From: Planctomycetota bacterium
GTDB lineage: Bacteria; Planctomycetota; Phycisphaerae; WQYP01
Assembly (NCBI GenBank): GCA_021805985.1
Contig: JAJZDN010000019.1
Location: 4,947-68,946, forward strand
DNA: 64,000 nt
Reading direction: 5' to 3'
The position numbers and the translations under genes were made by a program. This document shows positions 1 through 64,000 of the stretch, piece after piece (positions within the stretch are counted from its first letter, which is position 1; every line of letters starts with the position of its first letter). Below the pieces are notes generated by a model. It saw only the letters and a program-made list of their open reading frames with translations, had not been told where the DNA came from and ran no database searches.

Positions 1-280
1 GGCGATTTTCACGCTGCCTTTCTCTTCATAAACCGCAATGCGACATGGCAGCGCCGTGGCGAGCCTCATGTCCTTCTCCAAAACCCCTTTGGCTTGCACT
101 GGATTACAAACCTCGTAAATATTGCAGGCGTTGCCGAACGCGACACCTTTCTCGACCATCTTGGCCTTCAGATCAATGACGGCGATGACGCCGAATTTAT
201 GCGCCTTGACGGCTTCCTCCAGCCGCCGGCCAACGACTTCGACGGTGCCAGTTGCTTCCTTGATATACAGTAGTTTCATT
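1..280 (-). CDS. DUF302 domain protein (C-terminus cut by window edge)
   Basis: Reverse-strand ORF starting at ATG 280..278 and running off the window start. Translation MKLLYIKEATGTVEVVGRRLEEAVKAHKFGVIAVIDLKAKMVEKGVAFGNACNIYEVCNPVQAKGV...ALPCRIAVYEEKGSVKIA matches the DUF302 pattern (NIYEVCNP / lPlkilVYE-dGkv). Confidence 0.5.
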
Positions 281-540
281 TGCTTTACCCCTTACGCTTG
301 TGAATCGATACGAGTTCAGTCCGGACCCGTGCCCATCCTCCGTCTTGGATTGCCCGCGGTCACCAATCCTTAATCCACCGGACCTCGCCACGGGCCTGAA
401 CGCCAACAATTATATGCGTCCCCATCGGCTTATAGGAGAATAAGCAATGGAAAATTATTTCTGCTTCCAGCTCTGATCATTACCGCACTCGCTATTCCCC
501 ATCGGTCCCGTATCGGCGGGTTGTAATGTTCTCTCTGTCG

Positions 541-2763
541 TCATCTCCTTGGGCACCGGCGGCGGGGGGGAATTGCTCCGGCGGCACGGACGGCGTCGGC
601 AGTTGTTTGTACCACCACGGGCGCATCGCCTGCGCGGCCGCGCAGCCAACGATTTAACTGCCGCATAATTTTCCCAAATCCATCCGCTCTTTTTGCTGCC
701 ATGCCGGAATACAGTCGCTGATTTTCCAGCATAAACGGAATCAGATCACGCAATTGCGGGCCTATCGCATGGAGATAGGGCTGGATGCTGCATCCGCGAT
801 TGGCGTTCCAGTTCTGATCGGTGCTGCGTGAAACGCTGGTTTTGCTGAGGCGGTAATAGAGCAGCGATTCCGGAATCAGTTCCAGTTTATACCCCGCCAG
901 AACCGCCCGCGCAAAAAATTCCCAGTCTTCCTGATATCCGCTGAACCGCTCTTCAAAACCGCCAAGCTTTTCAAAGACGCTTCGCTTCACCAGGCAATGC
1001 ACGTCGCCGAACACATTCGTAAACGCACCGGCCGCAGCCGCCGGCCCCAGCGGCACCCACATTGGAAATTCTACGCCCGGCTCAGGCGGCGAGTGTCCCT
1101 CAAAAAGTGTCATGGTGGACGTTGCCAGGTCGGCGTGGGTTCTCTGCGCCACTTCCATGGCGCAGGCCAGCCAGTGAGGCATGGCAATATTGTCATCATC
1201 CATAAAGGCCAGATACTCGCCCCGCGCCTGTTTGGCGGCGTTATTCCGTGCACGCCACATGTATTGATTTTCCTGCCGAATAATGCGCCAGTGACGAATT
1301 GCAAATTCACTGTCTAATGTTTTCAAAAGAGCCTGTGCTACTGCTGAAGGGCTGCCGTCATCTACCAGGATAACTTCATAATTCCGGTAGCTTTGCGCTT
1401 TCAGCGAATCCACAGCCTGCCGGAGTGTTTCCGGCCGATTGTAATGCACCAGACATACGCTGATCATTGGCGTTGCGGCATCGGATCTCTGTTTGCCGCC
1501 TGCGACCCCTTTATCATCTACGCGCTGGCTTGCCGGCGTTTGCATGTGGACTATCGACTTGATCAGGCGTTCCCAATGTTGCGCGGTGTTGGGCACTGCG
1601 GCAGGCGTTTGTATAGCGGTGATGCCGATTTGCATTGCGGTTTGGATTGTTTTAGATAAAGCCGGCGCGTTGGATGGGAAGGAGATTTTCTGAAACACAT
1701 CAGCTGTAATAAAATCCCGCAGGCCGCAATCCTCACCGATCAAAACCGGAATGCTTTCCTCAAGGCAATTGACAAGCAATTGCGATAATCTTCCAGCCCG
1801 TGCCGCAAATACCGCCATCCGACCGGCATCGCGCAGGTATACCAATTGCCGCTCCACGTCCACCTCCGCCAGAATGCTGTATCGCCAGCCTGATCGACGT
1901 AGTGCCTTGCGAACATACCAGTCGCCGGCAAGTTGTCCGACCTCTCCGATAGCACCCATAAAAGTGATTTTTAGTTTCTCGCGAAGCGTTGCCGGCAATA
2001 GTTTGATGGCTTGGCAAAATAATTCCACCCCATCGCTGGAATCCATCGCGCCGGCGAAAACCAGCTCGGTCAGCGGGTTGCCAGCGGCTCGGTCGGCGGG
2101 CGCTGCGGCATTTACCTTTGGCTTTTCCAGCGATCCACCGGACTTTGCTAATGTTGTGGGTAACGGCGGAAGCACGCTGGTGTTAGCGGGTAGCACCCAT
2201 CCGCTGCTTTCAAGCCAGTCGCGTAATCCGCACGTGCCCACCACGGCCGCATCCGCCCGATGTACTATTTCCCGTTCCATAAACATGACCTCAAGGGCGT
2301 CCACACTGGTCGGCATAGACTGCCGCGCGTGGTATCGCCATTGGGTGGGAGCCATTAAATACGTTACAAATCGGGTTTTTTCAAAGGCGATTCCCTGCTG
2401 CCGGGCCAGAACGGCGTAATAGCTTATACCCTGCCAGACAGGCGTAATAACGCAGTCATACGAAGTGGTCTGCGATTTAAGCCAGCGATAAAATTCATAA
2501 CTGCGTCTGCGAAACCAGCCCCCGATAACCTGCGCTTCCGTAAGCCCATCCAGCGTTACCACGCGAACGCCCCGTGAGGCGGTCATTTGGGCGTAAGGAT
2601 CGTTATCCGCTTTTAATGCCCTGTCCGCCGTGGATATGCACAGGGTAATATCATGTCCGCTTACCGCTAATGCATCCGCCAAATTGATGCACGCCTGCTG
2701 GGCATCATCCGGTGCGAACGCCGCAGGCACTGGCGGTATTGCGATGCAAATCTTTAAGCCCAT
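541..2763 (-). CDS. bifunctional glycosyltransferase (N-terminal GT-B/GT4-like domain + GT2 family domain)
   Basis: 740-aa ORF. The N-terminal part resembles a retaining GT-B fold (MGLKICIAIPP...GISYYAVLARQQGIAF). The central segment VSVCLVHYNRPETLRQAVDSLKAQSYRNYEVILVDDGSP plus a DxD-like MDDD motif is typical of GT2. Confidence 0.7.
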   Translation of the reverse strand: MGLKICIAIPPVPAAFAPDDAQQACINLADALAVSGHDITLCISTADRALKADNDPYAQMTASRGVRVVTLDGLTEAQVIGGWFRRRSYEFYRWLKSQTTSYDCVITPVWQGISYYAVLARQQGIAFEKTRFVTYLMAPTQWRYHARQSMPTSVDALEVMFMEREIVHRADAAVVGTCGLRDWLESSGWVLPANTSVLPPLPTTLAKSGGSLEKPKVNAAAPADRAAGNPLTELVFAGAMDSSDGVELFCQAIKLLPATLREKLKITFMGAIGEVGQLAGDWYVRKALRRSGWRYSILAEVDVERQLVYLRDAGRMAVFAARAGRLSQLLVNCLEESIPVLIGEDCGLRDFITADVFQKISFPSNAPALSKTIQTAMQIGITAIQTPAAVPNTAQHWERLIKSIVHMQTPASQRVDDKGVAGGKQRSDAATPMISVCLVHYNRPETLRQAVDSLKAQSYRNYEVILVDDGSPSAVAQALLKTLDSEFAIRHWRIIRQENQYMWRARNNAAKQARGEYLAFMDDDNIAMPHWLACAMEVAQRTHADLATSTMTLFEGHSPPEPGVEFPMWVPLGPAAAAGAFTNVFGDVHCLVKRSVFEKLGGFEERFSGYQEDWEFFARAVLAGYKLELIPESLLYYRLSKTSVSRSTDQNWNANRGCSIQPYLHAIGPQLRDLIPFMLENQRLYSGMAAKRADGFGKIMRQLNRWLRGRAGDAPVVVQTTADAVRAAGAIPPRRRCPRR

Positions 2764-2865
2764 TATCCTGACCCAGTTTCCAAGAAGTGTGACCCTAACC
2801 CCCAGATACTATACCGGGTCTGCACCAGTTAGGTAACAGCGCAACAACCCCTCCATGATGTTAGC

Positions 2866-2948
2866 CGGCACATTCATGTGCCGCTGCCCCGCCAACCCAG
2901 ACCAGTGCCCCAACCCCCATGTTAGCCGGCACATTCATGTGCCGCTGG
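2866..2948. repeat. two direct copies of a 30-bp motif (catgttagccggcacattcatgtgccgctg) each containing a perfect 8-bp-stem hairpin (cggcacat/atgtgccg)
   Basis: Seen directly at 2866-2895 and 2919-2948. Intergenic, downstream of the glycosyltransferase. Confidence 0.6.
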
Positions 2949-3177
2949 AAGAGGCGCGCTGTCACAGCAAGAAACTAGGCTCCGCAGTGAAGTCCTGTGG
3001 TTCGAGGGGGATCCACCATGGAATCTCGGCACGCGGCATGTAGGTCAAAACAGACTGTAAAAAGGACCGCGGATCACGCGGATTACGCGGATAAAAGACG
3101 GGCATCTCAAATCTCAAATCTCAAATTTGAAATTTGAAATTCGCGCTATTGAGGCTCGATAGTAGGGAGTGGATCGT

Positions 3178-3560
3178 AGACCGCAGGCTGCAGGTGGGTG
3201 TTGTGTTTCGGCGACAGCCGCTCTTTTGTCCCCAGCCTTATTTGCTCTCCTGTTCACCTCTCTAAATTCGCCTGCTCTATTGGGCCTTTGGCCCAATGCG
3301 CAGATCAGGTGATTAGGTGACCGCAGGTGGGTGTTGTGTTTCGGCGACAGCCGCTCTTTTGTCCCCAGCCGAATTTGCTCTCCTGTTCACCTCTCTAAAT
3401 TCGCTGCTCTATTGGGCCTTTGGCCCAATGCGCAGATCAGGTGATTAGGTGACCGCAGGTGGGTGTTGTGTTTTGGCGACAGCCGCCCTGTTGTCCCGAG
3501 CCTTATTTGCTCTCCTGTTCACCTCTCTAAATTCGCCTGCTCTATTGGGCCTTTGGCCCA

Positions 3561-3570
<10 letters not shown>
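3178..3570. repeat. three tandem ~131-bp repeats abutting the 3' end of tRNA-Arg
   Basis: Units begin at about 3178, 3319 and 3450 and are near-identical. Each ends with the hairpin ttgggcctttggcccaa followed by a tgcgc motif that mimics the tRNA 3' end; the last unit runs directly into the tRNA acceptor stem. Confidence 0.8.
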
Positions 3571-3634
<64 letters not shown>

Positions 3635-4072
3635 CATGTCAATGTGCTTCCCGGCTCCATTAACGAATTCAATATTATCTTCAACTATCGCTGAAAAGCA
3701 AGGATTCGCCGATCAGCACCAAATTTCCTGCTGGGAGAAGAAGCGGTCGATTATTTTTCATACGATCCCAACAGGATTGAACCGCGGATTGTGCAGATAA
3801 CGCGGAGAATTGGCCTGCCACCCGGTTAAAGCAGGGCAACCTTTCATCGTGCTTTCCACCAATCGCGGCGGCGGAGCAGTGCGGTGTTGAATCAAACCGC
3901 GTCCCGCGGCGAGCTCGGCGCTGCCACATTGAGCTAAGGGTTAGCATCGCGGGCAGGGCGTTGTTGGAGAAAATGGTTGCGATGGATATTCATGTTGTTG
4001 AGTGGTTGATTCTCTGATTTCCGGTCCTACACTCTTGGGGCCTAAAATCTCGGCTAAATGGAGCTTGTGGCT

Positions 4073-4201
4073 ATGGATTTACAACTGAAAAATAAATCGG
4101 CGTTGGTTACAGGCTCCACTGCGGGTATCAGGTTGGCGATTACTAGGGCGCTGGCGGCCGAAGGGGCGCATGTGATTGTCAGGACAATAAAGCCATGAGA
4201 A
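4073..4201 (+). pseudogene. N-terminal remnant of a short-chain dehydrogenase/reductase (42 codons then stop)
   Basis: ATG 4073 translates to MDLQLKNKSALVTGSTAGIRLAITRALAAEGAHVIVRTIKP*. This is the classical SDR Rossmann start (TGxxxGIG ... GA.V) truncated by a stop; no continuation in frame. Confidence 0.4.
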
Positions 4202-4307
4202 CCATCTGGGGCGCGGCATGAATGTCCGAGTTGTGCAACGGGTGTGTTTGTGATTTTGAGGACACCCAGATTGTTTCAAAGCGGCTGTTGCGACTAAAAT
4301 CCCCCTT

Positions 4308-5660
4308 ATGCAGAGCAATGACACGATCGTGGCAATCAGTTCACCGGCGGGATCAGCTCCGCGCGGCATTATCCGACTTTCCGGGCCGCAGAGTTGGGCC
4401 ATCGCCCAAGGCGTGTTGCGGCCTTTGGCCCCTATACGGCCATACTGCTGGATAGATGCCTGGCTTGATGATCCTGCGTTGCCGGTCGGACTTATGCTTT
4501 TCCAGGCGCCGCGCAGTTTTACCGGGCAGGATGTTGCGGAATTACATATCCCCGGATCGCCGGCACTGCTGGCCATGACCATGGAGAAATTTCTGACCCA
4601 TGGGGCGCGGCAGGCGGAGGGGGGCGAATTTTCGGCCCGGGCATTTCTTAATGGCAAATTAGATCTTACCGAAGCGGAGGGAATTGCGGCGACCATTGCA
4701 GCACGCAGCGATCATCAGTTGCGTGCTGCGGCGAGTTTGCGCCATGGCAGCCTGCACCGCTGGGTGCAGAAGCAGGCTGATAATTTGGCAGACCTTCTTG
4801 CAATGGTGGAGGCGGGCATTGATTTCAGCGATGAACCGGGCGTAAGCTTCATCGCGTTGGATCAGTTACAACAACGCCTGAATGACATAAGCTGTGCGAT
4901 GCAGACACTGGAATCGCGATCGGTCAGTTGGGAGGCTCTGCCGGCTATGCCCACGGTGATCATGTTGGGGCGGCCCAATGTTGGGAAAAGTTCCCTGCTC
5001 AACGCGCTTTCCGGTCAACAGCGTGCCATTGTTTCACCGGTCGCGGGCACCACCCGCGATGCGCTGTCCGTTGAGATCTCTGATGCGTCCCGCTCGGTAC
5101 GATTGGTTGATGCCGCTGGCGTAGAAACTGACCTTACCCCAATGGCCAACCTGATGAACGATGCCCGGCGGCAAACGCTGTTGCGCGCGGATGTTATTCT
5201 CCTGGTCATCGACCATACCGATACGGATGGTTCATTACAGGCATTGCTGGGAGAGGTTCAAGACATCCATGTATGGAAAATTATTGTACGCAATAAATCC
5301 GATTTGTCCGCCGGGCTGCGTGCTTCACCCGCCGCCATACCGTTGCCTTGGATAAATGCTTCCGCTAAAACCGGTGACAGCCTCCCGGCCCTTCGCACGA
5401 CGCTCTTTGATTACGCGCACCGGCAGGCTCCCGTAACGGAAGATTGCCTGACGTTAAACAGCCGCCATCAGTTGCTGCTCCGGCAGGCGCGCGCCGCCGT
5501 GCAACGGGCTGGGGAAATTCTAGCGTCTTCCGGACAATTTCCGGAATTGCTGGCCGCGGATTTGCGAGCGGCGTTGGATGATCTGGGGGCCATTTCCGGC
5601 ACCATCAGCAGTGATGACGTGCTGGGCCGCATTTTCAGCAGTTTCTGCATCGGGAAATAG
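4308..5660 (+). CDS. mnmE: tRNA uridine-5-carboxymethylaminomethyl modification GTPase MnmE
   Basis: 450 aa. N-terminal THF-binding domain, G-domain with GRPNVGKSSLLNAL and VAGTTRD motifs, and the diagnostic C-terminal CIGK. Confidence 0.9.
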   Translation: MQSNDTIVAISSPAGSAPRGIIRLSGPQSWAIAQGVLRPLAPIRPYCWIDAWLDDPALPVGLMLFQAPRSFTGQDVAELHIPGSPALLAMTMEKFLTHGARQAEGGEFSARAFLNGKLDLTEAEGIAATIAARSDHQLRAAASLRHGSLHRWVQKQADNLADLLAMVEAGIDFSDEPGVSFIALDQLQQRLNDISCAMQTLESRSVSWEALPAMPTVIMLGRPNVGKSSLLNALSGQQRAIVSPVAGTTRDALSVEISDASRSVRLVDAAGVETDLTPMANLMNDARRQTLLRADVILLVIDHTDTDGSLQALLGEVQDIHVWKIIVRNKSDLSAGLRASPAAIPLPWINASAKTGDSLPALRTTLFDYAHRQAPVTEDCLTLNSRHQLLLRQARAAVQRAGEILASSGQFPELLAADLRAALDDLGAISGTISSDDVLGRIFSSFCIGK

Positions 5661-5689
5661 CACAGCAGCTTCTGGGTGACCATCTCCCA

Positions 5690-6370
5690 TCATATTTCCA
5701 AGGTCAGTTTCTCAGAGGCCAATGGGATCAGTTCGAGGCGCATTGGCTTGCGTGCGGCGGCCATGAGGGTGTCGCGCACTGTCGGAGAAAGCGTATGGAG
5801 ATCTCCGCCATCGAAGCAGGTTAAGGCCTTGAGACTTTCCATGGGCTGGAATGCCGCACCGAATAATGTCCGCGCCGCAGACAAGGCCTGTGCCAAACTT
5901 CCGCCTGCGGCTAACATCACCGCGATATCCTGGTAATCTTTCGCCTCCACGCGTTGCAGGATTACTTTCACCTTGAAAGCCAGCAAATCGGCCGGTGAGG
6001 CGGCTAACACGCTTCCGTCATCGGTAAATTCCGGCACACCAACACGACCATTGGTTATCCTGCCAAAGAAAGAGACCTGCACAGGTCTCTCGCCGGGCAT
6101 ATTATCTGCTGCCAGCAGGGTCCAGCTTTGGGCGGTCTCCTGAAGTACCTGGGCGGTGGCTAAAAATGGAAACGCCTCGGCCACGGCGGGTTTATCCAGC
6201 AAATTATCCGTGAAGAAATCAAAGTCGATGGATTGCCGATGCCCGAGTCGCAATGCCACCGCCGTGCCGCCGTATAGGACAAGCCCCATTGCGGCAGCAG
6301 CACGGAATTGAGGCCAGAGGCGTTTCTGCGCCAGCGGTAAGATATCCCATCGCGTTTTAAACTGCGTCAT
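5690..6370 (-). CDS. nucleotidyltransferase AbiEii/AbiGii-family toxin (type IV TA / abortive infection)
   Basis: 226 aa beginning MTQFKTRWDI...LYGGTAVALRLGHRQSIDFDFF..., recalled as the AbiEii-type (DUF1814) nucleotidyltransferase family. It is translationally coupled (4-nt overlap) to a small upstream ORF. Confidence 0.7.
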   Translation of the reverse strand: MTQFKTRWDILPLAQKRLWPQFRAAAAMGLVLYGGTAVALRLGHRQSIDFDFFTDNLLDKPAVAEAFPFLATAQVLQETAQSWTLLAADNMPGERPVQVSFFGRITNGRVGVPEFTDDGSVLAASPADLLAFKVKVILQRVEAKDYQDIAVMLAAGGSLAQALSAARTLFGAAFQPMESLKALTCFDGGDLHTLSPTVRDTLMAAARKPMRLELIPLASEKLTLEI

Positions 6371-6696
6371 GCCAATCTCCGTTGCGGAAGGGGCGGAATT
6401 TTTTCGCCGTCAGATAGTCCTAGCCGGTGGTGCCAGTAATGCCATGATCGCAAATTAAATTCGCCCGCTTCCGCAGAACACACTACTTCACGTAATCCCG
6501 CATCGCCCACTGCCTCGGTCAATTCGCAGACATCGTCAAAGTCCCCCATGTTCATAACCTGCGCCATGATGCGATGCGGGTACGCCACGGCATCTTCCGG
6601 CGATTTCCACCAGATATATTTTGCGGCCAAACGCTTGAGCAGTTCCTGGTCCATAAAGCACGCATAGAGCATACCCAAAGTGTCAGTAAAACGCAT
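6367..6696 (-). CDS. small protein translationally coupled upstream of the AbiEii toxin; putative cognate antitoxin of unknown family
   Basis: 109-aa ORF whose stop overlaps the toxin start (ATGA). Its start abuts a REP element. No recognisable DNA-binding motif was seen by eye. Confidence 0.4.
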   Translation of the reverse strand: MRFTDTLGMLYACFMDQELLKRLAAKYIWWKSPEDAVAYPHRIMAQVMNMGDFDDVCELTEAVGDAGLREVVCSAEAGEFNLRSWHYWHHRLGLSDGEKIPPLPQRRLA

Positions 6697-6702
6697 TCCG
6701 CG

Positions 6703-6950
6703 GAAAACTCAACGCGAAGAACTCAACGCTGCCGCATTGAGCTACGGTGTCATCGTGATTCGGTGCCGCGTGCCTTCAATGGAAACGATCTTTAGCCCGA
6801 CGCGGCAGCGTCGCGGTTGGACGCGGGATAGGGTGGCGGAAAAAACCGCATCCTCGCCCGGCGCGCACGGGGGTGCCGGCCACGGGGAAACTGCGTTACG
6901 TCCTGAAAACGCATTCCGCGAAGAACTCAACGCTGCCGCATTGAGCTAAT
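6703..6950 (+). repeat. ~250-bp REP-bearing element, copy 1 (REP motif gaactcaacgctgccgcattgagcta at both ends)
   Basis: Near-identical to 7637-7885 in the same orientation. The pair brackets the RAYT gene. Confidence 0.8.
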
Positions 6951-6965
6951 GATGTGCATCCTGAA

Positions 6966-7466
6966 TCAAGGCCGCACGCGGTCGCATAATCGGGGGATAT
7001 CCCTGCGCCAGAAAATTATTGCCTGGGCGGGCAGATAATCATAAAGCAAGTGCCGCAGGTGCGCCCTGTTCTTCACGCGTTGCGGATGGCCATTTCGCGC
7101 CAGCCACCGACGTCCGTAACCATAGGTTCTTCCCAACTGAAGGCTCATGATCTGCTTGAGGGTTTGCTGAACTTTTTTCGGGGAATGCTGCGTTTGCCAC
7201 GCAACAACAATATGCAAATGTGTAGCCTGCGTTGCAACCGCATAAATCTGCCAGTCGCGGCGCTGGGCTGATTCGAGAACAGCGTAAAGAAGAATTTCCT
7301 GATCCTCCCGATGCCAGTAGACGGCGGGGAAGCGGGCAGTGCGGGTCCAATGCAACGCCAGTTTTTCTTCCGGCGCATACCGTCCACGGTTGCGCCGGTA
7401 ATAACCCTTCGGGTTGTCAGCGTTCCAGGTGAAAAAACCGTGGACAATTACATGGTAAACTGGCAT
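6966..7466 (-). CDS. REP-associated tyrosine transposase (RAYT; IS200/IS605-like Y1 HuH transposase)
   Basis: 166 aa with HuH motif (ATHLHIVVAW) and a C-terminal Tyr-containing helix (RHLLYDYLPAQ). The size and the flanking REP elements are typical of TnpA-REP. RBS GGGAGG 5 nt before the ATG. Confidence 0.7.
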   Translation of the reverse strand: MPVYHVIVHGFFTWNADNPKGYYRRNRGRYAPEEKLALHWTRTARFPAVYWHREDQEILLYAVLESAQRRDWQIYAVATQATHLHIVVAWQTQHSPKKVQQTLKQIMSLQLGRTYGYGRRWLARNGHPQRVKNRAHLRHLLYDYLPAQAIIFWRRDIPRLCDRVRP

Positions 7467-7636
7467 GTTAACCTCCCTCTCTGTCTAACAAACCGACCAT
7501 ATTGTCTGCCGCCAGTGCCCGTTTGGCAAGCTGTGGCCGGATCTGCTGGCCGGATTTGCGGTGGCTGATGTGGTGGCACCCTTCACGCATTTGGACTAAT
7601 TGCGACGGGGGGGAGTTCCCTCGTGCCATGAAAACA

Positions 7637-7885
7637 CATCGCGCGAAGAACTCAACGCTGCCGCATTGAGCTACGGGGTCATCGTGATTCGGTGCCGCGT
7701 GCCTTCAATGGAAGCGATCTTTAGCCCGACGCGGCAGCGTCGCGGTTGGACGCGGGATAGGGTTGCGGAAAAACTCGCATCCTCGCCCGGCGCGCACGGG
7801 GGTTCCAGCCACGGGGAAACTGCGTTACGTCATGAAAACGCATCGCGCGGAAAACTCAACGCTGCCGCATTGAGCTACGGGGTCC
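7637..7885 (+). repeat. ~250-bp REP-bearing element, copy 2
   Basis: Direct repeat of 6703-6950 with a few mismatches. Confidence 0.8.
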
Positions 7886-7908
7886 GGACGAGGATCCGGC
7901 GGAGCGGA

Positions 7909-9357
7909 TTATTCTATTTCTGTGCGAAGTAATACGACAGAGGGTGCCTCACGCTGGGCGAGTTTGCGCTGTAAAGTACGCACCGAAATCCCGATGGCAT
8001 GGGCGGCTTTGGTGCGGTTGTTGGAAAAGCGGATCATCGCATTATTAATGGCCTGATGCTCAAGCTGGGCCAGCGTCAGGATGGGCGCGTTGCCCGATGG
8101 CGAGATCATGTTGGAGTCGCCGGAAAAGCTGACCGTGGTAACAGCGTGCGGCACCGTTGCTTCTATGAACGGTTTGGCCAGCATGGGTGGAAGATCACTT
8201 AGAGCAAGGGTGGTTCTGGATTTATCAGAAAGCACCATGGCCCGCTCGATGACATTGAGAAGTTCACGCACATTGCCAGGCCAGTTGTAACGTTCCAATG
8301 CTTCCAACGCTGGCGCACTGACCGAGCTTACATTGCAGTCATTTTGCAAATTCACGCGTTCGATAAAACCGCGCACCAGCAATGGAATATCTTCCACACG
8401 CTCCCGTGGCGGCGGCATGCGAATGGTGATGATGTTTAGGCGATAGTATAAATCTTCACGGAATTGGCCTTTGGCCACCATGGATGGCAAATCCCGGCTT
8501 GTGGCTGCCACCACGCGCGTATCGACTTTAATGTCCCGATGGCCGCCCAGCGGGGTCACAATGCGGTTTTCCAGAACGCGCAGCAGCTTGGCCTGCAGCG
8601 GCAGGGAACAATCACCAATTTCATCAATAAATAAGGTGCCTCCCTTGGCGGCTTCGAATCGGCCCACACGCGTACCAACGGCTCCAGTAAAGGCACCTTT
8701 TTCATAGCCAAATAATTCACTTTCTATCAGGGATTCAGGCATGGCTGCGCAGTTCAGGGCAATAAACGGGCCTGCACTACGGGGAGAATTTCGGTGAATG
8801 GCCTGGGCTGCAAGGTCTTTGCCGGTTCCGGATTCTCCCAGAATCAGAACGGTGCTGAAGGCCTGACTGGAGCGGGCGATCAAACGAAAAACATTTTTCA
8901 TGGCCGACGAATGGCCTAACATCCCATTCTTGGAGCCATCCAACTCCGGTTCGTCCACGGCACTGTCCGGTTTGGCGTTCCCCTGGCAGGCCTGCACCAG
9001 CCCCATGAGCCTGGTGAGCATGAGTTTGGCGTCTATGAGATTATCCATGCCGTGATGCTCCCCACCGCTGATGGATTTAACCATGTCGTCCACGGATTGC
9101 GTTTCATGAACCAGTGGCAGGGGCGTTTCAGGAAAATAAGTCTTCCAGTGGGCCATGAGATCAAGTCCTGAAATGTCGCCCGCAATCACGCCGGCGACAA
9201 TCCCGTCAACTCCCTGGTCCACAAAGTCTAAAGCCTTTTCCACAGAGTCCGTCAGTTTGACGTTGTACCCCGCGTCGGTCAGGAGTCGTTCCATCGCGGT
9301 GCGCTCGGAGGGATTATCTTCAATAACCAGTATCTCAAAGTGATCCTTTGTTTTCAT
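7909..9357 (-). CDS. sigma-54-dependent Fis-family response regulator (NtrC-like: REC + AAA+ + HTH)
   Basis: 482 aa. N-terminal receiver domain (ILVIEDNPSER...D), Walker A GESGTGKDLAAQAIH, a GAFTGA motif and a C-terminal Fis-type HTH. Confidence 0.85.
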   Translation of the reverse strand: MKTKDHFEILVIEDNPSERTAMERLLTDAGYNVKLTDSVEKALDFVDQGVDGIVAGVIAGDISGLDLMAHWKTYFPETPLPLVHETQSVDDMVKSISGGEHHGMDNLIDAKLMLTRLMGLVQACQGNAKPDSAVDEPELDGSKNGMLGHSSAMKNVFRLIARSSQAFSTVLILGESGTGKDLAAQAIHRNSPRSAGPFIALNCAAMPESLIESELFGYEKGAFTGAVGTRVGRFEAAKGGTLFIDEIGDCSLPLQAKLLRVLENRIVTPLGGHRDIKVDTRVVAATSRDLPSMVAKGQFREDLYYRLNIITIRMPPPRERVEDIPLLVRGFIERVNLQNDCNVSSVSAPALEALERYNWPGNVRELLNVIERAMVLSDKSRTTLALSDLPPMLAKPFIEATVPHAVTTVSFSGDSNMISPSGNAPILTLAQLEHQAINNAMIRFSNNRTKAAHAIGISVRTLQRKLAQREAPSVVLLRTEIE

Positions 9358-9604
9358 ATTCTTTGCTCCGTCATTTGTTCCCGTCCAAGATTCCAGGATA
9401 ATTCGCCGGTGAATTGCGAAGGGCGAGGAACGGCGGTCTATTTTTCGTCCTGTGTATTAACATATGCTCCCCTAATGCTTTTTCATCATACAGCTCATGC
9501 GCGGATAAAGCAAAAAAGCCGGGAATACCATTTGGAATGATATTCCCGGCTAGTTAAAGGCAAATCATGGATTCATCCTGATGAACTCATTGATGGGAAC
9601 TCGC

Positions 9605-10273
9605 TTAGAGGGTATTGCGGCGAAACTTCAGGCCGCCGACCACCGCCATGCCGGTTAAGGTCAGAAGCGCGGGCCAAAACGCCACAGGAAGCGGCGTAGC
9701 GGAGGGGCCGCCAGCTGGGCTACTGCTAGAAGGCACATTGACCTGCTTTTGCACAAGGTCCGTCTGGCCATTGGGATTGGTAATGGTCACATTGGTGGCG
9801 GACTGGGACATGTAATTAAGCGTTGGGCTGTTCACCGTGCTGGGATCGGAAGATACTACGGTGATGTACCCCAAAGCTTCCGTGCCTGATGAAACATAGG
9901 TTGCGCCGGTATACATCCATTTATACGTACCCCCATCGGTGCTGGTGTTGGCCGAGCTGCCAAACGACCCCATGACTCCGGAGTTGCTCTTTGTGAAGGT
10001 GGGAGTCGATAACAAGCCAGCGGAGGGGCCACCTAAGTCCAGGCTGACAAAGGCTTGGTTGACGCCTGAACCCAGCAGAGTGGTTCCCGAAGTACCAAAC
10101 GACACGTAGTACGTGTAATCATAGGTACCCTTGGCCGAGCCGTTGGTGCCGACGGGGCTGGCCGAAGTCAGTACGATTTCCGCTTGAGCGGTTGGACCGG
10201 AAGCAGAAATAAACCCGGCGCAAGCGACCGCAGCCACCAGAGCCATTCCAAGTTTTGTATAAGTTCTGTTCAT
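9605..10273 (-). CDS. secreted PEP-CTERM-like sorting-domain protein
   Basis: Signal peptide (MNRTYTKLGMALVAAVACAGF). Ser/Thr/Gly-rich body. C-terminus ...PLPVAFWPALLTLTGMAVVGGLKFRRNTL is a P-x-P motif followed by a TM helix and a basic tail. Start chosen at ATG 10273 with an RBS rather than the longer ORF. Confidence 0.55.
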   Translation of the reverse strand: MNRTYTKLGMALVAAVACAGFISASGPTAQAEIVLTSASPVGTNGSAKGTYDYTYYVSFGTSGTTLLGSGVNQAFVSLDLGGPSAGLLSTPTFTKSNSGVMGSFGSSANTSTDGGTYKWMYTGATYVSSGTEALGYITVVSSDPSTVNSPTLNYMSQSATNVTITNPNGQTDLVQKQVNVPSSSSPAGGPSATPLPVAFWPALLTLTGMAVVGGLKFRRNTL

Positions 10274-10853
10274 GTTAGCTTTCCTTTTTTTATGTATTCC
10301 AGAATGCTGCGCGAGACGTGAACACGTCGGGCCCAGAATATTCCGGAACATACGTTGCTTTTCTGGCTTTCATCCGTGCAACTGGCAAAAACCAATTAAA
10401 CACACGGATAAAATACCTTTGGATATCCCACTGGCCTTCATGTTTTGTAGTGTTGTGGTGCACCGCAATACTACAACGCGTGATTAAGCCGACGGAGTAT
10501 GTTGGTTCTCTCAACCTGGCTCTCTAATTACCGCGCCGCTGCCCACGCTGTCATCTCCCGATTTTCATCCGGATATCCCCTCGCGCTTTACCACCCCGGT
10601 CTGGCCAAGCCGGATGGGCCGGGCATGACCAGCACGGCGATCACGGATAGTGATCATAACAGCCAGGATCAGCGGTATCATCGAAGGAATGAATAACAAC
10701 AAAAACATGCGTCCACCGTTTCCTAAATCCCGATGCGAGATATGCCTGGCAGGCTACCGGTAGCATCGGGATGATCTCAATGAATCTATGACTCAAAGGG
10801 CTTCGACCACGGAACTATGTTTCATGCTTTTTCAGGTTCCGTGGTCATAGCGC

Positions 10854-11237
10854 CTATTGGTTACCTTGGCTGATCACGGAAATACTCGTTCGACCCGTGA
10901 CCCAGCGTCCATCACTGGTTTTGGCCGACGCCTTGATCATATATCCCCCTGGCTGTGAAGCAGAAAATCTTGCTTCTTGACCGCCCTGTGACCTGTCAGG
11001 CGTGATCGTGCCGGTGCTGGGAGATACCTTCCACATGAGACGACTACTGGTAAGATTCATCGTCGTGGCATGAACCCAGACTGTCCCACCAACCTGTACG
11101 GAATGGTGGTCTGCGTGGAGGCTGATTGCCGGAGCATCCGCGTTGGAATGGTAAGTTTGCGAACAACCTGCAACACCCAGAGCAAGTGTTCCAGCGAAGG
11201 CCGAAGCCATAACGAAACCGGGTAAACTGAACTTCAT
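10854..11237 (-). CDS. lipoprotein of unknown function
   Basis: MKFSLPGFVMASAFAGTLALGVAGC lipobox, then a ~100-aa beta-rich domain. Confidence 0.5.
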   Translation of the reverse strand: MKFSLPGFVMASAFAGTLALGVAGCSQTYHSNADAPAISLHADHHSVQVGGTVWVHATTMNLTSSRLMWKVSPSTGTITPDRSQGGQEARFSASQPGGYMIKASAKTSDGRWVTGRTSISVISQGNQ

Positions 11238-11362
11238 AACGATCTCCTGTAAGAATAAGAACCCAGAGTAAAATCTACACATAAAACATTGCCATCGTCA
11301 CCACTGGAGCATCCCGATACTGCGGGCGGCCCGGCAAAGCCGCCACCAGCCAGCCACAGATA

Positions 11363-11527
11363 TTAAAATCTTCCGGGAATCACGCCCATGAGAAGCAGCA
11401 CAATTACCACCAGAAGGATAAATCCCAGACCGCCGCTGGGGCCGTAACCCCAGGAGTTGCTGTATCCCCAAGTCGGAAGTGCGCCGATCAGCAAGAGAAC
11501 CACAATAATCAGAAGAATCAATCCCAT
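11363..11527 (-). CDS. DUF3309 family small membrane protein
   Basis: 54 aa MGLILLIIVVLLLIGALPTWGYSNSWGYGPSGGLGFILLVVIVLLLMGVIPGRF, the characteristic DUF3309 pattern. Confidence 0.6.
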   Translation of the reverse strand: MGLILLIIVVLLLIGALPTWGYSNSWGYGPSGGLGFILLVVIVLLLMGVIPGRF

Positions 11528-12363
11528 GATACAGACTCCTTTCCAGCGAGTACCGGCGGCCTTCGACTCCACTGGCACATCACATATTGATATACTCATA
11601 TCAATAGTCCAGAGAAGCATTTGAAGTGGCCCCCGCACAGTTGATAATGCAATTTACGTGCCGCGCAGATTTTTTTCCCAATCCCGCGATTTTACAAGCC
11701 CCCGGCCTAGCATAGCACAATGGATTTAGTCCTATAATTGCGACATTCTGGCGGATAACGCCAAATTGGCCCGGCCAATCCGGCGCGTATCTCCCCACGA
11801 AGTTGCCTGCGGTGTGTTAATCGGGGACAGCCAGCGGAAAGTATCATATATAAATACGCAAATAGGAACTGAGAGCATGGTACAGCTTACAGTTGGCTGG
11901 TTGCCAGCAAGCATGTATGGTTGAGCAGCAGGATTGCGGCAGCGCACTTCCGGGGAATTTACATCGGCGGAATTTGCTATTTCAGATTTCCGATACAAAA
12001 TTTAAAATGTGCAGTCTTAAGTTTCACGTTCCAGAATTCAACTCTCTTTTAGAAATACGCTGCGTTCCCCACTGCTGCGTTAAAAATGTCCCGTCCTTCC
12101 CGCCCTCATATCCGCTCTTGCGGAGGAAATAACTATTATTGCAGCCACTCATATTGGAAAACTACATCGATCAGACAATATGTCCGGGGCATTGTGTCAG
12201 ATAACGTCGTTTTGCCGCGGATTGCAGTCTGGCCTGGCCGTGAAGCACGCCAGGAAAATTCAGAACATGGGAAGCCCTCACGCTCATGTATTGCAAGGGT
12301 TTCGCGTGAATCGAAGTTCGGCATTGCGTGGATACGACGCCCCTTGGAAGAATTTCAAAACAC

Positions 12364-12378
12364 TGGCACCACATTTGC
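12364..12378 (+). promoter_or_regulatory. candidate sigma-54 (-24/-12) promoter TGGCAC-N5-TTGC
   Basis: ctGGCACcacatTTGCtt read directly. It lies ~130 bp upstream of the yciE-like gene start at 12512. A sigma-54 activator is encoded 3 kb away. Confidence 0.4.
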
Positions 12379-12511
12379 TTAAGATAACGCAGATGCTGCG
12401 TGCTTGATCTTCAGGGACGTTACCTGTTGACGGGTAGACTGTAATTATCAGGAACCGCAGGCACTGCAGCATCACCAGGTGCGGTTCATTATAAGTGAGG
12501 AGATTTTTACC

Positions 12512-13018
12512 ATGGGTAAAGTGAAGGATTTTCGAGCTTTATTTATTGATCAGCTCCGGGACATTTATAGTGCGGAATCGCAATTGCTCAAGGCCCTGAA
12601 AAAAATGGCCGAAGCAGCCACCTTGCCAGCGCTAAAAGATGCGTTTCTCAATCATCTGGAGGAGACACGCGATCATGTAGAGCGGCTAAAGGAATTATTC
12701 AATACCTTTGATGAGAAACCCACAGGCAAAACCTGCGAAGCCATGAAAGCCTTGATTGCCGAAGGCGAGGATATTGCCGCCGAACACTATTCCCCGGCCG
12801 TTCGCGACGCAGGACTCATTGCCGCAGCTCAAAGAGTTGAGCATTATGAAATGGCGGCGTATGGCACAGTGCGGGCGTTTGCCCTTCTGCTGCGTGATGA
12901 ATCAACCGCGGACCTGCTGCAACTGACGTTCAAGGAAGAGGAGCAGTGCGATAAAAAACTCACTGTCCTGGCGCGTACTCCCATCAATGAGTTGGCTTTG
13001 CAGGAAGAATGTGTCTGA
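12512..13018 (+). CDS. ferritin-like YciE/YciF-family (DUF892) protein
   Basis: MGKVKDFRALFIDQLRDIYSAESQLLKALKKMAEAA...VEHYEMAAYGTVRAFA is the typical YciE signature. RBS GAGGAG 9 nt upstream. Confidence 0.7.
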   Translation: MGKVKDFRALFIDQLRDIYSAESQLLKALKKMAEAATLPALKDAFLNHLEETRDHVERLKELFNTFDEKPTGKTCEAMKALIAEGEDIAAEHYSPAVRDAGLIAAAQRVEHYEMAAYGTVRAFALLLRDESTADLLQLTFKEEEQCDKKLTVLARTPINELALQEECV

Positions 13019-13102
13019 ACAACGATTAAGTGGGTGATGGGGAAACCCGAATCACTTCAAGGCGAATAACAACAGCTTGTTTTCCCATCCCCCGTTCCGA
13101 TT

Positions 13103-13141
13103 TGGAGGCCCGTTCCGTTACGGGCCTCCAAATTGTTTTTA
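13103..13141 (+). terminator. rho-independent terminator
   Basis: ggaggcccgttccgttacgggcctcc stem followed by a T-run (aaattgttttt), ~85 bp after the yciE-like stop. Confidence 0.5.
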
Positions 13142-13283
13142 TACCCCGATATACTGCCCCCAATCGTGATTTATCCGATCTCGGTTGGGCACGCCCTGAA
13201 AATGCTCTTACGGTTCTGAGGAATTCGTGGCGTAGCAGTCCTGACGGGTTGGACGCACCGGTGTCATGGAACCGTGTTCCGCA

Positions 13284-13705
13284 GGCGAACTCAACGCTTC
13301 CGCATTGAGCTACGGGACGTAAATCTGGGTTAATCGGTGAAATCTGTGGATCCATTCCGCGGTGGATTGCGTTGGCGATTCGGTAATGGCCGTTCCGACG
13401 GGCGGAACACGACCTTTTATCACCTTGCATTCCGCGGCGAACTCAACGCTTCCGCATTGAGCTACGGGACGTAAATCTGTGTTAATCGGTGAAATCTGTG
13501 GATCCATTCCGCGGTGGGTTGTGTTGGCGATTCGGTAGTGGCCGTTCCGACGGGCGGAACACGGCGTGTCATCACATTGCATCCCGCGGGCGAACTCAAC
13601 GCTTCCGCATTGAGCTACGGGACGTAAATCTGTGTTAATCGGTGAAATCTGTGGATCCATCGCGCGGTGGGTTGCGTTGGCGACTCGGTAGTGCCATTTC
13701 GATGC
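13284..13705. repeat. three tandem ~154-bp repeats, each carrying a REP motif (gaactcaacgcttccgcattgagctacgg)
   Basis: Units begin at about 13284, 13436 and 13590. The ORFs predicted across them translate to repeating peptides and are artefacts. Confidence 0.8.
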
Positions 13706-13946
13706 ATCCTGATAATTGTCACCACAATACTCGCTTTGACTATCCCATGGACGACTATAATTAACTAGCAGCCTGTGCATGGAGCGATTGCTGCGGTTCC
13801 CAATGGGTTAACTGCACAATACACATCTGGGCTACCTCCCGTTCAAGCCGAGGCTGGCTTGTGGTGTCAATGACGATGTCCAGCTTTGAATTGGGACTTC
13901 ATGTTGACAAAGGCTGCAGATGTTGGCAGCGCTTGGAGATCTACCC

Positions 13947-14648
13947 ATGAAAAATAAAACACTGGTTCTTTTAGTAGTACCGCCAAAGCGTCCAGAGCCT
14001 GGAGCGGCCCGCAGCCGCGTTAAACTTCATTCCGCGGCCAGATTTGCGGTACTTGGCGCTACAGCAGTAGAAAACACCGGTGAAACCGCGGTTCACGGTG
14101 GGGATGTAGGAACCAGTCATAGCCGGGAGATTATCGGATTTCCGCCAGGAACCGTGTCTCCGCCCCATACCACGCGCGCCGCGGATGGTGCTGCGCAGCA
14201 GGCGCACGCGGACCTCACTGCCGCTTATAGCGCTGCTGCCGCAATGCCGTCTACGCATGACCTCAGTGGGCATGACCTTGGAGGATTAACGCTGTTGCCC
14301 GGCGTTTATCGCTTTTCCTCGGCGGCTACGCTCAACGGAACTCTGACGCTTAATAATCAGGGGGACCCCAAAGCGAAATTTGTTTTTAAAATCGGTACCA
14401 CGTTGACAACGGGCAGTGACTCATCGGTCATTTCGATCAATGGCGGTCGTGGCCCGGAGACAAAAAGCGACGTGACCTGGCAGGTCGGCACCTCCGTAAA
14501 CATCGGGGCCGACAGCGCTTTTGAAGGCAATATCCTCGCCCATGACGATATCATGATGAGCGCAGATGCTTCGATTCGTGACGGCAGTGCTCTATCGGAA
14601 GGCGGAGAAGTTACGCTGGATTCCAATCAGATTACCAAAGGCTCCTAG
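13947..14648 (+). CDS. ice-binding-like (DUF3494) family secreted protein
   Basis: Signal-like N-terminus, then FAVLGATAVENTG...GDVGTS...GFPPG...LTAAYSAAA...LGGLTLLPGVYRFSSAATLNGTLTLNNQGD...VFKIG..LTTGS...WQVGTS, which matches the DUF3494 beta-helix pattern. Confidence 0.65.
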   Translation: MKNKTLVLLVVPPKRPEPGAARSRVKLHSAARFAVLGATAVENTGETAVHGGDVGTSHSREIIGFPPGTVSPPHTTRAADGAAQQAHADLTAAYSAAAAMPSTHDLSGHDLGGLTLLPGVYRFSSAATLNGTLTLNNQGDPKAKFVFKIGTTLTTGSDSSVISINGGRGPETKSDVTWQVGTSVNIGADSAFEGNILAHDDIMMSADASIRDGSALSEGGEVTLDSNQITKGS

Positions 14649-14739
14649 CGCTTAAGGAATTTGTGCTAAGGGCCGGATCGCGCAATTTGCCAAACCGGCG
14701 ATAAGTCAGGGCAACCGCATTGGCAGTGCTGCGGCGACT

Positions 14740-15624
14740 CTATCGTCCTTGTTGGAACTTACCAGGCTTTTCCCAAGCGGAGCTTTGTGCTGTGGTAGAG
14801 TTGCCGGCAAAACAATAGCCGCAGCCGTCCGCTTTAGCTTTGTACATTGCGGTATCAGCATTTTTCAATAACATTTCAGCGGTGACGCCATCACGCGGAC
14901 ACATGGCAATGCCGATGCTGGGTTTCACAATTATATTAATGTCGGCGGAGCTACCGGCTTGTGCCACCAGATCAATCATGGACTGTGCAATATTGGCAAT
15001 AACCGCGTCCTGCTGGACTTCCATCAACAGACAGAGAAACTCATCGCCTCCGGCGCGGCTCACGGTATCCTCATCGCGCACGCACGCCTGCAAACGTTGC
15101 GCGACTAAGTGCAGAACCTTGTCTCCCACATCATGCCCGCAGGTGTCATTAATGTGCTTGAACTTATCGAGATCTATGAATAACACTGCGAAGGGCCGAT
15201 CGCGGCGCTGCCCCTGGGCCAAGGCCTGATTTAAACGGTCAGTAAATAACGCTCGGTTGGCCAGACCGGTAAGTGCATCATGAAATGCCAGGAATCGGTG
15301 CTGGTCACCCAGTACCTCACTTCTTTTTAATCTTTCTTCCAAGTCTGCGCGTGCAGAAATTGCCTCGGCCACCGCGGCGCTCAATCTCTCCAGTTCTTCC
15401 GCGCAGTTACGAACGGTGGCTTCAACGCTTTCGCAGGACGAAAGTGCTTCCCGCACGCCATCGGGGGCATTGGGATTGGTGAGTCTTTCCTTGAGAGTTT
15501 GACTGGCGGTGGAAAGTTCGCGAGCACAGGCCGCCATCGCTTCCTTTATCTTTCCGCTGTTTTGCAATGTTTGAGACAAAAGAATGTCAGGCGGATGCAT
15601 AAATTGCGAAAATGCCTCGCCCAT
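14740..15624 (-). CDS. GGDEF-domain diguanylate cyclase with N-terminal coiled coil
   Basis: ALTGLANR...FIDLDKFKHINDTCGHDVGD...RAGGDEFLCLL contains the active-site GGDEF. RBS AAGGA. Confidence 0.8.
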   Translation of the reverse strand: MGEAFSQFMHPPDILLSQTLQNSGKIKEAMAACARELSTASQTLKERLTNPNAPDGVREALSSCESVEATVRNCAEELERLSAAVAEAISARADLEERLKRSEVLGDQHRFLAFHDALTGLANRALFTDRLNQALAQGQRRDRPFAVLFIDLDKFKHINDTCGHDVGDKVLHLVAQRLQACVRDEDTVSRAGGDEFLCLLMEVQQDAVIANIAQSMIDLVAQAGSSADINIIVKPSIGIAMCPRDGVTAEMLLKNADTAMYKAKADGCGYCFAGNSTTAQSSAWEKPGKFQQGR

Positions 15625-16008
15625 GAATGATCCTTAATTTCTCTCTCCATAACATTAAAAATCCATCTTCGGACATCTCTCCCCCCACCGTTCATGCAAT
15701 TTCTGTGCCGCAATGTAATTTTCTGACAAAGCAGGGTCACTGGGGCGTTCTAAAGGCCCACAATTGCGTGGACCGGACAATTTGTCCGGGGCATTTTGTC
15801 CGGTTAGGCCTTTTTGGCCTTGGTATCCTACTGGCACGATATAGCTAGATCATCGCCATTTCCCCGGAATAAGCGCAAGACGGTGTAAGCAGGTAATTCT
15901 GAAAGTGGCATGAAGTTTGCATATTCATAATTTGTTGATTGCTTGGCTTCACAGATTTCGTTCTGTGGGCGTAATTTTACCCTTATTGCCTTAACTAGGA
16001 GTTGGCAG

Positions 16009-16551
16009 ATGAAACAAGAACAAAAAACTGAGGAAATGAAAAAGTCGCAGCATGATGCGAATCGTGATCCGCTTAGCGGTGCCGCCGGTGCGCATCCCGT
16101 TGGAACCGGCGTAGGTACGGTCACGGGTGGCGTTATTGGTGGTGTAGCCGCCGGTGCTGCCATTGGCACGGTAGCCGGTCCAGTGGGCACACTGGTAGGT
16201 GGGGCCGCGGGTGCCGTTATCGGTGGCGTGGCAGGGGGGCTGGCCGGTAAAGCGGTGGCTGAGAATATTGATCCAACCGTTGAACATGGCTATTGGCGTG
16301 AAAGCTATACGGCGCGGCCTTATATCACCAAAGGTGTAACCTATGATGAATACGCCCCCGCGTATCAATATGGCTGGGAATCCCAAGCGCAGTATCACGG
16401 TCGCAGCTTCGAGGAAAGTGAACCCATGCTGTCGCGTGACTGGCCAGCGCACCGGGGAAAATCCAATTTGACGTGGGAGCAAGCCAAACATGCCGTCCGT
16501 GATTCCTGGCAGCGTGTCGATCACCGAAAACCCCGCATGGAAAAAAAGTAA
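16009..16551 (+). CDS. glycine-zipper-containing protein of unknown function
   Basis: After a charged N-terminus, a long GxxxG-type run (GAAGAHPVGTGVGTVTGGVIGGVAAGAAIGTVAGPVGTLVGGAAGAVIGGVAGGLAG), then a YxxY/W-rich tail. RBS AGGAG upstream of ATG 16009. Confidence 0.5.
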   Translation: MKQEQKTEEMKKSQHDANRDPLSGAAGAHPVGTGVGTVTGGVIGGVAAGAAIGTVAGPVGTLVGGAAGAVIGGVAGGLAGKAVAENIDPTVEHGYWRESYTARPYITKGVTYDEYAPAYQYGWESQAQYHGRSFEESEPMLSRDWPAHRGKSNLTWEQAKHAVRDSWQRVDHRKPRMEKK

Positions 16552-16640
16552 AGTGGATAGTGGGTTAGTGGGGAAAAGTGGTCAGTGGGGCGCGTGAAGT
16601 GGGACGCGTAGAGTGGGGCATCCCAATAGGGGGCTTAGTG

Positions 16641-16692
16641 TGCAGCGGGGACGTTTCTGCCGACAGGCCGGAACGTCCCCGTTTCGCGTTTT
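16641..16692 (+). terminator. stem-loop terminator candidate
   Basis: cggggacgtt ... aacgtccccg 10-bp stem followed by tttcgcgtttt. Confidence 0.4.
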
Positions 16693-16722
16693 ATACACAT
16701 TTAAAATAGGAGTAATAATTTA

Positions 16723-17217
16723 ATGGCAACGAATTCATCCGTAACGGAAAAAAATAAACCCAAGGTGGGGCGCAAAGATCTTATCAATCTGCTCAACGAA
16801 GACTTGGCCCGTGAATACCAGGCGATAATCGCCTATGTGGTTTATTCCCAGGTTATCAATGGGGCACAGTACATGAATATCGCCGACGAACTGGAAGTTC
16901 ATGCCGCCGAAGAGCTTTCCCATGCCATTATCCTGGCGAATCAAATTGACTATCTTGGCGGAATGCCGACGGTAACCCCTAAGCCGGTCAAGACTTCCGA
17001 TAAGGCGGAGGATATGCTGCGTTTTGATTTGGATAATGAAAATGAAACGATCCGCAATTATCGCCAGCGTGTCCAACAATGCGAAGAAATTGGCGAATAC
17101 GCGCTGGCCGAACATCTGCGTAAGATATTGATGCAGGAACAGGACCACCAGATCGCCCTGGCCACAGCACTGGGCGTAGACATCCCCGACGTAACCCATA
17201 CAGATCAACGCGCATAA
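16723..17217 (+). CDS. ferritin-like / bacterioferritin-like di-iron protein
   Basis: LINLLNEDLAREYQAIIAYVVYSQVINGAQYM...ELEVHAAEELSHAIILANQIDYLGG resembles the Bfr helices and iron ligands (E...ExxH). RBS AGGAG. Confidence 0.6.
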   Translation: MATNSSVTEKNKPKVGRKDLINLLNEDLAREYQAIIAYVVYSQVINGAQYMNIADELEVHAAEELSHAIILANQIDYLGGMPTVTPKPVKTSDKAEDMLRFDLDNENETIRNYRQRVQQCEEIGEYALAEHLRKILMQEQDHQIALATALGVDIPDVTHTDQRA

Positions 17218-17223
17218 ATAGCT

Positions 17224-17640
17224 GCATGAGCACCGGATGATTAATCCGGTGGTTGATCCAATGCCACCGGGGCGGACGGGGTTACGGGTTACAGGGGACA
17301 GGGGACGCAATGAATGAGTAATGAGTAGAAGCTGGGGAACGATGGGGATATCACCGGAGCACCGGATGGTAATCCGGTGGTTGATCCAGTGCCGCCAACC
17401 ACCACCAAGTTATCAGAACGGCGCTCTATGACACGCTGCACCCTCCGTGAGCACCGGATGGTAATCCGGTGGTTGATCCAGTGCCGCCAACCCACCACCG
17501 GGTTATCACCACGGTGCTCGATGACACGCTGCGCCCTCCGTGAGCACCGGATGGTAATCCGGTGGTTGATCCAATGCCGCCAACCCACCACCGGGTTATC
17601 ACCACGGTGCTCCATGACACGCTGCGCCAGTCGCGACAGG
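17224..17640. repeat. MITE-like palindromic elements: one partial copy plus three tandem 93-bp units (gagcaccggatggtaatccggtgg...ccaccgggttatcaccacggtgctc)
   Basis: Each unit has ~24-bp terminal inverted repeats with an internal caccggat/atccggtg hairpin. The same ends recur at 28773, 31083 and 59325. Confidence 0.75.
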
Positions 17641-17818
17641 CGGACCCACAACTGTGTCATCACGCTATATTCCGCGATCAACCCAACGCTGCCGCGCTGG
17701 GCCAATGGACGGAAATTGGTAGATCGCTATTTCTGCAGCCACGTTGGCGCTCCCGGGAACGGTTAGCTGATATTTCACTCATTGCTGGGCACACAGACTT
17801 TAATAGAAAGATTTTTTC

Positions 17819-18052
17819 ATGGGCAACATACCGCACAATCATCAGCACGAACGCCAGGAACATGAGAAAAAACTTCAGCACCGCGAAATCGACGCATCCG
17901 TTCCTTATTGGAAAAGAGCCCACCGTGACTGGCGATTTTGGGTCGCACTATTATTGATGTTGGGAGCAATGGCGGCCTATCTGTTTACAGATGATGAAGC
18001 CTTTCGATCCAGCGGGCCTCCGCAACGCCCGGTTCCGGCGCTGGGCGGTTAA
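17819..18052 (+). CDS. hypothetical small membrane protein
   Basis: 77-aa ORF, His/Glu-rich N-terminus then one TM (FWVALLLMLGAMAAYLF). No clear RBS. Confidence 0.25.
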   Translation: MGNIPHNHQHERQEHEKKLQHREIDASVPYWKRAHRDWRFWVALLLMLGAMAAYLFTDDEAFRSSGPPQRPVPALGG

Positions 18053-18118
18053 TACTTGCCCACGCCCGAAAATTAAGATTGATGGGCCGCAATCGCAACT
18101 GCGGCGGAGGATGTGGTA

Positions 18119-18266
18119 GTGGTATCAGCCATGGCGGTCTTTGGAATTTTGATGGCACCAGTACCCCTTATGATGGTGCTGGGTTTATTGGCCGCGACCA
18201 TCGTGATGGTGTTCCTGCTGGATGCTGTTAAAAAGCCGTTAATGCGTCGTCTCGTAAGTACATGAG
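18119..18266 (+). CDS. hypothetical small hydrophobic peptide immediately upstream of the ClC gene (GTG start)
   Basis: GGAGG 8 nt before GTG 18119; 48 aa with one TM and a basic tail (..VMVFLLDAVKKPLMRRLVST). Below the ORF-track size cutoff. Confidence 0.25.
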
Positions 18267-18275
18267 AAAACATTA

Positions 18276-19967
18276 ATGAAGACAATGCCATTTATACAAC
18301 CCAATGATTCATCGGGCTACGTGGTATTGAATTTGTCACCGAGATTCTGGCTGCTGGTTGTGTTCACCGGTATCGGTGCCGGACTGGGGGCGTCGTTGCT
18401 GATGGCATTGCTGGCGGTGGTGCAGCATTGGTCTTATTCCTACAATTCGGGTGATTTTCAGAGTGCCGTAGAACTGGTGTCACCTTGGCGGCATGTCTGG
18501 ATAATGGCGGCTGCTGGTCTGTTGGCAACCGTTGTGGTCTGGCTGTTGAAGCACTATTGGCCGGGAAAGGATAGTGACGTTCCTAAATCGATTTGGTTCA
18601 GGTCCGGCCACTTGCCCGTCGTTCGCACGATCATCGATGCCGCACTATCGATGACCCTTGTTGGCATGGGCGAATCGCTGGGGCGGGAAGGGGCACCTAA
18701 GCAATTGGGTGCCGCCGTTGCCAGTGTACTTTCCCGTTGGGCTAAATTGGAACCAGCGGAGAAGCGATTTCTAGTCGCGTGCGGAGCCGGCGCGGGTATG
18801 GGCGCTGTCTATAATGTGCCGCTCGGTGGTGCCCTGTTTGCACTTGAGATATTGCTGGGAACTCTGGCATTGCCGCTGATTCTTCCCGCGTTAACAGCTT
18901 CCTTCGTGGCCACTGTGGTTTCCTGGCTAACGCTGACCAACCATGCGACTTATCTGGTGCCCAATTATACTTTTACAGCCGGCCAACTGGTCTGGGCGCT
19001 GGCCTTCGGCCCAATGGCTGGCATTGCATCCGTCTTATTTGTACGTTTGATTATTTGGGCGGATGGGCATAAACCGCAGCGCGGCTGGGCCAGGATGGCA
19101 CCGCTTTGGATGTTTACACTGTTGGGATGTGTCGCTATTGCATTTCCGCAGCTATTGGGCAATGGGAAGGACGTCACCGAATTAACATTTACCAATAAAC
19201 TGGGCCTGCCGCTGCTGCTGATTCTGATTTTCCTCAAACCACTGGCCACCGCCGGTTGCCTGGGTAGCGGCGCGCCAGGTGGTCTGTTTACACCCAGCAT
19301 TACCATCGGAGCCGTATTCGGCGGATGTTTTGGCCGCCTCTGGTCGCTTATCTGGCCAGGTGCAACGCCGGGGAGTTATGCCGTCATTGGCGCCGGCGCG
19401 GTGTTGGCTGCAACAACGCAAGCCCCGGTTTCTTCAATTGTGCTGCTGCTTGAGCTTACGCATCATACGCTGGGTATTTTCGTGCCGATTTTGTCAGCAG
19501 CGGTCGGCGCGGGGCTAACGGCACGGCTCTTGGATCGACGGTCGGTGTACTCCGGTCCGGCTGACACGATTCGTCCGGCGATAAAAATGCCGCCTGAGAA
19601 CCTGGAGATTTCATATAAAGCGAGCATCCGTTCAAATATTGAAGTCATTTCAATATCTACCGGTTACCGAACCATTTTGCGGCGGTTTCTGAATTCCGAC
19701 CACGTGCCGAAAATTCTTTACGTCCTGGACGAAAAAGGCGTTTTTGTCGGTCGTATTCTACTGCCGGATGTGGTTGCGTGCCGCCCATTGGCCCGCGTTC
19801 TGGATACCGGCGCGGCGGCTGATATGGTAACACCCGTGAGTTGCCTGCTTCCGCAAATGACTCAGGCTGATGTACAACGCCAAGTGGATTGTGAGCCAAC
19901 GGGAGAACTTCCGGTTCTCGATACCCCGGGCGGCCATCTATGCGGTGTGGTCAGGCGAAATGTATAA
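18276..19967 (+). CDS. ClC-family chloride channel / H+-Cl- antiporter with C-terminal CBS pair
   Basis: 563 aa. The GESLGREGAPKQLGAAV selectivity-filter motif (GREGx), multiple TM helices and a C-terminal soluble ~130 aa consistent with CBS domains. Confidence 0.85.
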   Translation: MKTMPFIQPNDSSGYVVLNLSPRFWLLVVFTGIGAGLGASLLMALLAVVQHWSYSYNSGDFQSAVELVSPWRHVWIMAAAGLLATVVVWLLKHYWPGKDSDVPKSIWFRSGHLPVVRTIIDAALSMTLVGMGESLGREGAPKQLGAAVASVLSRWAKLEPAEKRFLVACGAGAGMGAVYNVPLGGALFALEILLGTLALPLILPALTASFVATVVSWLTLTNHATYLVPNYTFTAGQLVWALAFGPMAGIASVLFVRLIIWADGHKPQRGWARMAPLWMFTLLGCVAIAFPQLLGNGKDVTELTFTNKLGLPLLLILIFLKPLATAGCLGSGAPGGLFTPSITIGAVFGGCFGRLWSLIWPGATPGSYAVIGAGAVLAATTQAPVSSIVLLLELTHHTLGIFVPILSAAVGAGLTARLLDRRSVYSGPADTIRPAIKMPPENLEISYKASIRSNIEVISISTGYRTILRRFLNSDHVPKILYVLDEKGVFVGRILLPDVVACRPLARVLDTGAAADMVTPVSCLLPQMTQADVQRQVDCEPTGELPVLDTPGGHLCGVVRRNV

Positions 19968-20469
19968 AAGCGGGTGTGCCGCATTTTCCTTGTCGCACGC
20001 GGGATAGCGGATGTCGGCCGCCAAGTGGACTTTCAATGACGGCCACGCGGCGGCACCGATCGATGTTTTGTTGGCCGCGATAGCAGCATCCGCTTTACCA
20101 TTTCCTGCGCACGTTCGGGGCCAACGGGTTTTCTATTACGTCGAAGACGTCATTATGAATCGCCACATGTTGACTGCTATTGCAGCTTGCGGAGATGCAC
20201 CACGATGTCATATAAATTTTGATTCGTCAGGTTGGCATTACCGCCGAAGGGCGGCATGGCAATGTGCCGGTGATTGGTGGGATTTATAGCGGAGCGACCA
20301 TGCTTGATAACCGTTCACTTTCTGGATATTTGCATAGCCACTGCGACCAGTAGTACAACTACCAGCACGCCCATCACCATCCCCAGCCATGTTCCGCTGC
20401 CCATCCAGGGCATTATCGTATTGCTTGCATGATTCATCATAATTAAGGTCCTTTCATGACCGGCCAACT

Positions 20470-23298
20470 TTAGTTATTCAATGGCATTGCGCCTCGGCTG
20501 GTGGTTGGGCCGGTGCCCGGGTTGCCGCCCGGTGCTGGATGGGTGCTGGGCGGATTCAGGGTGCTGCCGGACGTCCCGCCCGTTGCAGAAATTGTGCTCT
20601 GGCCATGGGACTTGGCTTTGTTGCCCATCATGCCGCCTGGGGCGGAAGATTTGCCTTGGCCACTTCCGGCACTGGCGGCTGTATTGCCCACGTCGCCATT
20701 GCCACCTTGGCCGCTTGTGGAATTACCCGCTGTGCCGCCCGGGGGAGTTGCGCCTGGGCCATTTCCCGTATTACCCGCTGCGCCCGCAGTGCCGCCTGGT
20801 GTGGAAGCTGATCCTTGGCCAGCTGCGGAGTTGCCGGCGGCAGCGCCGTTTGTTCCGGCGGACGTGCCCTGGTTACTATCCGAATCCTCCCCCTTATTGC
20901 CATTGCTGGCCGTTCCCCTTTGGTCCTTATCAGAACCAGCAGCCGCACCACTTGGAGGGGTGGCACCCTGGCCATTTCCGGAATTGCCGGTTGAGCCAAC
21001 GGCTGCGCCCGGCGTGGAAGATGGGCCTTGAGCATTGGGGGAATCGCCCGTTGAATTGCGTTGTTGTGAATTTCCACTTTGGTCATTTTTAGAATTACCC
21101 TTCATGCCACCACTGCCTGACGTCCCGGTTTGATTGTTTCCGGAATTTGCTGCTGTGCTACCTTGTCCGGCAGTACCACTTTGGCTGCTTCCAGAATTAC
21201 CCGATGCGCCCGCTGTCCCCGAATTGCCGCTTTGAGCATTGCCCGAATCACCGCCAACTGCGGTCTGCTGGTCAACTGACATTAAAAGTGCCGATTGGCC
21301 GCCGGGAGTGCCAGCTCCGCCTTGAACGCTCGTGGAATTACGCATCATTCCGGCTGTGCCGGTAGATGGGCCGTGACCAGTCTTGGCATGGCCTGGCATG
21401 CCAGTTGTCCCGGAATTTCCATTTCTCCCCGATGCGTTGTTACCACCAGTGTTGGAACTTCCGCTTTGGCCGGCCGCGGAATTACCTGTGCCGGAATTTC
21501 CGCTTTGGCCCGCTGCAGAATTACCACCGGTGCCGGCGGCTCCGCCTTGACCGGCAGCGGAGTTACCAGCAGAACCGGAGTTCCCACTTTGGCTATTTTT
21601 AGAATTACTCTTCATGCCACCACTACCTGATTTGCCGTTTTGATTGTTTCCGGAATTCCCGGCTGTGCTGCCCTGTCCGGCAGTACCACTTTGGCCATTT
21701 TTAGAATTACCCTTCATGCCACCAGTACCTGAGGTCCCGTTTTGGTTGTTTCCAGAATTTCCGGCTGTGCTACCTTGTCCCCCAGTACCACTTTGGCTGG
21801 CTCCGGAATTTCCGGCCATGCCGCCCGCTCCACTTTGGCTGTTTCCAGAATTATTCGCTGCACCATTTGCCCCAGGAGTTGCACCTTGGGCAATTCCTGA
21901 ATTGCGCCCCGCACCGCCGGCAGTGGTTTGCTGGTCAACCGACATTAAAAGTACGCCTTGGCCACCTGCTGTTGAGCCGCCGCTTTGCCCGGCTGCAGAA
22001 AAATTACCTGTTGTGCCACCGGTGCCGGAAGTTCCGCTTTGACCCGCTGCAGAATTACCACCGGTGCCGGCGGCTCCGCCTTGACCGGCGGTGGAGTTAC
22101 CAGCAGAACCGGAATTTCCACTTTGGCCATTTTTAGAATTACCCTTCATGCCACCAGTACCTGAGGTCCCGTCTTGGTTGTTTCCAGAATTTCCGGCTGT
22201 GCTACCTTGTCCCGCAGTTCCGCTTTGGCTGCTTCCAGAATTACCCGATGCGCCCGCTGTCCCCGAATTGCCGCTTTGAGCATTGCCGGAGCCGCTGCCC
22301 GCACCGCCGGCTGCGGTCTGCTGGTCAACCGACATTAGAAGGATCGATTGGCCACCTGGTGTTGAGCCGCCGCTTTGCCCGGCTGTAGAAGAATTACCTG
22401 TCGTGCCACCGGTGCCAGCGGCTCCGCCTTGACCGGCGGCGGAGTTACCAGCAGAACCGGATGTTCCACTTCGGCTATTTTTAGAATTACCCTTCATGCC
22501 ACCACTACCTGATGTCCCGTTTTGGTTGGTTCCGGAATTCCCGGCTGTGCTACCCTGCCCGGCAGTTCCGCTTTGGCTGCTTCCAGAATTACCCGATGCA
22601 CCCGCTGTCCCTGAATTGCCGCTTTGAGCATTGCCGGAAGTGCCCCCGTTGCCACCAGCTGCGCTCTGCTGATCAATCGACATTAAAAGTGCAACGCGTC
22701 CACCTGGCGTCGAGTTTCCGTTTTGCCCCGCTGTGGAGCTACCTGTGCCTGAATTTCCGCTTTGGCCTCCTGCGGAATTACCACCGCTGCCGGAATTACC
22801 CGCTGTGCCAGATGATCCACCCGTGCCAGAAGATGATCCTTGGCCACTTCCCGAGTTACCTGCGGTACTGCCGGCCCCCGAAGTCCCGCTCTGACCCGCT
22901 CCAGAATTGCCCGCTGTGGTGCCTGTCCCCGAAGATGTCCCTTGACCGTTTCCGGATTTACCCATCATGCCACCTGTGCCGGCGGCTCCGCTTTGGCCTC
23001 CTGCGGAATTACCCATTGTGCCGCTTTGGCCATTGCCCATCGTGCCGCCTGTACCGGCAGCGGCCCCTTGACCGGTTGTGGAATTGGTCAAGTTTGGTGT
23101 TGTGTCCGCCGAACCTCTGTTCTGCACATCGCGCACAACCTTATTTTTATCCGAGCGTATTTTTGCTTGGTTCATACTCATCGTAAGATGGGAATTATTG
23201 TTGCCGCTGGCACCCGACACGCGAAACCATCCGCGATCGAACCCCACGACAACCAGAACAAGTACCAGTAAAACCAACAATGTAGATATGATTTTCAT
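20470..23298 (-). CDS. secreted/anchored low-complexity Gly/Ser/Thr/Asn/Gln-rich repeat protein (~940 aa)
   Basis: Start set at ATG 23298 (MKIISTLLVLLVLVLVVVGF signal/anchor) with RBS AAGAGGA. The body is almost entirely G/S/T/N/A/Q with at least four ~120-aa tandem repeats marked by LLMS[VI]DQQ[TS]AAGG. The DNA shows matching tandem repeats between 21270 and 22700. Confidence 0.6.
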   Translation of the reverse strand: MKIISTLLVLLVLVLVVVGFDRGWFRVSGASGNNNSHLTMSMNQAKIRSDKNKVVRDVQNRGSADTTPNLTNSTTGQGAAAGTGGTMGNGQSGTMGNSAGGQSGAAGTGGMMGKSGNGQGTSSGTGTTAGNSGAGQSGTSGAGSTAGNSGSGQGSSSGTGGSSGTAGNSGSGGNSAGGQSGNSGTGSSTAGQNGNSTPGGRVALLMSIDQQSAAGGNGGTSGNAQSGNSGTAGASGNSGSSQSGTAGQGSTAGNSGTNQNGTSGSGGMKGNSKNSRSGTSGSAGNSAAGQGGAAGTGGTTGNSSTAGQSGGSTPGGQSILLMSVDQQTAAGGAGSGSGNAQSGNSGTAGASGNSGSSQSGTAGQGSTAGNSGNNQDGTSGTGGMKGNSKNGQSGNSGSAGNSTAGQGGAAGTGGNSAAGQSGTSGTGGTTGNFSAAGQSGGSTAGGQGVLLMSVDQQTTAGGAGRNSGIAQGATPGANGAANNSGNSQSGAGGMAGNSGASQSGTGGQGSTAGNSGNNQNGTSGTGGMKGNSKNGQSGTAGQGSTAGNSGNNQNGKSGSGGMKSNSKNSQSGNSGSAGNSAAGQGGAAGTGGNSAAGQSGNSGTGNSAAGQSGSSNTGGNNASGRNGNSGTTGMPGHAKTGHGPSTGTAGMMRNSTSVQGGAGTPGGQSALLMSVDQQTAVGGDSGNAQSGNSGTAGASGNSGSSQSGTAGQGSTAANSGNNQTGTSGSGGMKGNSKNDQSGNSQQRNSTGDSPNAQGPSSTPGAAVGSTGNSGNGQGATPPSGAAAGSDKDQRGTASNGNKGEDSDSNQGTSAGTNGAAAGNSAAGQGSASTPGGTAGAAGNTGNGPGATPPGGTAGNSTSGQGGNGDVGNTAASAGSGQGKSSAPGGMMGNKAKSHGQSTISATGGTSGSTLNPPSTHPAPGGNPGTGPTTSRGAMPLNN

Positions 23299-23993
23299 AA
23301 TATTCCTCTTATGTTTCAGCCGCCAAAGGTGACACAAACAAACATCACCTAACTTTCTACCCTTGCAATTCCCATGCCCGGAGAATAATTTGGCCAACTT
23401 TCGTTCGCAGGGCACATGCTGGCACGGCGATCGCGCACTTATCCGCCAACCTGTCGGTGTCAGGGTGTCTGATTGGGCCTTAATGCCGCGACATACCACG
23501 TATTTCACATCTTCGGCACGACGAGACGCTTGGATTATTTCTTTCTGATCAACGGCCCCTTCTTTACGTGGGTCACTAAGACAATAATCCGCCAGGCGGC
23601 ATGATTCCTAAACGAAGGCGCTTGCACGCATCATCGTGTAATTGCATACGTTACAGATGATTTCGCATGTACGGCTTCCGCACAGCGCCCCGTGCGCGGG
23701 ACTGCAACTCATGCAAAGGCGGTAATGTAACTTCAATGCCGCATGGCCTGGGAAACCGTTACAGACACTACCTGTTATTAGCTCTGGTACGGCGTTTGCT
23801 AACTTTATTATGCGGTTAGTGAATGTCTGGAGTCATAGATTCGGAGAAAGAAGAATGACTTTAAGGATTCTATAAAACGAAGAAACCCTACCGGGAGGAA
23901 ATCTATTGTGCCTGACCTGCGTAAGGTGTTGCACAGCGAACTTGCCGGAGCAAAGTAGTAGGAAAAAACCATTAATTTTTAGGAGTACGTATT

Positions 23994-24206
23994 ATGAACA
24001 CGCAGCGCATTGTAGGAATTGTTCTTTTAATCATCGGCATTGCACTGTTATTTACAGGGCTGCATGCCTCGAATTCACTGGGTGATCAAGCGCACAATCT
24101 GGTCTTTGGGCGCTACACGGAAGCCACCGCCTTTTATATCTTCGGCGGCGGCGCGATTGCACTCATAGGGCTGCTCATGGCCGTAATTCCGGGACGCGTG
24201 CGTTAA
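23994..24206 (+). CDS. DUF3185 family small membrane protein
   Basis: 70 aa MNTQRIVGIVLLIIGIALLFTGLHASNSLGDQAHNLVFGRYTEATAFYIFGGGAIALIGLLMAVI, a two-TM pattern typical of DUF3185. RBS AGGAG. Confidence 0.6.
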   Translation: MNTQRIVGIVLLIIGIALLFTGLHASNSLGDQAHNLVFGRYTEATAFYIFGGGAIALIGLLMAVIPGRVR

Positions 24207-24257
24207 GCAAGCGTCTCCCTGGCGGGGGTCGCACGAAGCGCGACGCCCGAAACCCAG

Positions 24258-24309
24258 GAGCCTGTCCGCGTAATAGCCGTCGCAACCCGGCCATTACGCG
24301 GACAGGCTC
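24258..24309. other. 17-bp-stem perfect hairpin (gagcctgtccgcgtaat / attacgcggacaggctc)
   Basis: Read directly; 18-nt loop. Lies 50 bp after the DUF3185 stop and is followed by degenerate REP motifs at 24330-24525. Confidence 0.5.
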
Positions 24310-24797
24310 TTAGATCCCCCGGCGGACCGCATTCATCCTCGGCGCCTCCGCATCGAGCTACGTATTTGCCGTTAGCTGATGCGGAAGCGTCGCGGTAGGA
24401 TGCGGTTCGTTATACTGATTACCGATGCTGCATCGATCTGGATGGCCGCATCGGTCCCGACGCATGAGATCTCTGTATCATCAAACCATATTCCGCCTCT
24501 AACCCAACGCTGCCGCATTGGGCTGGGGGCGATCGTCAGGCTTGGGCATCGAATATAGCGGCGGAAAATAACTGGACCTTTCATCGTCACGCAGAATTGC
24601 AAAACACGAATACGTCTTTCTGGTATGCACTTGGCATGACCGCCCACTTGTTGTGCCCGCCTCATCGCCATGGTCCCCAACTTGAGTCATCAACTTAGCG
24701 CATCACCTTCCGGCATATCTTGGGGCTTACCTTGGGGCCTTGGCAAGGATGCCTTTGCGTGCGATAATCCTTTCTGAAAATTGAACCCGCACTGGAG

Positions 24798-25103
24798 TTG
24801 CATGTGATTATCGCAAAAATTGTCGGCACGGTTGTCGCAACCGTCAAAGATGCCGGTTTCGACGGCAAAAAACTGGTCTTAGCGCATGCTCATGTCCTCA
24901 AAGACGGACAACTTGTGCCGGGGCAGACGGTGCTGGTGGCCAATGATGATCTCGGTGCCGGAGAAGGGGAATTCGTGGTCCTTACGCAGGGCAGTTCCGC
25001 CCGTATGACCTCGAGTATGAAAAGCACCTCCACGGATGCTGTGGTCATCGCGTTAATAGATCGTATCGATGCCAACGGCCAACTGGTTTTTAAACGCAGC
25101 TGA
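24798..25103 (+). CDS. BMC vertex (pentamer) protein, EutN/CcmL/PduN family, paralog 1
   Basis: MHVIIAKIVGTVVATVKDAGFDGKKLVLAHAHVL...DDLGAGEGEFVVLTQGSSAR...DAVVIALIDRID aligns by eye with E. coli EutN (GAGTGEWVLLVSGSSARQA...VDLCVIGIVDEV). RBS GGAG 5 nt upstream. Confidence 0.8.
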   Translation: MHVIIAKIVGTVVATVKDAGFDGKKLVLAHAHVLKDGQLVPGQTVLVANDDLGAGEGEFVVLTQGSSARMTSSMKSTSTDAVVIALIDRIDANGQLVFKRS

Positions 25104-25143
25104 AATAATGTGTCCGCCTGGCGCGGTCCTCTTGAGGTTCTGT

Positions 25144-25422
25144 ATGTTTATTGCCATGGTTAAAGGCACGGTAACCGCCACCAAAAAGCACCCCTCCATG
25201 GCTGGTGCCCGGCTTTTAATTGTCCAGCCCATTGACGCGATGAGTGGTCAGCCCAACGGGTTTCCGCAAATTGCCGCTGATGTGCTGGGGGCGGCGAAAG
25301 GTATGCGGGTACTGGTGGTAAGTGATGGCCGGGGCGTGCAGGATATGCTCAAAACCGATCACCATTGCCCCCTGCGGCTAGGTATCATGGCCTTAATTGA
25401 TCCGCCCGCGGGCGGCAGGTAA
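25144..25422 (+). CDS. BMC vertex protein, EutN/CcmL family, paralog 2
   Basis: MFIAMVKGTVTATKKHPSMAGARLLIVQPID...ADVLGAAKGMRVLVVSDGRG...LGIMALIDP has the same fold signature. Start chosen at ATG 25144 after GAGG. Confidence 0.7.
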   Translation: MFIAMVKGTVTATKKHPSMAGARLLIVQPIDAMSGQPNGFPQIAADVLGAAKGMRVLVVSDGRGVQDMLKTDHHCPLRLGIMALIDPPAGGR

Positions 25423-25460
25423 CGCAGCAGCTGACGCCCGGCAGTATTTTGGAATAACGT

Positions 25461-25727
25461 ATGTATTTAGGTAAAGTCATTGGTCGAATTGAAGCTCGCA
25501 TTCGGCTTCCAGGCTTGGAAACCCAGCGCCTTGTATTGCTTGAGCCGTTAGATTTTAATCAACAACCCATTCGCTGGACTATCCTGGCGGTAGATGTCAC
25601 GGGTGCTTCGGAGGGGGCGCTGGTGGTATATGAAGAGGGGCGCGAGGCGGCCAATCCATTTGATCCACCGCTGGCAGTCGATGCCTGCATCGTGGCGATT
25701 GTCGATGATTATCAATACCAGGCTTGA
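25461..25727 (+). CDS. BMC vertex protein, EutN/CcmL family, paralog 3
   Basis: MYLGKVIGRIEARIRLPGLETQRLVLLEPLD...VDVTGASEGALVVYEEGREAA...DACIVAIVDD. Confidence 0.7.
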   Translation: MYLGKVIGRIEARIRLPGLETQRLVLLEPLDFNQQPIRWTILAVDVTGASEGALVVYEEGREAANPFDPPLAVDACIVAIVDDYQYQA

Positions 25728-25742
25728 GACATCGGAGTCGGC

Positions 25743-26717
25743 ATGGGGTCCATATTCGCTGTTTTTCAAATTATGCGCGTTGCTCTGGCGTTCACGGCGG
25801 TGGCGGACGTCTGGACGCTGATGCTTCTCAAAATTCCCGGACAAAAACCCATCAACGACCCAATCGCTGAATTTGCCCTGGCGGCCTTGGCGTCGTTTTT
25901 CCTTTACACCTTCGGCATGGCTCTTAATGATCTGCTGGACTCGCGCCGCGATCGTCTTTTTGCCCCCTGGCGGCCCATTCCCAGCGGACGGCTTAGTGTG
26001 CCGGCGGTCATTGTACTAAGTTTGGTGCTGATGCTCTTAGGTTTATTTTCCGCAACGTTGTTATCCTGGTTTGAACCCCTGCACTTTCCCGTCGCTTTGA
26101 TGCTGGCTATGACCGTCAGCCTGATGATTGTTTTTTATAACGCCACGGGGAAATATCTCGGATACATCGGCTTTATTGCTCTAGGCCTGATTCGCGGCGT
26201 GAACTGCCTGATTGGTCGGCCCAATGCGGGATTTTTAATTTTATCGTTGTTTCTCTTTACCCACATCGCCGTGGGTACCGCTATATCCTACCGTCTGGAA
26301 TCCAAACGTCCGCGGCTGCGAATTGCCGGCATCTGGAAACTCTTAGGCTCGGTTGCCTTGATCGATGCCGTCGCAATTTTAATCATGCTGCTGCGCGGCA
26401 GTATCACACGCAGCGTGCTTATGGACGCCTTGGGGCCGGCCGTGGTGGCTGTGATTTACTTCAGTTGGGTCGGGCGACAAATATTTAATCATCATGAAGC
26501 ACCGAGAAAACGCGGTGAGCGCATCATGCTGGTGGGGTTATTTACCCTCTTCGCCTATGACGCTTCTCTGTTGGCCGCTAACGGGGCGTTTCATGGAATG
26601 GCAATAATATTGGCGCTGGCGGTTGTATCCTGCATCGCGTTCTGGGTCATGCGACTGGCCGGAAAAGGTCTCACGGTTGGCCGCCCACGCTACCGTATTC
26701 GCGCCGGGCGCTCATGA
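25743..26717 (+). CDS. UbiA-family membrane prenyltransferase
   Basis: 324 aa with ~8 TM helices and the NDLLDSRRD motif (NDxxDxxxD, the Asp-rich prenyl-diphosphate site of UbiA enzymes). It starts 16 nt after paralog 3. RBS GGAGT. Confidence 0.6.
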   Translation: MGSIFAVFQIMRVALAFTAVADVWTLMLLKIPGQKPINDPIAEFALAALASFFLYTFGMALNDLLDSRRDRLFAPWRPIPSGRLSVPAVIVLSLVLMLLGLFSATLLSWFEPLHFPVALMLAMTVSLMIVFYNATGKYLGYIGFIALGLIRGVNCLIGRPNAGFLILSLFLFTHIAVGTAISYRLESKRPRLRIAGIWKLLGSVALIDAVAILIMLLRGSITRSVLMDALGPAVVAVIYFSWVGRQIFNHHEAPRKRGERIMLVGLFTLFAYDASLLAANGAFHGMAIILALAVVSCIAFWVMRLAGKGLTVGRPRYRIRAGRS

Positions 26718-26790
26718 ATTTCACTCACTATGTCCGTTGAAAGTTAGCCACTATGCGCCACAGCCTGCGCGATTGGCTGCCCGCCCTTTA

Positions 26791-28635
26791 TCAGTGCAGC
26801 AATCCATAGCAGTTCAACGCTTGGGTAGTGCTTACATAAACTCGACCATCGGCCACGGTGGGTGTAGAATTCATATCAATTTCGCGGCCCACAATCTTAT
26901 TGGACAGACCGTGGCGCCCTGTGCCGTTACTGCTGTCAAAAAGCTCAAAGCGAAGATTATTGGCACGATACGCCACAAGCCGATTGTTATTTCGGTTCAG
27001 CAACCAGACAATACCGTGGCGTTTTCCATTGGCAGATATCTCGGCGGTGGAACCGGGATAGGGGAATCTATCGCGTGATTCGGTAACGGGTTGAGGCGTG
27101 ATGTGCGCATGAGCGATAAGAAATGCTTTGGCGAAATCGGCGACTTCCGCGTAATAAATCCAGCCGCTGTGGCGATGCGGTCCTGCGAAAAAAGCCCCGG
27201 TGCTAAAGCCACTGCCCGTTGCGAGGGGTAATTCCTGAACCACCGCATTATAACCGGAGTGTCCGTTCCCTTTTTTGCCGCCGTGATATCCGCCCATATC
27301 ATTGCGATCCAGTAAATAAATCGTCCCCGGCTTATCGTTAATGACCAGCAGATGGCGATGACGCTTATCCCCCACCGATGCCGGCAGCAGCACCGGACTG
27401 GAAGATCCCAGATCAAGATCGCTGCGCAGGAGGTGATTTTCATCCTTTGGCACAAAATAATCCGCCACATGCAACCCAAAACCATTGGGGTTATCACGAT
27501 GTTGCCGCGTATCCGAATCTGGAACCAGCTTCAGGGCCGCATCGCCAAAGTCGCCCAACGCGGGTATCTGCAGATGCGACGAATCAACTTTAAGCCGATG
27601 GCGATAGGGTGCGGGGATAAGATGCGTTTCAAACGTACCGTTGCCGGTTTCAACAAACAGATTGCCTGCATGATCAACAGCAATGGGGCCTCCCCATATT
27701 CCTGCGGCCCAGCCACTGGGCGTCGCGCTCCAGACCGCTTTAACCGGTAAATTACCGTCCTGGTTTTTTACCGTTCCATACCCGAGGATCCATCCGTTAT
27801 AGGGTCCAATATCGCCCGGATCAGCACAGGCCATGTATAAAACATGATTAACCGGATCAATGGTGAGATAGCGGAATGTGATCTCAAAACCATAAAAATG
27901 ATCCAACTTACCATTGGCCTTGCGGACCGTTGGACCGGTGATGTATTGGCCGCGCGGCCCGCTTTCTGAAATTTTTATCTGGTGGGCATAAAATTTCCCG
28001 TTGCCAAGCCGCAGCGCAGACAGAACGTGAATCCAATGCAGTTGCCCATGGGTTCCCGGACCTTTCTCCGTTTCCTCACATTCCACATAAATGACACCGG
28101 TCGCCAGATCAATGGCCGGCGTGTCTTCCAAAGGTTCATTTTTTGCGGCCCAGTTGGGGTTTTCCTCCTGCGCTTTGACGGTATCCGAAGCGTTGTCAAA
28201 ATGTTTAAGCAGATTGCGTTTCCATAGCACTTGTCCGTTGTTGGCATTAATGGCATAAACGGCATCCCGGGAAGTAGTGGCAATGATGATGTTCTGCATG
28301 CCCGGATGTGGACCTGTCGTGATATTTACATGCGATACAAACAGCGGTTGGCCATAATCCACCCCGTTAAGCCGCGTGACAAACAGCTTTCCGAAAAGAC
28401 CCACGCGAACGTTGTGCGGGGTCAACACATGCTCCTGCAGGTTTTCGCCAGTGTTGGCCAGATCATTGTGATTAATGAGGATATTGACCGCCGCTTGCGC
28501 GCGCGGGGCGCCCAAAAGCATAAGCCCCAGGGAAACTCCGGTCAGGATAATATTAAATAAAGTTCTCCCGCGCTGCTGAACTCCCCGGATAAATGCCACC
28601 AGCAACTCGCGCGGACTGAAAAAATTACCACTCAT
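26791..28635 (-). CDS. secreted PQQ-like / beta-propeller repeat protein
   Basis: 614 aa with an N-terminal signal anchor and repeated motifs (AVYAINANNGQVLWKRNL, VYVECEETEKG.., LYMACADPG...) typical of PQQ-type beta-propeller blades. RBS AGGTGG. Confidence 0.5.
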   Translation of the reverse strand: MSGNFFSPRELLVAFIRGVQQRGRTLFNIILTGVSLGLMLLGAPRAQAAVNILINHNDLANTGENLQEHVLTPHNVRVGLFGKLFVTRLNGVDYGQPLFVSHVNITTGPHPGMQNIIIATTSRDAVYAINANNGQVLWKRNLLKHFDNASDTVKAQEENPNWAAKNEPLEDTPAIDLATGVIYVECEETEKGPGTHGQLHWIHVLSALRLGNGKFYAHQIKISESGPRGQYITGPTVRKANGKLDHFYGFEITFRYLTIDPVNHVLYMACADPGDIGPYNGWILGYGTVKNQDGNLPVKAVWSATPSGWAAGIWGGPIAVDHAGNLFVETGNGTFETHLIPAPYRHRLKVDSSHLQIPALGDFGDAALKLVPDSDTRQHRDNPNGFGLHVADYFVPKDENHLLRSDLDLGSSSPVLLPASVGDKRHRHLLVINDKPGTIYLLDRNDMGGYHGGKKGNGHSGYNAVVQELPLATGSGFSTGAFFAGPHRHSGWIYYAEVADFAKAFLIAHAHITPQPVTESRDRFPYPGSTAEISANGKRHGIVWLLNRNNNRLVAYRANNLRFELFDSSNGTGRHGLSNKIVGREIDMNSTPTVADGRVYVSTTQALNCYGLLH

Positions 28636-28772
28636 AGATCAGGACCACCTTTCAAAGGAAACTATAGCGATTCCGGGGGCACACGCAAGGCTGGCCCGGA
28701 GTAAAACTGGCTCCGCATCTTACCGCTATATACGATCATCGCCTGGAAAAGTTGGGCCTGTTGGGGGAGCAT

Positions 28773-29061
28773 CCCGCCATAGAGCACCGTGGTGATAACC
28801 CGATGGTTGGCCTGGGGACCAGGTTACGGGTTACGGGGGACAGTTACAGGGAGGGGGGTGTCAGTAATTGCAGTAATTGCAGTATTATCAGTACATTCAG
28901 AGTTTGGAACCTAGAACCTGGAATCTGGAATGTCGAACGTACTGCCAATACTGATAATACTGAATGTACCGCCAATACTGTCCCCTGTAACCCCGTCCGC
29001 CCCGTCCGCCCCGGCGGCACTGGATCAACCACCGGATTATCATCCGGTGCTCTACAAGATT
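28773..29061. mobile_element. MITE-like element (~290 bp) with terminal inverted repeats and internal microsatellites
   Basis: Left end gagcaccgtggtgataacccg...gggttacgggttacgggggacag; right end ctgtcccctgtaacccc...cggattatcatccggtgctc is its reverse complement. The interior has cagtaattgcagtaattgcag and ggaacctagaacctggaatctgg repeats. A reverse-oriented REP motif follows at 29075-29103. Confidence 0.6.
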
Positions 29062-29188
29062 AACACAGATTTTCGTCCGTAGCTCAATGCGGCAGCGTTG
29101 AGTTCGCGGCGGAATGCAATGCGATGACACGCCGTATTCCGCCCGTCGCAAACCGCTCCTCCTCAGATAATCTCTCCCGCGCGGGCGA

Positions 29189-29587
29189 TCAGTTAAATAG
29201 CCCGCGGTGTTTATAAATTTTGGAGCATGTCAGGCTGTAATGCTCCACCACGCCATGGCGATTAAATAAAATCACCAGCGATTTTCTGGTGCCGCGGGCG
29301 TTGGTTTCCACCGCGTTGATAAACGGGAGAAAATCGGTGGTTGTCAAATGTAGCCTGGTATAGTCATATTCCCATTGCTGACAGCCGTTGCTGTTATATG
29401 AAACCTTCAACGGATCACCAAGATCATCCTTTACCTGGCAGCTGGTGGTTTTTCCGCGAATAATTTTCCGCGAAACCTGTGATGCGGTGAGGTGGTCAAT
29501 CTGCTGATTGCCCTGACTCGAGCAACCAACCAGACCCGCGGATAACAGCGCCGCTATGGCAAGGATGGTAAAACGCACAGCTTTCAT
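29189..29587 (-). CDS. lipoprotein of unknown function
   Basis: MKAVRFTILAIAALLSAGLVGCSS lipobox, 132 aa. RBS AGGAG. Confidence 0.5.
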   Translation of the reverse strand: MKAVRFTILAIAALLSAGLVGCSSQGNQQIDHLTASQVSRKIIRGKTTSCQVKDDLGDPLKVSYNSNGCQQWEYDYTRLHLTTTDFLPFINAVETNARGTRKSLVILFNRHGVVEHYSLTCSKIYKHRGLFN

Positions 29588-29838
29588 AGCATGGACTCCT
29601 GTTGATTGATTGCACCTTTCTTAGTCCGTTCCGGCCGAACGGGACTGGAATCCAGTATATTGTCGGAGTTCACATCCAAAAGTCAATTAAAAAAACCGGA
29701 ATCCACGTTTGTTGTAAACTTCCGGAGCCGGTCTAAGTAATCGCAATCCTGGCCATGACTCGTAGAGGCTCCCGTATCGGATAACATATCGGATAACTGG
29801 TCTTGACTGGCAATCAGTATTAGTATATTATTAAACCA

Positions 29839-30327
29839 ATGAGCAGCGCATCCAATAGCTCCGGGGTGTCACAGAAACTAAACGTGCTGGTGCCTGACGC
29901 GCAGTTGCCGCGGGAAAATTGGCTGGCCATTGCCCGGGTCGATTCTCTGATGACCAAGCAGTTGGACCGCAGCTTGCGCGACATTGAGCTGACCATTTCT
30001 CAGTTTGAAGTGCTGATGATTTTAAACAGCAAAGCGGGTTTATCGCAGCAGGATTTGGCACAATGTCTGCTGGTTACCAAAGGAAATGTCTGCACGGTGC
30101 TGGGGCGGATGGAAAAAAACCAATGGATTGTCCGGCAGCAGGATCCGCATGATGGCCGCGCGCATTGTCTGCATCTGACGGAAAAGGGCCGGGAAATGGT
30201 TAAAAAAGCTGCCCCCTTGGCCGCCAAACAGGTGCGTCTGATGATGGACAGCTTATCGCTGGTACAACAAAGGGCGCTGCATGATTTGTTGGATCGCCTG
30301 GAGGGCTCCTTAGGCCATTGGGTGTGA
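29839..30327 (+). CDS. MarR-family transcriptional regulator
   Basis: LTISQFEVLMILNSKAGLSQQDLAQCLLVTKGNVCTVLGRMEKNQWIVRQQDPHDGRAHCLHLTEKG is a winged-HTH MarR pattern. The exact start is uncertain. Confidence 0.7.
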   Translation: MSSASNSSGVSQKLNVLVPDAQLPRENWLAIARVDSLMTKQLDRSLRDIELTISQFEVLMILNSKAGLSQQDLAQCLLVTKGNVCTVLGRMEKNQWIVRQQDPHDGRAHCLHLTEKGREMVKKAAPLAAKQVRLMMDSLSLVQQRALHDLLDRLEGSLGHWV

Positions 30328-30405
30328 CCCTTGGATTTGACTCTCTTCGGTGTAAAGTATAGTATTAAACCAGTTGGTGGTGATGTCTTTTTTCAGGAGC
30401 TTGTT

Positions 30406-31026
30406 ATGTCGGTTAAAGTTCACGTCGTATTTTACAGCATGTATGGCCACATCTGGCATATGGCCGAAGCTATTGCCGCCGGAGCGCGGGAAGTCAGCGG
30501 CGCGGAAGTAAAGATTTTCCGTGTGCCCGAAACCATCCCCGCGGATGTTCTTGAAAAGCACGGCGCCGCCGGAGCGCAAAAGGCCTTTGCCCATATTCCC
30601 GTTATCGCGCCGGCGGAGCTTACCCAAGCCGATGCCATCATTTTTGGTACCCCGACACGCTTCGGAAACATGGCCGCACAAATGCGGAATTTTCTGGATC
30701 AGACCGGCCAAATTTGGGCTACCGGTGGTCTGATTGGTAAAGTCGGCAGTGTTTTCGCCAGCTCCGCCTCACAGCACGGCGGCCAGGAAACCACCATTAC
30801 CAGTTTTCACTCCACCTTGCTGCATCATGGAATGGTCATTGTCGGCGTACCTTATTCTGAACAACGGCTCGTTGCCATGGATCAAATCACCGGCGGAACA
30901 CCGTACGGAGCCACCACCTTGGCCGGCCCAAAGGGTGAGCGCACCCCCAGTGAAAATGAACTGGCCATCGCCCGATTTCAAGGGAAACATGTTGCCCAGA
31001 TCGCCGCCAAGCTAGCGCGTAAGTAA
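30406..31026 (+). CDS. wrbA: NAD(P)H:quinone oxidoreductase WrbA (flavodoxin-like)
   Basis: [42 protein letters not shown]...[24 protein letters not shown] matches WrbA. RBS AGGAG. Terminator-like hairpin plus T-run at 31040-31066. Confidence 0.8.
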
Positions 31027-31082
31027 ACCGTGTGAAAAAAAGGTGTCAGGTACCTTTTTTCTTTAACGCGGTGCGCCCGCCG

Positions 31083-31331
31083 AGCACCGGATGATTAATC
31101 CGGTGGTTGATCCAGTGCCGCCGGGGCGGGCGGGGTTACAGGTTACGGGTTACAGGTTACAAGGGGACAAGTATTGGCGGTACATTCAGTATTATCAGTA
31201 TTGGCAGTACGTTCGACATTCCAGGTTCCAGGTTCCAGGTTCCAGGTTCTAGGTTCTAGGTTCTAGGTTCTAGGTTCCAATCCCTGAATGTACTGATAAT
31301 ACTGCAATTACTGGTTTATCACTGCGGTGCT
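31083..31331. mobile_element. MITE-like element of the same family as 28773-29061
   Basis: Left end gagcaccggatgattaatccggtggttgatccagtgccgcc...gggttacaggttacgggttacagg; interior ggttccagg/ggttctagg microsatellite; right end ...cactgcggtgctc. Confidence 0.6.
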
Positions 31332-31349
31332 CTATGACCCGATTGAAAA

Positions 31350-32501
31350 TCACGGCTTTGCCCGTACAGCCGATTTACCGGCTTTAATAAATGCGTCCAC
31401 CTGTTGTCCAACATACAGTGGAAACGGTGCCGAACCCATGCGGTAAACCACTTGCAGCACGCGGGTTTCAACTTGCTCGGTCGGAGCGCCGGTAAGATTC
31501 TGCTTGGGCACGACAAAAGGCTCAATACGTAAAAACGTCAATGGAATTTGCTGGCGTGTCATGCCGCGCACAAAGCACATGGCAGCTTCCGCAGGATTAA
31601 ATCTAGACGCATCTTCCTGATCTATTTGCAGCCGCACGTTTAAATGCCGAATATCTCCCAGAATGAGCGCCGCCAGCTGGGGATTGTCGGTGATGTTCTC
31701 TATCGCGGCGGTATCCGCAAATTGCCCGGGACGGATGTTAATGCGCAGAACTGTGCCATTAATGGGCGCACGGACTGTCAGTAAATCGAGACTGACCATC
31801 GCCTGTTCCAACTGCGCGTCATTGCCTGCAATCGTGGCGCGGGCAGCCAGCACCTGGGTTTTGGCGATGGTAATATCCCGGCTCCATGTGCCGGCATTAA
31901 ACTGTGCCAAATCGGCTTTCGCCTTTGCCAACTGCGCTTGGGCTGTCAGCCAGGCAAAGCGTCGATCCGCGACGTCATCAACGGATAGGGCATCCGTGCC
32001 GATCAACGGCTTGATGCGTTGCCAGCGCTGTTGGTCATTGCTATACGTGGCCTGGGCCGCCTGCACCGCCGCCAGATAGGTCAGGCGATCCACCGCGCGC
32101 GGCGGTGATTGCAGCTTTGCTAAATTGGCCTTGGCCTCCGCCAGTTGTGCCTGGGCTGTCAGTACCCCGGCTCGGGCCAACGCCACTTGCGCCTTGGCCT
32201 GCCGGGTATCCAGTTGAAAGAGTTTCTGCCCCTTAACCACCCGCTGATTCCATACGACAAATACATGCGTCACCACGCCGCTGATGAATGGCGAAACCGC
32301 GATGGTGCGGCTTTCAGGCTCAATAATGCCGGACGCGGCAATCGCGTTGGTATACGGATTCCCCGCTGGATGCACCGCCGGCGGAACTGACCGGTAATGA
32401 TGGGTACTGCGTTTTACCGCAATAACGCCAATAGCAGCGCCGGCGATGGCCAGAATAGGAACCAAATATTTCCGAATCATATATTTCCTCAAACAACTCA
32501 A
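31350..32501 (-). CDS. HlyD-family membrane fusion (periplasmic adaptor) protein, DevB/MacA-like
   Basis: N-terminal TM, long coiled coil (AKAQVALARAGVLTAQAQLAEAKANLAKL...) and a beta-barrel C-terminus. The ATG overlaps the ATPase stop (ATGA); an alternative ATG at 32480 has a good RBS. Confidence 0.8.
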   Translation of the reverse strand: MSCLRKYMIRKYLVPILAIAGAAIGVIAVKRSTHHYRSVPPAVHPAGNPYTNAIAASGIIEPESRTIAVSPFISGVVTHVFVVWNQRVVKGQKLFQLDTRQAKAQVALARAGVLTAQAQLAEAKANLAKLQSPPRAVDRLTYLAAVQAAQATYSNDQQRWQRIKPLIGTDALSVDDVADRRFAWLTAQAQLAKAKADLAQFNAGTWSRDITIAKTQVLAARATIAGNDAQLEQAMVSLDLLTVRAPINGTVLRINIRPGQFADTAAIENITDNPQLAALILGDIRHLNVRLQIDQEDASRFNPAEAAMCFVRGMTRQQIPLTFLRIEPFVVPKQNLTGAPTEQVETRVLQVVYRMGSAPFPLYVGQQVDAFIKAGKSAVRAKP

Positions 32502-33214
32502 GCTGCGCCGGTTACGACCGTATCAATAATTTTGCCATCTTCCATGTGGGCGATTCGATCGGAAAAGTGGAAAATGCGACTATCATGCGTCACCACAATC
32601 ACCGCCCGATCAGGCCGCACCGCGATGGTTTTAAGTAAACTGATGACCTGTTCGCCGGTCTTTCCGTCCAGAGCGCTGGTGGGTTCATCACATACCACCA
32701 GCTTAGGTTCGTGCACCAGCGCCCGAGCAAATGCGATACGTTGCTGCTGTCCGCCGGAAAGTTCACGGGGGTAGCTTGTCAGCCGCGTACCCAGTCCCAT
32801 TTTATCAAGGAAATCCCCCGCCCGATCCAATGCCCTCCGCCGCGGCCAGCCCAGTACCAACAGCGGTATGGCGGCATTTTCGACAGCCGTGAGTTGCGGC
32901 AAAAGATTAAACTGTTGAAATGCAAAGCCGACATTTCTTCCACGAAATCGGGCCTTAGCGTTGTTGCCCAAGGCCAGAAGATCCTGCCCAAATAGATGAA
33001 TCTCGCCGTCATCGTGATTCAAAATGCCGGCAATTACCGAAAGTAATGTGGTTTTACCACAGCCGGATGGCCCAACCAGCATCAGCAGTTCACCAGTGAA
33101 AACATCCAGTGTTACACCGGCCAACGCGTAATTAACCGCATTCCCCTGGCCGAAGGATTTTTTAACTCCGCGGCACTGCACCGCAACATTTCCCTGCTGC
33201 AAACTCATTGGCAC
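32498..33214 (-). CDS. ABC transporter ATP-binding protein (MacB/LolD/DevA-like)
   Basis: Walker A GPSGCGKTT, signature LSGGQQQR, Walker B LVVCDEPTSALD, H-loop VTHD. Confidence 0.85.
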   Translation of the reverse strand: MPMSLQQGNVAVQCRGVKKSFGQGNAVNYALAGVTLDVFTGELLMLVGPSGCGKTTLLSVIAGILNHDDGEIHLFGQDLLALGNNAKARFRGRNVGFAFQQFNLLPQLTAVENAAIPLLVLGWPRRRALDRAGDFLDKMGLGTRLTSYPRELSGGQQQRIAFARALVHEPKLVVCDEPTSALDGKTGEQVISLLKTIAVRPDRAVIVVTHDSRIFHFSDRIAHMEDGKIIDTVVTGAA

Positions 33215-33251
33215 CCCATGCGCTGTGGTAACTGCTGGTGGGTTTCACAAC

Positions 33252-34391
33252 TCATTTGAACACCACTGCCGGCTCAAGTTTCACAACCGATACCAACGAG
33301 AACAGACTGGCGAAAATAACAATGAAAATCATTCCAATTCCGGTTACGGCCATAATTTGCCATAGAAAAACCGCCAGCCGTTCGCTGGGCGGGGTAAAAT
33401 GCAAAATCAGCATGTTCGCCGCGCCGCTTATGCCAATTCCGATACCAAAGCCCAGTACCCCGGTAACAATCGCCTGCAGCAATACCATGCGGACAAGTGT
33501 GAAATCGGTTGCTCCCATGGCCTTTAGTGCGCCCAGGTACCGCAGATTATCATGCGTGAATTGATACAGCGTCTGGCCGGCAATGGCGATTCCAACCAAT
33601 GCGCCCAGGCTGATGGTAATGCAGAAATTGATCGGAATACCCGTTGATTTCATGTAATACCAGAATGTTTTACTGGCGATGCCAGCCTTGGTGTACGCCT
33701 CCAGCCCGGTGCGGTGCTCAATGCGCTGGCACAGAGCTGTGAAATTCTGCTTTGGCCGCGCCTTAACCAGTATTACCGCGAGCTGATGGCGCTGCGCGGG
33801 TGCCCAATTGGCGGCGCGACTATACGTGGTATAAATAATGGGTAGCCCCTGGAAACTTAAAGCGGTTCGGCACAACCCCGTTACTAATGCACGGTTGCCA
33901 TTAATCTGTATGGTTTGACCGGGCTTGATGTTGCCAAGTTTGTCCTGTGCATAGGCCGCATCTACCAGCACGCCATGCGATATTCTCAGCGCGTTAATGG
34001 TTATGCCGCCCAGCAATTTTGGCGGTCCGCCCGCCAGAGCCTGATCGCCCAGACCAAGTAGAAGACAGGTTTGAAATTTGCCATCCGAAAGCCGCACTTG
34101 AACATCCTGCCGGAATAGCCGCGTGGCCCATAAAACACCGGGTATCGCTTTAACCCGATATAGGTCATCCTCGCTCATGGGTCGCAGATCATCGACATCT
34201 TCCATGGGACGATTTGTCACCCAGATATCGGGCGTGCTGATGTTGGTCACAATGCCATAAGTGCTGCGCATCAGGCCGACGAAAATATTTAACTGCTGCG
34301 AAATAAGAAATGTCGCCAGCGCAATGCCGATAATAATACCAATATATTTAACGCGATCACCAACCAACATCCTCAGGGCGATAAAATTCAT
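33252..34391 (-). CDS. ABC transporter permease, FtsX/MacB-type (DevC-like)
   Basis: ~380 aa with an N-terminal TM, a large periplasmic domain and three C-terminal TM helices. Start at ATG 34391 after GGGAGA. Confidence 0.75.
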   Translation of the reverse strand: MNFIALRMLVGDRVKYIGIIIGIALATFLISQQLNIFVGLMRSTYGIVTNISTPDIWVTNRPMEDVDDLRPMSEDDLYRVKAIPGVLWATRLFRQDVQVRLSDGKFQTCLLLGLGDQALAGGPPKLLGGITINALRISHGVLVDAAYAQDKLGNIKPGQTIQINGNRALVTGLCRTALSFQGLPIIYTTYSRAANWAPAQRHQLAVILVKARPKQNFTALCQRIEHRTGLEAYTKAGIASKTFWYYMKSTGIPINFCITISLGALVGIAIAGQTLYQFTHDNLRYLGALKAMGATDFTLVRMVLLQAIVTGVLGFGIGIGISGAANMLILHFTPPSERLAVFLWQIMAVTGIGMIFIVIFASLFSLVSVVKLEPAVVFK

Positions 34392-34498
34392 GATTCGTTT
34401 CTCCCTAGGTTGGCCGCAAGACTTCCACAGTACCATTTGGGCGTAAAATCAGCCGCAGCATTTTAGGCGTGCCAGCGTGGCCGGGCTACTTCACGCTC

Positions 34499-34861
34499 TC
34501 ATGCTTTCATGCCAATCATGACCACACCAATTAAAATGAAAAGAATGCCCAGCCAGCGTTGCCGGGTCATGTGCTCTTTGAGGAAATATGCCGAACAGAA
34601 CGCGACTGTGGCAAAACAGATAGCACCCATCGGAAAGGCGATAATCAGCGGCATAAAATGTAACGTCCAGGTCCAGAAAATTGACTCGGCAATAAAGGAT
34701 ACAATCGCCGCCTGAGTCCAGTGGTTGGTGAGAATTTGCCGCAGTATGCCACCGGCTCCCGGCGGCATTCCGCGGGTGCCGACTTTCATGGTCACCTGTC
34801 CCACTGTTTCCAAAACCACCGCGCCGGAAAAACTCAGCAGCCCCGTCCAATACACGTTCAT
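34499..34861 (-). CDS. small EamA/DMT-superfamily 4-TM transporter (ArnE/ArnF-like)
   Basis: 120 aa, four TM helices. ATGA overlap with the upstream paralog. Confidence 0.5.
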   Translation of the reverse strand: MNVYWTGLLSFSGAVVLETVGQVTMKVGTRGMPPGAGGILRQILTNHWTQAAIVSFIAESIFWTWTLHFMPLIIAFPMGAICFATVAFCSAYFLKEHMTRQRWLGILFILIGVVMIGMKA

Positions 34862-35298
34862 CCAGTCGCCTCCGAAGTACCCGGCGGCTGCTGCGCGGCC
34901 ATGACCCGCCGGGGCGACTCGGACGGCGTGCGACTAACCAGAACCACTCCAACCAACACCAGGGCGATACCGCAAAATTGAAGCGGATCCAGATTTTCTG
35001 AAAAAAGCCAATGGGAACTTATCGCCACGACAATATAGCTTAAGGCTGTGATTGGCTGGACAAAGCTTAAATCCGCCAAAGCCAGAACCATCATCCAGTT
35101 AAACAACTGCCAGACGTGTAATAGCAGGCTCAGCAGAAATAGAGGTTTAATCAGCGTAGCCCCCAGAGCATGCGCCATTCCGCCGTGCTGGGGAACTGAG
35201 GCACGCCAGCACAGTTGCACGCTGGTGTCCAGAGAAATCGCCAGAAAAAGCCCGATCCACAGCAGTAGCCGGGGACGCTTTGGAGCAGGAATGCTCAC
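34858..35298 (-). CDS. small EamA/DMT-superfamily transporter, paralog (ArnE/ArnF-like)
   Basis: 146 aa, four TM helices. GTG start overlapping the SGNH gene stop. Confidence 0.45.
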   Translation of the reverse strand: MSIPAPKRPRLLLWIGLFLAISLDTSVQLCWRASVPQHGGMAHALGATLIKPLFLLSLLLHVWQLFNWMMVLALADLSFVQPITALSYIVVAISSHWLFSENLDPLQFCGIALVLVGVVLVSRTPSESPRRVMAAQQPPGTSEATG

Positions 35299-36029
35299 GC
35301 TTTAAATCCCATCTCCGCGGAGCGGGATTGTTCCAGTACCGTTTGAAGGACCACCGCTAATTCGCCGGCGATCAGCGCATGGGCATGATCGTTGGGATGC
35401 ACGCCATCGGGCCCGGATACGCTTTCCGGTGGCAAGCGGCTTAGCGACGTGCCGTACCGCACAAACGGGCAATCCAGTTCCGCGGCTACTTCTGCAGCTG
35501 CTACGCGATACACTTCCAGTTCCCTATCGGATACCGGCTGCCCTCCATGCCCCTGGATCATCGCGCTGACATCTTTGCCGCTTAATTGCGATAAATATCG
35601 GCCGCGAATTTCCAGCGAGTGATTAGGCATATCCGTGAGAATCGGCCGCGATCCGGCGGCGATTATTTTATGCGCAATTTTTGTCAAGTTGGCGGCATAT
35701 CGATCCACGCGAATGCGATTCTGTACAATTTTTCCGTTGCTGATAACAAAACGTTTCCACAGCAAATCCACATCATTGCCGCCCAGCATCACCAGCACCG
35801 CATCAGGATGGTGCTCCTGCAGCAAGGGGTCCATAAGTTCCACCGCGTCGGCTGTGGTGCGATGAATGTCCGCGTCCACAATAAATTTGATGTCCGGCAA
35901 TTGTGTCCGGAGGATATCCAGATAGCTCCGCTGGACGCGACCCGTTACATCGGTGCCACGGATTTCTGCAATTCCCAGGCTGATGCTGTCGCCGACAATC
36001 AATAACGTTCGCTGTTGTTTATCAGGCAT
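35295..36029 (-). CDS. SGNH/GDSL-family hydrolase
   Basis: LLIVGDSISLG (GDS block I), GGNDV (block III) and DGVHPN (block V with the catalytic His). Confidence 0.7.
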   Translation of the reverse strand: MPDKQQRTLLIVGDSISLGIAEIRGTDVTGRVQRSYLDILRTQLPDIKFIVDADIHRTTADAVELMDPLLQEHHPDAVLVMLGGNDVDLLWKRFVISNGKIVQNRIRVDRYAANLTKIAHKIIAAGSRPILTDMPNHSLEIRGRYLSQLSGKDVSAMIQGHGGQPVSDRELEVYRVAAAEVAAELDCPFVRYGTSLSRLPPESVSGPDGVHPNDHAHALIAGELAVVLQTVLEQSRSAEMGFKA

Positions 36030-37434
36030 GGGCGGCCTCCTTGCTATTTGGCACTCCGGAATTTACGGCCGCGTCAGTGTAATCGTGCCGGTGATCCACC
36101 ATGCGTTTGAGCTTGCGATCATGACGCAGAGAACCGGGCGCATGCGTAATCAAACGCATATCAAATATACCAATATCCAGGTTTTTGGTCAGATCCGGAT
36201 ATTGTAAACGCATCTGCTCCTGGACCTCCCGTCGCAACTGTTGGTCATCGGTGCCAAGGCACTCCACGTGAATTTCCATGATCTCTCTTAACCCATCGAG
36301 TTTGAACACCACCTGCCAGTCATGCGTTAAACCCTTCACAGGCCGCAAAATATTTTCAAACATCAGTGGATATAAATTGCCCCCGCTGGCGACAATTAAT
36401 TCGTCACGGCGACCCCGGAGGCGGCTCATGCGCATACCTTTTAGGCCGCAGGGACATTGTTCAGTAATCAAACGCGTGATGTCTCGGGTACGATAGCGCA
36501 ACAGGGGCATCACTGTGCGGCGCAAGGTTGTAAACACCAGTTCCCCAAGACCGCTGGTGTCCGGTTCAAGGATCTCCGGGTAAAAGTCAGTGTCGTCGAG
36601 ATGATAAACGTCCGGTTGATCGCAGGGTTGATATCCCATGCCGCCGCCGAGTTCTACGCTGCCATAGCACATGCGAACTTTAGCACCGTGCCAGACGCGG
36701 TTCATCCATCCGATGGCGTCGCGCGGCATTTCTTCCGCTCCGCCGATCAACAGTTTCAGCGGTACACTGCCGTGTTCTTCAGCTAATTCCGTCAGACGAA
36801 TCAGCCAGGTGGGTTCACCCATGATGACATTAAACTCATACTGCTTAAGCCGCCGATAGACCTCCATCGGATCAACTTTTCCAAAGGCCATGCAAAAGCA
36901 CTTGGTCCTCATCAAAGCATTATGCACCAGCATGCCGGGAATCCACATGGAAAAATCAAACGCGTTGGCCACCCGATCGGTGGATCGCAGCCCCATCACC
37001 TGCAAGCCTGCCGCATCAATTTGGGCAATTTGCGACAACTCGCTTTGATCATAATAAATCTGTTTATTTTTTCCGCTGGTTCCGGAAGATTCAAAAACAA
37101 TATTTGGTGCCCGACAGATAAAGGCCTTGGGATCTGCGACAATATCCTCCGGCATGGTATAAAAATCACCGAGATCTGCCGGCGTGCGAACTTTAGCCGG
37201 ATCAATGCCGCGGTCATGGAAGGATTTGCGATAAAATGCGCTGTGGCGACCGACATATTTCACAATCTTTCGGAAGCGCTGTGCCCGAAGTGTCGCCACG
37301 AGCCCCGGCGGCATGGCCTGATAAATGCGCGCCGTGTTCTCCGGACTAAGCTGGTCAGCAAAAAAGTCTACCGGATTGAATTTCAGATAACATCCTTTCA
37401 AACGTCGGCTGCTGTTTACCGCAGCTCTGAGCAT
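36022..37434 (-). CDS. phenylacetate-CoA ligase-family adenylate-forming enzyme (PaaK/CapK/F390-synthetase-like)
   Basis: 470 aa. SSGTSGKNKQIYY is the AMP-binding P-loop; the overall length and layout match the PaaK-like acyl-adenylating family. Confidence 0.65.
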   Translation of the reverse strand: MLRAAVNSSRRLKGCYLKFNPVDFFADQLSPENTARIYQAMPPGLVATLRAQRFRKIVKYVGRHSAFYRKSFHDRGIDPAKVRTPADLGDFYTMPEDIVADPKAFICRAPNIVFESSGTSGKNKQIYYDQSELSQIAQIDAAGLQVMGLRSTDRVANAFDFSMWIPGMLVHNALMRTKCFCMAFGKVDPMEVYRRLKQYEFNVIMGEPTWLIRLTELAEEHGSVPLKLLIGGAEEMPRDAIGWMNRVWHGAKVRMCYGSVELGGGMGYQPCDQPDVYHLDDTDFYPEILEPDTSGLGELVFTTLRRTVMPLLRYRTRDITRLITEQCPCGLKGMRMSRLRGRRDELIVASGGNLYPLMFENILRPVKGLTHDWQVVFKLDGLREIMEIHVECLGTDDQQLRREVQEQMRLQYPDLTKNLDIGIFDMRLITHAPGSLRHDRKLKRMVDHRHDYTDAAVNSGVPNSKEAAHA

Positions 37435-37438
37435 GTTT

Positions 37439-38794
37439 CTATCGCGCTGCCTTCATGGCCTGCCCGATAGCCCGCGTTGTAATTTCCAGGTCCTCGGCAC
37501 TGTGTGCCGCGCTGATAAACCAACAGGCCGAACCGGAACTGTTGACATGCACACCCTGCATCAACAACGAATGCCTGAATGCCGCGTAGCGCTGTGTGTC
37601 CACCTTCAGCAAATCGCGATAATGCTTCAACGCCTGTCCGTCCTCATTAAACAGCACCTGAAACATGCTACCCACGCCCTGCACCACGCACGCAATGCCC
37701 GTGTCTGCCGCAGCCCGGCGAATCGCTTCCATGCAGCTTCGGCCATGGCTGTGGATTTTTTCCAATGTTCCCGGCTCATTTATTTTGCGCAACGTATAAA
37801 GTGCGGCCGCGGCACACAACGGATTGCCATTGTACGTGCCGCCGTGTTTTACAACATTGGCACCCACCTGTTCCATTATCGCCCGGCGGCCCGCAAAAGC
37901 GCTAATGGGAAATCCGCCGCCGATAGCTTTGCTGAAAATAGTCAGATCCGGCGTAACCCCAAAGTATTGTGCCGCTCCGCCCCGCGCCAGGCGAAAGCCA
38001 GTAACAATTTCATCATAAATCAGCAAAATTCCCCGTTTGTCGCATTGCTCCCGCAGCCATGGCAGCAGTCCGTCTTCCGGCATAATGCAGGCATTATTAG
38101 CCACAATCGGTTCTAAAATAATCGCCGCCGACTCCTCGCCATGTTCATTAAGCAATTGTTCAATAAGGTCCTTGTGATTCCATGGGGCAATAATGACATC
38201 CCCGCTGACACCTTCCGGAATCCCCCGCGAATGCGGGCTGTTATGCGGGTGATCCAGCGGGCCGGCTTCAGCGGTCGTCGGACGGTTGCTCACGGCCAGC
38301 ACATCGATCCAGCCATGATAGTGTCCCTCAAATTTGATAATCCGATTGCGACCGGTAAATCCGCGCGCCGCGCGAATGGCCCCGCTGATGGCTTCCGATC
38401 CGGAATTCGCATAACGCACCAGTTCAGCTCCGGGAACCATGGCGCAAATTTGTTCAGCCAATTCCACCTCTACCGTGTTGCACGTGCCGAACATCGTGCC
38501 GCGGTCCAGTTGTTGCTGCACTGCCCCGATCAGGCCGCCGTCAGCATGCCCCAGAATTGCACTACCATAGCTAAGCAGATAATCAATAAATTCGTGGCCG
38601 TCCACATCCCACACGTGTGATTTGTTCCCCCGGTCAATGTACAGCGGATAAGGCAGCGGCCCAGTAGTGGAACTGCGCGCCGAACTGCTAATTCCGCCCG
38701 CCAGCACCTGCTTGGCCCGCCCAAACCATTGTTGAGATTGGCTCGTGGCATGAAGGTCTGTTAGGCCCAGAGGATGTACCATCGTTTGTGTCAT
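37439..38794 (-). CDS. class-III PLP aminotransferase (glutamate-1-semialdehyde aminomutase-like)
   Basis: YGSAILGHADGGLIGAVQQQLDRGTMFG...YANSGSEAISGAIRAARGFTGRNRIIKFEGHYHGW is a diagnostic HemL-like pattern. Confidence 0.8.
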   Translation of the reverse strand: MTQTMVHPLGLTDLHATSQSQQWFGRAKQVLAGGISSSARSSTTGPLPYPLYIDRGNKSHVWDVDGHEFIDYLLSYGSAILGHADGGLIGAVQQQLDRGTMFGTCNTVEVELAEQICAMVPGAELVRYANSGSEAISGAIRAARGFTGRNRIIKFEGHYHGWIDVLAVSNRPTTAEAGPLDHPHNSPHSRGIPEGVSGDVIIAPWNHKDLIEQLLNEHGEESAAIILEPIVANNACIMPEDGLLPWLREQCDKRGILLIYDEIVTGFRLARGGAAQYFGVTPDLTIFSKAIGGGFPISAFAGRRAIMEQVGANVVKHGGTYNGNPLCAAAALYTLRKINEPGTLEKIHSHGRSCMEAIRRAAADTGIACVVQGVGSMFQVLFNEDGQALKHYRDLLKVDTQRYAAFRHSLLMQGVHVNSSGSACWFISAAHSAEDLEITTRAIGQAMKAAR

Positions 38795-38798
38795 AGGT

Positions 38799-40121
38799 CT
38801 ATTTTACCGGTAAAGTTGTCCAATGTATTGCACACAGCGCAAATGACAGCGCCGCTTCATGCACCGCTTTAAGCTCTACGTATTCATCCACGCCATGCGC
38901 CTGCTCCAAGCTGCCGGGACCCCATACCAGCGTGGGTGTCTGATCCATACCCCAACGCAAGCCCGCTTCGCAACCTGCGTTAAAACCCCGCCATGACATG
39001 GTGTTTGCTGTTAAACCACTATCTGTCATTGCCGCCAATGCACTTTGCGCCAGCGGATGTTGCTTGGATAATTCATGGCCGCCATATTCTTCAGAAAATT
39101 CAATATCCAGGCGGCACCCGCTATCTTTCCCTTTTTGCTGCAATTCGCACAGCCGATCTTGAAACCGCTTTTTCCAAACTTCAACATCATCCGCTGGCAG
39201 CAGTTCCAGGTACCCCGCACACCCGGCCAGGTCACACGTGGCACCCTGCCAATTTCCCCCCTCTATATGATCCACCGTAATGGGGCGCATAATAGGATAG
39301 TGGGCAAACAGCTCATTGGGGTCGAGCACGGCAAATTCCGTTTCCATAAGCTCCAGGTGTTCCAGCACCGCCCGCAAAGCGACAATGGCGTCGGTTCCCA
39401 ACCATTTGACTGTGCCATGCACCGCTTTACCGTGTAATCCAATGGCGAATCTTACGCCGCTGCGCGACGCATTCCGCGGTTGTCCCTCCGTGGGTTCCAG
39501 CACAATTAATCCATCCGGATGATAGCCCCGCACGTAACTGGTTAATGTGCCCAAACCTACGCAATCCTCTTCGCCAGGAACAATTTCCACCATCACATCG
39601 CCGGGCAGGCCCTGCGGATACGCGTTTTTCAACGCCAATAGCGCCGCCAACGCACTGGCCAGCGGGCCTTTTACATCGCAAGCGCCCCGGCCATAAATCC
39701 GCCCCTCGGCTATTTCCCCCGACCATGGGCCATGCGCCCATCGCTGTGCATCACCGGGTGCAATGACATCGCTGTGCGCATTAAACATCAAGCTGCGGCC
39801 AAGGCCACGTCCTGGAAATTTGATAACCAGAGTGGGTCTCCCGGCCAGCGGAATATGCCGTAAAGTTGCTTGCCGATAGGCACTAAGTTGCGTTTCTGAA
39901 GACTCAAACAAATCCGCTTCAAAGCCATTTTGCTTCGCCCATCGGCTGATAAATACGACCAGATCGCGCTCGTTGCCGCTGGTGGAGGGAATTTGCAACA
40001 GTTTCTCCAGCAGTTCCTGCGTGGCTGCCTGACGCTGACGCAGAATATTTTCCAGTTCGCGTTGTAGATTCTGCGATGGTGTGGGAGATGCTGCGCGTTG
40101 GGTCGTGGTTATTGCAGGCAT
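38799..40121 (-). CDS. M20-family metallohydrolase (ArgE/DapE/N-acyl-amino-acid deacylase-like)
   Basis: MFNAHSDVIAPG and GRGACDVKGPLAS are the metal-binding blocks of the M20 family. Confidence 0.7.
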   Translation of the reverse strand: MPAITTTQRAASPTPSQNLQRELENILRQRQAATQELLEKLLQIPSTSGNERDLVVFISRWAKQNGFEADLFESSETQLSAYRQATLRHIPLAGRPTLVIKFPGRGLGRSLMFNAHSDVIAPGDAQRWAHGPWSGEIAEGRIYGRGACDVKGPLASALAALLALKNAYPQGLPGDVMVEIVPGEEDCVGLGTLTSYVRGYHPDGLIVLEPTEGQPRNASRSGVRFAIGLHGKAVHGTVKWLGTDAIVALRAVLEHLELMETEFAVLDPNELFAHYPIMRPITVDHIEGGNWQGATCDLAGCAGYLELLPADDVEVWKKRFQDRLCELQQKGKDSGCRLDIEFSEEYGGHELSKQHPLAQSALAAMTDSGLTANTMSWRGFNAGCEAGLRWGMDQTPTLVWGPGSLEQAHGVDEYVELKAVHEAALSFALCAIHWTTLPVK

Positions 40122-40155
40122 AAGGCTCGCATTCTTCCGTTTGGTTTAGAGCGAT

Positions 40156-40851
40156 TTATATCGCTGCTACCTGCGATGTCCATGCCCCATTCATGGTCGC
40201 GGCAATTTCGTGCAGGCTGTTGTATGGAATATAGGCGTGTTGCCGGTCCGCCAATTCCTGCGCCAGAACTCCTTTGGCAAATACCACATCGGCCTGCCGG
40301 GCCGGGCAAATATCACTGCGGCCGTCGCCTATATAAATAGTTTTCCGCCGCCCTACATGCAGTTCGCGGGCGCTGCTGCATTTACAATGGGCTGCCGCTG
40401 ATAAGCAAAATTCCGTTTTATGTGGACAGACCAAGTGAAGCTGCTGATCCATTCGAGCGATTCGATTGGCCCGAATTTTAACATCGCCCACATTAAAGCG
40501 GTTGAGAATTCTCCGGATAAATTTTTCAATCCCATCGCTGAGAATAGCAAATGGGACGTGATACTGCCGGAGCAGGGCAATAAGAGGAAGAAATCCCGGA
40601 TCAATTTCCACTTGATCGATAAAATCGTAAAGATCGTTATCTGAAATGTCCAAAAGTGAAAATTCTTCCCGTAAACACGCTTCTGAGCCGATCAATCCAG
40701 CTTTCCATCGCTCTTCCACGAGTTTCCATGATTCATTGCGCGAGAACTTATTCACCAGTTCGTCCAGCACATCTTGACGCGAGATCGTGCCGTCAAAATC
40801 AAACCACACCTGTGCGGCATGGGGATCCGGTAAAATCACTTTTTTCACCAT
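40156..40851 (-). CDS. HAD-IB-family phosphatase (PSP/MtnX-like) with an extra Cys cluster
   Basis: WFDFDGTIS (motif I DxDGT), later IYIGDGRSD (motif IV). Insert CPHKTEFCLSAAAHCKC. Start at ATG 40851 after AAGAGGAA. Confidence 0.6.
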   Translation of the reverse strand: MVKKVILPDPHAAQVWFDFDGTISRQDVLDELVNKFSRNESWKLVEERWKAGLIGSEACLREEFSLLDISDNDLYDFIDQVEIDPGFLPLIALLRQYHVPFAILSDGIEKFIRRILNRFNVGDVKIRANRIARMDQQLHLVCPHKTEFCLSAAAHCKCSSARELHVGRRKTIYIGDGRSDICPARQADVVFAKGVLAQELADRQHAYIPYNSLHEIAATMNGAWTSQVAAI

Positions 40852-41046
40852 GACAATTCCTCTTAACCCAATCATGGCTTTTCGGCCCCGCAGGGCCTTA
40901 TGTTGCCGCCGGGAGTGCTGTGAGAAAACCAGTTTTAAATCCTCGAAAAATGGGAATTTTTATCCCATTAATCGCCTGCGTTCCAAAGTCGATTAATATC
41001 TTATAGCAAACGGGGGGTGAATATCAACCGTGGTCAATAGTGGCCG

Positions 41047-41112
41047 CCGATGCTGCATCTTAGCCGATCCAAATTTAAGACAGTCTTACAATAACCGAAG
41101 GGGCTATGCCAT
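41047..41112. repeat. 66-bp low-GC repeat (gccgatgctgcatcttagccgatccaaatttaagacagtcttacaataaccgaaggggctatgcc), copy A
   Basis: Identical over 66 bp to 50595-50660; a degenerate third copy lies at about 53995-54055. In all three cases it sits immediately 5' of a minus-strand gene. Confidence 0.7.
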
Positions 41113-41423
41113 CGATGTTGCGAATCCATGTTGCGAATCCAGGGCCTCAACGGCGGCTATAATGCAGCAGGCTAATGCGGATGGAAAATAACAAGCGGAT
41201 TGGAGTATCCGACATTTGTGCCAGTGCTTTGCTTAATGCGGTACGGAGGCTTGCAGGGTTATTACCGGCGGCCGCCAAACTTGGTCCTAGGCAATCCATG
41301 ATGGGGCTTGATTCCAAGTGAAAAGTGGGATTCTGAAGAAGCCAGATCCGCCGACGACAGGGGAAAGGAAATGGCTTTCTCAAAGCGGTCAGGCGGTTTC
41401 GTTGAAACAGTCGGGGAACGTCT

Positions 41424-42392
41424 ATGCTGTACGACCGAATGAACCGGAGTATCGGATACCTGCGATTATCCATCACACAGGCTTGCCAATTGCGCTGCAT
41501 CTATTGTCGGCCCGCGCTCCACCAAAATCATACCGACGGCATGTTGACACCTGCGGAATTCGGGCAGATCGCGCATCACTTCATCCTCCACCATGGGGTG
41601 CAGAAAATTCGCATTACCGGCGGTGATCCAACCGCCCGTGGGGATTTGCCGGAAATAATTGGAACAATTGCCACAGGGCATTCGGATATTGACCTGGCGA
41701 TGAGCACCAACGGTTTGGCATTGGGCCGCCTGGCGGCTACCTGCAAAGCCTCCGGCTTAAAACGTGTGAATATCAGCATGGACACGCTGGATGAATCAAC
41801 ATTTGAACGTTTAAGCGGCCGGCGCGGCGTTGGTCAGGTCATTGCCGGCATTGATGCCGCGATTGCCGCAAACCTCGCCCCGGTAAAACTCAATATGGTG
41901 GTAATGCGCGGCATCAATGACGGGCAATTGGCATCCATGGTCGATTTCGCGGCACAGCGAAACATAACACTCCGTTTTATTGAACTTATGCCCATGGGAC
42001 CCCTGGCACCGAATTGGCATCAGCATTACGCACCGGCGGCCAGCATCCGCAGAAGCCTCGAGCCTCTGACGCTCTCTTGGCGACCCCTCGAGCAGGGTGC
42101 AGAAAGCAGCCGGAATTTTCGCGTCGTGCTGCGCGATGGAAGAGAAGTATCGCTGGGTTTTATCACCCCGATGAGTTGCAATTTCTGCGGCAACTGCAAT
42201 CGCCTGCGCATTTCCTGCACCGGCGATATTTTTCCTTGTCTGATGAACCGGCCGCGCGGAACGCTTCTGCCCGCGCTGCGGCCGAAATATGACCCGTTGC
42301 GTTTTGACGCACTTCTGGCGGAGGCGTTGGCGGCAAAAGAGGCGGAACATCCGCACGATGGCTTTGCAGTGATGACCAGTATTGGAGGCTAA
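41424..42392 (+). CDS. moaA: GTP 3',8-cyclase MoaA (radical SAM)
   Basis: YLRLSITQACQLRCIYCRP (CxxxCxxC) and a C-terminal second cluster motif. Confidence 0.9.
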   Translation: MLYDRMNRSIGYLRLSITQACQLRCIYCRPALHQNHTDGMLTPAEFGQIAHHFILHHGVQKIRITGGDPTARGDLPEIIGTIATGHSDIDLAMSTNGLALGRLAATCKASGLKRVNISMDTLDESTFERLSGRRGVGQVIAGIDAAIAANLAPVKLNMVVMRGINDGQLASMVDFAAQRNITLRFIELMPMGPLAPNWHQHYAPAASIRRSLEPLTLSWRPLEQGAESSRNFRVVLRDGREVSLGFITPMSCNFCGNCNRLRISCTGDIFPCLMNRPRGTLLPALRPKYDPLRFDALLAEALAAKEAEHPHDGFAVMTSIGG

Positions 42393-42508
42393 TTCATGGG
42401 GCACCCCGCGGGTAACCACACGACCGCATTCAAAAACATTACAGGCGGGGGATTAATGCGCGACCCCTGCCCTGAGTATGAGGCCAGAGTTGGAAAGCGT
42501 GAATACCT

Positions 42509-42757
42509 ATGAAATTGACCGTACAGCTCTTTGGATCGGCGGCCGAACTGGCCAACCGGACGCGGCTAGTGGTGGAAGTGTGTGATAAAACCGTGACTTG
42601 CACACGCTTGCGTACTGTCATCGTTCAATATTGTCCGCAGATTGAGAACCTTATGCCGTCTGCGCGGCTGGCGATAAATTGTTCCTATGTCGCGGAGGAT
42701 ACGCTCGTGTCGGATCAAGATGAAATCGCGCTAATTCAGGCGGTGGGGGGCGGATGA
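42509..42757 (+). CDS. moaD: molybdopterin synthase sulfur-carrier subunit MoaD
   Basis: 82 aa, ubiquitin-like, ends in GGG. Confidence 0.7.
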   Translation: MKLTVQLFGSAAELANRTRLVVEVCDKTVTCTRLRTVIVQYCPQIENLMPSARLAINCSYVAEDTLVSDQDEIALIQAVGGG

Positions 42758-43167
42758 GCGTGACTGTTGAATTTTGTGACGGCCCGGTCGTTGTGCGTCG
42801 GCCTCGGCCTGAACCAGTCGTTGGAGCAGTGGTGATGTTCGAAGGCATTGTGCGGGCGGAAGAAAATGGCCGGCGGATTGTCGCCTTGGATTATCGCACG
42901 TATGACCCCATGGCGGAACGGGAGTTAAAACGCCTTGCGGATTCCGCAGTCAGCGCATTCGATTTGGCCATGCTGCTGGTGCTGCATAGTCGCGGATTGG
43001 TGCCGGAGGGGAATTGTTCCTTTCTGTTGGTGACGGCGGCCAAGAATCGCAAACCCGCGCTGCTGGCGATGGATTGGTTTATCGATGCGCTTAAACGCGA
43101 TGTGCCGATCTGGAAATACCCTGTGTGGGCAACTGAAATGAACACTGCGATGGGAGTTGGATCATGA
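42754..43167 (+). CDS. moaE: molybdopterin synthase catalytic subunit MoaE
   Basis: VGAVVMFEGIVR...LVLHSRGLVPEG...AAKNRKPALLAMDWFIDALKRDVPIWK. ATGA coupling to moaD. Confidence 0.85.
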   Translation: MSVTVEFCDGPVVVRRPRPEPVVGAVVMFEGIVRAEENGRRIVALDYRTYDPMAERELKRLADSAVSAFDLAMLLVLHSRGLVPEGNCSFLLVTAAKNRKPALLAMDWFIDALKRDVPIWKYPVWATEMNTAMGVGS

Positions 43168-44354
43168 ATGCCCCACATCCTGAGACAGCCTTCAGGCAAC
43201 TGGCAGAGCGGATGCCCGATATCGGAGTTCAGACCGTACTTTTATCAGATGCCGCTGGCCGGATTCAGGCCATGCCTCTGCTTGCCAATCGCGATAGTCC
43301 ACCGTTTGATTGCAGTTCAATGGATGGATTCGCCGTCAGGTTGAAGGACCTGACAGCATCCGATCTGCCCGTGCGGGGCGAAGGGCGTTTGGGGCAAGAG
43401 CCGCCAGCACTGGAGGCGAATGCCGCCGTGCGAGTCTCCACGGGCAGTCCAATTCCGATCGGTGCAGACACTGTGATTCCCGTGGAAGATGCCCAGGAGA
43501 AAGACGGACGCATCGCCCTGGCCGGCGGAGCGCAACCGCATATTGGCCAGAACATCCGCCGACGCGGAGAAAATGCAGTCGCAGGTACAACGATATTGGG
43601 AAGTGGTGTCATTCTCCGTGCAGCGCACATAGGAGCGATGGCGGCTTTCGGACACTCGAAGGCAAGCGTCCGTAACCGCCTGCGCATAGCGGTAATTACC
43701 ACCGGTGATGAATTAATACCTCCCGGCTGCCCCGTGACCCAATGGCGCATTATAGACAGCAATTTGGCGGCCTTATGCGCCTCGGTCTTGTGTATTCCAT
43801 GGCTGGAACTGGTGGCGGCTGTGCGGGTAGCCGATGATGTCGCCGCCATGACGGCCGCCCTTCACGGCGCGCTGGCGAATGCGGATGTAATATTAACCAC
43901 GGGCGGCGTATCCAGGGGACATCGCGATTTTATGCCGGCGGCAATACGCGCTGCCGGTGGGGAAGTCTTATTTCACCGCCTGCCAATCAAGCCCGGCGGC
44001 CCGGTTCTTGGAGCGATAGCTGCGGGAAAGGCAGTATTCGGCTTACCAGGAAATCCAGTATCCGCGTTGGTCTTATGGAGGCGTTTCGTTTTGCCATGTC
44101 TGGCATTGCACGTTGGCTGTAGCCGAAGTTTCGGTGCCGACCTCCAGGTTGAGCTGACCAATCCGCCGGATGATCTGCCTATGAAATGGTGCTATCGCCT
44201 CGTACGGATTGCGGGCATTGGACGGGCGGAACTGATCCGCTGCGCCAGCTCTGGCGATATTCCGGCGGCCGCAACCTCGGATGGATTTATTGAGGTACCA
44301 CCTGATAAAACGACGGACGTGACATTCCCTTTTTTTTCCTGGAGTATTGCATGA
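43164..44354 (+). CDS. moeA: molybdopterin molybdotransferase MoeA
   Basis: VRVSTGSPIPIGADTVIPVED, ITTGDEL and TTGGVSRG motifs. Confidence 0.85.
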   Translation: MNAPHPETAFRQLAERMPDIGVQTVLLSDAAGRIQAMPLLANRDSPPFDCSSMDGFAVRLKDLTASDLPVRGEGRLGQEPPALEANAAVRVSTGSPIPIGADTVIPVEDAQEKDGRIALAGGAQPHIGQNIRRRGENAVAGTTILGSGVILRAAHIGAMAAFGHSKASVRNRLRIAVITTGDELIPPGCPVTQWRIIDSNLAALCASVLCIPWLELVAAVRVADDVAAMTAALHGALANADVILTTGGVSRGHRDFMPAAIRAAGGEVLFHRLPIKPGGPVLGAIAAGKAVFGLPGNPVSALVLWRRFVLPCLALHVGCSRSFGADLQVELTNPPDDLPMKWCYRLVRIAGIGRAELIRCASSGDIPAAATSDGFIEVPPDKTTDVTFPFFSWSIA

Positions 44355-44857
44355 ACAAACGCACGCATCCAACCGATACGTTGACACATATCAATGAAGA
44401 TGAATTGCCATCAATGGTGCGCATTGTGAACAAGCCGGTCGCTGCGCGAAAAGCCGTCGCGATAGGGACGGTGTATATTAATGCCGCTCTGGCTGCGGCA
44501 ATCCGCCAGAACGCCGTCAGCAAAGGGCGGGTACTGGATGTCGCGCGATTGGCGGGGATACAGGCCGCCAAGAAGACTTCGGAACTGATCCCGCTGTGCC
44601 ATCTGATCCTGTTGGAAAGCATCGACCTTACGGTGCAATTGCGGGGGCACCGGGTGCAAATCCGCGCAGCGGTTGAAGCCAACTGGAAAACCGGTGTTGA
44701 AATGGAAGCACTTACCGCGGTCGCAGTGGCCGCGTTGACGGTATATGACATGGGGAAGGCTCTGGACCGTGCGATCCGGATCGATTCCGTACAACTCTTG
44801 GAAAAAACCGGTGGAACGCGTGGCAACTATCGTTTAAGGAAAGGGAAAAAGCCGTGA
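44351..44857 (+). CDS. moaC: cyclic pyranopterin monophosphate synthase MoaC
   Basis: ELIPLCHLILLE...GVEMEALTAVAVAALTVYDM. Confidence 0.9.
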   Translation: MNKRTHPTDTLTHINEDELPSMVRIVNKPVAARKAVAIGTVYINAALAAAIRQNAVSKGRVLDVARLAGIQAAKKTSELIPLCHLILLESIDLTVQLRGHRVQIRAAVEANWKTGVEMEALTAVAVAALTVYDMGKALDRAIRIDSVQLLEKTGGTRGNYRLRKGKKP

Positions 44858-45363
44858 CTTGGAAAGCCGCCATCCTCACCTGTTCCGACCGCTGCGCCCG
44901 TGGTGAAGCGGAGGATCGAAGCGGGCCGGCGCTGGCTGAAGCGGCGCGGAAACACCTTGATGCGGAAATCATCGCCATGGCGTGCGTTGCGGACGATATT
45001 CCAGCGATTCAGGCCAGATTACGGGAATGGTCATCGGGAAATCAGGCCGTGGATCTGATTTTGACCACCGGAGGCACCGGCCTTTCACCGCGCGACAATA
45101 CGCCGGAAGCGACGCGGCCTCTGATTGGTAAGTGCGCTCCCGGCTTAATGGAGCTGGGGCGACTGCGTTGTCTTTCTAAGACACCACGGGCATATCTGGG
45201 CCGCGGAGAGGCCGGGCTGATTAATCGCACGCTAGTGCTGAACCTCCCCGGATCGCCGCGTGGTGCCGTGGAATTTTTGGAATCGCTTGCCGATGTGTTA
45301 CCCCACGCTTTGGCCATCGCCCGCGGAGCGAATCATGACCACGGCGATGAATTACATCAATGA
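44854..45363 (+). CDS. mogA: molybdenum cofactor biosynthesis protein MogA/MoaB
   Basis: AAILTCSDR...DLILTTGGTGLSPRDNTPEATRPL...PGSPRGA. Confidence 0.8.
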   Translation: MTWKAAILTCSDRCARGEAEDRSGPALAEAARKHLDAEIIAMACVADDIPAIQARLREWSSGNQAVDLILTTGGTGLSPRDNTPEATRPLIGKCAPGLMELGRLRCLSKTPRAYLGRGEAGLINRTLVLNLPGSPRGAVEFLESLADVLPHALAIARGANHDHGDELHQ

Positions 45364-45457
45364 CGAAATTCCAAATTCACCGGCTGAAGAAGTCATTTTT
45401 TCTCAGGATTCGCGTTGCCAAAATTACCGCCGCCGTTTAGTCACCCGTAACCACCAC

Positions 45458-47008
45458 TCAATGGATTGATATCTTCCCATTCTTGATGGAAAGCCATGTG
45501 TCAGCGGAGCGGGCGATGTCACGGTCATGGGTCGCCATGAGAATCTTGGTATCGTGGTCGCGAACCATTTCCTGCAAAATCGCCATCAACGCATCCGTGG
45601 CCTCGAAGTCCAACGCAGCCGTGGGCTCGTCCAACAGCAGTACGTCTGGATCACCGGCCATCGTTCGCGCAACGGAAACCATTTGGGCCTGCCCGGCGGA
45701 AAGATCCGCGGGCATTCTGGCGGCCAGGTGCTCCAGGCCGAATTGCCCGATAATCATCATCGCTCGGTGCTGGCGATCCTGCCCCCGAATCCCGAAGGCA
45801 ACATTCTGCATCACCGTTAAATGCGGGAAAAGCAGCGACTGTTGAGCAGCGTATCCAATCCGGTGGACGGCCAACGCTGCCAGGGTTTCCGGCGATGGTT
45901 TGTGGGCCGTCAGGCCCGCGATGGCGCGAAGTAAAGTCGTTTTGCCCGAACCGGTTGGACCGGTCAAGACCGTGACGCCTTGCAGATTAAAATCCACCTT
46001 GAGCCTTATCGGTGACGCGATCGAAGTATCGATATGAATCGAGCTTTCGAGCCTGCGCCGATTATTGCACACCCGCCTGTTCGATCCGCTGATCCGCCGC
46101 GGCATAAACCATGCGAACAGGCCGGTAAGTCTGTCCATCGCCTTAAGCTGGCCGCCCCATCGGCGAACAGATGACAGGCCTAACAGCAGGGGTGCCGGAA
46201 TGGCCACAAGTATCAACATCCACAACAGCGGATAGACCGCACGCGGCCCGGCGTCCTGCAGATTTACCCACATCTGGATTGGAATACCGTGCGGAAAATA
46301 GGCGATAATGATTGCCACGCCAAATTCGCCCAGCGCCCTTAACCACCCGATCATCAGCGCCCAGAACAACCCGCCGGCTGCCATTGGAAGCGTTATGCCA
46401 AACCAAATGGCCATAGGGGATTTCCCCAGCATCCGGCCCACATCCTCATACCCCGGCTCAACTGCGCCAAAGGCCAGCCTTGCGGCGAATAAGTAATACG
46501 GAGCAGCCGCGTAAAAGCCAGCTATGATCAGCGCGAAAACGCTATTGGTAAGCGAAATATCCAAATGCCAGGCCAGCCGGCCCAGAATGCTCTCCGGCCC
46601 CAATACGTTGGCCAGCAACATGCCCATCGCCAATGGCGGGGTCAACAAGAAAATCAGCATCAGCCCTTCCAGAACTGCTTTGCCCGGAAATTGCTTTCGT
46701 GCCAAGATCCAGGCCAGCGGCGTGGCGAAAATGATCATAAGTACGCCATCGCTGGTGGCGCAAAATACCGACACCATCACGGCATGCCAATCAGCCAGTG
46801 CGATAGTGGGATGCTGTATCTGCCACCAGCCGGCGCCGGCAATAAAAGGCCATAGCATGATCGCGCAAAATAGTGACGCCAGCGCCGCAGTTATCGCAAC
46901 CCCCAAGGACCGCGCGCCGCCCCGAAATAGAGTCGTCCCCTCCGTCGAGACGCGCTGTTCACTGCGCTTAGCGGCGGTGCCCCGCCCATCGGTCTGGTGT
47001 GCCGTCAT
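45458..47008 (-). CDS. modBC: molybdate ABC transporter, fused permease (ModB) + ATPase (ModC)
   Basis: N-terminal 5-6 TM helices with an EAA-like loop. C-terminal LTGPTGSGKTT, LSAGQAQMVSVARTM and LLLDEPTAALD. Confidence 0.8.
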   Translation of the reverse strand: MTAHQTDGRGTAAKRSEQRVSTEGTTLFRGGARSLGVAITAALASLFCAIMLWPFIAGAGWWQIQHPTIALADWHAVMVSVFCATSDGVLMIIFATPLAWILARKQFPGKAVLEGLMLIFLLTPPLAMGMLLANVLGPESILGRLAWHLDISLTNSVFALIIAGFYAAAPYYLFAARLAFGAVEPGYEDVGRMLGKSPMAIWFGITLPMAAGGLFWALMIGWLRALGEFGVAIIIAYFPHGIPIQMWVNLQDAGPRAVYPLLWMLILVAIPAPLLLGLSSVRRWGGQLKAMDRLTGLFAWFMPRRISGSNRRVCNNRRRLESSIHIDTSIASPIRLKVDFNLQGVTVLTGPTGSGKTTLLRAIAGLTAHKPSPETLAALAVHRIGYAAQQSLLFPHLTVMQNVAFGIRGQDRQHRAMMIIGQFGLEHLAARMPADLSAGQAQMVSVARTMAGDPDVLLLDEPTAALDFEATDALMAILQEMVRDHDTKILMATHDRDIARSADTWLSIKNGKISIH

Positions 47009-48057
47009 TTGTTATTAACTCCTCGGGCTTCTGTTTTGGCAGCGATCGGAATATAGCCACACTTCCGCATCCAGACCTTGGCGGCCTTGCTAAATAGATA
47101 CCTTGCAAATTCCGCAGCTATCCGCGGATGATGGGAATGTCTTAAAATAGTGCTGTAAAAGATCAGCGGATGCGCCTTAAAACGCCAGATGTGCCCATCG
47201 TCCGATCGGACCTGCATGCTTACGCTTGAGTACTGCCGCCTGAAGCGCGACTCTCCAAGATTTATTTCCGGCGGAAGCTGCAGAAACGGTAGCGCGGCGG
47301 CACGGGCCGCAGATTGGTACGTGACGCACGCATCAAGCTGCCCCGCTCGCAACCGGAAGATCAACGACGCTTCAGTGAATATCTGCGACGGATTTTCCAC
47401 CTGCCCTAAAATTTGCTGCGCCAAAAGTGGCTGATGATAATATTTGGCCGCCAGCATCAGACATAAAACCGTGGCCTCTCCCTGCGGGTCGGTCAGCGGA
47501 TCTGTGCGGCCAAAGCGGATGTTCCCCATCTCAAGAATTTTATACCAGCTATCGGCACCATTTTTGACGGCAAGAAACTTTTTCGCCAAAGAGCTGTGCG
47601 GGCTCCACGCAAGCACCATGCGCGTGCGCGCAAAAGGCAGAGGGTTTTGCGCCATACCTGCTTTCGCAAGCAACTGAATCGGGCCGCGCGTAATGGAAAT
47701 AAACACATCGGGATTCATCTGCCGCGCCTTGATCATGCGCGCTAAACCAAATGCGCCTCGGCCAATTCCCTGGTACTGGATGTTGTGAGCCTTTGCAAAT
47801 CCGGGGCCTATGTACTGATCCATTAACGGCCCCATGGACCCGGCATAAGCGATCACCAAGGTCTTGGCCGATACGCTGCTGCACAGGAGGGCCACGCTGG
47901 AGAAAAACAGCCCGGCGAATAAGCCATCGTGGAGCGGGCGATTTCGTGTGCCTGGCCTCGATGTGACTGACTTGGCCGACGAAGCGGAAGATGGCCGCCA
48001 TCGAGTCCACGACACATGATCAAGGTTGCATAGATCAGAAAACAAAGCTTTTAGCAT
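47005..48057 (-). CDS. modA: molybdate/tungstate ABC substrate-binding protein (ModA-like)
   Basis: Signal peptide, then VIAYAGSMGPL...GIGRGAFGLARMI...PDVFISI resembles the ModA anion-binding blocks. Stop overlaps modBC. The N-terminal extension is probably shorter than the ORF shown. Confidence 0.65.
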   Translation of the reverse strand: MLKALFSDLCNLDHVSWTRWRPSSASSAKSVTSRPGTRNRPLHDGLFAGLFFSSVALLCSSVSAKTLVIAYAGSMGPLMDQYIGPGFAKAHNIQYQGIGRGAFGLARMIKARQMNPDVFISITRGPIQLLAKAGMAQNPLPFARTRMVLAWSPHSSLAKKFLAVKNGADSWYKILEMGNIRFGRTDPLTDPQGEATVLCLMLAAKYYHQPLLAQQILGQVENPSQIFTEASLIFRLRAGQLDACVTYQSAARAAALPFLQLPPEINLGESRFRRQYSSVSMQVRSDDGHIWRFKAHPLIFYSTILRHSHHPRIAAEFARYLFSKAAKVWMRKCGYIPIAAKTEARGVNNK

Positions 48058-48440
48058 TTAATTATTCCCCGCTGATAGACATTGTCACGGGCCTCCGTGC
48101 CGCCACATTGTCATTCTAGTATTCCGCAAGCGCCAAAGGAAAATGAAATTTGTGCCCACAGATGCCGCCGAATGTAACGACACTGCATGTCGTAAGGAAA
48201 AGGCTTGGCAACCCCGCGGCAAAATAAGTAATGAACTACTTGCGAATGCCGCAGAGACGCCAAGTCAGACCACTTCCAATTGAAGAATACCGCCCATGGC
48301 CCAATTTCTCGCTCCGAAATTGACTTATCGCGGGATCCGGGAATATACTGAATCGAAGAACAGTAAAATATGTTCTTCATCAAGAAGAAGCGGGGAATCA
48401 CGAGCCATCAGTAGTGTCACATGCCTATGTGGAGGTCTGT

Positions 48441-50048
48441 ATGCGTATTAAACTCCGAACGCTTCTGGCATTGATCTCGCCGGTCCTGCTTGCTGTGGCT
48501 GCCGCATACATCCAGTGGGGCACTTTGGGGCTGCCCGCGCTGCCCGCTCTCCACCATATGACGCCGCAGACAGCGAGCCAACCTTACGGCTTTCCCGCCT
48601 GGATTCGTATAACGCATCTCATCAATTTCTTCCTTATTATTCTCTTGATTCGCAGCGGTCTGCAAATTCTTATGGACCACCCTCGCCTGTATTGGAATGT
48701 CCATTGCACGCCCGGCTCTGAATGGCTTCGGCTGACGCCCGTCAAAGTACCCCGCGACCGGGTCTGGACGTCAAAGGACGATGCACGCAATCTTTCACCC
48801 TGGATAGGTCTGCCGGGCGGACGGCATACGGTTGGAATGGCGCGGCACTGGCACTTTCTTAGCGTACTATTTTGGGTTGTCAACGGCGTGGTCTTTGTGG
48901 TGCTGTTGTTCGGCACCCGGCAGTGGGAGCGCCTGGTACCGACCTCCTGGCACATTGTGCCTGCGGCGTGGGCGGTATTTGTTCACTATGCCACGTTCCA
49001 TCTGCCCCCTGAACCTGACGGCTTTTACAGTTATAATGCATTGCAGCAGTTGTCATATTTTGGCGTGGTTTTTATTCTTCCGCCGCTGGCCATGCTGGCG
49101 GGCCTCGCGATGTCTCCGGCGCTGACGAATCGCTTCAAGCGGTATCCGAAGCTACCGGGCAACCGGCAGATAGGGCGATCCCTACACTTCTTTGTCATGT
49201 GCGCCTTTGTCGCATTCATTATCGCACACGTTACGATGGTGGTGATATCCGGATTTGCCAGAAATATGAATCACATTGTAATGGGGACGGATAATACCAA
49301 TCCGATTGGATTGATAATCGGGCTGATCGCAATAGCCGTGGTGGTGGCGTTAAACGTGGCGGCAAATTGGGCAGCCCACAAGCATCCGCGCAAGGTGCAA
49401 CATGCGGCCAAGGCCATCGTGACACCCATAATGAGTTTATTGCTGGACCGCGCTGGTCCGGTGGCGCAGTTTCGCCGTGAAGACATTTCTCCATATTTTT
49501 GGCCAAACGGCAAAATGCCAGTCAGTGATGAATGGAAGAGTTTGGCTGCTGACGGCTTTAAGGATTATCGGTTGAAGATCTATGGTCTGGTACAAAATCC
49601 CGTCGAGCTTTCGTTGCGCGACATTGCGGCCCTGGAGAAGAAAACACAGATCACGCTGCATCATTGCATACAAGGCTGGTCGGGCATTGCCGCATGGAGC
49701 GGCATTCCGCTGGCACAGCTCATCGCGATGGTCGTGCCGGCACCGGAAGTAAAACATGTCGTATTTTATTCGTATGGTGAGGGCTGGCATGGCGGACAAT
49801 ACTATGACAGCTTGTCCATGCGCGACGCCCTGCATCCCAACACCACGCTGGCCTACGAGATGAACGGCAAGGCGCTGACGGATTTACATGGAGCACCACT
49901 ACGGTTACGCGTTGAGAACCAGCTTGGGTTCAAGATGGTCAAGTGGATACAGGCCATTGAGTTTGTTGAGAACATTGAATCGATTAAGCAGGGAGAAGGC
50001 GGCTATAGCGAAGATCGTGAGTATTTCGGGGAATTAGCAAACATTTGA
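48441..50048 (+). CDS. membrane-anchored molybdopterin-dependent oxidoreductase (sulfite-oxidase/MsrP-YedY family catalytic domain fused to a multi-TM N-terminal domain)
   Basis: N-terminal ~300 aa with 5-6 TM helices and conserved His residues. The C-terminal ~200 aa with HHCIQGWSGIAAWSGIPL...NGKALTDLHGAPLRLRVENQLGFKMVKWIQAIEF resembles the Moco-binding fold of the SO family. RBS GGAGG. Sits next to the Moco and mod genes. Confidence 0.6.
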   Translation: MRIKLRTLLALISPVLLAVAAAYIQWGTLGLPALPALHHMTPQTASQPYGFPAWIRITHLINFFLIILLIRSGLQILMDHPRLYWNVHCTPGSEWLRLTPVKVPRDRVWTSKDDARNLSPWIGLPGGRHTVGMARHWHFLSVLFWVVNGVVFVVLLFGTRQWERLVPTSWHIVPAAWAVFVHYATFHLPPEPDGFYSYNALQQLSYFGVVFILPPLAMLAGLAMSPALTNRFKRYPKLPGNRQIGRSLHFFVMCAFVAFIIAHVTMVVISGFARNMNHIVMGTDNTNPIGLIIGLIAIAVVVALNVAANWAAHKHPRKVQHAAKAIVTPIMSLLLDRAGPVAQFRREDISPYFWPNGKMPVSDEWKSLAADGFKDYRLKIYGLVQNPVELSLRDIAALEKKTQITLHHCIQGWSGIAAWSGIPLAQLIAMVVPAPEVKHVVFYSYGEGWHGGQYYDSLSMRDALHPNTTLAYEMNGKALTDLHGAPLRLRVENQLGFKMVKWIQAIEFVENIESIKQGEGGYSEDREYFGELANI

Positions 50049-50079
50049 CCAACCGGCGGGGGCCGTGTGGGCCGTTTCT

Positions 50080-50415
50080 CTAGTTTATAACCCGATCAAA
50101 AATCACCATGGACAGATGGATGCAAGCTTCCGCGACCGCTTGCCAACTCTTCCACTGCGAGATCAAATTGCGATATTCGGCAAGACCTTCCTCACTAAGA
50201 TCAAATGGCATGGGATTGGCCAGTTGAATAACCAACTGGAGTGTTGCTGATTCTCCACTGGGTTGCGGATAAAGTGCGTCCAGAGTTTTAAGTGCGATAA
50301 TAACGTCAGCGTCACCCATGTTGGCGGCCAGCGCGACAAAATCCAGATAATCGCGTGTGGCGTTGCGTTTAATGTTATCAGTCAGGTTGAGTGTTGTCGG
50401 ACATAATGCATCCAA
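50080..50415 (-). CDS. hypothetical protein (possibly the downstream half of a frameshifted gene with 50382-50573)
   Basis: 111-aa ORF overlapping the upstream 63-73-aa ORF by 34 nt in a different frame. Confidence 0.3.
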   Translation of the reverse strand: MDALCPTTLNLTDNIKRNATRDYLDFVALAANMGDADVIIALKTLDALYPQPSGESATLQLVIQLANPMPFDLSEEGLAEYRNLISQWKSWQAVAEACIHLSMVIFDRVIN

Positions 50416-50573
50416 AAGTGATAACGCTGAGCGTAAGGATCCGGCAGATGGGTCTTACAGACTTGAACTACTTTTGCGGCAACCGCTATATCACCTGGCA
50501 CGTTCTGCCGCAGCTCTACCCAATCTTGCCGCTGGCCGCGGGAGATAATGTCATCAATCGCCGCCAGCGTCAT
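50382..50573 (-). CDS. hypothetical small protein
   Basis: MTLAAIDDIISRGQRQDW.... The longer ORF version starts inside the 66-bp repeat. Confidence 0.3.
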   Translation of the reverse strand: MTLAAIDDIISRGQRQDWVELRQNVPGDIAVAAKVVQVCKTHLPDPYAQRYHFWMHYVRQHST

Positions 50574-50594
50574 AGTTGAAGAATTCAAATGCCG

Positions 50595-50660
50595 ATGCTG
50601 CATCTTAGCCGATCCAAATTTAAGACAGTCTTACAATAACCGAAGGGGCTATGCCGTCAA
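50595..50660. repeat. 66-bp repeat, copy B (identical to 41047-41112)
   Basis: Read directly. Confidence 0.7.
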
Positions 50661-50905
50661 ACGAATACAGTGATGGCACGGAGGCTGGCCGGCAGCGGCT
50701 CGGAAAAGATTTACGCCCGAATATAGCTTGGTGGTCCGTGCCATACCTTTCATAGATGAATCTCAAATTTAGAAATATGCCGGCGATCTGAGAGTTGCAA
50801 TTACGCTTCGCTGGGGCAGATGATATCCAATCGCGGAAAATATGTTCTGTAGCGTCCCACGTCGCGCGTGATCAGTCGGAGTCCTTCGTCACTTCCGCGT
50901 AAGTT

Positions 50906-51451
50906 TCATGATCTCATCGGTGGATACGTGATGACGGGATGACGTGTCTTTTTCCCGCGGATGCGGGCGAAGGCTGTCAACGCGTGCGGCACGGCCGCCC
51001 GTTGCGTCATAATATGCCGCACAGGAATGCCGCGGATTAGTTCCGCATCGGCGATCATCCGGCGATGACAGCGCCACCAAACGGCTTCTGCGCACATCAC
51101 GCACACACGATGCTTCGTCCGCCGCCGGTTCAGCTCCTTCAACCCCAATTCAAACTCTTCGCTTTGCATGTAGTCAGCATACCCGCGAAAGCTGGCATTG
51201 CGCCAGCCTGTGTTGACCGAGTCTTTTTTAGAATAGCGCAGGCCCCCAAGCGCAGCCAGATGGCAATAAGCGATGCCTGCTTTTGGAAGAGCCTTTTGCA
51301 TGTGTGTTTTTTCAAACCACGGAAATGCCCGCGAACGCGGAACCGTCCGCACATCAATAAGTTCCTGTATCTTCCACGTCTCCAATAACAATACAAATTC
51401 TTTCCACGTTCTTGTGGAATGGCCCACCGTGAATAACAGGCGTTTACTCAT
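50906..51451 (-). CDS. DUF488 family protein
   Basis: MSKRLLFTVGHSTR...LIDVRTVPRSRAFPWF...GIAYCHLAALGG...WRNASFRGYADYM...CVMCAEAVWWRCHRRMIAD. Confidence 0.65.
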   Translation of the reverse strand: MSKRLLFTVGHSTRTWKEFVLLLETWKIQELIDVRTVPRSRAFPWFEKTHMQKALPKAGIAYCHLAALGGLRYSKKDSVNTGWRNASFRGYADYMQSEEFELGLKELNRRRTKHRVCVMCAEAVWWRCHRRMIADAELIRGIPVRHIMTQRAAVPHALTAFARIRGKKTRHPVITYPPMRS

Positions 51452-51495
51452 TGTGCTAATCCAAATGCCGCATCCAAGCCCGGCAACCGATGCCG

Positions 51496-52432
51496 TTACG
51501 CTTCAATGTGTCCCGCTTCCGCCAGGCTTCGCAGCAGCAGATGAAAGTATACCAAGCCGCCAAAGTGGTGCCATTCTCCCAACGACTTGTGAACCTCTTG
51601 ATAATCCAGTGGTTTGGTAATATGAAGCCACCGTTGGAGGTTATTGCGAGCGCCTACATCGTCGCCGGGGAAAATATGCACCCGGCCCAGGCCGCGCAGC
51701 AGCGTATATTCCGCGGTCCAGCGCCCGACGCCCCGCAGAAGCTGCAATTGCCGCAGTGCCTGCGCATCCGGTAACGCCTCAAACCGATCGAGTTCAAGTT
51801 GGCCGCTTGCAATACCCTGCGCCAGTTCAATGATCGCCCGACTCTTGTTGTGACTGAAGCCCAGCTCCCGCAATTTCCCGGGTGATGCAACAGCCAGCGC
51901 CTGCGGTTGAGGAAATGCATGGACCGCCGCCCTTTCGATAAAAACGGCATCGCCGTAGGCCGTGGCAAGACGGTTCAGGAACCCAATGCCAACTGTCAAT
52001 GTCAGTTGCTGGCAGGCGATCGCGTTAATAATGCCTTCAAACATTCCGGTAAACCGGGGTGGTTTCATCCCACGAAATCGCCGTGCTAACTCATGCAATG
52101 GCGGATGATTTGCGGCAAAACGATAAAATTGACCCATGTTAATATTTAACCCCAGCAAACGAGGCAAGATGACGCCAATTTCCGCTTTTACCACCCTGCT
52201 CAACTCATCGCCTAGCACGGTTACATGCAGCTTTGGCGCAGTCGCTGAACCCGACTGCGTAACCGCAACGTCGACCGGCCCGCCCGGCAGCGCAATCACC
52301 CGGCGATACGTTTCACCGTCCCAGCGATCCACAGCATTTTCCTTACGGCGGCGTAAGGTCCATACGGTCAGATCGAGCCGGAACGGCGCAGTTGGCGCAA
52401 TGCAAAAGCAACTTTCACGCATGAGTATGCAA
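51496..52432 (-). CDS. HhH-GPD DNA glycosylase, AlkA-like (3-methyladenine glycosylase II family)
   Basis: AlkA-type N-terminal domain, then a HhH-GPD core with LLRGVGRWTAEYTLLRGLG and a catalytic-Asp region (FPGDDVG). Start set at the internal ATG 52432 rather than the 393-aa ORF. Confidence 0.65.
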
Positions 52433-52981
52433 CCGCCTAAATCGGCCGCCCTCCTGCCGTTGGGGACCCATGAGAACCTTGATCTGTAGCACTTGATCTG
52501 AAGCGCTTCGCCGGAATGCGGGGCGGGTAGTACACTCAACGGCTCCGCCCAGTGGGCGGGCGCACATGCACCGGCTCTGTCGAGGCTCCAGACCGATGGC
52601 GGTCGCGAGAAACTCTTCCGCACACGGACGGGGAGCGATGTAAACCGTCCCGCTCTGGCGGTCAAGCACCAGAACATCCTGCCCGATGTGCTCCTGGTCG
52701 GTCAGATCGGCTTGAAACCGCCGTGCCAAAGGCAGCAACCGCCGGAAATAAAAATCCCATCCGCCTTCTTCAAATCCGGAGCGGTATCCATCTTTCCAGA
52801 TCACTGCATCGGCTTCGGGATGGTAAGCCGTAATGATAAATCGTTCCTCGCGAAGATAACCCAGCTGATGCGCAGCCAGCACTGCTTCCATGTCCGGCAG
52901 CGGCCGAAATCCGGCTAGAACAACAATGGCCGTATGTGCGGGGTTGAATGGGGATGTGCCGTTGTCAGTGTGTCTTTCCAT
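52415..52981 (-). CDS. hypothetical protein
   Basis: 188-aa ORF upstream of and slightly overlapping the alkA-like gene. No recognisable motif. Confidence 0.3.
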   Translation of the reverse strand: MERHTDNGTSPFNPAHTAIVVLAGFRPLPDMEAVLAAHQLGYLREERFIITAYHPEADAVIWKDGYRSGFEEGGWDFYFRRLLPLARRFQADLTDQEHIGQDVLVLDRQSGTVYIAPRPCAEEFLATAIGLEPRQSRCMCARPLGGAVECTTRPAFRRSASDQVLQIKVLMGPQRQEGGRFRRLHTHA

Positions 52982-53150
52982 GTTCGGACCCTGCCGTCCA
53001 CCGGCATGTTGCGTGCGAAGCAGCTTTCCGTTCGCACTTCCTTCATCCAGACGGCGGTACGGTCCGCTATATTCTGGACTTCTTTATCTACACTATAGTA
53101 GCGCCAACTTTGCAATTCTACATTGCATAGCCGGCGATGTTTCCATTCCT

Positions 53151-53348
53151 ATGCGTAAAAAGCGACTGTTGATGATGGTCATCATCGGTGCCGGCCTTGT
53201 AGGTGTGGAACTCGTGGGGGAATTAACTGAGTTTCTGCACAGTATCTGCCGGACATATCAGCATGTCCGCTGTGAAGATATCACTATTTTGTTATGTGAA
53301 GCCGGTCCGGTATTTTTGAGGGAATTGCCATCCGATATTGATCTTTAA
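53151..53348 (+). pseudogene. internal fragment of a pyridine-nucleotide-disulfide / NDH-2-like oxidoreductase
   Basis: MRKKRLLMMVIIGAGLVGVELVGELTEF... matches the second (NADH) Rossmann block of NDH-2-type enzymes (GGGxTGVExAGEL) but is only ~65 codons long. Confidence 0.35.
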
Positions 53349-53374
53349 AGCGTCATTATAAAATATTCGTGGTC

Positions 53375-53824
53375 TTACTGCTGCTGGGAAAGTTCCTGAG
53401 CGTCCCCCATGTCCTTGGGGCGGCCCGCGGCGATCTTATTCTGAATCAGCAGTTCGCGGCTGATAAAGTTTACCGGCAGGTCATCCATTGTCGCCGCCGT
53501 CCGCGAGGCCCACGCCTGATCGAAGGTCACGCCATCAATAGATGTCATCAGATCAATGCGATTGGGTGGAAAACCGAGCTGCAATACCAGATTATCGCGG
53601 CTCAAATCCTGGGCGCTGATGTTCAATTCTTCAAAACCAAAGGTGTTGAGTGCGCCGACGATCCTTTCCCCATTATCAATTGAACTTTCAATAAACAGAT
53701 CAATATCGCCTGTGAATCGTGGTCGGCCATGAAAAGCCACCGCATATCCACCGACGATAACGTACTTAGCGCGGCTGGCGTTTAACAACGCGACAAACTC
53801 GCGCAAGTCTTTGGGAAGTTTCAT
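53375..53824 (-). CDS. nucleotidyltransferase-fold protein (putative toxin/MNT-like)
   Basis: LLNASRAKYVIVGGYAVAFHGRPRFTGDIDLFI is a classic pol-beta NTase motif (G[GS]...D.D). Confidence 0.5.
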   Translation of the reverse strand: MKLPKDLREFVALLNASRAKYVIVGGYAVAFHGRPRFTGDIDLFIESSIDNGERIVGALNTFGFEELNISAQDLSRDNLVLQLGFPPNRIDLMTSIDGVTFDQAWASRTAATMDDLPVNFISRELLIQNKIAAGRPKDMGDAQELSQQQ

Positions 53825-53999
53825 CGTTGCTCCGTTGCGCGTTAATCAGATCCAATAGAATATCCAGACGCTGGGCGGGTGAAAGAGACCTGTAGTAAGC
53901 TCCATCCGCAGCATCCGCCGCCTGATGCGAGTCAAATTTGCGGGCGGTCTTTTCCATGCCGATATTATACCGCAGAATGTCAAAGAGGCTTTTACTCAA
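53766..53999 (-). CDS. hypothetical small protein upstream of the NTase (possible partner)
   Basis: 77 aa with a TTG start that lies inside the third copy of the 66-bp repeat. Confidence 0.3.
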   Translation of the reverse strand: MSKSLFDILRYNIGMEKTARKFDSHQAADAADGAYYRSLSPAQRLDILLDLINAQRSNDETSQRLARVCRVVKRQPR

Positions 54000-54157
54000 T
54001 CCAAATTTTAGACAACGTTACAATAACTGAAGAGAATATCCCGTCAAACCAGCACAGCGATTCCATCCGGGCGCGGCGAATTTCCACTCTATACGCCCGC
54101 GCGGGAAAACGTCACGTAACCGCCGGCGCCCCCGCGAACAGTAACGTACGTTCTCAT

Positions 54158-54511
54158 TCATGTCCGCTCCAGATATTCCCGCAATGCCAAGGCGCCATTG
54201 TGCCTTTCATCACGCGCCGCGTAGACAAATGTTACGTTGCCTTTCTTCATGTATGCCCGCAAGTTTTCCACCGCCGGCTGATTATGTCGCAGTTCACACC
54301 AATACCGCTTTTTGAATTCTTCCCATTTCACGGGATCGTGCCCAAACCATTTCCGCAGTCCGGCGCTGGGCGCTATATCTTTAAGCCACAGGCCGAGTTT
54401 TGCCTTTGCTTTGGTTACGCCGCGCGGCCAAAGCCGCTCCACCAGAATCCGCATTCCATCCTCGGACGAAGCCTTATCATAAACCCGCTTGATTTGAATT
54501 CGGGCGGTCAT
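54158..54511 (-). CDS. DUF488 / YeaO-like protein
   Basis: IQIKRVYDKASSEDGMRILVERLWPRGV...WLKDIAPSAGLRKWF closely parallels E. coli YeaO. Confidence 0.7.
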   Translation of the reverse strand: MTARIQIKRVYDKASSEDGMRILVERLWPRGVTKAKAKLGLWLKDIAPSAGLRKWFGHDPVKWEEFKKRYWCELRHNQPAVENLRAYMKKGNVTFVYAARDERHNGALALREYLERT

Positions 54512-54514
54512 ACA

Positions 54515-54862
54515 TCACTCGCGAATCATCGTCAAAAGCATTCGTAATTCCACCGGTGCCTGAACCGCATGAGGTTTTCCCGCCGGCAATAGCAGCGCTT
54601 CCCCGGCGCCAATCGTTGTGGAATTCCCCGCAATCGTGATCTTCGCCTCGCCCTGGAGCACCTGTACAAGGGCATCAAACGGAGCCGTGTGTTCGCTAAG
54701 CTCCTGCCCAGCGTCAAACGCGAAGAGTGTGATATTTCCGCTTTTGCGTTTCAGCAGGATGCGGCTGACCACCCCTCCGGGCTGGACCTCAATGAGCTTG
54801 ATAAGATTTACCGCTCCATCCGGCCAAGTGTTCCGACCTTTATTTACGGGTGGTAGTTCCAT
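54515..54862 (-). CDS. cupin-domain protein
   Basis: GVVSRILLKRKSGNITLFAFDAGQELSEHTAPFDALVQVLQGEAKITIAG...GEALLLPAGKPHAV is a cupin barrel motif. ATG 54862 with AGGAT RBS. Confidence 0.6.
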   Translation of the reverse strand: MELPPVNKGRNTWPDGAVNLIKLIEVQPGGVVSRILLKRKSGNITLFAFDAGQELSEHTAPFDALVQVLQGEAKITIAGNSTTIGAGEALLLPAGKPHAVQAPVELRMLLTMIRE

Positions 54863-54986
54863 TTGATAGATCCTGTACTGGTTCTTATTTTGGCCGAGCA
54901 ACGCAAATTAATCCCAATTTTATCACGTGCCGACAGTTATTTCGGAAATGTTTTCATATCCGCGAGCACCCGCCAGACGCGCAACG

Positions 54987-56180
54987 TTACGGCGAAATTC
55001 GTCCGACCAGATCGGCTGCCGTAAACGGCCCCGGTGCGGCAATTAATGCCCGCGCAGCGTCAACCTGGCCAAAAATATTCCACAACAATACTCCCCGCAC
55101 GCGATCGGCTTGGAGGTAATACACCACTCCTTGTTTCAATGGCGTTTGCCAGTCGGCCAGCATTTCCAGACGCGAATCCACCTCACCGACAGCCTCATAG
55201 CCCATATCGAACAGATCGGAATAAAAGAACGGCAAATGGCTATAGGCAACCGTTCGTCCCGCCATGGCCACACCGGCAAACCCTCCCATCGTGTTCGCGT
55301 TATCCTCATGCTCCACCCGCAACCACGTAGCGAGTGCCGGACTATAAAAACTCGCCGCATCACCGGCTGCGTATATATCCGGGCTGCTGGTGCGCAGCGA
55401 AGCGTCAACGCGAATGCCATTATTGACTTTAAGCCCTGCTGCGGCGGCCAAGGTCACATTCGGTTCGACCCCAATCCCCGCGATCACGCCGTCAACGCTG
55501 ATTTCTTTTTCATTGCTGTTGCTGCGGTGTGAAATCTTCACAGCCAATTTTGCATGTCGCATCTCGCAACCGGTTACTTTACTGTCCGTGAGGATGGTGA
55601 TTCCTTTCTCCCGATAATAACCGTTCAAGAAGTCCGCCAGTTCCGGCGGGTACATGCGGGATCCGATCGCCTTATCGGGAAAGATCAGCGTGACGTTTTT
55701 GCCATTCATGGCCAGGGCGGCGGCTATTTCCGAACCGATAAATCCACCGCCGATGACGGCAAAGCGATCGCCGTTCCGCGCAATCTCCCGTAATTTGGTA
55801 TAGTCATCAAGGGTGCGGAAATAAATGATGTGATCTTCACCAAAGGGTAAGCGACGAGGCGTGCCGCCGGTCGCCAGAAGCAACTTGTCGTAGGCGTAAA
55901 TACCGCCCTGGTCGTCCACCACACTTTTCTTTTCAGGGTTCAACGTCCGGACTGTTCGCCCTAAATGCAGAGTCAATGCGGTTTTCTCCAGTGACCGCCA
56001 GATGCTCGACTGCGGTTTATCTTTCCACAGTCCTTTGGACAGCGGAGGCCGATCATACGGCGGATGCGTCTCTGCACCAATAAGTCCAATAGTGCCCGCG
56101 CGATCCACTTCGCGGATACCCGCAACCGCCGCCGCCGCCGCCATTCCGCCGCCGATGATCAAATATCTGTATTGTTGCAT
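54987..56180 (-). CDS. FAD/NAD(P)-dependent pyridine nucleotide-disulfide oxidoreductase (ferredoxin/rubredoxin reductase or AIF-like)
   Basis: YLIIGGGMAAAAA (FAD GxGxxA), FAVIGGGFIGSEIAAAL (NAD GxGxxG), IYAAGD. Confidence 0.75.
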   Translation of the reverse strand: MQQYRYLIIGGGMAAAAAVAGIREVDRAGTIGLIGAETHPPYDRPPLSKGLWKDKPQSSIWRSLEKTALTLHLGRTVRTLNPEKKSVVDDQGGIYAYDKLLLATGGTPRRLPFGEDHIIYFRTLDDYTKLREIARNGDRFAVIGGGFIGSEIAAALAMNGKNVTLIFPDKAIGSRMYPPELADFLNGYYREKGITILTDSKVTGCEMRHAKLAVKISHRSNSNEKEISVDGVIAGIGVEPNVTLAAAAGLKVNNGIRVDASLRTSSPDIYAAGDAASFYSPALATWLRVEHEDNANTMGGFAGVAMAGRTVAYSHLPFFYSDLFDMGYEAVGEVDSRLEMLADWQTPLKQGVVYYLQADRVRGVLLWNIFGQVDAARALIAAPGPFTAADLVGRISP

Positions 56181-56366
56181 AAGCAATCCCCACATAAAGA
56201 TTATTGAGAGGCTGATACGAGAAGTCAATTGCGGTGGCCAATTTGGCCGCCGTCCGTCGGAGCAGATGGCCGCTATAATAATCATCGGCGCGAAGGGGAC
56301 GCAGAACCCCGATGCCCACCGCGCCCGCCGACACTAACGCACTAGTTATTTGAAGGAGTTCACATC

Positions 56367-56714
56367 ATGACCGAAAGTATCTACCCCGTTGGTACACCGG
56401 AATTAGCTCGTCAGCGGCGGGAAACCGTTCCCGCACAGTTTGAAGCATTCCATAAGTTCAGCAAGCAGGTCTTTGAGCCCGGCGCGCTGGATGCGAAAAC
56501 CAAGCAACTCATCGCGGTGGCTGTGGCGCATGTAACCCAATGTCCCTATTGTATCGCGGGGCATTCCCAGCAGGCGGTCAAACAGGGAGCCACGCGTGAA
56601 GAGATCATGGAAGCAATCTGGGTAGCCGCGGAAATGCGGGCCGGTGCCGCTTATGCCCATTCGATTATCGCGCTCAAAGCCATTGACGATGCGAACGCCG
56701 CCGCCGCTACGTAA
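56367..56714 (+). CDS. carboxymuconolactone decarboxylase / AhpD-like family protein
   Basis: 115 aa with LIAVAVAHVTQCPYCIAGH (CxxC-H). RBS GAAGGAG. Confidence 0.75.
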   Translation: MTESIYPVGTPELARQRRETVPAQFEAFHKFSKQVFEPGALDAKTKQLIAVAVAHVTQCPYCIAGHSQQAVKQGATREEIMEAIWVAAEMRAGAAYAHSIIALKAIDDANAAAAT

Positions 56715-57058
56715 CTGCAAAGTATCGGCCGGGAAGGTACAGGATAATCCCTGGCATTTTCCAGGCAAGCGCATCAGGGAATCATGTGCGCGGCGCGGTC
56801 GCCCCCGTTGGGGTAGGCCCAACCGCTCCGCCTTAAGTGAGACAAGCAAGGGCACAACCCGCAAAATCCCCACCTCGGCTGACATGCGCGTCCCGTATGG
56901 AAGAAAAAGCATCGCGATGGCCCTGCACACTGCTATACTTAGAGACAAGAGCCGGCCGGAAAAGCCAGCGAACCACCGGTACCTGACCGGCTGGCCAAAT
57001 GGTGGGCGATTACTGAATATCCGCGGCCGACGGTATAGCGGCCTCAAAGGAGTGCTCC

Positions 57059-57451
57059 ATGATGAAAGATGCGGAAAATCAACGGTTAAGGCCTCATCCT
57101 GCCGTTCGCTTCGCGGAACCTCCCGCGCCGGTGGATTTACACGCCCTTGCGACAGCCTTGCGTTCCGAACCAAATACCGGAGAACGAGGACATCGACAGG
57201 AAACTGTTTTTAAGCATGGTAATGTGACCGTGGCGCTGTTTGTGTTTGACCGCTTTTCTCATTTGGCGGAGCATGCCGCACAGGGGATCGTCACCATGCA
57301 TGTGCTGAAAGGCCGGATGAAGATCAGCGCCGGGGCTGTGGAGCATGAACTCAAAGCCGGACAGATACTGGTTTTGGACGCAGGTGTTCGCCATGCCCTT
57401 AAGGCGGAAGAGGAAAGCGAAATTCTAGTAAGTGTGCACCTTGGGTCATAA
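57059..57451 (+). CDS. cupin-domain protein
   Basis: HGNVTVALFVFDRFSHLAEHAAQGIVTMHVLKGRMKISAG...GQILVLDAGVRHALKA. RBS AAAGGAG. Confidence 0.6.
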   Translation: MMKDAENQRLRPHPAVRFAEPPAPVDLHALATALRSEPNTGERGHRQETVFKHGNVTVALFVFDRFSHLAEHAAQGIVTMHVLKGRMKISAGAVEHELKAGQILVLDAGVRHALKAEEESEILVSVHLGS

Positions 57452-57452
57452 T

Positions 57453-57629
57453 CCCGAATCTGGAAAAACTGCAAAGTCTAAGCAACAATTACACCGCGCC
57501 AGAAGACGCATGCAACACCTTTCTCGCCATGCTTGATGCACTGCGGGAAATTCAAGCCGATACGCATGTGCATGTACATAAAGAGAATAACATACTGTTC
57601 CCCCGGGCTATTGCATCATCGCGTTGATT
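57453..57629 (+). pseudogene. C-terminal remnant of an iron-sulfur cluster repair di-iron protein (RIC/YtfE/ScdA)
   Basis: The frame reads ...LSNNYTAPEDACNTFLAMLDALREIQADTHVHVHKENNILFPRAIASSR*, which matches the conserved YtfE C-terminus (vPEDAC.T ... H.h.ENN.LFP). There is no in-frame start and it begins 1 nt after the cupin stop. Confidence 0.5.
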
Positions 57630-57633
57630 CGGA

Positions 57634-58118
57634 TCAACTGACGGTAACGGTTTTAATTTTCGGGGCAGTCTGTGGCGCACCCGACCGCGAATCTTTCAGC
57701 GGCGTGGCGGCCAATTTATCCACCACGTCCAGCCCGGTGGTTACTTGGCCGAAGCAAGTGTATTGACCATCCAGGTGCGGGGAATCCGCGTGCATAATAA
57801 AAAACTGCGAGCCGGCAGAATCCGGATCGGATGAACGGGCCATGCTGATGACGCCGCGCACATGCTTACGCTTGCTGAATTCCGCTTTGATGTGATAACC
57901 CGGGCCGCCGGTGCCGGTGCCGGTGGGGCAGCCGCCCTGTATCATGAATCCCGGAATAATGCGGTGAAATGTCAGGCCGTTATAGTAGCCCTTATTGGCG
58001 AGCGTGACAAAATTCTCAACCGTCTTGGGGGCAACATCAGGCCAAAGGTCCAGTTCAATAACGCCCTGATCTGTTTCCATACGAATATGCGGCGCAGCGA
58101 GTTTGGCGGTGTCGGTCA
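57634..58118 (-). CDS. ppiB: peptidyl-prolyl cis-trans isomerase, cyclophilin type
   Basis: FHRIIPGFMIQGG..GTGTGGPGY...ARSSDPDSAGSQFFI. Confidence 0.85.
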
Positions 58119-58729
58119 TGGTATGAATCCTCAAAAATAACTCCGCCATCAACATCAACGTAATGGCTCCAGTCTTTTATACCCGATTAACAGCCGCCGC
58201 AAAAGCTCGTGCCCCAACCCGACGATTCGACCGAAAGATGCAAAAAAAGCAAAACGCTATTCCCTGGCAACGATTTGCCACACACGGGGGCCGACTAGGG
58301 TGATCAGCCTCCATTTTAGGTAAGCAGTGGGTCAATGTGGCCAAGATGGCCAAGTTACGGGGTAGGACCCTGTCCGAGTAATCGCTGGGTTGCGACGGCG
58401 TGATTTTTGGCACCCATCAAGAAGCCGCGACGATGGCGTACCTGACAGGGATGGTACTCCGAGGAGCCGCGCCGCAGAGGGGGGCCAAAAAGCACGCCGC
58501 CCTACGGGTGGGCCTGAAATGCCCCGTCTGCTTTGTTGTCGGATCTCGCAGACTCATCATTAAGAGTCGGCTCAATCCTCCGCCGCGCATACGGGACATT
58601 TCAGACCCATCGCAATCCCGGCCATTACTCGGACAGGCTCCCAGGTGGCCAAGTTGGACATGTTGATGAATGGATTGATTTTGGCGGGTCTGATTCAAGG
58701 TGGCCAAGATGGCCAAGATGTTTGAGGTT

Positions 58730-59465
58730 TTAGTATTTAGTATTTAGGAGTTAGGAGTTGGGAGTTAGGAACTGGCTTAGGTTACAGGTTACGGGTTACA
58801 GGGGACAGCCGGCGAAATGCGGGGCAGTGATTTTCTTTAGGGTCACGACGGGAAAGAACCGCGGATCACACGGGCATCGGGCGGCGGCTCGATAGAGCAG
58901 AGAAAGTCGAGCAGGTGAGCAGTAGAGCAGATTCGGCTGGCGCAAAAGAGTGGCTTTCGCCGTAATAAAAGGCCTCCTGCGGCCGAGTGGAGCCGTGGCG
59001 TATCGGGCGGGTTATTTACTTTTCAAGCAGCAGCAGCATCAATGATCAATGATCAAAGAGCGGTATTGGGAAAGCTATAGGGCGCGGAGGGCGAGCGTAA
59101 TGGGTAGTGAATAATGAGTAATGAGTAATGAATAGAGAGGAGGAGTTGGCTTAGGTTCCAGGTTCCAGGTTACAGGCCGCACGGGGCGGAGGATCCACCG
59201 ATTTCACCGATTACACAGATTTCTGGTCTGGCGGCGCACGAGGTTACGGGTTACGGGTTACAGGGGACAGCGGCCGACGCAAAGAATAACGGGTAATGAG
59301 TAACAACTGGGGAACGATGAGGATATCACCAGAGCACCGGATGGTAATCCGGTGGTTGATCCAGTGCCGCGAGCCAACCGCGGGCTGGATGAGATTTCAG
59401 ATCTCAGATTCCAGGTTCCAGATTCCAGATTCCAAATTCTTTCGGCAGTATGGTCGCCAGATCGG
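58730..59465. repeat. composite repetitive region (microsatellites ttagtatttag/gttaggagtt/ggttacaggttacgggttacagg/ggttccagg, REP-module fragments, one gagcaccggatggtaatccggtgg copy)
   Basis: Shares modules with 13284-13705, 17224-17640, 28773-29061 and 31083-31331. The ORFs called here are artefacts. Confidence 0.6.
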
Positions 59466-59504
59466 CCGGGGCAGACCGCGTTCGCCTTCCATCTGCACTG
59501 CGGT

Positions 59505-60407
59505 CTATTGCCGGGGGACGGAGCTAACCAGGTGGAATATGAACGTGCGTTTGGAGGTGGAGGGGTGCCAATTAACCGCGTAGTGTTTATTGCGGGCGAA
59601 GAGCTCCAGGGCTTGATAGGTGGCAAATCCGCTGGGGCGGACTAAGAAAATCAGAACGGTTTGGCTGGGGCGATTATTCGTCAGGCATGGGGGTGGATTA
59701 TTGGGCGAAATAAACTGCGAAAGCGTATCGGGGACCGCGCCGGACCGGCGGGAATATTCCTCCTCAAATACCGATAGCATCTTGTGGTGGAAATCCTTGG
59801 ATCCGATACGCCAAATACGGTCCTTGGCAACTTCAAAGAGGATATCTTGTCGACTGGTTTTGCGCACATATGGAATATAAAACCGGATAGTGTGCAGGGC
59901 TTTGAGCTTGGCCAGCGCTGCCATTTGTTGTTTGCAGGCGGCGATTTGTTGCTGCGTGGCGGCAAGGGCGGCGCGCAGTTTCGTCGCTTTGGATGGCTTG
60001 TTGAGCCGTTGAGTTTTTTTCAGGAGTTTGCGGGCCGCAGCAATCTTGATCTTGGTTTGTTGGACGATTCGCTTGTAGTCTAAAGTCTGACGGTCCATGC
60101 GGGCGATTTCGCGGCGCAAATGAGCGTCCGCACCTTTAAGGTTCAACGTCTGTGCCGCCCTATGCCTAAGTAAATTCGCATAGGCGGCCTCGCTTTTCCG
60201 GGCCTGTGCCAAGCTGGCCTTGGCCATGGCCTGCATGCGCGCGATTTTCGCAATCTTGGCCACCGCCTTAGGATTCCCCGAGGAACTGCTGGTGATGGCG
60301 ATAATGGTCATGATGAAAATAAGCAGGCCGATGGTGCACGCCAGCACATCCAGAAACGAGAAGTTAAACAAATCCACACGACTGCGGCCCCGGCCTTCCA
60401 TCCTCAT
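59505..60407 (-). CDS. ExbD/TolR-like N-terminal TM + long coiled coil + unknown C-terminal domain (paralog 2)
   Basis: N-terminus ...SRVDLFNFSFLDVLACTIGLLIFIM parallels the ExbD/TolR TM with its conserved Asp. The Lys/Ala/Gln-rich heptad region is ~130 aa. ATGA overlap with the upstream paralog. Confidence 0.55.
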   Translation of the reverse strand: MRMEGRGRSRVDLFNFSFLDVLACTIGLLIFIMTIIAITSSSSGNPKAVAKIAKIARMQAMAKASLAQARKSEAAYANLLRHRAAQTLNLKGADAHLRREIARMDRQTLDYKRIVQQTKIKIAAARKLLKKTQRLNKPSKATKLRAALAATQQQIAACKQQMAALAKLKALHTIRFYIPYVRKTSRQDILFEVAKDRIWRIGSKDFHHKMLSVFEEEYSRRSGAVPDTLSQFISPNNPPPCLTNNRPSQTVLIFLVRPSGFATYQALELFARNKHYAVNWHPSTSKRTFIFHLVSSVPRQ

Positions 60408-61255
60408 TTTCCAGCCCCTGTATTAACCATAAATTTCCAACGATGCAGCGCGGGTTCATAGCCGTAATGAACTCCGGATGGGATTTCATCTTTGGCCTGA
60501 TCGAAAGCTTCAACGCCGCTTGCGTATATCCAGAATATCACCAGAGGATTATGCCTCTCGCTGATTGCTGCTACGGCCAGCCGGTAAGCGGAATTAGCAT
60601 CGCCAATGTCATCGGTCGGAGTCATCAATGCCACGGATACTCCGCCATTGTGATGAACATCAAGAATCTGTAAGCCGCGCGAACTGCAGAGAATGTGCAG
60701 GATGTTAAAATGCTTTTTGCCGTGGGTATTCATGGGTTGAAAAAAGACACTGGCGTAGGCATGGGCTTTCCGCGCTGCGGATTGATTCTCCTGTAATTTG
60801 GCCAGCTTCCGCATGACGGCAGAAAGCTTGTTATTGAGCGACTTTAGCGTCACTTTCGTTTGCTGGGTATAGACCGCCTGCTGTGATTCAATACCGGCCT
60901 GCAGGCTCGATAATTCTGTGGTGTGCACATGGGCGTCCTGCCTGGCACGGCGCATTTCCGCACGCGCCGCCTTCAGGAGCAGCAGCAGTCGCGGATCTCT
61001 GCGGTCCCGCATCTTGGAAAGTTGCGATTCAATGGAACTGGCAATGTGGGCCGTGCTTTTCGCCTCAGCCTGGACTTCGCGCAAAGCCTTCATCTTGGTT
61101 TGGATAATCTTCTTGTAATCGGTAAGCCGTGAGGCGGACTGCAGCAGAAATATCATCACCAAAATGAAGATCAGTAAGCCAATTGTGCAGGCCAGAATAT
61201 CCAGAAATGAAAAATTGAATATTTCTACCTGCCGGGCACTTCGCCGGTACGCCAT
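60404..61255 (-). CDS. ExbD/TolR-like N-terminal TM + coiled coil + unknown C-terminal domain (paralog 1)
   Basis: ...RQVEIFNFSFLDILACTIGLLIFIL then a coiled coil and a ~130-aa C-terminal domain. Starts 3 nt after the MotA-like stop. Confidence 0.55.
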   Translation of the reverse strand: MAYRRSARQVEIFNFSFLDILACTIGLLIFILVMIFLLQSASRLTDYKKIIQTKMKALREVQAEAKSTAHIASSIESQLSKMRDRRDPRLLLLLKAARAEMRRARQDAHVHTTELSSLQAGIESQQAVYTQQTKVTLKSLNNKLSAVMRKLAKLQENQSAARKAHAYASVFFQPMNTHGKKHFNILHILCSSRGLQILDVHHNGGVSVALMTPTDDIGDANSAYRLAVAAISERHNPLVIFWIYASGVEAFDQAKDEIPSGVHYGYEPALHRWKFMVNTGAGK

Positions 61256-61258
61256 AAT

Positions 61259-62296
61259 TTAACTCCCAGCCTTGGGAGCCGAGGGGGCAGCATCCGCACG
61301 GGGAGAATTCTCCACCGGAACCCCCACAGGTGCGACTGGGGCAGTTTGTTCGGTCAGGCGTTCCAGGAGTTTTTGGATGCTCTGGAATAATCGGCGATTG
61401 TCATCGGCGGTGGGCTGATCATAGCCAAGCGTGGCTTTTTGCAGGAGATTCTCAGCACAATACTCATCAATGGAAGCCAGCAGTTGATCCTCGCGCCGCT
61501 GGATGATGCTCATAATCAGCATGAGAATCAAGCTCATGGTCAAGGCGAGCATCGTAGTTTGAAACGCCTGCCCCAAGCCGTAGGTGACTCCTTTCAAGGA
61601 ATGTCGCAAGCCCGAAAGGTTGGACGCATTTTGAATCAGCGTGCTGAAATTCTGCACGCCCGCGCTGATTCCCATGACGGTTCCGACAAACCCCAGAACA
61701 GGAATCGCCCAGATGATAAACCGCGGTGCCGCGTAGCTGGATTCCATAGCCGCCAGGTCAGTCTCTGCCCGATAGCGCAGTAAATCATCCAATTTTTCTG
61801 CGGTGCCCAGTTGCGTAAAGCGCATCAGCGCGTGGCGGATACGCGATACCAGCAGCCGCTTTTTCTGGGCCTCGTTAAGGCGATTGATGCGGGCGAGAAT
61901 TTTGCGGCTCATCGCGGCGTCAATAATCTGATTATGTTCCAGTGGCAGCAGGTCCAGGTCAAAGACCGCAAACTCGCGGTTGATGACTGGAAATTTCAGC
62001 ACCAACATCCAGAATGCCACAAAGAACAGCAGCACGCACACGTAAGGCACCCACCCGTGGTTGAAGAACAGGTAATACAGCGCGGATTGCGGTGGCAGCA
62101 GGATCGGAGCCAACCCGAGGAAAGCCGCCGTGCATACCACACCTAACCCAATGGCCAGCATGGCCAGACGATCAGAAAACAGGCCGTTGCGCCGGGTGTG
62201 CGGCGCGGCGCCGTCACAAAATTCACAGCGCGCGGCCTGACTTTGGGCGTCAACTTTCAGCTCTCCACCACAGGTTTTACAGGTTGCAAAGGTCAT
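61259..62296 (-). CDS. MotA/TolQ/ExbB-family proton-channel protein with N-terminal zinc ribbon
   Basis: N-terminal CKTCGG...CEFC. TM helices. C-terminal IWAIPVLGFVGTVMGISAGVQNF...LGQAFQTTMLALTMSLILMLIM is typical of MotA/ExbB TM3/TM4. Start at ATG 62296 with GGAG RBS. Confidence 0.7.
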   Translation of the reverse strand: MTFATCKTCGGELKVDAQSQAARCEFCDGAAPHTRRNGLFSDRLAMLAIGLGVVCTAAFLGLAPILLPPQSALYYLFFNHGWVPYVCVLLFFVAFWMLVLKFPVINREFAVFDLDLLPLEHNQIIDAAMSRKILARINRLNEAQKKRLLVSRIRHALMRFTQLGTAEKLDDLLRYRAETDLAAMESSYAAPRFIIWAIPVLGFVGTVMGISAGVQNFSTLIQNASNLSGLRHSLKGVTYGLGQAFQTTMLALTMSLILMLIMSIIQRREDQLLASIDEYCAENLLQKATLGYDQPTADDNRRLFQSIQKLLERLTEQTAPVAPVGVPVENSPRADAAPSAPKAGS

Positions 62297-62386
62297 TGAA
62301 TACTCCTTATGCGAATACGTAATCCGGCATTCCATGGACGCCACTGCTGGAACCGTAGCACGCCATCCCGCCGCGCCCGGTCCGCA

Positions 62387-63832
62387 TTATCCTCCAGCGG
62401 CCTTACGTGCCGGGAACCGGAATCGCAGACTGTGGTTCCATCCAATGTTGCCGCCCGGCAACCGTAGCTGGAGAACCTCCGCTGCAGCGACCGGTCGCTC
62501 AAAAACCAAAACATCGCGGACAGTCTTTCCGGGGTAGACATCTGCGGTTTGTCGCGACTGCCCCCGCAACTTGACGCCCACGCCGAAGTTGCATTGGCGG
62601 TAATAGTTTCCCGCGTCGTCTCCGAGCGACCCTTGGTGGTTGCCGAGGACGTCGCCGCGCCAGGTGTGATAGTGGAGAATTCTCGTAGCGGAAGCATCGT
62701 GTATCGAAAGAAAAACCTCACAAAGCCGGTGCGCCGATTCGCCGGCTGAACCGTCAATGTTAATAAGCGGGATACCCCGGATTTCCACAGCGGTTAGCGT
62801 AACAATCGCGTCCCCAGCCCGAACCGGGAGTCCAATTTTGTGCCACGGGTGTGCCGCCGCCCTGGCGTTCCTAGCGTTCGCCGCCGCAGCAGATGCAGCC
62901 CTAGCCACTGCTGCCTTCACTCCCGCCGTCACGCCGGCCCTATTTGCCTCCGCCGGTTTCGTGGGCACTCCTCCGGCCTGCCCCGCTCTGGCCGCGGCTC
63001 TCGCCGCGGGTCCCGCCGCCACTTGCGTGGCTCCTGCGGCTTTCGCCCCACCTCCCTGACCTGCAGCCGTAGTAATTTGGGGCGGCGTCGCATTCGGCTT
63101 CATCACAACATAACCTACCATAAAAGTGGAAACCATTATGGCGGCCACCGCCGAGGCACAGACAGTCAGCCATCTTCCCCTTGATGTTGCTGGCGGCGGG
63201 GGTGCGAAGCCTCCCAGGGGCGGGGCAGCCACCGCCGTGGTGCCACCCGATCCAGGCACGGGCCGCGATGCTCTGCATTTCTCGTAGCGGCCCGGTACAT
63301 CAAAGGCGGCTCCGCATTGTGGGCAATGATCCTCCTTGCCCGCTTCATCCAGTGCGGATTCAAGGTCGCCCTGACATTGCGAGCAGCGGTAGATTATGCT
63401 GCGGCCGCCCCAACGGGTTTTCTTTTTTCGGTAAGATGTCGTCCCCAAGCCCTCTTTCTTGGCACAGGCGTGGCACACCAGATCTCCATCAAAATTGCAG
63501 AGAATTGTCTTGGGTGCTTCGGCCCTGCATAGAACACAAATGGCCGACTCGCTTGCGGCTCCCGGCTCTGCAGTTGACGAAGCTTTCGCTGCCTCGGCCT
63601 CCGCCGCGTTTTGTTTTGTTTTTGTGCACTGTGCGCAGTAATAATTCCCGGCAGCATCTTTCGTGCGTTCGGTGTGGGTAACATCAACCTGACACGCGCA
63701 GCAGCGTTTCACGGCGCCGCCGGGGACGTAAATTACGTTCTTGCACCGTTCGCATTTGCCCTGCATCCCCGCCGCTGAATCCGGCACGGTGGCCAGCGTC
63801 CCGCATTTATGGCATACCACGATTATCGGCAT
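62387..63832 (-). CDS. four-zinc-ribbon cytoplasmic domain + single TM + Ala-rich linker + C-terminal domain (TonB-like topology)
   Basis: CHKCG..CERCK; CCACQ..CAQC; CVLC..CHAC; CSQC..CPQC. The TM is WLTVCASAVAAIMVSTFMVGYVVM. Then AAGQGGGAKAAGATQVAAGPAARAAARA... low complexity, then a ~170-aa domain. RBS GGGGGAAG. Confidence 0.55.
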   Translation of the reverse strand: MPIIVVCHKCGTLATVPDSAAGMQGKCERCKNVIYVPGGAVKRCCACQVDVTHTERTKDAAGNYYCAQCTKTKQNAAEAEAAKASSTAEPGAASESAICVLCRAEAPKTILCNFDGDLVCHACAKKEGLGTTSYRKKKTRWGGRSIIYRCSQCQGDLESALDEAGKEDHCPQCGAAFDVPGRYEKCRASRPVPGSGGTTAVAAPPLGGFAPPPPATSRGRWLTVCASAVAAIMVSTFMVGYVVMKPNATPPQITTAAGQGGGAKAAGATQVAAGPAARAAARAGQAGGVPTKPAEANRAGVTAGVKAAVARAASAAAANARNARAAAHPWHKIGLPVRAGDAIVTLTAVEIRGIPLINIDGSAGESAHRLCEVFLSIHDASATRILHYHTWRGDVLGNHQGSLGDDAGNYYRQCNFGVGVKLRGQSRQTADVYPGKTVRDVLVFERPVAAAEVLQLRLPGGNIGWNHSLRFRFPARKAAGG

Positions 63833-64000
63833 ACTGCTTCCCCCGTTTTGATTTAATTATCTTAATACTTAATTTTGACTATACTTCGTTTTCCTGCTGT
63901 GTCAAATTAATGGGTGGTAAAAAAACGCCGTTGCAGCCCGGCGATTTCGCGGGCGGACTCCTGGATTATTATGGCGCACAATTTATCCCCACCCAATTTA

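Follow-up and report, generated by a model that had tools for sequence, protein, structure and literature searches.

Do ten co-directional genes on one strand of a Planctomycetota contig constitute a single pathway, and what sort of product might such a pathway make? The genes occupy positions 31350-40851 of the window (the whole 64,000-nucleotide stretch of DNA that was analysed), and the initial annotation proposed that all ten cooperate to make and export a lipid-linked or amphiphilic component of the envelope. A literature search found no publication on this gene cluster. ORF analysis recovers all ten minus-strand genes in the window, and gene-caller coordinates for an identical contig agree with these ORFs, which bears out the arrangement and spacing first described. 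Pfam and NCBIfam profiles likewise uphold the domain assignments of all ten genes. The features are:

40852..41043, minus strand: non-coding leader/promoter region that moves with the operon (shared DNA homology block)
40156..40851, minus strand: HAD-IB (MtnX/PHOSPHO1-like) phosphatase, 231 aa (TIGR01489, PF12710, PF06888)
38799..40121, minus strand: M20 (ArgE/DapE-type) metallo-deacylase, 440 aa (PF01546, PF07687)
37439..38794, minus strand: class-III aminotransferase, HemL/GntE-like paralogue, 451 aa (PF00202)
36022..37401 (alternative ORF start 37434), minus strand: PaaK-superfamily adenylate-forming ligase, 459 aa (PF00501, PF14535)
35295..36029, minus strand: SGNH/GDSL hydrolase, cytoplasmic, 244 aa (PF13472)
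34858..35298, minus strand: EamA/DMT-type small membrane protein 1 (EamA1), 146 aa (PF00892, just below cut-off)
34499..34861, minus strand: EamA/DMT-type small membrane protein 2 (EamA2), 120 aa (PF00892)
33252-34391 (ORF start 34436), minus strand: FtsX/MacB_PCD permease (Pfam MacB_PCD, FtsX)
32498-33208, minus strand: ABC ATPase (Pfam ABC_tran)
31350-32480, minus strand: HlyD-type adaptor (Pfam HlyD)

A conserved seven-gene block

The first seven genes are separated by gaps of 34, 4 and 4-37 nucleotides and then overlap by 8, 4 and 4 nucleotides, the first overlap being that of the SGNH gene with the stop of the ligase gene. A gap of 107 nucleotides follows between the seventh gene, EamA2, and the FtsX permease gene. 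The cluster is flanked upstream by a divergent moaA operon and downstream by a convergent flavodoxin-like/MarR pair. The leader region has no Rfam match and includes a single weak sigma-70-like site at 41027-40998.

Conservation was counted over 52 non-redundant Phycisphaerae loci, with denominators that vary by gene according to the number of assessable loci. The HAD phosphatase is present in 42 of 43 loci, and the M20 deacylase and the class-III aminotransferase are found in every locus assessed (48/48 and 49/49). The order and strand of the HAD, M20, aminotransferase and ligase genes are retained across loci, at ligase identities down to 56%, and the SGNH hydrolase is next in order in 39 of 48. 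EamA1 was detected by tblastn in 19 and EamA2 in 24 of 44 loci, so the pair is seen in roughly half overall. DNA homology to loci L004, L005 and L060 starts at window positions 41040-41043 and spans the seven genes, and the block 41043-34499 aligns in one piece to relatives whose flanks differ on both sides. The Phycisphaerae carriers come from soils, lakes, peat and caves. The arrangement of the first four to seven genes is beyond chance, because order and strand are kept in dozens of species-level genomes, and to this extent the genes are indeed a real functional unit, as had been suggested.

Ligase, hydrolases and membrane pair

The ligase carries the P-loop SSGTSGKNK, and its top PDB match is PaaK (136 bits). 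It falls below the cut-offs of the PaaK (151 versus 646), FlxY (116 versus 520) and DVU_1553 (157 versus 300) models, and only 57 of 1.84 billion representatives match it with E<=1e-30. The enzyme belongs to a small unnamed clade of the PaaK superfamily. Its earlier description as CapK-like is not specific, since the resemblance is generic to the superfamily.

A triad of this ligase, an MtnX-like HAD phosphatase and a class-III aminotransferase is found again in Omnitrophota and two unrelated lineages from metagenomes, where the aminotransferase is of a different class-III subfamily. Accessory genes in other lineages encode a FemAB-like transferase of the aa-tRNA type, a hydrolase of arginase fold whose GDFHH, DxHPD and DKD motifs are intact, and a transporter of the sodium-dependent NSS type. 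Ligase relatives that are 35-41% identical adjoin genes for ACP/FabF, KS/KR/DH sets, a UgtP-like diacylglycerol glycosyltransferase, an LpxL-like acyltransferase, patatin, an ArnT-like GT-C protein and ABC exporters, and those at 41% identity are directly beside KS, ACP, KR and ApeI-like dehydratase genes. The ACP-FabF pair of L072 may be the housekeeping acpP-fabF. These surroundings resemble the aryl-polyene and flexirubin lipid clusters of ApeH and FlxY, which share a PaaK-superfamily adenylating enzyme with KS/ACP neighbours; ApeH loads an aromatic starter acid onto ACP for a membrane lipid (PMC12624758). However, the comparison was made with the FlxY model, whose cut-off the relatives also miss, and the window cluster has neither ACP nor KS.

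The HAD phosphatase exceeds the cut-off of TIGR01489 (MtnX-like; 119.5 bits, cut-off 81.55), falls below the MtnX equivalogs (95 versus 292), and carries DFDGT and GDGRSD motifs. The M20 protein matches PF01546 (85 bits) and PF07687 and reaches 194 against a cut-off of 217.6 for TIGR01910; H116, D149, E184, E185 and H409 are candidate metal or catalytic residues, picked by eye from the sequence. Its top match is PRK06915, a model that we take to represent YodQ-type deacetylases of acetylated beta-lysine catabolism. The SGNH protein (PF13472, 49.6 bits; weak similarity to TesA) contains GDS, GGND and DGVHP blocks, and its N-terminus is not hydrophobic. Each of the five enzymes has intact catalytic motifs, and a screen for hydrophobic segments found none in any of them.

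Hydrophobic segments are predicted in EamA1, which scores 27 bits with PF00892, 23.9 with ArnE and 20.7 with ArnF (Arn cut-offs 92 and 99). EamA2 scores 31 bits with PF00892, and its best named matches, ArnE (40.4) and ArnF (40.6), extend over its full length, also below the cut-offs. The label ArnE/F-like thus rests on 21-41 bits against cut-offs of 92-99. The Arn (L-Ara4N) lipid A pathway likewise aminates, deacylates and translocates by means of a small 4-TM DMT pair. However, the cluster studied here has a class-III rather than a DegT-type aminotransferase and an M20 protein rather than the ArnD deacylase, and equivalents of ArnA, ArnC and ArnT are missing from the window.

The window cluster contains no glycosyltransferase, polyprenyl-phosphate transferase, acyltransferase, ACP or ketosynthase. 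Because such transferases are missing and the enzymes have no hydrophobic segments, a lipid-linked product is unsupported. The broader suggestion that the product is amphiphilic or related to the envelope is plausible, given the contexts of the ligase relatives and the GT4, GH114-like and desaturase genes of some Phycisphaerae loci. The genes added to Phycisphaerae loci are often for a GT4 (9 loci) or a FemAB-like transferase (14 loci), and sometimes for a hydrolase of GH114-like type or a desaturase of fatty acids. The link to lipids comes from ligase relatives of 35-41% identity, whose specificities may differ.

A candidate pathway and its alternatives

Our tentative reading, to which we give somewhat less than an even chance, is that the seven-gene operon directs the cytoplasmic synthesis of an amino compound with an amide linkage, which is then transferred through the inner membrane. 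The HemL-like class-III aminotransferase would first act on a primary metabolite that is phosphorylated and/or acidic, turning its carbonyl into a primary amine. The PaaK-like enzyme would then use ATP to adenylate a carboxylic acid, aryl or fatty, and the activated acid would be joined to this amine or loaded on CoA or ACP for transfer. Subsequently, the MtnX-like phosphatase would take off the phosphate handle, and the M20 deacylase and the SGNH esterase/thioesterase would remove N-acyl and O-acyl or thioester groups in deprotection or remodelling. Finally, the two small EamA-type proteins, as a heterodimeric DMT pair, would translocate the product. Which substrates are used, how the steps follow one another, what kind of product results and what the transporter does are inferred here. 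Counting for this pathway are the conserved order, the tight spacing, the recurring triad, the intact motifs, the retained SPVRAF arginine of the aminotransferase and the contexts of ligase relatives. Counting against it, the EamA pair matches ArnE/F weakly, and a set of three hydrolases, a transaminase and an enzyme resembling CoA ligases would also suit catabolism.

A precedent for the chemical logic of the triad is found in Campylobacter jejuni HS:2, whose capsule carries serinol or ethanolamine glucuronamide. There, a transaminase (Cj1437) converts a phosphorylated carbonyl to an amino-phosphate, an ATP-dependent amide ligase (Cj1438C) amidates a carboxylate, and a phosphatase (Cj1435) then strips the phosphate (PMC12409886). 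In contrast, the ligase here is of the PaaK/ANL type and the transaminase is class III, and the window has no capsule polymerase or UDP-glucose dehydrogenase.

A second, rather less probable reading is that the product is a small molecule, soluble and secreted, such as a pseudopeptide or amine-amide antimetabolite, a signal or an osmolyte. The DMT pair would export it, the MacB-type pump would be an extra exporter in this strain, and phosphate and acyl groups would be transient protecting groups removed by the HAD, M20 and SGNH enzymes. Solubility is predicted for each of the five enzymes, and the window has no lipid or glycan transferase. Moreover, the aminotransferase and M20 genes echo the protect-aminate-deprotect logic of ArgD/ArgE, DapC/DapE and LysJ/LysK, in which a class-III aminotransferase also accompanies an M20 enzyme. 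However, the matches to those models are weak, with every equivalog cut-off missed, the aminotransferase here is of HemL lineage, and the cluster lacks a kinase, a reductase and an acyltransferase. The FemAB-like, arginase-fold and NSS accessory genes of other lineages favour this reading, since they suit a soluble pseudopeptide or amine no less than an amphiphilic product. Near-universal vertical conservation in Phycisphaerae would be unusual for a sporadic secondary metabolite, most ligase relatives have lipid or envelope contexts, and among named proteins the membrane pair best matches, if weakly, flippase subunits for lipid-linked sugars.

It is unlikely that the genes form a catabolic or salvage route, in which an imported phosphorylated or acylated amino compound would be stripped by the phosphatase, amidase and esterase, deaminated by the transaminase, and converted by the PaaK-like enzyme to a CoA thioester for breakdown. 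Such a route would account for three hydrolases and a transaminase beside a member of the phenylacetate-CoA/2-hydroxyisobutyryl-CoA ligase family, for PRK06915 as the top M20 match, and for the gene of an NSS-type (typically uptake) transporter 3' of the ligase gene in two Omnitrophota loci. However, the conserved block has no dehydrogenase, thiolase, hydratase or regulator, and its conservation is that of a fixed unit and is not patchy. In addition, the triad is kept in Omnitrophota, which are small-genome organisms, and biosynthetic KS/ACP genes accompany relatives of the ligase clade.

The pump cassette and the aminotransferase

The FtsX/ABC/HlyD pump is a separable, dispensable neighbouring cassette outside the conserved pathway. 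It is present in 3 of 44 loci and missing in 41. In L004, the closest relative (87% identical), homology stops exactly at the EamA2 stop codon, and about 147 nucleotides stand in place of segment 31028-34498; L060 likewise precisely lacks this cassette. The initial reading of all ten genes as one pathway, in which an ArnE/F-type pair flips a lipid-linked product and a DevCAB-type pump is devoted to exporting it, is consequently quite unlikely. It would fit the co-directional genes with a gap of only 107 nucleotides, the same placement of the pump in three relatives (93-97% protein identity), and the ABC-type exporters near the ligase relatives of L068, L070 and L076. However, MacB-type pumps abound in this phylum, which makes a chance neighbourhood likely, and the window has no equivalents of ArnA, ArnC or ArnT.

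The pump resembles MacAB and DevBCA in having an FtsX permease with a MacB core, a separate ABC ATPase and a HlyD-type adaptor, here with an N-terminal anchor. It differs in its gene order (C-A-B), in having no adjoining outer-membrane factor gene and in not being conserved with the pathway. The DevCAB-type label was rejected, because scores are below the cut-offs of all three Dev families (DevA, 218 versus 296; DevC, 45 versus 290; DevB, 79 versus 129), and for the same reason we regard it as a generic MacB-type pump.

The aminotransferase (PF00202, 224 bits) is HemL-like without being a true HemL, as had been anticipated. Its closest sequence relatives are HemL and the guanitoxin enzyme GntE (about 40% identity, 404-407 bits), and it misses both equivalog cut-offs (hemL, 406.7 versus 527.3; GntE, 403 versus 525). 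The FEAGF motif of HemL is replaced by xACWF in 36 of 36 orthologues, with loss of the HemL-specific active-site glutamate, and YHGH and TLSGNP are invariably YHGW and TYNGNP; the SPVRAF arginine of GSAM and the FGKIIGGG lysine are retained. Although it exceeds the broad NF000818 "subfamily" model (423.8 versus 398), has GSAMs as its best PDB matches and exceeds every other protein of the block in conservation, it is highly improbable that it is the genuine glutamate-1-semialdehyde aminomutase of the host, with primary-metabolism genes adjoining by chance, because in addition to these altered motifs and the failed equivalog it has 39-40% identity to HemLs whose mutual identity is 53%, is in strict synteny with at least four non-heme genes, and is replaced by a non-HemL class-III enzyme in the same triad of other phyla.

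Returning to the candidate amide pathway, we favour a product that is amphiphilic or associated with the envelope, for example an aminolipid or a group that decorates a glycolipid or glycan. The predicted seven-gene operon at 34499-41043 is vertically conserved in Phycisphaerae, many of them uncultured, and in this strain the neighbouring pump may carry the product further out.

Composition and conservation of the gene cluster

The cluster comprises ten minus-strand open reading frames (ORFs) called in the window, all in the same direction, and belongs to an uncultured member of the Phycisphaerae in the phylum Planctomycetota. Pfam and NCBIfam models confirm each named domain, so the initial annotation was right about the co-directional arrangement and the family calls. 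Five starts were refined from gene calls on the identical public contig (HAD 40851, ligase 37401, permease 34391, ATPase 33208 and adaptor 32480). The 459-aa form of the ligase is on record in that contig, and an exact-sequence look-up of the 470-aa ORF gave no match. Spacing among the first seven genes ranges from a 34-nt gap down to an 8-nt overlap, and a 107-nt gap precedes the permease.

Genes of the cluster, with presence at assessable Phycisphaerae-type loci
40156-40851, minus strand: HAD-IB phosphatase; 42/43
38799-40121, minus strand: M20 ArgE/DapE-type deacylase; 48/48
37439-38794, minus strand: class-III aminotransferase; 49/49
36022-37401, minus strand: PaaK-like ligase
35295-36029, minus strand: SGNH hydrolase; 39/48
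34858-35298, minus strand: EamA-type protein 1; 19/44 (tblastn, insensitive for small membrane proteins)
34499-34861, minus strand: EamA-type protein 2; 24/44 (tblastn, insensitive for small membrane proteins)
33252-34391, minus strand: FtsX-type permease; 3/44
32498-33208, minus strand: ABC ATPase
31350-32480, minus strand: HlyD-type adaptor; 3/42

For these counts, 64 loci were fetched from species-representative genomes by alignment of ligase homologues, and the ten window proteins were mapped onto them. Each count covers the assessable loci among 52 non-redundant Phycisphaerae-type loci, whose ligases are 56%-92% identical to that of the window. The order and strand of the HAD, M20, aminotransferase and SGNH genes are invariably kept across the Phycisphaerae loci. 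ORF calling in the high-GC loci is heuristic. At one locus fetched from a Tepidisphaeraceae chromosome (L003/L024, 8586-9876; OY969783.1), the cluster aminotransferase appears as two tblastn segments and is called as a 174-aa fragment, which reflects either a long-read assembly frameshift or a pseudogene.

Locus L004 (87% identity) aligns with the window at the DNA level over 41043-34499, ending at the stop codon of the second EamA gene, and alignment resumes at 31027. Approximately 147 nt lie there in place of the 3,471 pump-bearing nucleotides. The upstream flanks of L004 and of a second comparison locus, L060, differ from those of the window. These homology limits and differing flanks delimit a seven-gene unit at 34499-41043 and leave the pump as a separable cassette. 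The initial annotation had proposed a single ten-gene unit, which is unsupported, because the pump is present at so few loci and is replaced in L004.

The downstream flank is a convergent flavodoxin-like/MarR pair, and the upstream flank is as follows.

41424-45363, plus strand: molybdenum-cofactor (Moco) operon, divergent from the cluster (moaA, a 38-aa ORF, a moaD/ThiS-like gene at 42509-42757, moaE, moeA, moaC and mog)

This operon is complete, and a molybdate-type ABC importer comes after it on the opposite strand. Rfam scans found no Moco riboswitch in the shared 550-nt intergenic region, and no riboswitch or other RNA in the whole window and the 700-nt leader. Promoter and terminator consensus scans gave numbers at or below shuffle expectation and are thus uninformative on transcription units. 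A 117-aa ORF at 41147-41500 on the minus strand has no family match, overlaps the start of moaA on the opposite strand and is uncalled on the identical public contig; it is probably spurious. Defence-protein models (PADLOC) gave no specific match for the cluster, only generic ABC ATPase matches.

The ligase clade and its possible products

The ligase keeps the P-loop SSGTSGKNK. A HMMER scan of 1.84 billion representatives returned 57 proteins at E<=1e-30, including about a dozen full-length clusters at 35-41% identity, beyond which scores fall to generic PaaK-like levels. The window ligase and these relatives all fall short of every named NCBIfam family. Against the FlxY/ApeH-type model NF053551 the window ligase scores 116 bits (cut-off 520), and the window is devoid of acyl carrier protein (ACP) and ketosynthase (KS) genes; relatives at 41% identity have KS and ACP neighbours, yet miss this model as well.

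The Omnitrophota ligase, at approximately 50% identity, lies downstream of an MtnX-like HAD and of a class-III aminotransferase from another subfamily, one with kinship to acetylornithine/GABA transaminases. The three families also stand side by side in two further metagenomic lineages (loci L072/L073 and L068). Between the Omnitrophota and L072 aminotransferases the identity is 63%, against no more than 23-25% when either is compared with the Phycisphaerae enzyme. This recurrence across lineages marks ligase, HAD and class-III aminotransferase as the ancient core triad. The Phycisphaerae replaced the triad aminotransferase with a HemL paralogue and added M20, SGNH and the EamA pair.

A two-ligase variant of the triad is found on the metagenomic contig L068 (753-7937), where class-III aminotransferase and HAD genes precede a distant (24-26% identical) second PaaK-like ligase; then come Amidohydro_2, an alpha/beta hydrolase, an 82-aa ORF and an ABC-2 exporter, and finally the clade ligase. 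Locus L051 (418-7036), from a bin labelled Actinomycetota, combines HAD, aminotransferase and ligase with an arginase-fold hydrolase, a 262-aa full-length EamA transporter and a FemAB-like transferase. A threonine-synthase-like gene upstream in one Omnitrophota locus does not recur at the other loci.

The phosphatase belongs to the MtnX-like HAD-IB subfamily TIGR01489 (119.5 bits; cut-off 81.55) and has the motifs DFDGT and GDGRSD (DxDxT, GDxxxD). It misses the MtnX equivalogs (95 versus 292 and 76 versus 303); a methionine-salvage MtnX role was considered and rejected, as was aminoethylphosphonate (AEP) phosphonatase, which is of a different HAD subfamily. The M20 protein passes the Pfam M20 and dimerisation-domain models and, at 194 bits, falls below the ArgE/DapE cut-off of 217.6 (TIGR01910); candidate metal-ligand His, Asp and Glu residues stand at expected positions, as read by eye rather than mapped by alignment. 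Paired with the aminotransferase, it recalls ArgD/ArgE, DapC/DapE and LysJ/LysK, which are established pathway pairs. The SGNH protein matches PF13472 (49.6; cut-off 32.9), with blocks I, III and V present as VGDSIS, GGND and DGVHP. PDB searches with the ligase, M20, HAD and SGNH proteins matched generic family members only. Hydrophobic segments are absent from all five enzymes, which are therefore predicted to be cytoplasmic, and the EamA proteins, permease and adaptor have membrane segments as expected. Against ArnE/ArnF models (NF011625/NF002816; cut-offs 92/99), EamA protein 1 scores 23.9/20.7 and protein 2 scores 40.4/40.6, so the label 'ArnE/F' is unsupported as stated, and no arn-type neighbours (arnBCADT context) were found around the cluster.

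These families could act in the order amination, adenylation and ligation, dephosphorylation and deprotection, and finally translocation. We put forward, tentatively, a general mechanism of this kind whose product would be amphiphilic or associated with the envelope. Biochemical precedents support its logic. In the capsule glucuronamide branch of C. jejuni, Cj1437 makes serinol phosphate, Cj1438C forms the amide with ATP and Cj1435 strips the phosphate (PMC12409886), and ApeH loads a starter acid onto ACP in the making of aryl-polyene lipids (PMC12624758). All functional statements made here are our inference wherever they go past family membership, intact motifs, conservation and synteny.

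Hints about the product come from gene neighbourhoods of ligase relatives whose identity to the window ligase is just 35-41%.

Neighbourhoods of ligase relatives in other genomes
L072/L073: ACP, FabF, UgtP-like diglucosyl-diacylglycerol synthase, HAD, aminotransferase
L070: inositol-1-phosphate synthase, four ketosynthases, two ACPs, ApeI-like dehydratase, MlaC/ABC
L074/L075: Wza/Wzz/Wzi, ArnT-like GT-C, DegT aminotransferase, KS/KR/ACP/DH
L069: LpxL-like acyltransferase
L076: GT4, patatin, DegT, oxidoreductase; MacB-type pump nearby
L068: HAD, second PaaK-like ligase, two hydrolases, ABC-2 exporter

Common additions at the Phycisphaerae loci are a GT4 glycosyltransferase, at 9 of them, or a FemAB-like transferase, at 14. 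At Tepidisphaeraceae loci the additions are a fatty-acid desaturase, a GH114-like hydrolase and an arginase-fold hydrolase whose metal motifs are intact. Arginase-fold and FemAB-like genes recur beside the triad outside the Phycisphaerae. In PDB profile searches, the FemAB-like protein had no significant match and the arginase-fold protein had only a weak agmatinase/arginase match. Elsewhere in the window there are no homologues of the GT4, FemAB-like, arginase-fold, desaturase and GH114-like accessory genes.

The neighbour associations lean toward a lipid, glycolipid or envelope product, which lends indirect support to the envelope or amphiphile product first proposed; a soluble pseudopeptide or amine is also compatible with them. 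A soluble secreted product is somewhat doubtful. The initial caution about naming the product from sequence was well placed.

Catabolism or salvage is unlikely. The ligase scores 151.5 bits against the PaaK equivalog TIGR02155 (cut-off 646.3), and no paaABCDE, paaG or paaZ-type genes were found at any of the 60+ loci. Phenylacetate-CoA ligase and phenylacetate catabolism were rejected on these two grounds.

No description of the cluster was found in the literature on the gene-family combinations, Omnitrophota or Planctomycetes. No characterised pathway matches it, and all of its components come from known superfamilies. A more specific and improbable reading is that the triad defines a route, so far undescribed, to membrane amphiphiles of a new class in the PVC group and other uncultured bacteria. 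As an example within it, a phosphorylated triose-type ketone could be transaminated, N-acylated by the adenylating enzyme and dephosphorylated, a step likened to phosphatidate phosphatase, to give an N-acyl amino-alcohol backbone that could then be glycosylated or translocated. Under the amphiphile reading, the Phycisphaerae would have elaborated the route by adding M20 and SGNH enzymes for remodelling, along with a dedicated DMT flippase of two subunits.

The pump and adjacent repeats

The initial annotation had likened the pump to DevBCA glycolipid exporters. This was rejected, and the 'DevCAB' label is unsupported as stated, because all three NCBIfam cut-offs are missed (DevA TIGR02982, 218.2 versus 295.8; DevC TIGR01185, 44.8 versus 290.35; DevB TIGR02971, 78.9 versus 129). 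The Pfam architecture is of MacB type, with PF12704 and PF02687 in the permease, PF00005 in the ATPase and HlyD_D23 and HlyD_3 in the adaptor. The permease has about four transmembrane segments and the adaptor an N-terminal anchor. The most fitting label is therefore that of a generic tripartite pump of MacB type. Its position and strand would suit a dedicated part of the pathway, but its rarity at the other loci makes this quite unlikely, and the pathway should be described without the pump next to it.

Inverted-repeat arms of approximately 250-270 nt (28771-29039 and 31096-31343) bracket a segment with MarR, flavodoxin-like and 132-aa ORFs, and the right arm adjoins the adaptor gene. The arms share segments of 75 nt at 97%, 40 nt at 98% and 68 nt at 88% identity, and tandem units of 7 and 9 nt make up part of them (GGTTACA, GTTCCAG, AGTAATTGC). 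Both are missing from L004, where the pump is missing also, and locus L005 carries both. A 93-nt tandem repeat in three to four copies occupies 17228-17628 and also occurs at 59331-59370 and 58780-58802. Its core, GAGCACCGGATGGTAATCCGGTGGTTGATCCAGTGCCGCC, holds a CACCGGAT/ATCCGGTG hairpin and is common to the inverted-repeat arms. The 93-nt repeat and the arms are a dispersed REP/MITE-like repeat family of the source genome.

The aminotransferase and its annotation

The families closest to the cluster aminotransferase are HemL and GntE, but it reaches 406.7 bits where the hemL equivalog TIGR00713 requires 527.3, and 403 where GntE requires 525; it passes only the broad subfamily model NF000818 (423.8; cut-off 398). 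It is 39-40% identical to one bacterial and one plant HemL, which are 53% identical to each other. The HemL motif FEAGF, intact in these two references, is xACWF in 36/36 full-length Phycisphaerae orthologues, which also have YHGW for YHGH and TYNGNP for TLSGNP. FEAGF carries a glutamate specific to HemL (Glu406 by the numbering of Synechococcus) and thought to exclude 2-oxoacids. Two residues are kept, the PLP lysine in FGKIIGGG and the arginine in SPVRAF, and these features fit an ordinary transaminase with an acidic-group substrate, either a carboxylate or a phosphate. No second GSAM-like gene was found within 1.1 Mb of fetched loci. The equivalog score and lost FEAGF motif led us to reject a true HemL, as the initial annotation had expected, and leave that identity highly improbable.

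This HemL paralogue is likely mislabelled by annotation pipelines, and HemL-like and 'phenylacetate-CoA ligase' annotations in Phycisphaerae genomes should not be taken as evidence of heme synthesis or aromatic catabolism. The cassette has a fixed gene order in 52 species-level genomes of the Phycisphaerae, an abundant and almost wholly uncultured class, and its core triad extends to other phyla. Knowing the product of the cassette would tell what an unnamed clade of adenylating enzymes and the HemL paralogue do, and that product could prove to be a new lipid of the envelope, or a new exported metabolite, in PVC bacteria.

Follow-up and report, generated by a model that had tools for sequence, protein, structure and literature searches.

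The four genes described here lie within a 64,000-nt stretch of Phycisphaerae DNA (hereafter the window) and encode a MotA/ExbB-family channel subunit, two paralogous TolR/ExbD-like subunits and a zinc-ribbon membrane protein; the first three form a MotA-B1-B2 trio whose synteny with DO-GTPase/GAP1-N2 gene clusters is conserved among Phycisphaerae. Motors of the MotA/ExbB 5:2 type drive flagella, transport by the Ton and Tol systems, gliding, type IX secretion and, as recently recognized, Zorya immunity. We consider it probable that the trio (g2, g3 and g4) forms an inner-membrane, ion-motive-force-dependent stator-like complex and that it serves a GTPase-switched system as its membrane arm.

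All four ORFs, g1 to g4, are co-directional on the minus strand. A 90-nt gap separates g1 from g2 and a 3-nt gap g2 from g3, and g3 overlaps g4 at an ATGA, as had been described in an earlier account made from the DNA alone (the sequence-only reading). The g2 start is preceded by AAGGAG 7 nt upstream of the ATG and is the one chosen in public gene calls. The features are as follows.

63878..63905, minus strand: candidate sigma-70-like promoter, TTGACA-16-TATAGT, 11/12 consensus match, 46 nt upstream of the g1 ATG
62387-63832, minus strand: g1, 481 aa, lineage-specific bitopic protein with four zinc ribbons, TM, linker and ectodomain
63278-63832, minus strand: g1 aa 1-185, cytoplasmic zinc ribbons with CxxC motifs
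63113-63169, minus strand: g1 aa 222-240, single TM
62390-62917, minus strand: g1 aa ~306-481, variable extracytoplasmic domain, ~175 aa, C-terminal
61259-62296, minus strand: g2, 345 aa counted from the ATG, MotA/ExbB-family channel subunit
62216-62281, minus strand: g2 aa 6-27, single N-terminal zinc ribbon, CxxC..CxxC
61466-61825, minus strand: g2 aa ~158-277, MotA_ExbB core (PF01618)
60404-61255, minus strand: g3 (B1), 283 aa, TolR/ExbD-like subunit
61130-61225, minus strand: g3 aa 11-42, N-terminus and TM with invariant Asp19
60740-61129, minus strand: g3 aa 43-172, helical stalk
60431-60715, minus strand: g3 aa 181-275, alpha/beta head
59505-60407, minus strand: g4 (B2), 300 aa, g3 paralog over its full length
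60288-60374, minus strand: g4 aa 12-40, TM with invariant Asp20, followed by a stalk of the same length as in g3
59508-59882, minus strand: g4 aa 176-300, head related to that of g3

The putative promoter is a consensus match only, and the total of such sites in the region does not exceed the shuffle expectation. Rfam gave no match in the repeat-rich intergenic region, PHROGs gave none, and none was found when g3 was compared by tblastn with plasmids and phages.

The sequence-only reading had seen in g2 a channel of the MotA/ExbB family carrying its own N-terminal zinc ribbon, and this holds: the CxxC..CxxC motif is present and PF01618 (MotA_ExbB) matches g2 with an E-value of 6.3e-10 (39.3 bits against a Pfam gathering score of 22.9), a domain that public gene calls likewise assign to g2 orthologs. 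Four TMs are predicted. Conservation of the Thr, Pro and Gly residues of the MotA membrane helices, proposed in that reading as a check, was found across 16 homologs, in which the motifs IW..P..GF.GTV.G and T..L..AF..T..A are invariant, as are T206 and T248, which align with T148 and T181 of ExbB (the ExbB, ExbD and TolR comparator sequences used here and below were entered by hand). Sequence searches of PDB chains with g2, g3 and the g1 ectodomain gave either no match or coiled-coil noise only.

The products of g3 and g4 share the segment FNFSFLD[IV]LACTIGLLIFI and align over their full length (hhalign probability 99.8%, E 3e-29, columns 1-258). The earlier view of them as paralogous partners that each cross the membrane once and keep an Asp in the TM is upheld: all 48 homologs of g3 and all 13 of g4 have this residue. 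Among B-subunit homologs the TM helix is 68-82% identical, with overall identity of only about 30%. The B-subunit N-terminus is basic, preceding a single N-in TM helix with the conserved Asp, and in all loci the gene stands beside that for the A subunit. The stalks of g3 and g4 are equal in length (123-133 aa), and for g3 AF2 predicts long helices at residues 47-80 and 88-165; heptad periodicity is significant for stalk residues 47-80 only, so that the name 'coiled coil' for the whole stalk, as used in the sequence-only reading for some 130 residues, is partly an assumption, although long helical stalks are indeed predicted. That reading also took the C-terminal domains to be divergent and unlike TolR, a view not supported by the full-length alignment or by the finding that the best globular structural match of the head is TolR, albeit from single-chain models and with a weak fold assignment. 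At the level of sequence profiles the family is remote. PF02472 (ExbD/TolR) gave no match at E<=1 for g3, g4, the 48 homologs or short family members, and no ExbD, TolR or MotB model in Pfam, NCBIfam or PADLOC matches g3, g4 or any of the 48, in keeping with the earlier impression of an unannotated family; the wider B-subunit family, likewise without annotation, comprises some 1,700 clusters at 50% identity. The full g3 profile was insignificant against ExbD plus TolR in hhalign (1.2%), and short family members reached 79.5% probability over 70 columns, the B-subunit Asp aligning with D25 of the hand-entered ExbD sequence.

The remaining gene, g1, is a lineage-specific accessory and is not TonB-like. 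Eight CxxC motifs make up its four zinc ribbons (paired at residues 7/27, 44/66, 99/120 and 150/170), and the architecture first described, namely four ribbons, one TM and a C-terminal region of ~175 aa, stands except for the linker, which with 20 Ala, 11 Gly and 6 Pro among 60 residues is Ala/Gly-rich and not really Ala/Pro-rich. The proposal that g1 is a core transducer of TonB/TolA type does not survive: its 12 homologs, with a conserved N-terminus, all come from close relatives, most loci have no g1, Pfam and NCBIfam give no TonB_C match, and the ectodomain is swapped between near-orthologs. One other homolog of this ectodomain was found in a search of relatives, placed behind TM segments. 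The second zinc ribbon of g1 matches the N-terminal zinc ribbon of DO-GTPases (E 2e-8 to 1e-6, with 1,521 ORFs searched).

A cluster encoding such a GTPase begins just past window position 64000 in the same genome, divergent from the operon, and contains genes for the GTPase, a GAP1-N2 protein, a periplasmic GAP1-C-like protein and a bitopic protein of ~970 aa. The notion of a machine that stands alone, lacking partner genes nearby, is therefore abandoned; partner genes seemed absent because the window ends just before the GTPase cluster. At locus L001, which matches the window at 99.98% identity across the operon, an 843-aa protein matches GAP1-N2 (E 1.1e-28) and GAP1-M (E 3.5e-13), and the P-loop protein encoded next to it scores 22.9 bits against DO-GTPase2, its orthologs scoring 27.4-28.0 against a threshold of 27.

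DO-GTPases are a TRAFAC-type family defined by Kaur, Burroughs, Iyer and Aravind (eLife 2020; PMC7159879), who predicted a conflict/immunity role for GAP1-N2 systems. Linkage of the MotA-B1-B2 genes with such a cluster was observed at about 17 distinct Phycisphaerae loci, in three arrangements, and none of the ortholog loci flanked by 5 kb or more on each side lacks it. At L017, L019 and L027 the trio and the GTPase cluster are joined in co-directional strings, the linkage in L027 concerning a distant trio member. The survey of homolog neighbourhoods suggested in the sequence-only reading thus spoke against an orphan operon, and it agreed with that reading in revealing no TonB-dependent receptor genes. 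The order MotA-B1-B2 is itself kept in more than 30 loci. Sister loci have a GYF and multi-TM protein in the GTPase cluster, and a planctomycete GYF-plus-TM-rich protein has been reported in DO-GTPase/GAP1-N2 systems (PMC7159879). The text of that report and one supplement make no mention of a MotA/ExbB/TolQ or ExbD/TolR component, and the trio would be a conserved membrane module that the Phycisphaerae systems have in addition. Distant trios without GAP1 occur with HSP70/kinase partners, with vWA fusions or alone, so the trio is not restricted to GTPase systems. Several distant members lie on short contigs, whose contexts are uninformative.

Occurrence is sporadic, with 15 loci in a set of 185,579 species genomes. 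An integrase element adjoins the locus in L001 and an IS66 element in L009, and one distant trio lies near CRISPR-Cas. No toxic effector domain was recognizable in the neighbourhood, and the sole PADLOC match among neighbouring proteins was a weak one of mad3 to the L001 GTPase (E 4e-4 over 29 residues).

Our current working hypothesis is that g2 subunits would form a ring around two TM helices, one from g3 and one from g4, a 5:2 stoichiometry being assumed by analogy, and that protons would bind at the invariant Asp in each of these helices. Each B subunit would carry into the periplasm a stalk of ~130 residues, of conserved length, and a TolR-like head. From the conserved synteny we infer that the trio acts as the membrane arm of the DO-GTPase/GAP1-N2 system; the zinc ribbons that g1 and g2 carry in the cytoplasm might dock the GTPase/GAP1 switch, and the swappable g1 ectodomain, together with the periplasmic heads, might sense or contact the envelope. 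Signalling could run in either of two directions: the GTP state may gate proton flow, by unplugging the channel for use or dissipation of the proton-motive force, or motor engagement may report envelope events to the GTPase. As regards biological role, a part in conflict or immunity would follow the published prediction for GAP1-N2 systems, with which defence, one of the functions suggested in the sequence-only reading, would agree. A bolder generalization, which we put forward only tentatively, is that MotA-B1-B2 represents a hitherto unrecognized, widespread class of heterodimeric long-stalk TolR-like/MotA-like proton motors. Such motors would face the periplasm and serve NTPase-switched conflict systems, both DO-GTPase/GAP1-N2 and the HSP70/kinase variants, as their surveillance or effector engine. 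The class would mirror Zorya, its long lever lying in the periplasm and its zinc ribbons linking the motor with a GTPase switch in the cytoplasm.

If this family is what it appears to be, it would add to the known motors a large unannotated B-subunit branch with a periplasmic stalk of fixed length, an obligate pair of B paralogs, a zinc-ribbon-tagged A subunit, and a conserved physical connection with a GTPase switch. The uncharacterized DO-GTPase/GAP1-N2 systems would thereby gain a concrete, testable membrane output, and the GTPase link would provide a second, independent case in which to ask how ion-driven motors serve signalling rather than transport or motility.

The neighbouring cluster resembles the published DO-GTPase/GAP1-N2 systems (PMC7159879) in its GAP1-N2 and GAP1-M domains and in its zinc-ribbon-bearing, DO-GTPase2-like P-loop protein, and differs from them, as far as that report describes them, by the presence of the trio. 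The same combination of motor and switch also recalls the gliding machinery of Myxococcus (AglR-AglQ-AglS with GltJ/GltG and MglA/MglB), so that the complex might instead be an envelope machine gated by a GTPase and serving housekeeping or motility, a Phycisphaerae analogue of Agl-Glt engaged in surface transport, adhesion or remodelling of the envelope. Both have one A-type (TolQ-like) and two different B-type (TolR-like) subunits, a GTPase with an associated regulator, and zinc-ribbon and GYF modules on cytoplasmic parts of membrane partners; in GltJ, a ZnR-linker-GYF switch is read by MglA-GTP and MglB (PMC11135422), and here zinc ribbons are found on g1, g2 and the DO-GTPase, with the GYF-multi-TM protein in the cluster. 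The many bitopic or periplasmic components and the failure to find a toxin-like effector would also suit such a role. However, the likeness is one of domain type and not of orthology, there being no Glt, Mgl or AglZ counterpart as judged from Pfam and gene-call annotation; the GTPase is a DO-GTPase and not a Ras-like MglA, the zinc ribbon and GYF domain are on separate proteins, and the B subunits are long-stalked. The sporadic distribution, the ectodomain swapping in g1, the mobile elements and CRISPR-Cas noted above and the conflict role favoured in the GAP1-N2 analysis also speak against it, and we regard this alternative as rather unlikely.

Alternatively, the synteny may be real and the trio a passive membrane anchor or scaffold of the GTPase system, a degenerate, non-conducting channel that merely positions that system; the divergence of the B subunits beyond the reach of ExbD profile models speaks for it. 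We think this improbable, since the residues of ion conduction (the B-subunit Asp, the Thr pair of the A subunit and the Gly/Pro motifs) are exactly those that are invariant, which would be unexpected in a scaffold.

The stator-like complex that we favour differs in its components from the classical ion-driven systems, and the earlier verdict that it is not Ton, Tol-Pal, Mot or Zorya is confirmed by profile searches and neighbourhoods in which their defining components were not found. It shares with TolQ-TolR and ExbB-ExbD an A subunit with PF01618 and the TM Thr pair, and adjacent, apparently translationally coupled genes. The PF01618 domain, the apparently TolR-like B-subunit fold and the cytoplasm-TM-linker-periplasm topology of g1 could suggest an ordinary Ton or Tol system that, with g1 in a TonB/TolA-like part, energizes outer-membrane transport or integrity; yet profile searches and neighbourhoods contradict this, and we consider it very improbable. 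There was no TonB_C, TolA, ExbD, TolB, Pal or TonB-dependent receptor match in g1, g3, g4 or the scanned neighbours, and no receptor gene in the neighbourhoods examined; most loci lack g1, which also shows no conservation of its ectodomain; and the constant partner is the GAP1-N2 cluster. The trio further differs in its two B paralogs, which escape the ExbD/TolR models and have between TM and head a helical stalk of ~130 aa that ExbD and TolR lack, and in the four TMs and N-terminal zinc ribbon of g2. Phmmer searches of all window ORFs with the hand-entered E. coli ExbB, ExbD and TolR sequences gave no match, so no ordinary Ton or Tol gene is detectable in the window by such a search. A flagellar Mot stator was likewise rejected, with no OmpA or MotB match and with flagellar genes absent from the neighbourhoods examined. 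Zorya offers the closest parallel in concept, a MotA-like/MotB-like stator unit inside a predicted or proven anti-invader system, and PADLOC ZorA models match g2 (best E 5.5e-8), with a weak NCBIfam ZorA_2 match. That the locus is a Zorya subtype, a ZorAB-like motor with partner effectors, is nevertheless highly doubtful, since these matches are confined to ~85-115 residues in the MotA core, out of models 461-1063 positions long (NCBIfam 18 bits against a cut-off of 100), the g1, g3, g4 and neighbouring proteins match none of ZorB to ZorE, including the OmpA-like peptidoglycan-binding domain of ZorB, and, where ZorA has a long cytoplasmic tail on the A subunit, which g2 lacks, the long helical element of the trio is periplasmic and belongs to the B subunits.

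The four-gene operon described in the sequence-only reading is confirmed, and its interpretation there as a new ion-motive-force-driven envelope machine is supported in part. What is new is a branch of the MotA/ExbB-TolR/ExbD motors together with a new system context for such motors. Our searches found no literature in which a motor trio is combined with the GTPase system considered here; a 2025 survey of MotAB relatives is silent on zinc ribbons, on links to GTPases and on B subunits with coiled coils, and MotA, Exb, Tol, stator and proton go unmentioned in the text and one supplement of Kaur et al. (2020; PMC7159879). The operon comprises the following genes.

g1: 62387-63832, minus strand, 481 aa, zinc-ribbon protein with one transmembrane (TM) segment
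g2: 61259-62296, minus strand, 345 aa (counted from ATG), MotA/ExbB-like A subunit
g3: 60404-61255, minus strand, 283 aa, B subunit B1
g4: 59505-60407, minus strand, 300 aa, B subunit B2

The ATG start of g2 was chosen on the basis of an AAGGAG 7 nt upstream, the identical start in public gene calls and homolog alignments that begin there. The spacing reported earlier was borne out, with 90 nt between g1 and g2 and tight coupling of g2-g3-g4 through a 3-nt gap and a 4-nt ATGA overlap. A candidate sigma-70-like promoter, recognized by consensus match (TTGACA-16-TATAGT, 11/12), lies 46 nt upstream of g1; directly upstream of it, at 63926-63943 (minus strand), a GC hairpin with T7 behind it resembles a terminator and would shield the operon from transcription entering from past the window end.

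Assignment of g2 to the MotA/ExbB family holds (Pfam MotA_ExbB above threshold, E 6e-10), as does its own N-terminal zinc ribbon, a single CxxC..CxxC; the ZorA models of PADLOC and NCBIfam match the core only, far under their cut-offs. Four TM segments are predicted, and the topology is probably MotA-type; the positive-inside rule, together with the presence of the ribbon, would place the ribbon itself, the 106-190 loop and the C-terminal tail in the cytoplasm. The conserved Thr, Pro and Gly residues expected in TM3 and TM4 are present and invariant in an alignment of 16 homologs (IW..P..GF.GTV.G and T..L..AF..T..A, respectively). When aligned by hhalign with E. coli ExbB, T206 and T248 fall on ExbB T148 and T181, positions that we take to be ion-pathway threonines as in ExbB and TolQ. 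Judged by its sequence, g2 is an A subunit with its predicted ion-pathway residues intact.

Neither g3 nor g4 has a family match in Pfam, NCBIfam, PADLOC or PHROGs. They share 40% identity across their first ~105 residues by BLASTP, and in profile-profile comparison columns 1-258 of the two families align (99.8% probability, E 3e-29); they are therefore paralogs over their full length, including the C-terminal domains that had been read as divergent. The TM Asp is invariant in the FNFSFLD motif of their homologs, and mean identity over the N-terminus and TM is 82% (g3) and 68% (g4), against ~30% overall for the same homologs. The stalk that follows is only 25-29% identical, yet its length is held to 123-133 residues, equal in both paralogs. 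In an AlphaFold2 model of g3 (pLDDT 77), the TM helix spans residues 14-42, further helices cover 47-80 and 88-165, and residues 184-268 form a beta-beta-beta-alpha-beta-alpha-beta domain with pLDDT around 90. As significant heptad periodicity is confined to residues 47-80, we use the term helical stalk, probably a coiled coil, for the long element. C190, the Cys of an HxxC in the g3 head, is invariant, and so is the Gln that ends the g4 orthologs in their family alignment.

Sequence models gave no ExbD/TolR assignment for the B subunits, and g3 and g4 fall outside PF02472. Scanning all 1.84 billion representatives by HMMER with the g3 profile recovered 1,703 proteins at E<=1e-3, of which 293 reached E<=1e-10. 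Among them are TM-stalk-head proteins of ~250 aa, longer ones (550-950 aa) with additional C-terminal regions, and proteins of 142-165 aa which, lacking the stalk, are ExbD-like in size and layout. Ten of these proteins scanned, with every length class represented, had no Pfam family. The short set aligns with E. coli ExbD and TolR over 70 columns (79.5% probability), placing its Asp on ExbD D25 and the first periplasmic-domain hairpin in register. The B-subunit fold is most probably related to TolR/ExbD, and we conclude that g3/g4-type subunits can be predicted to work like TolR/ExbD.

The end of the window falls 168 nt upstream of g1, and the sequence-only reading had seen no TolB/Pal, TonB-dependent receptor, flagellar or Glt genes adjacent. 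The same DNA is present in another Planctomycetota MAG, GCA_027428555.1 (locus L001; 99.98% identity across the operon), where the following genes, transcribed divergently from the operon, lie directly past that point.

P-loop protein, 428 aa: DO-GTPase2 22.9 bits (orthologs 27.4-28; threshold 27)
GAP1 protein, 843 aa: GAP1-N2 E 1e-28, GAP1-M E 3.5e-13
secreted protein, 412 aa: resembles the GAP1 C-terminal region
bitopic protein ('970'), ~970 aa

Together these genes represent the 'GTPase-centric conflict system' of the DO-GTPase/GAP1-N2 type (Kaur et al., 2020; PMC7159879). The 412-aa protein (L001 1840-3078) resembles the post-TM, C-terminal part of the GAP1 protein (L001 3075-5606), and by eye both finish ...LYPGGPVLE[SR][IF]T[YF], which suggests a duplicated periplasmic module. 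Among 50 fetched loci, annotated by phmmer and jackhmmer, the MotA-B1-B2 trio (g2-g3-g4) adjoins this cluster at ~17 distinct loci, arranged in one of three ways; every ortholog locus with 5 kb or more of sequence on each side has it. The homolog neighbourhoods examined speak against an ordinary Ton system.

Arrangements of the trio and the DO-GTPase/GAP1-N2 cluster
Divergent, with g1 (window type): L001, L012-14, L020
Convergent, beside a GYF-plus-multi-TM protein: L007, L010, L018, L021, L032, L038, L040
Co-directional, GTPase-GAP1-(p598)-970-GYF/TM-MotA-B1-B2: L017, L019

The layout proposed for g1 stands in its four paired zinc ribbons (eight CxxC motifs) and single TM (222-240), followed by a linker that is Ala/Gly-rich rather than Ala/Pro-rich and a ~175-aa C-terminal region. 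Its reading as a TonB-type transducer does not survive, and we regard g1 as a putative lineage-specific accessory of the GTPase system, because it has just 12 homologs, all in close relatives; because the head and TM are conserved while the ectodomain is swapped for unrelated sequence in near-orthologs; and because its second zinc ribbon (CxxC-DVTHTERTKDAAGNYYCxxC) is specifically common to the N-terminal zinc ribbon of the DO-GTPases in L007, L014 and L020. The ectodomain of the g1 in the window has one other homolog, placed behind TM segments in a different protein. The shared ribbon is reminiscent of the adaptor logic, one small domain on both core component and accessory, set out by Kaur et al. 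(2020; PMC7159879).

A scan of a genome collection covering 185,579 species yielded 15 loci, almost all of them in Planctomycetota/Phycisphaerae. The g2-type zinc ribbon occurs in all Phycisphaerae members and is absent from distant trios. A far more distant member, P0095, reads GAP1-N2 - 970 - HSP70 - MotA - B1 - B2 - FGE-sulfatase. The distant trios L022 and L053 keep company with HSP70, a kinase-FGE protein and a WD40 protein, and with L044 form a recurrent variant, HSP70 - MotA with a long C-terminal helical tail (508-552 aa) - B1 - B2; the B proteins are both ~500-550 aa in L022/L053 and ~250 aa in L044, and downstream of them in L022/L053 lie a Ser/Thr kinase fused to FGE-sulfatase and a giant J-domain/WD40 protein. 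In Nitrosomonadaceae chromosomes (L025/L026, 8182-10957), a compact 251-aa MotA without zinc ribbon precedes two B-family proteins with the FNFSFLD-type TM helix of g3/g4 and a helical stalk, fused to vWA domains: the first has a Pfam VWA_2 match (E 2.7e-4), and the second, without a Pfam match, shows by eye a vWA MIDAS-like DxSxS motif. Here the same chassis carries another head. One distant trio stands by itself, with a type I CRISPR-Cas locus 4 kb away.

Downstream of g4, the intergenic stretch 58700-59500, in which no tRNA or Rfam family was found, is dense in short tandem arrays of differing 7-9-nt units (AGATTCC x6.9, GTAATGA x5, GGTTACG, AGGTTCC, TTAGGAG, CAAGATGGC). A dispersed direct repeat of ~125 bp (59248-59370 and 17279-17395, ~89% identity) is present twice in the window, where 0 copies are expected. 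Its 41-42-nt core, GGATATCACCRGAGCACCGGATGGTAATCCGGTGGTTGATCC, is exact and includes the hairpin CACCGGAT-GGTA-ATCCGGTG. GGTTACG heptamers flank both copies; possible identities of the repeat are a structured RNA and a small element of the mobile or REP-like kind. At ~58506 the otherwise 99.98%-identical L001 departs from the window, and past this boundary (L001 12590-20850) it encodes a tyrosine integrase, a D12 methyltransferase, an HTH_17 protein, DUF5131 and small ORFs, in what looks like a strain-variable integrative element adjoining the operon.

Our working model starts from two B paralogs with an invariant Asp, equal fixed-length stalks and probably TolR-like heads, from the conserved linkage of the trio to the DO-GTPase/GAP1-N2 cluster and from the zinc ribbons carried by g2, g1 and the GTPase. 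The subunits would assemble as A5:B1:B2, as proposed for AglR/Q/S, with protons passing via the B-subunit Asp residues and the heads, if the stalk is extended, held ~15-19 nm out in the periplasm. The GTPase/GAP1 switch may dock through the zinc ribbons, either gating proton flow, so that the output of the system would be use or dissipation of the proton-motive force, or receiving reports of envelope events. For GAP1-N2 systems a conflict or immunity role has been predicted (Kaur et al., 2020; PMC7159879); such a role would agree with the sporadic occurrence of the loci, with the swapped ectodomains and with the mobile elements nearby. The main rival to such a role is a non-conflict, GTPase-gated envelope machine that would be analogous to Agl-Glt, which likewise brings together a GTPase, one TolQ-like and two TolR-like subunits, and switch modules of the zinc-ribbon and GYF kinds (PMC11135422).
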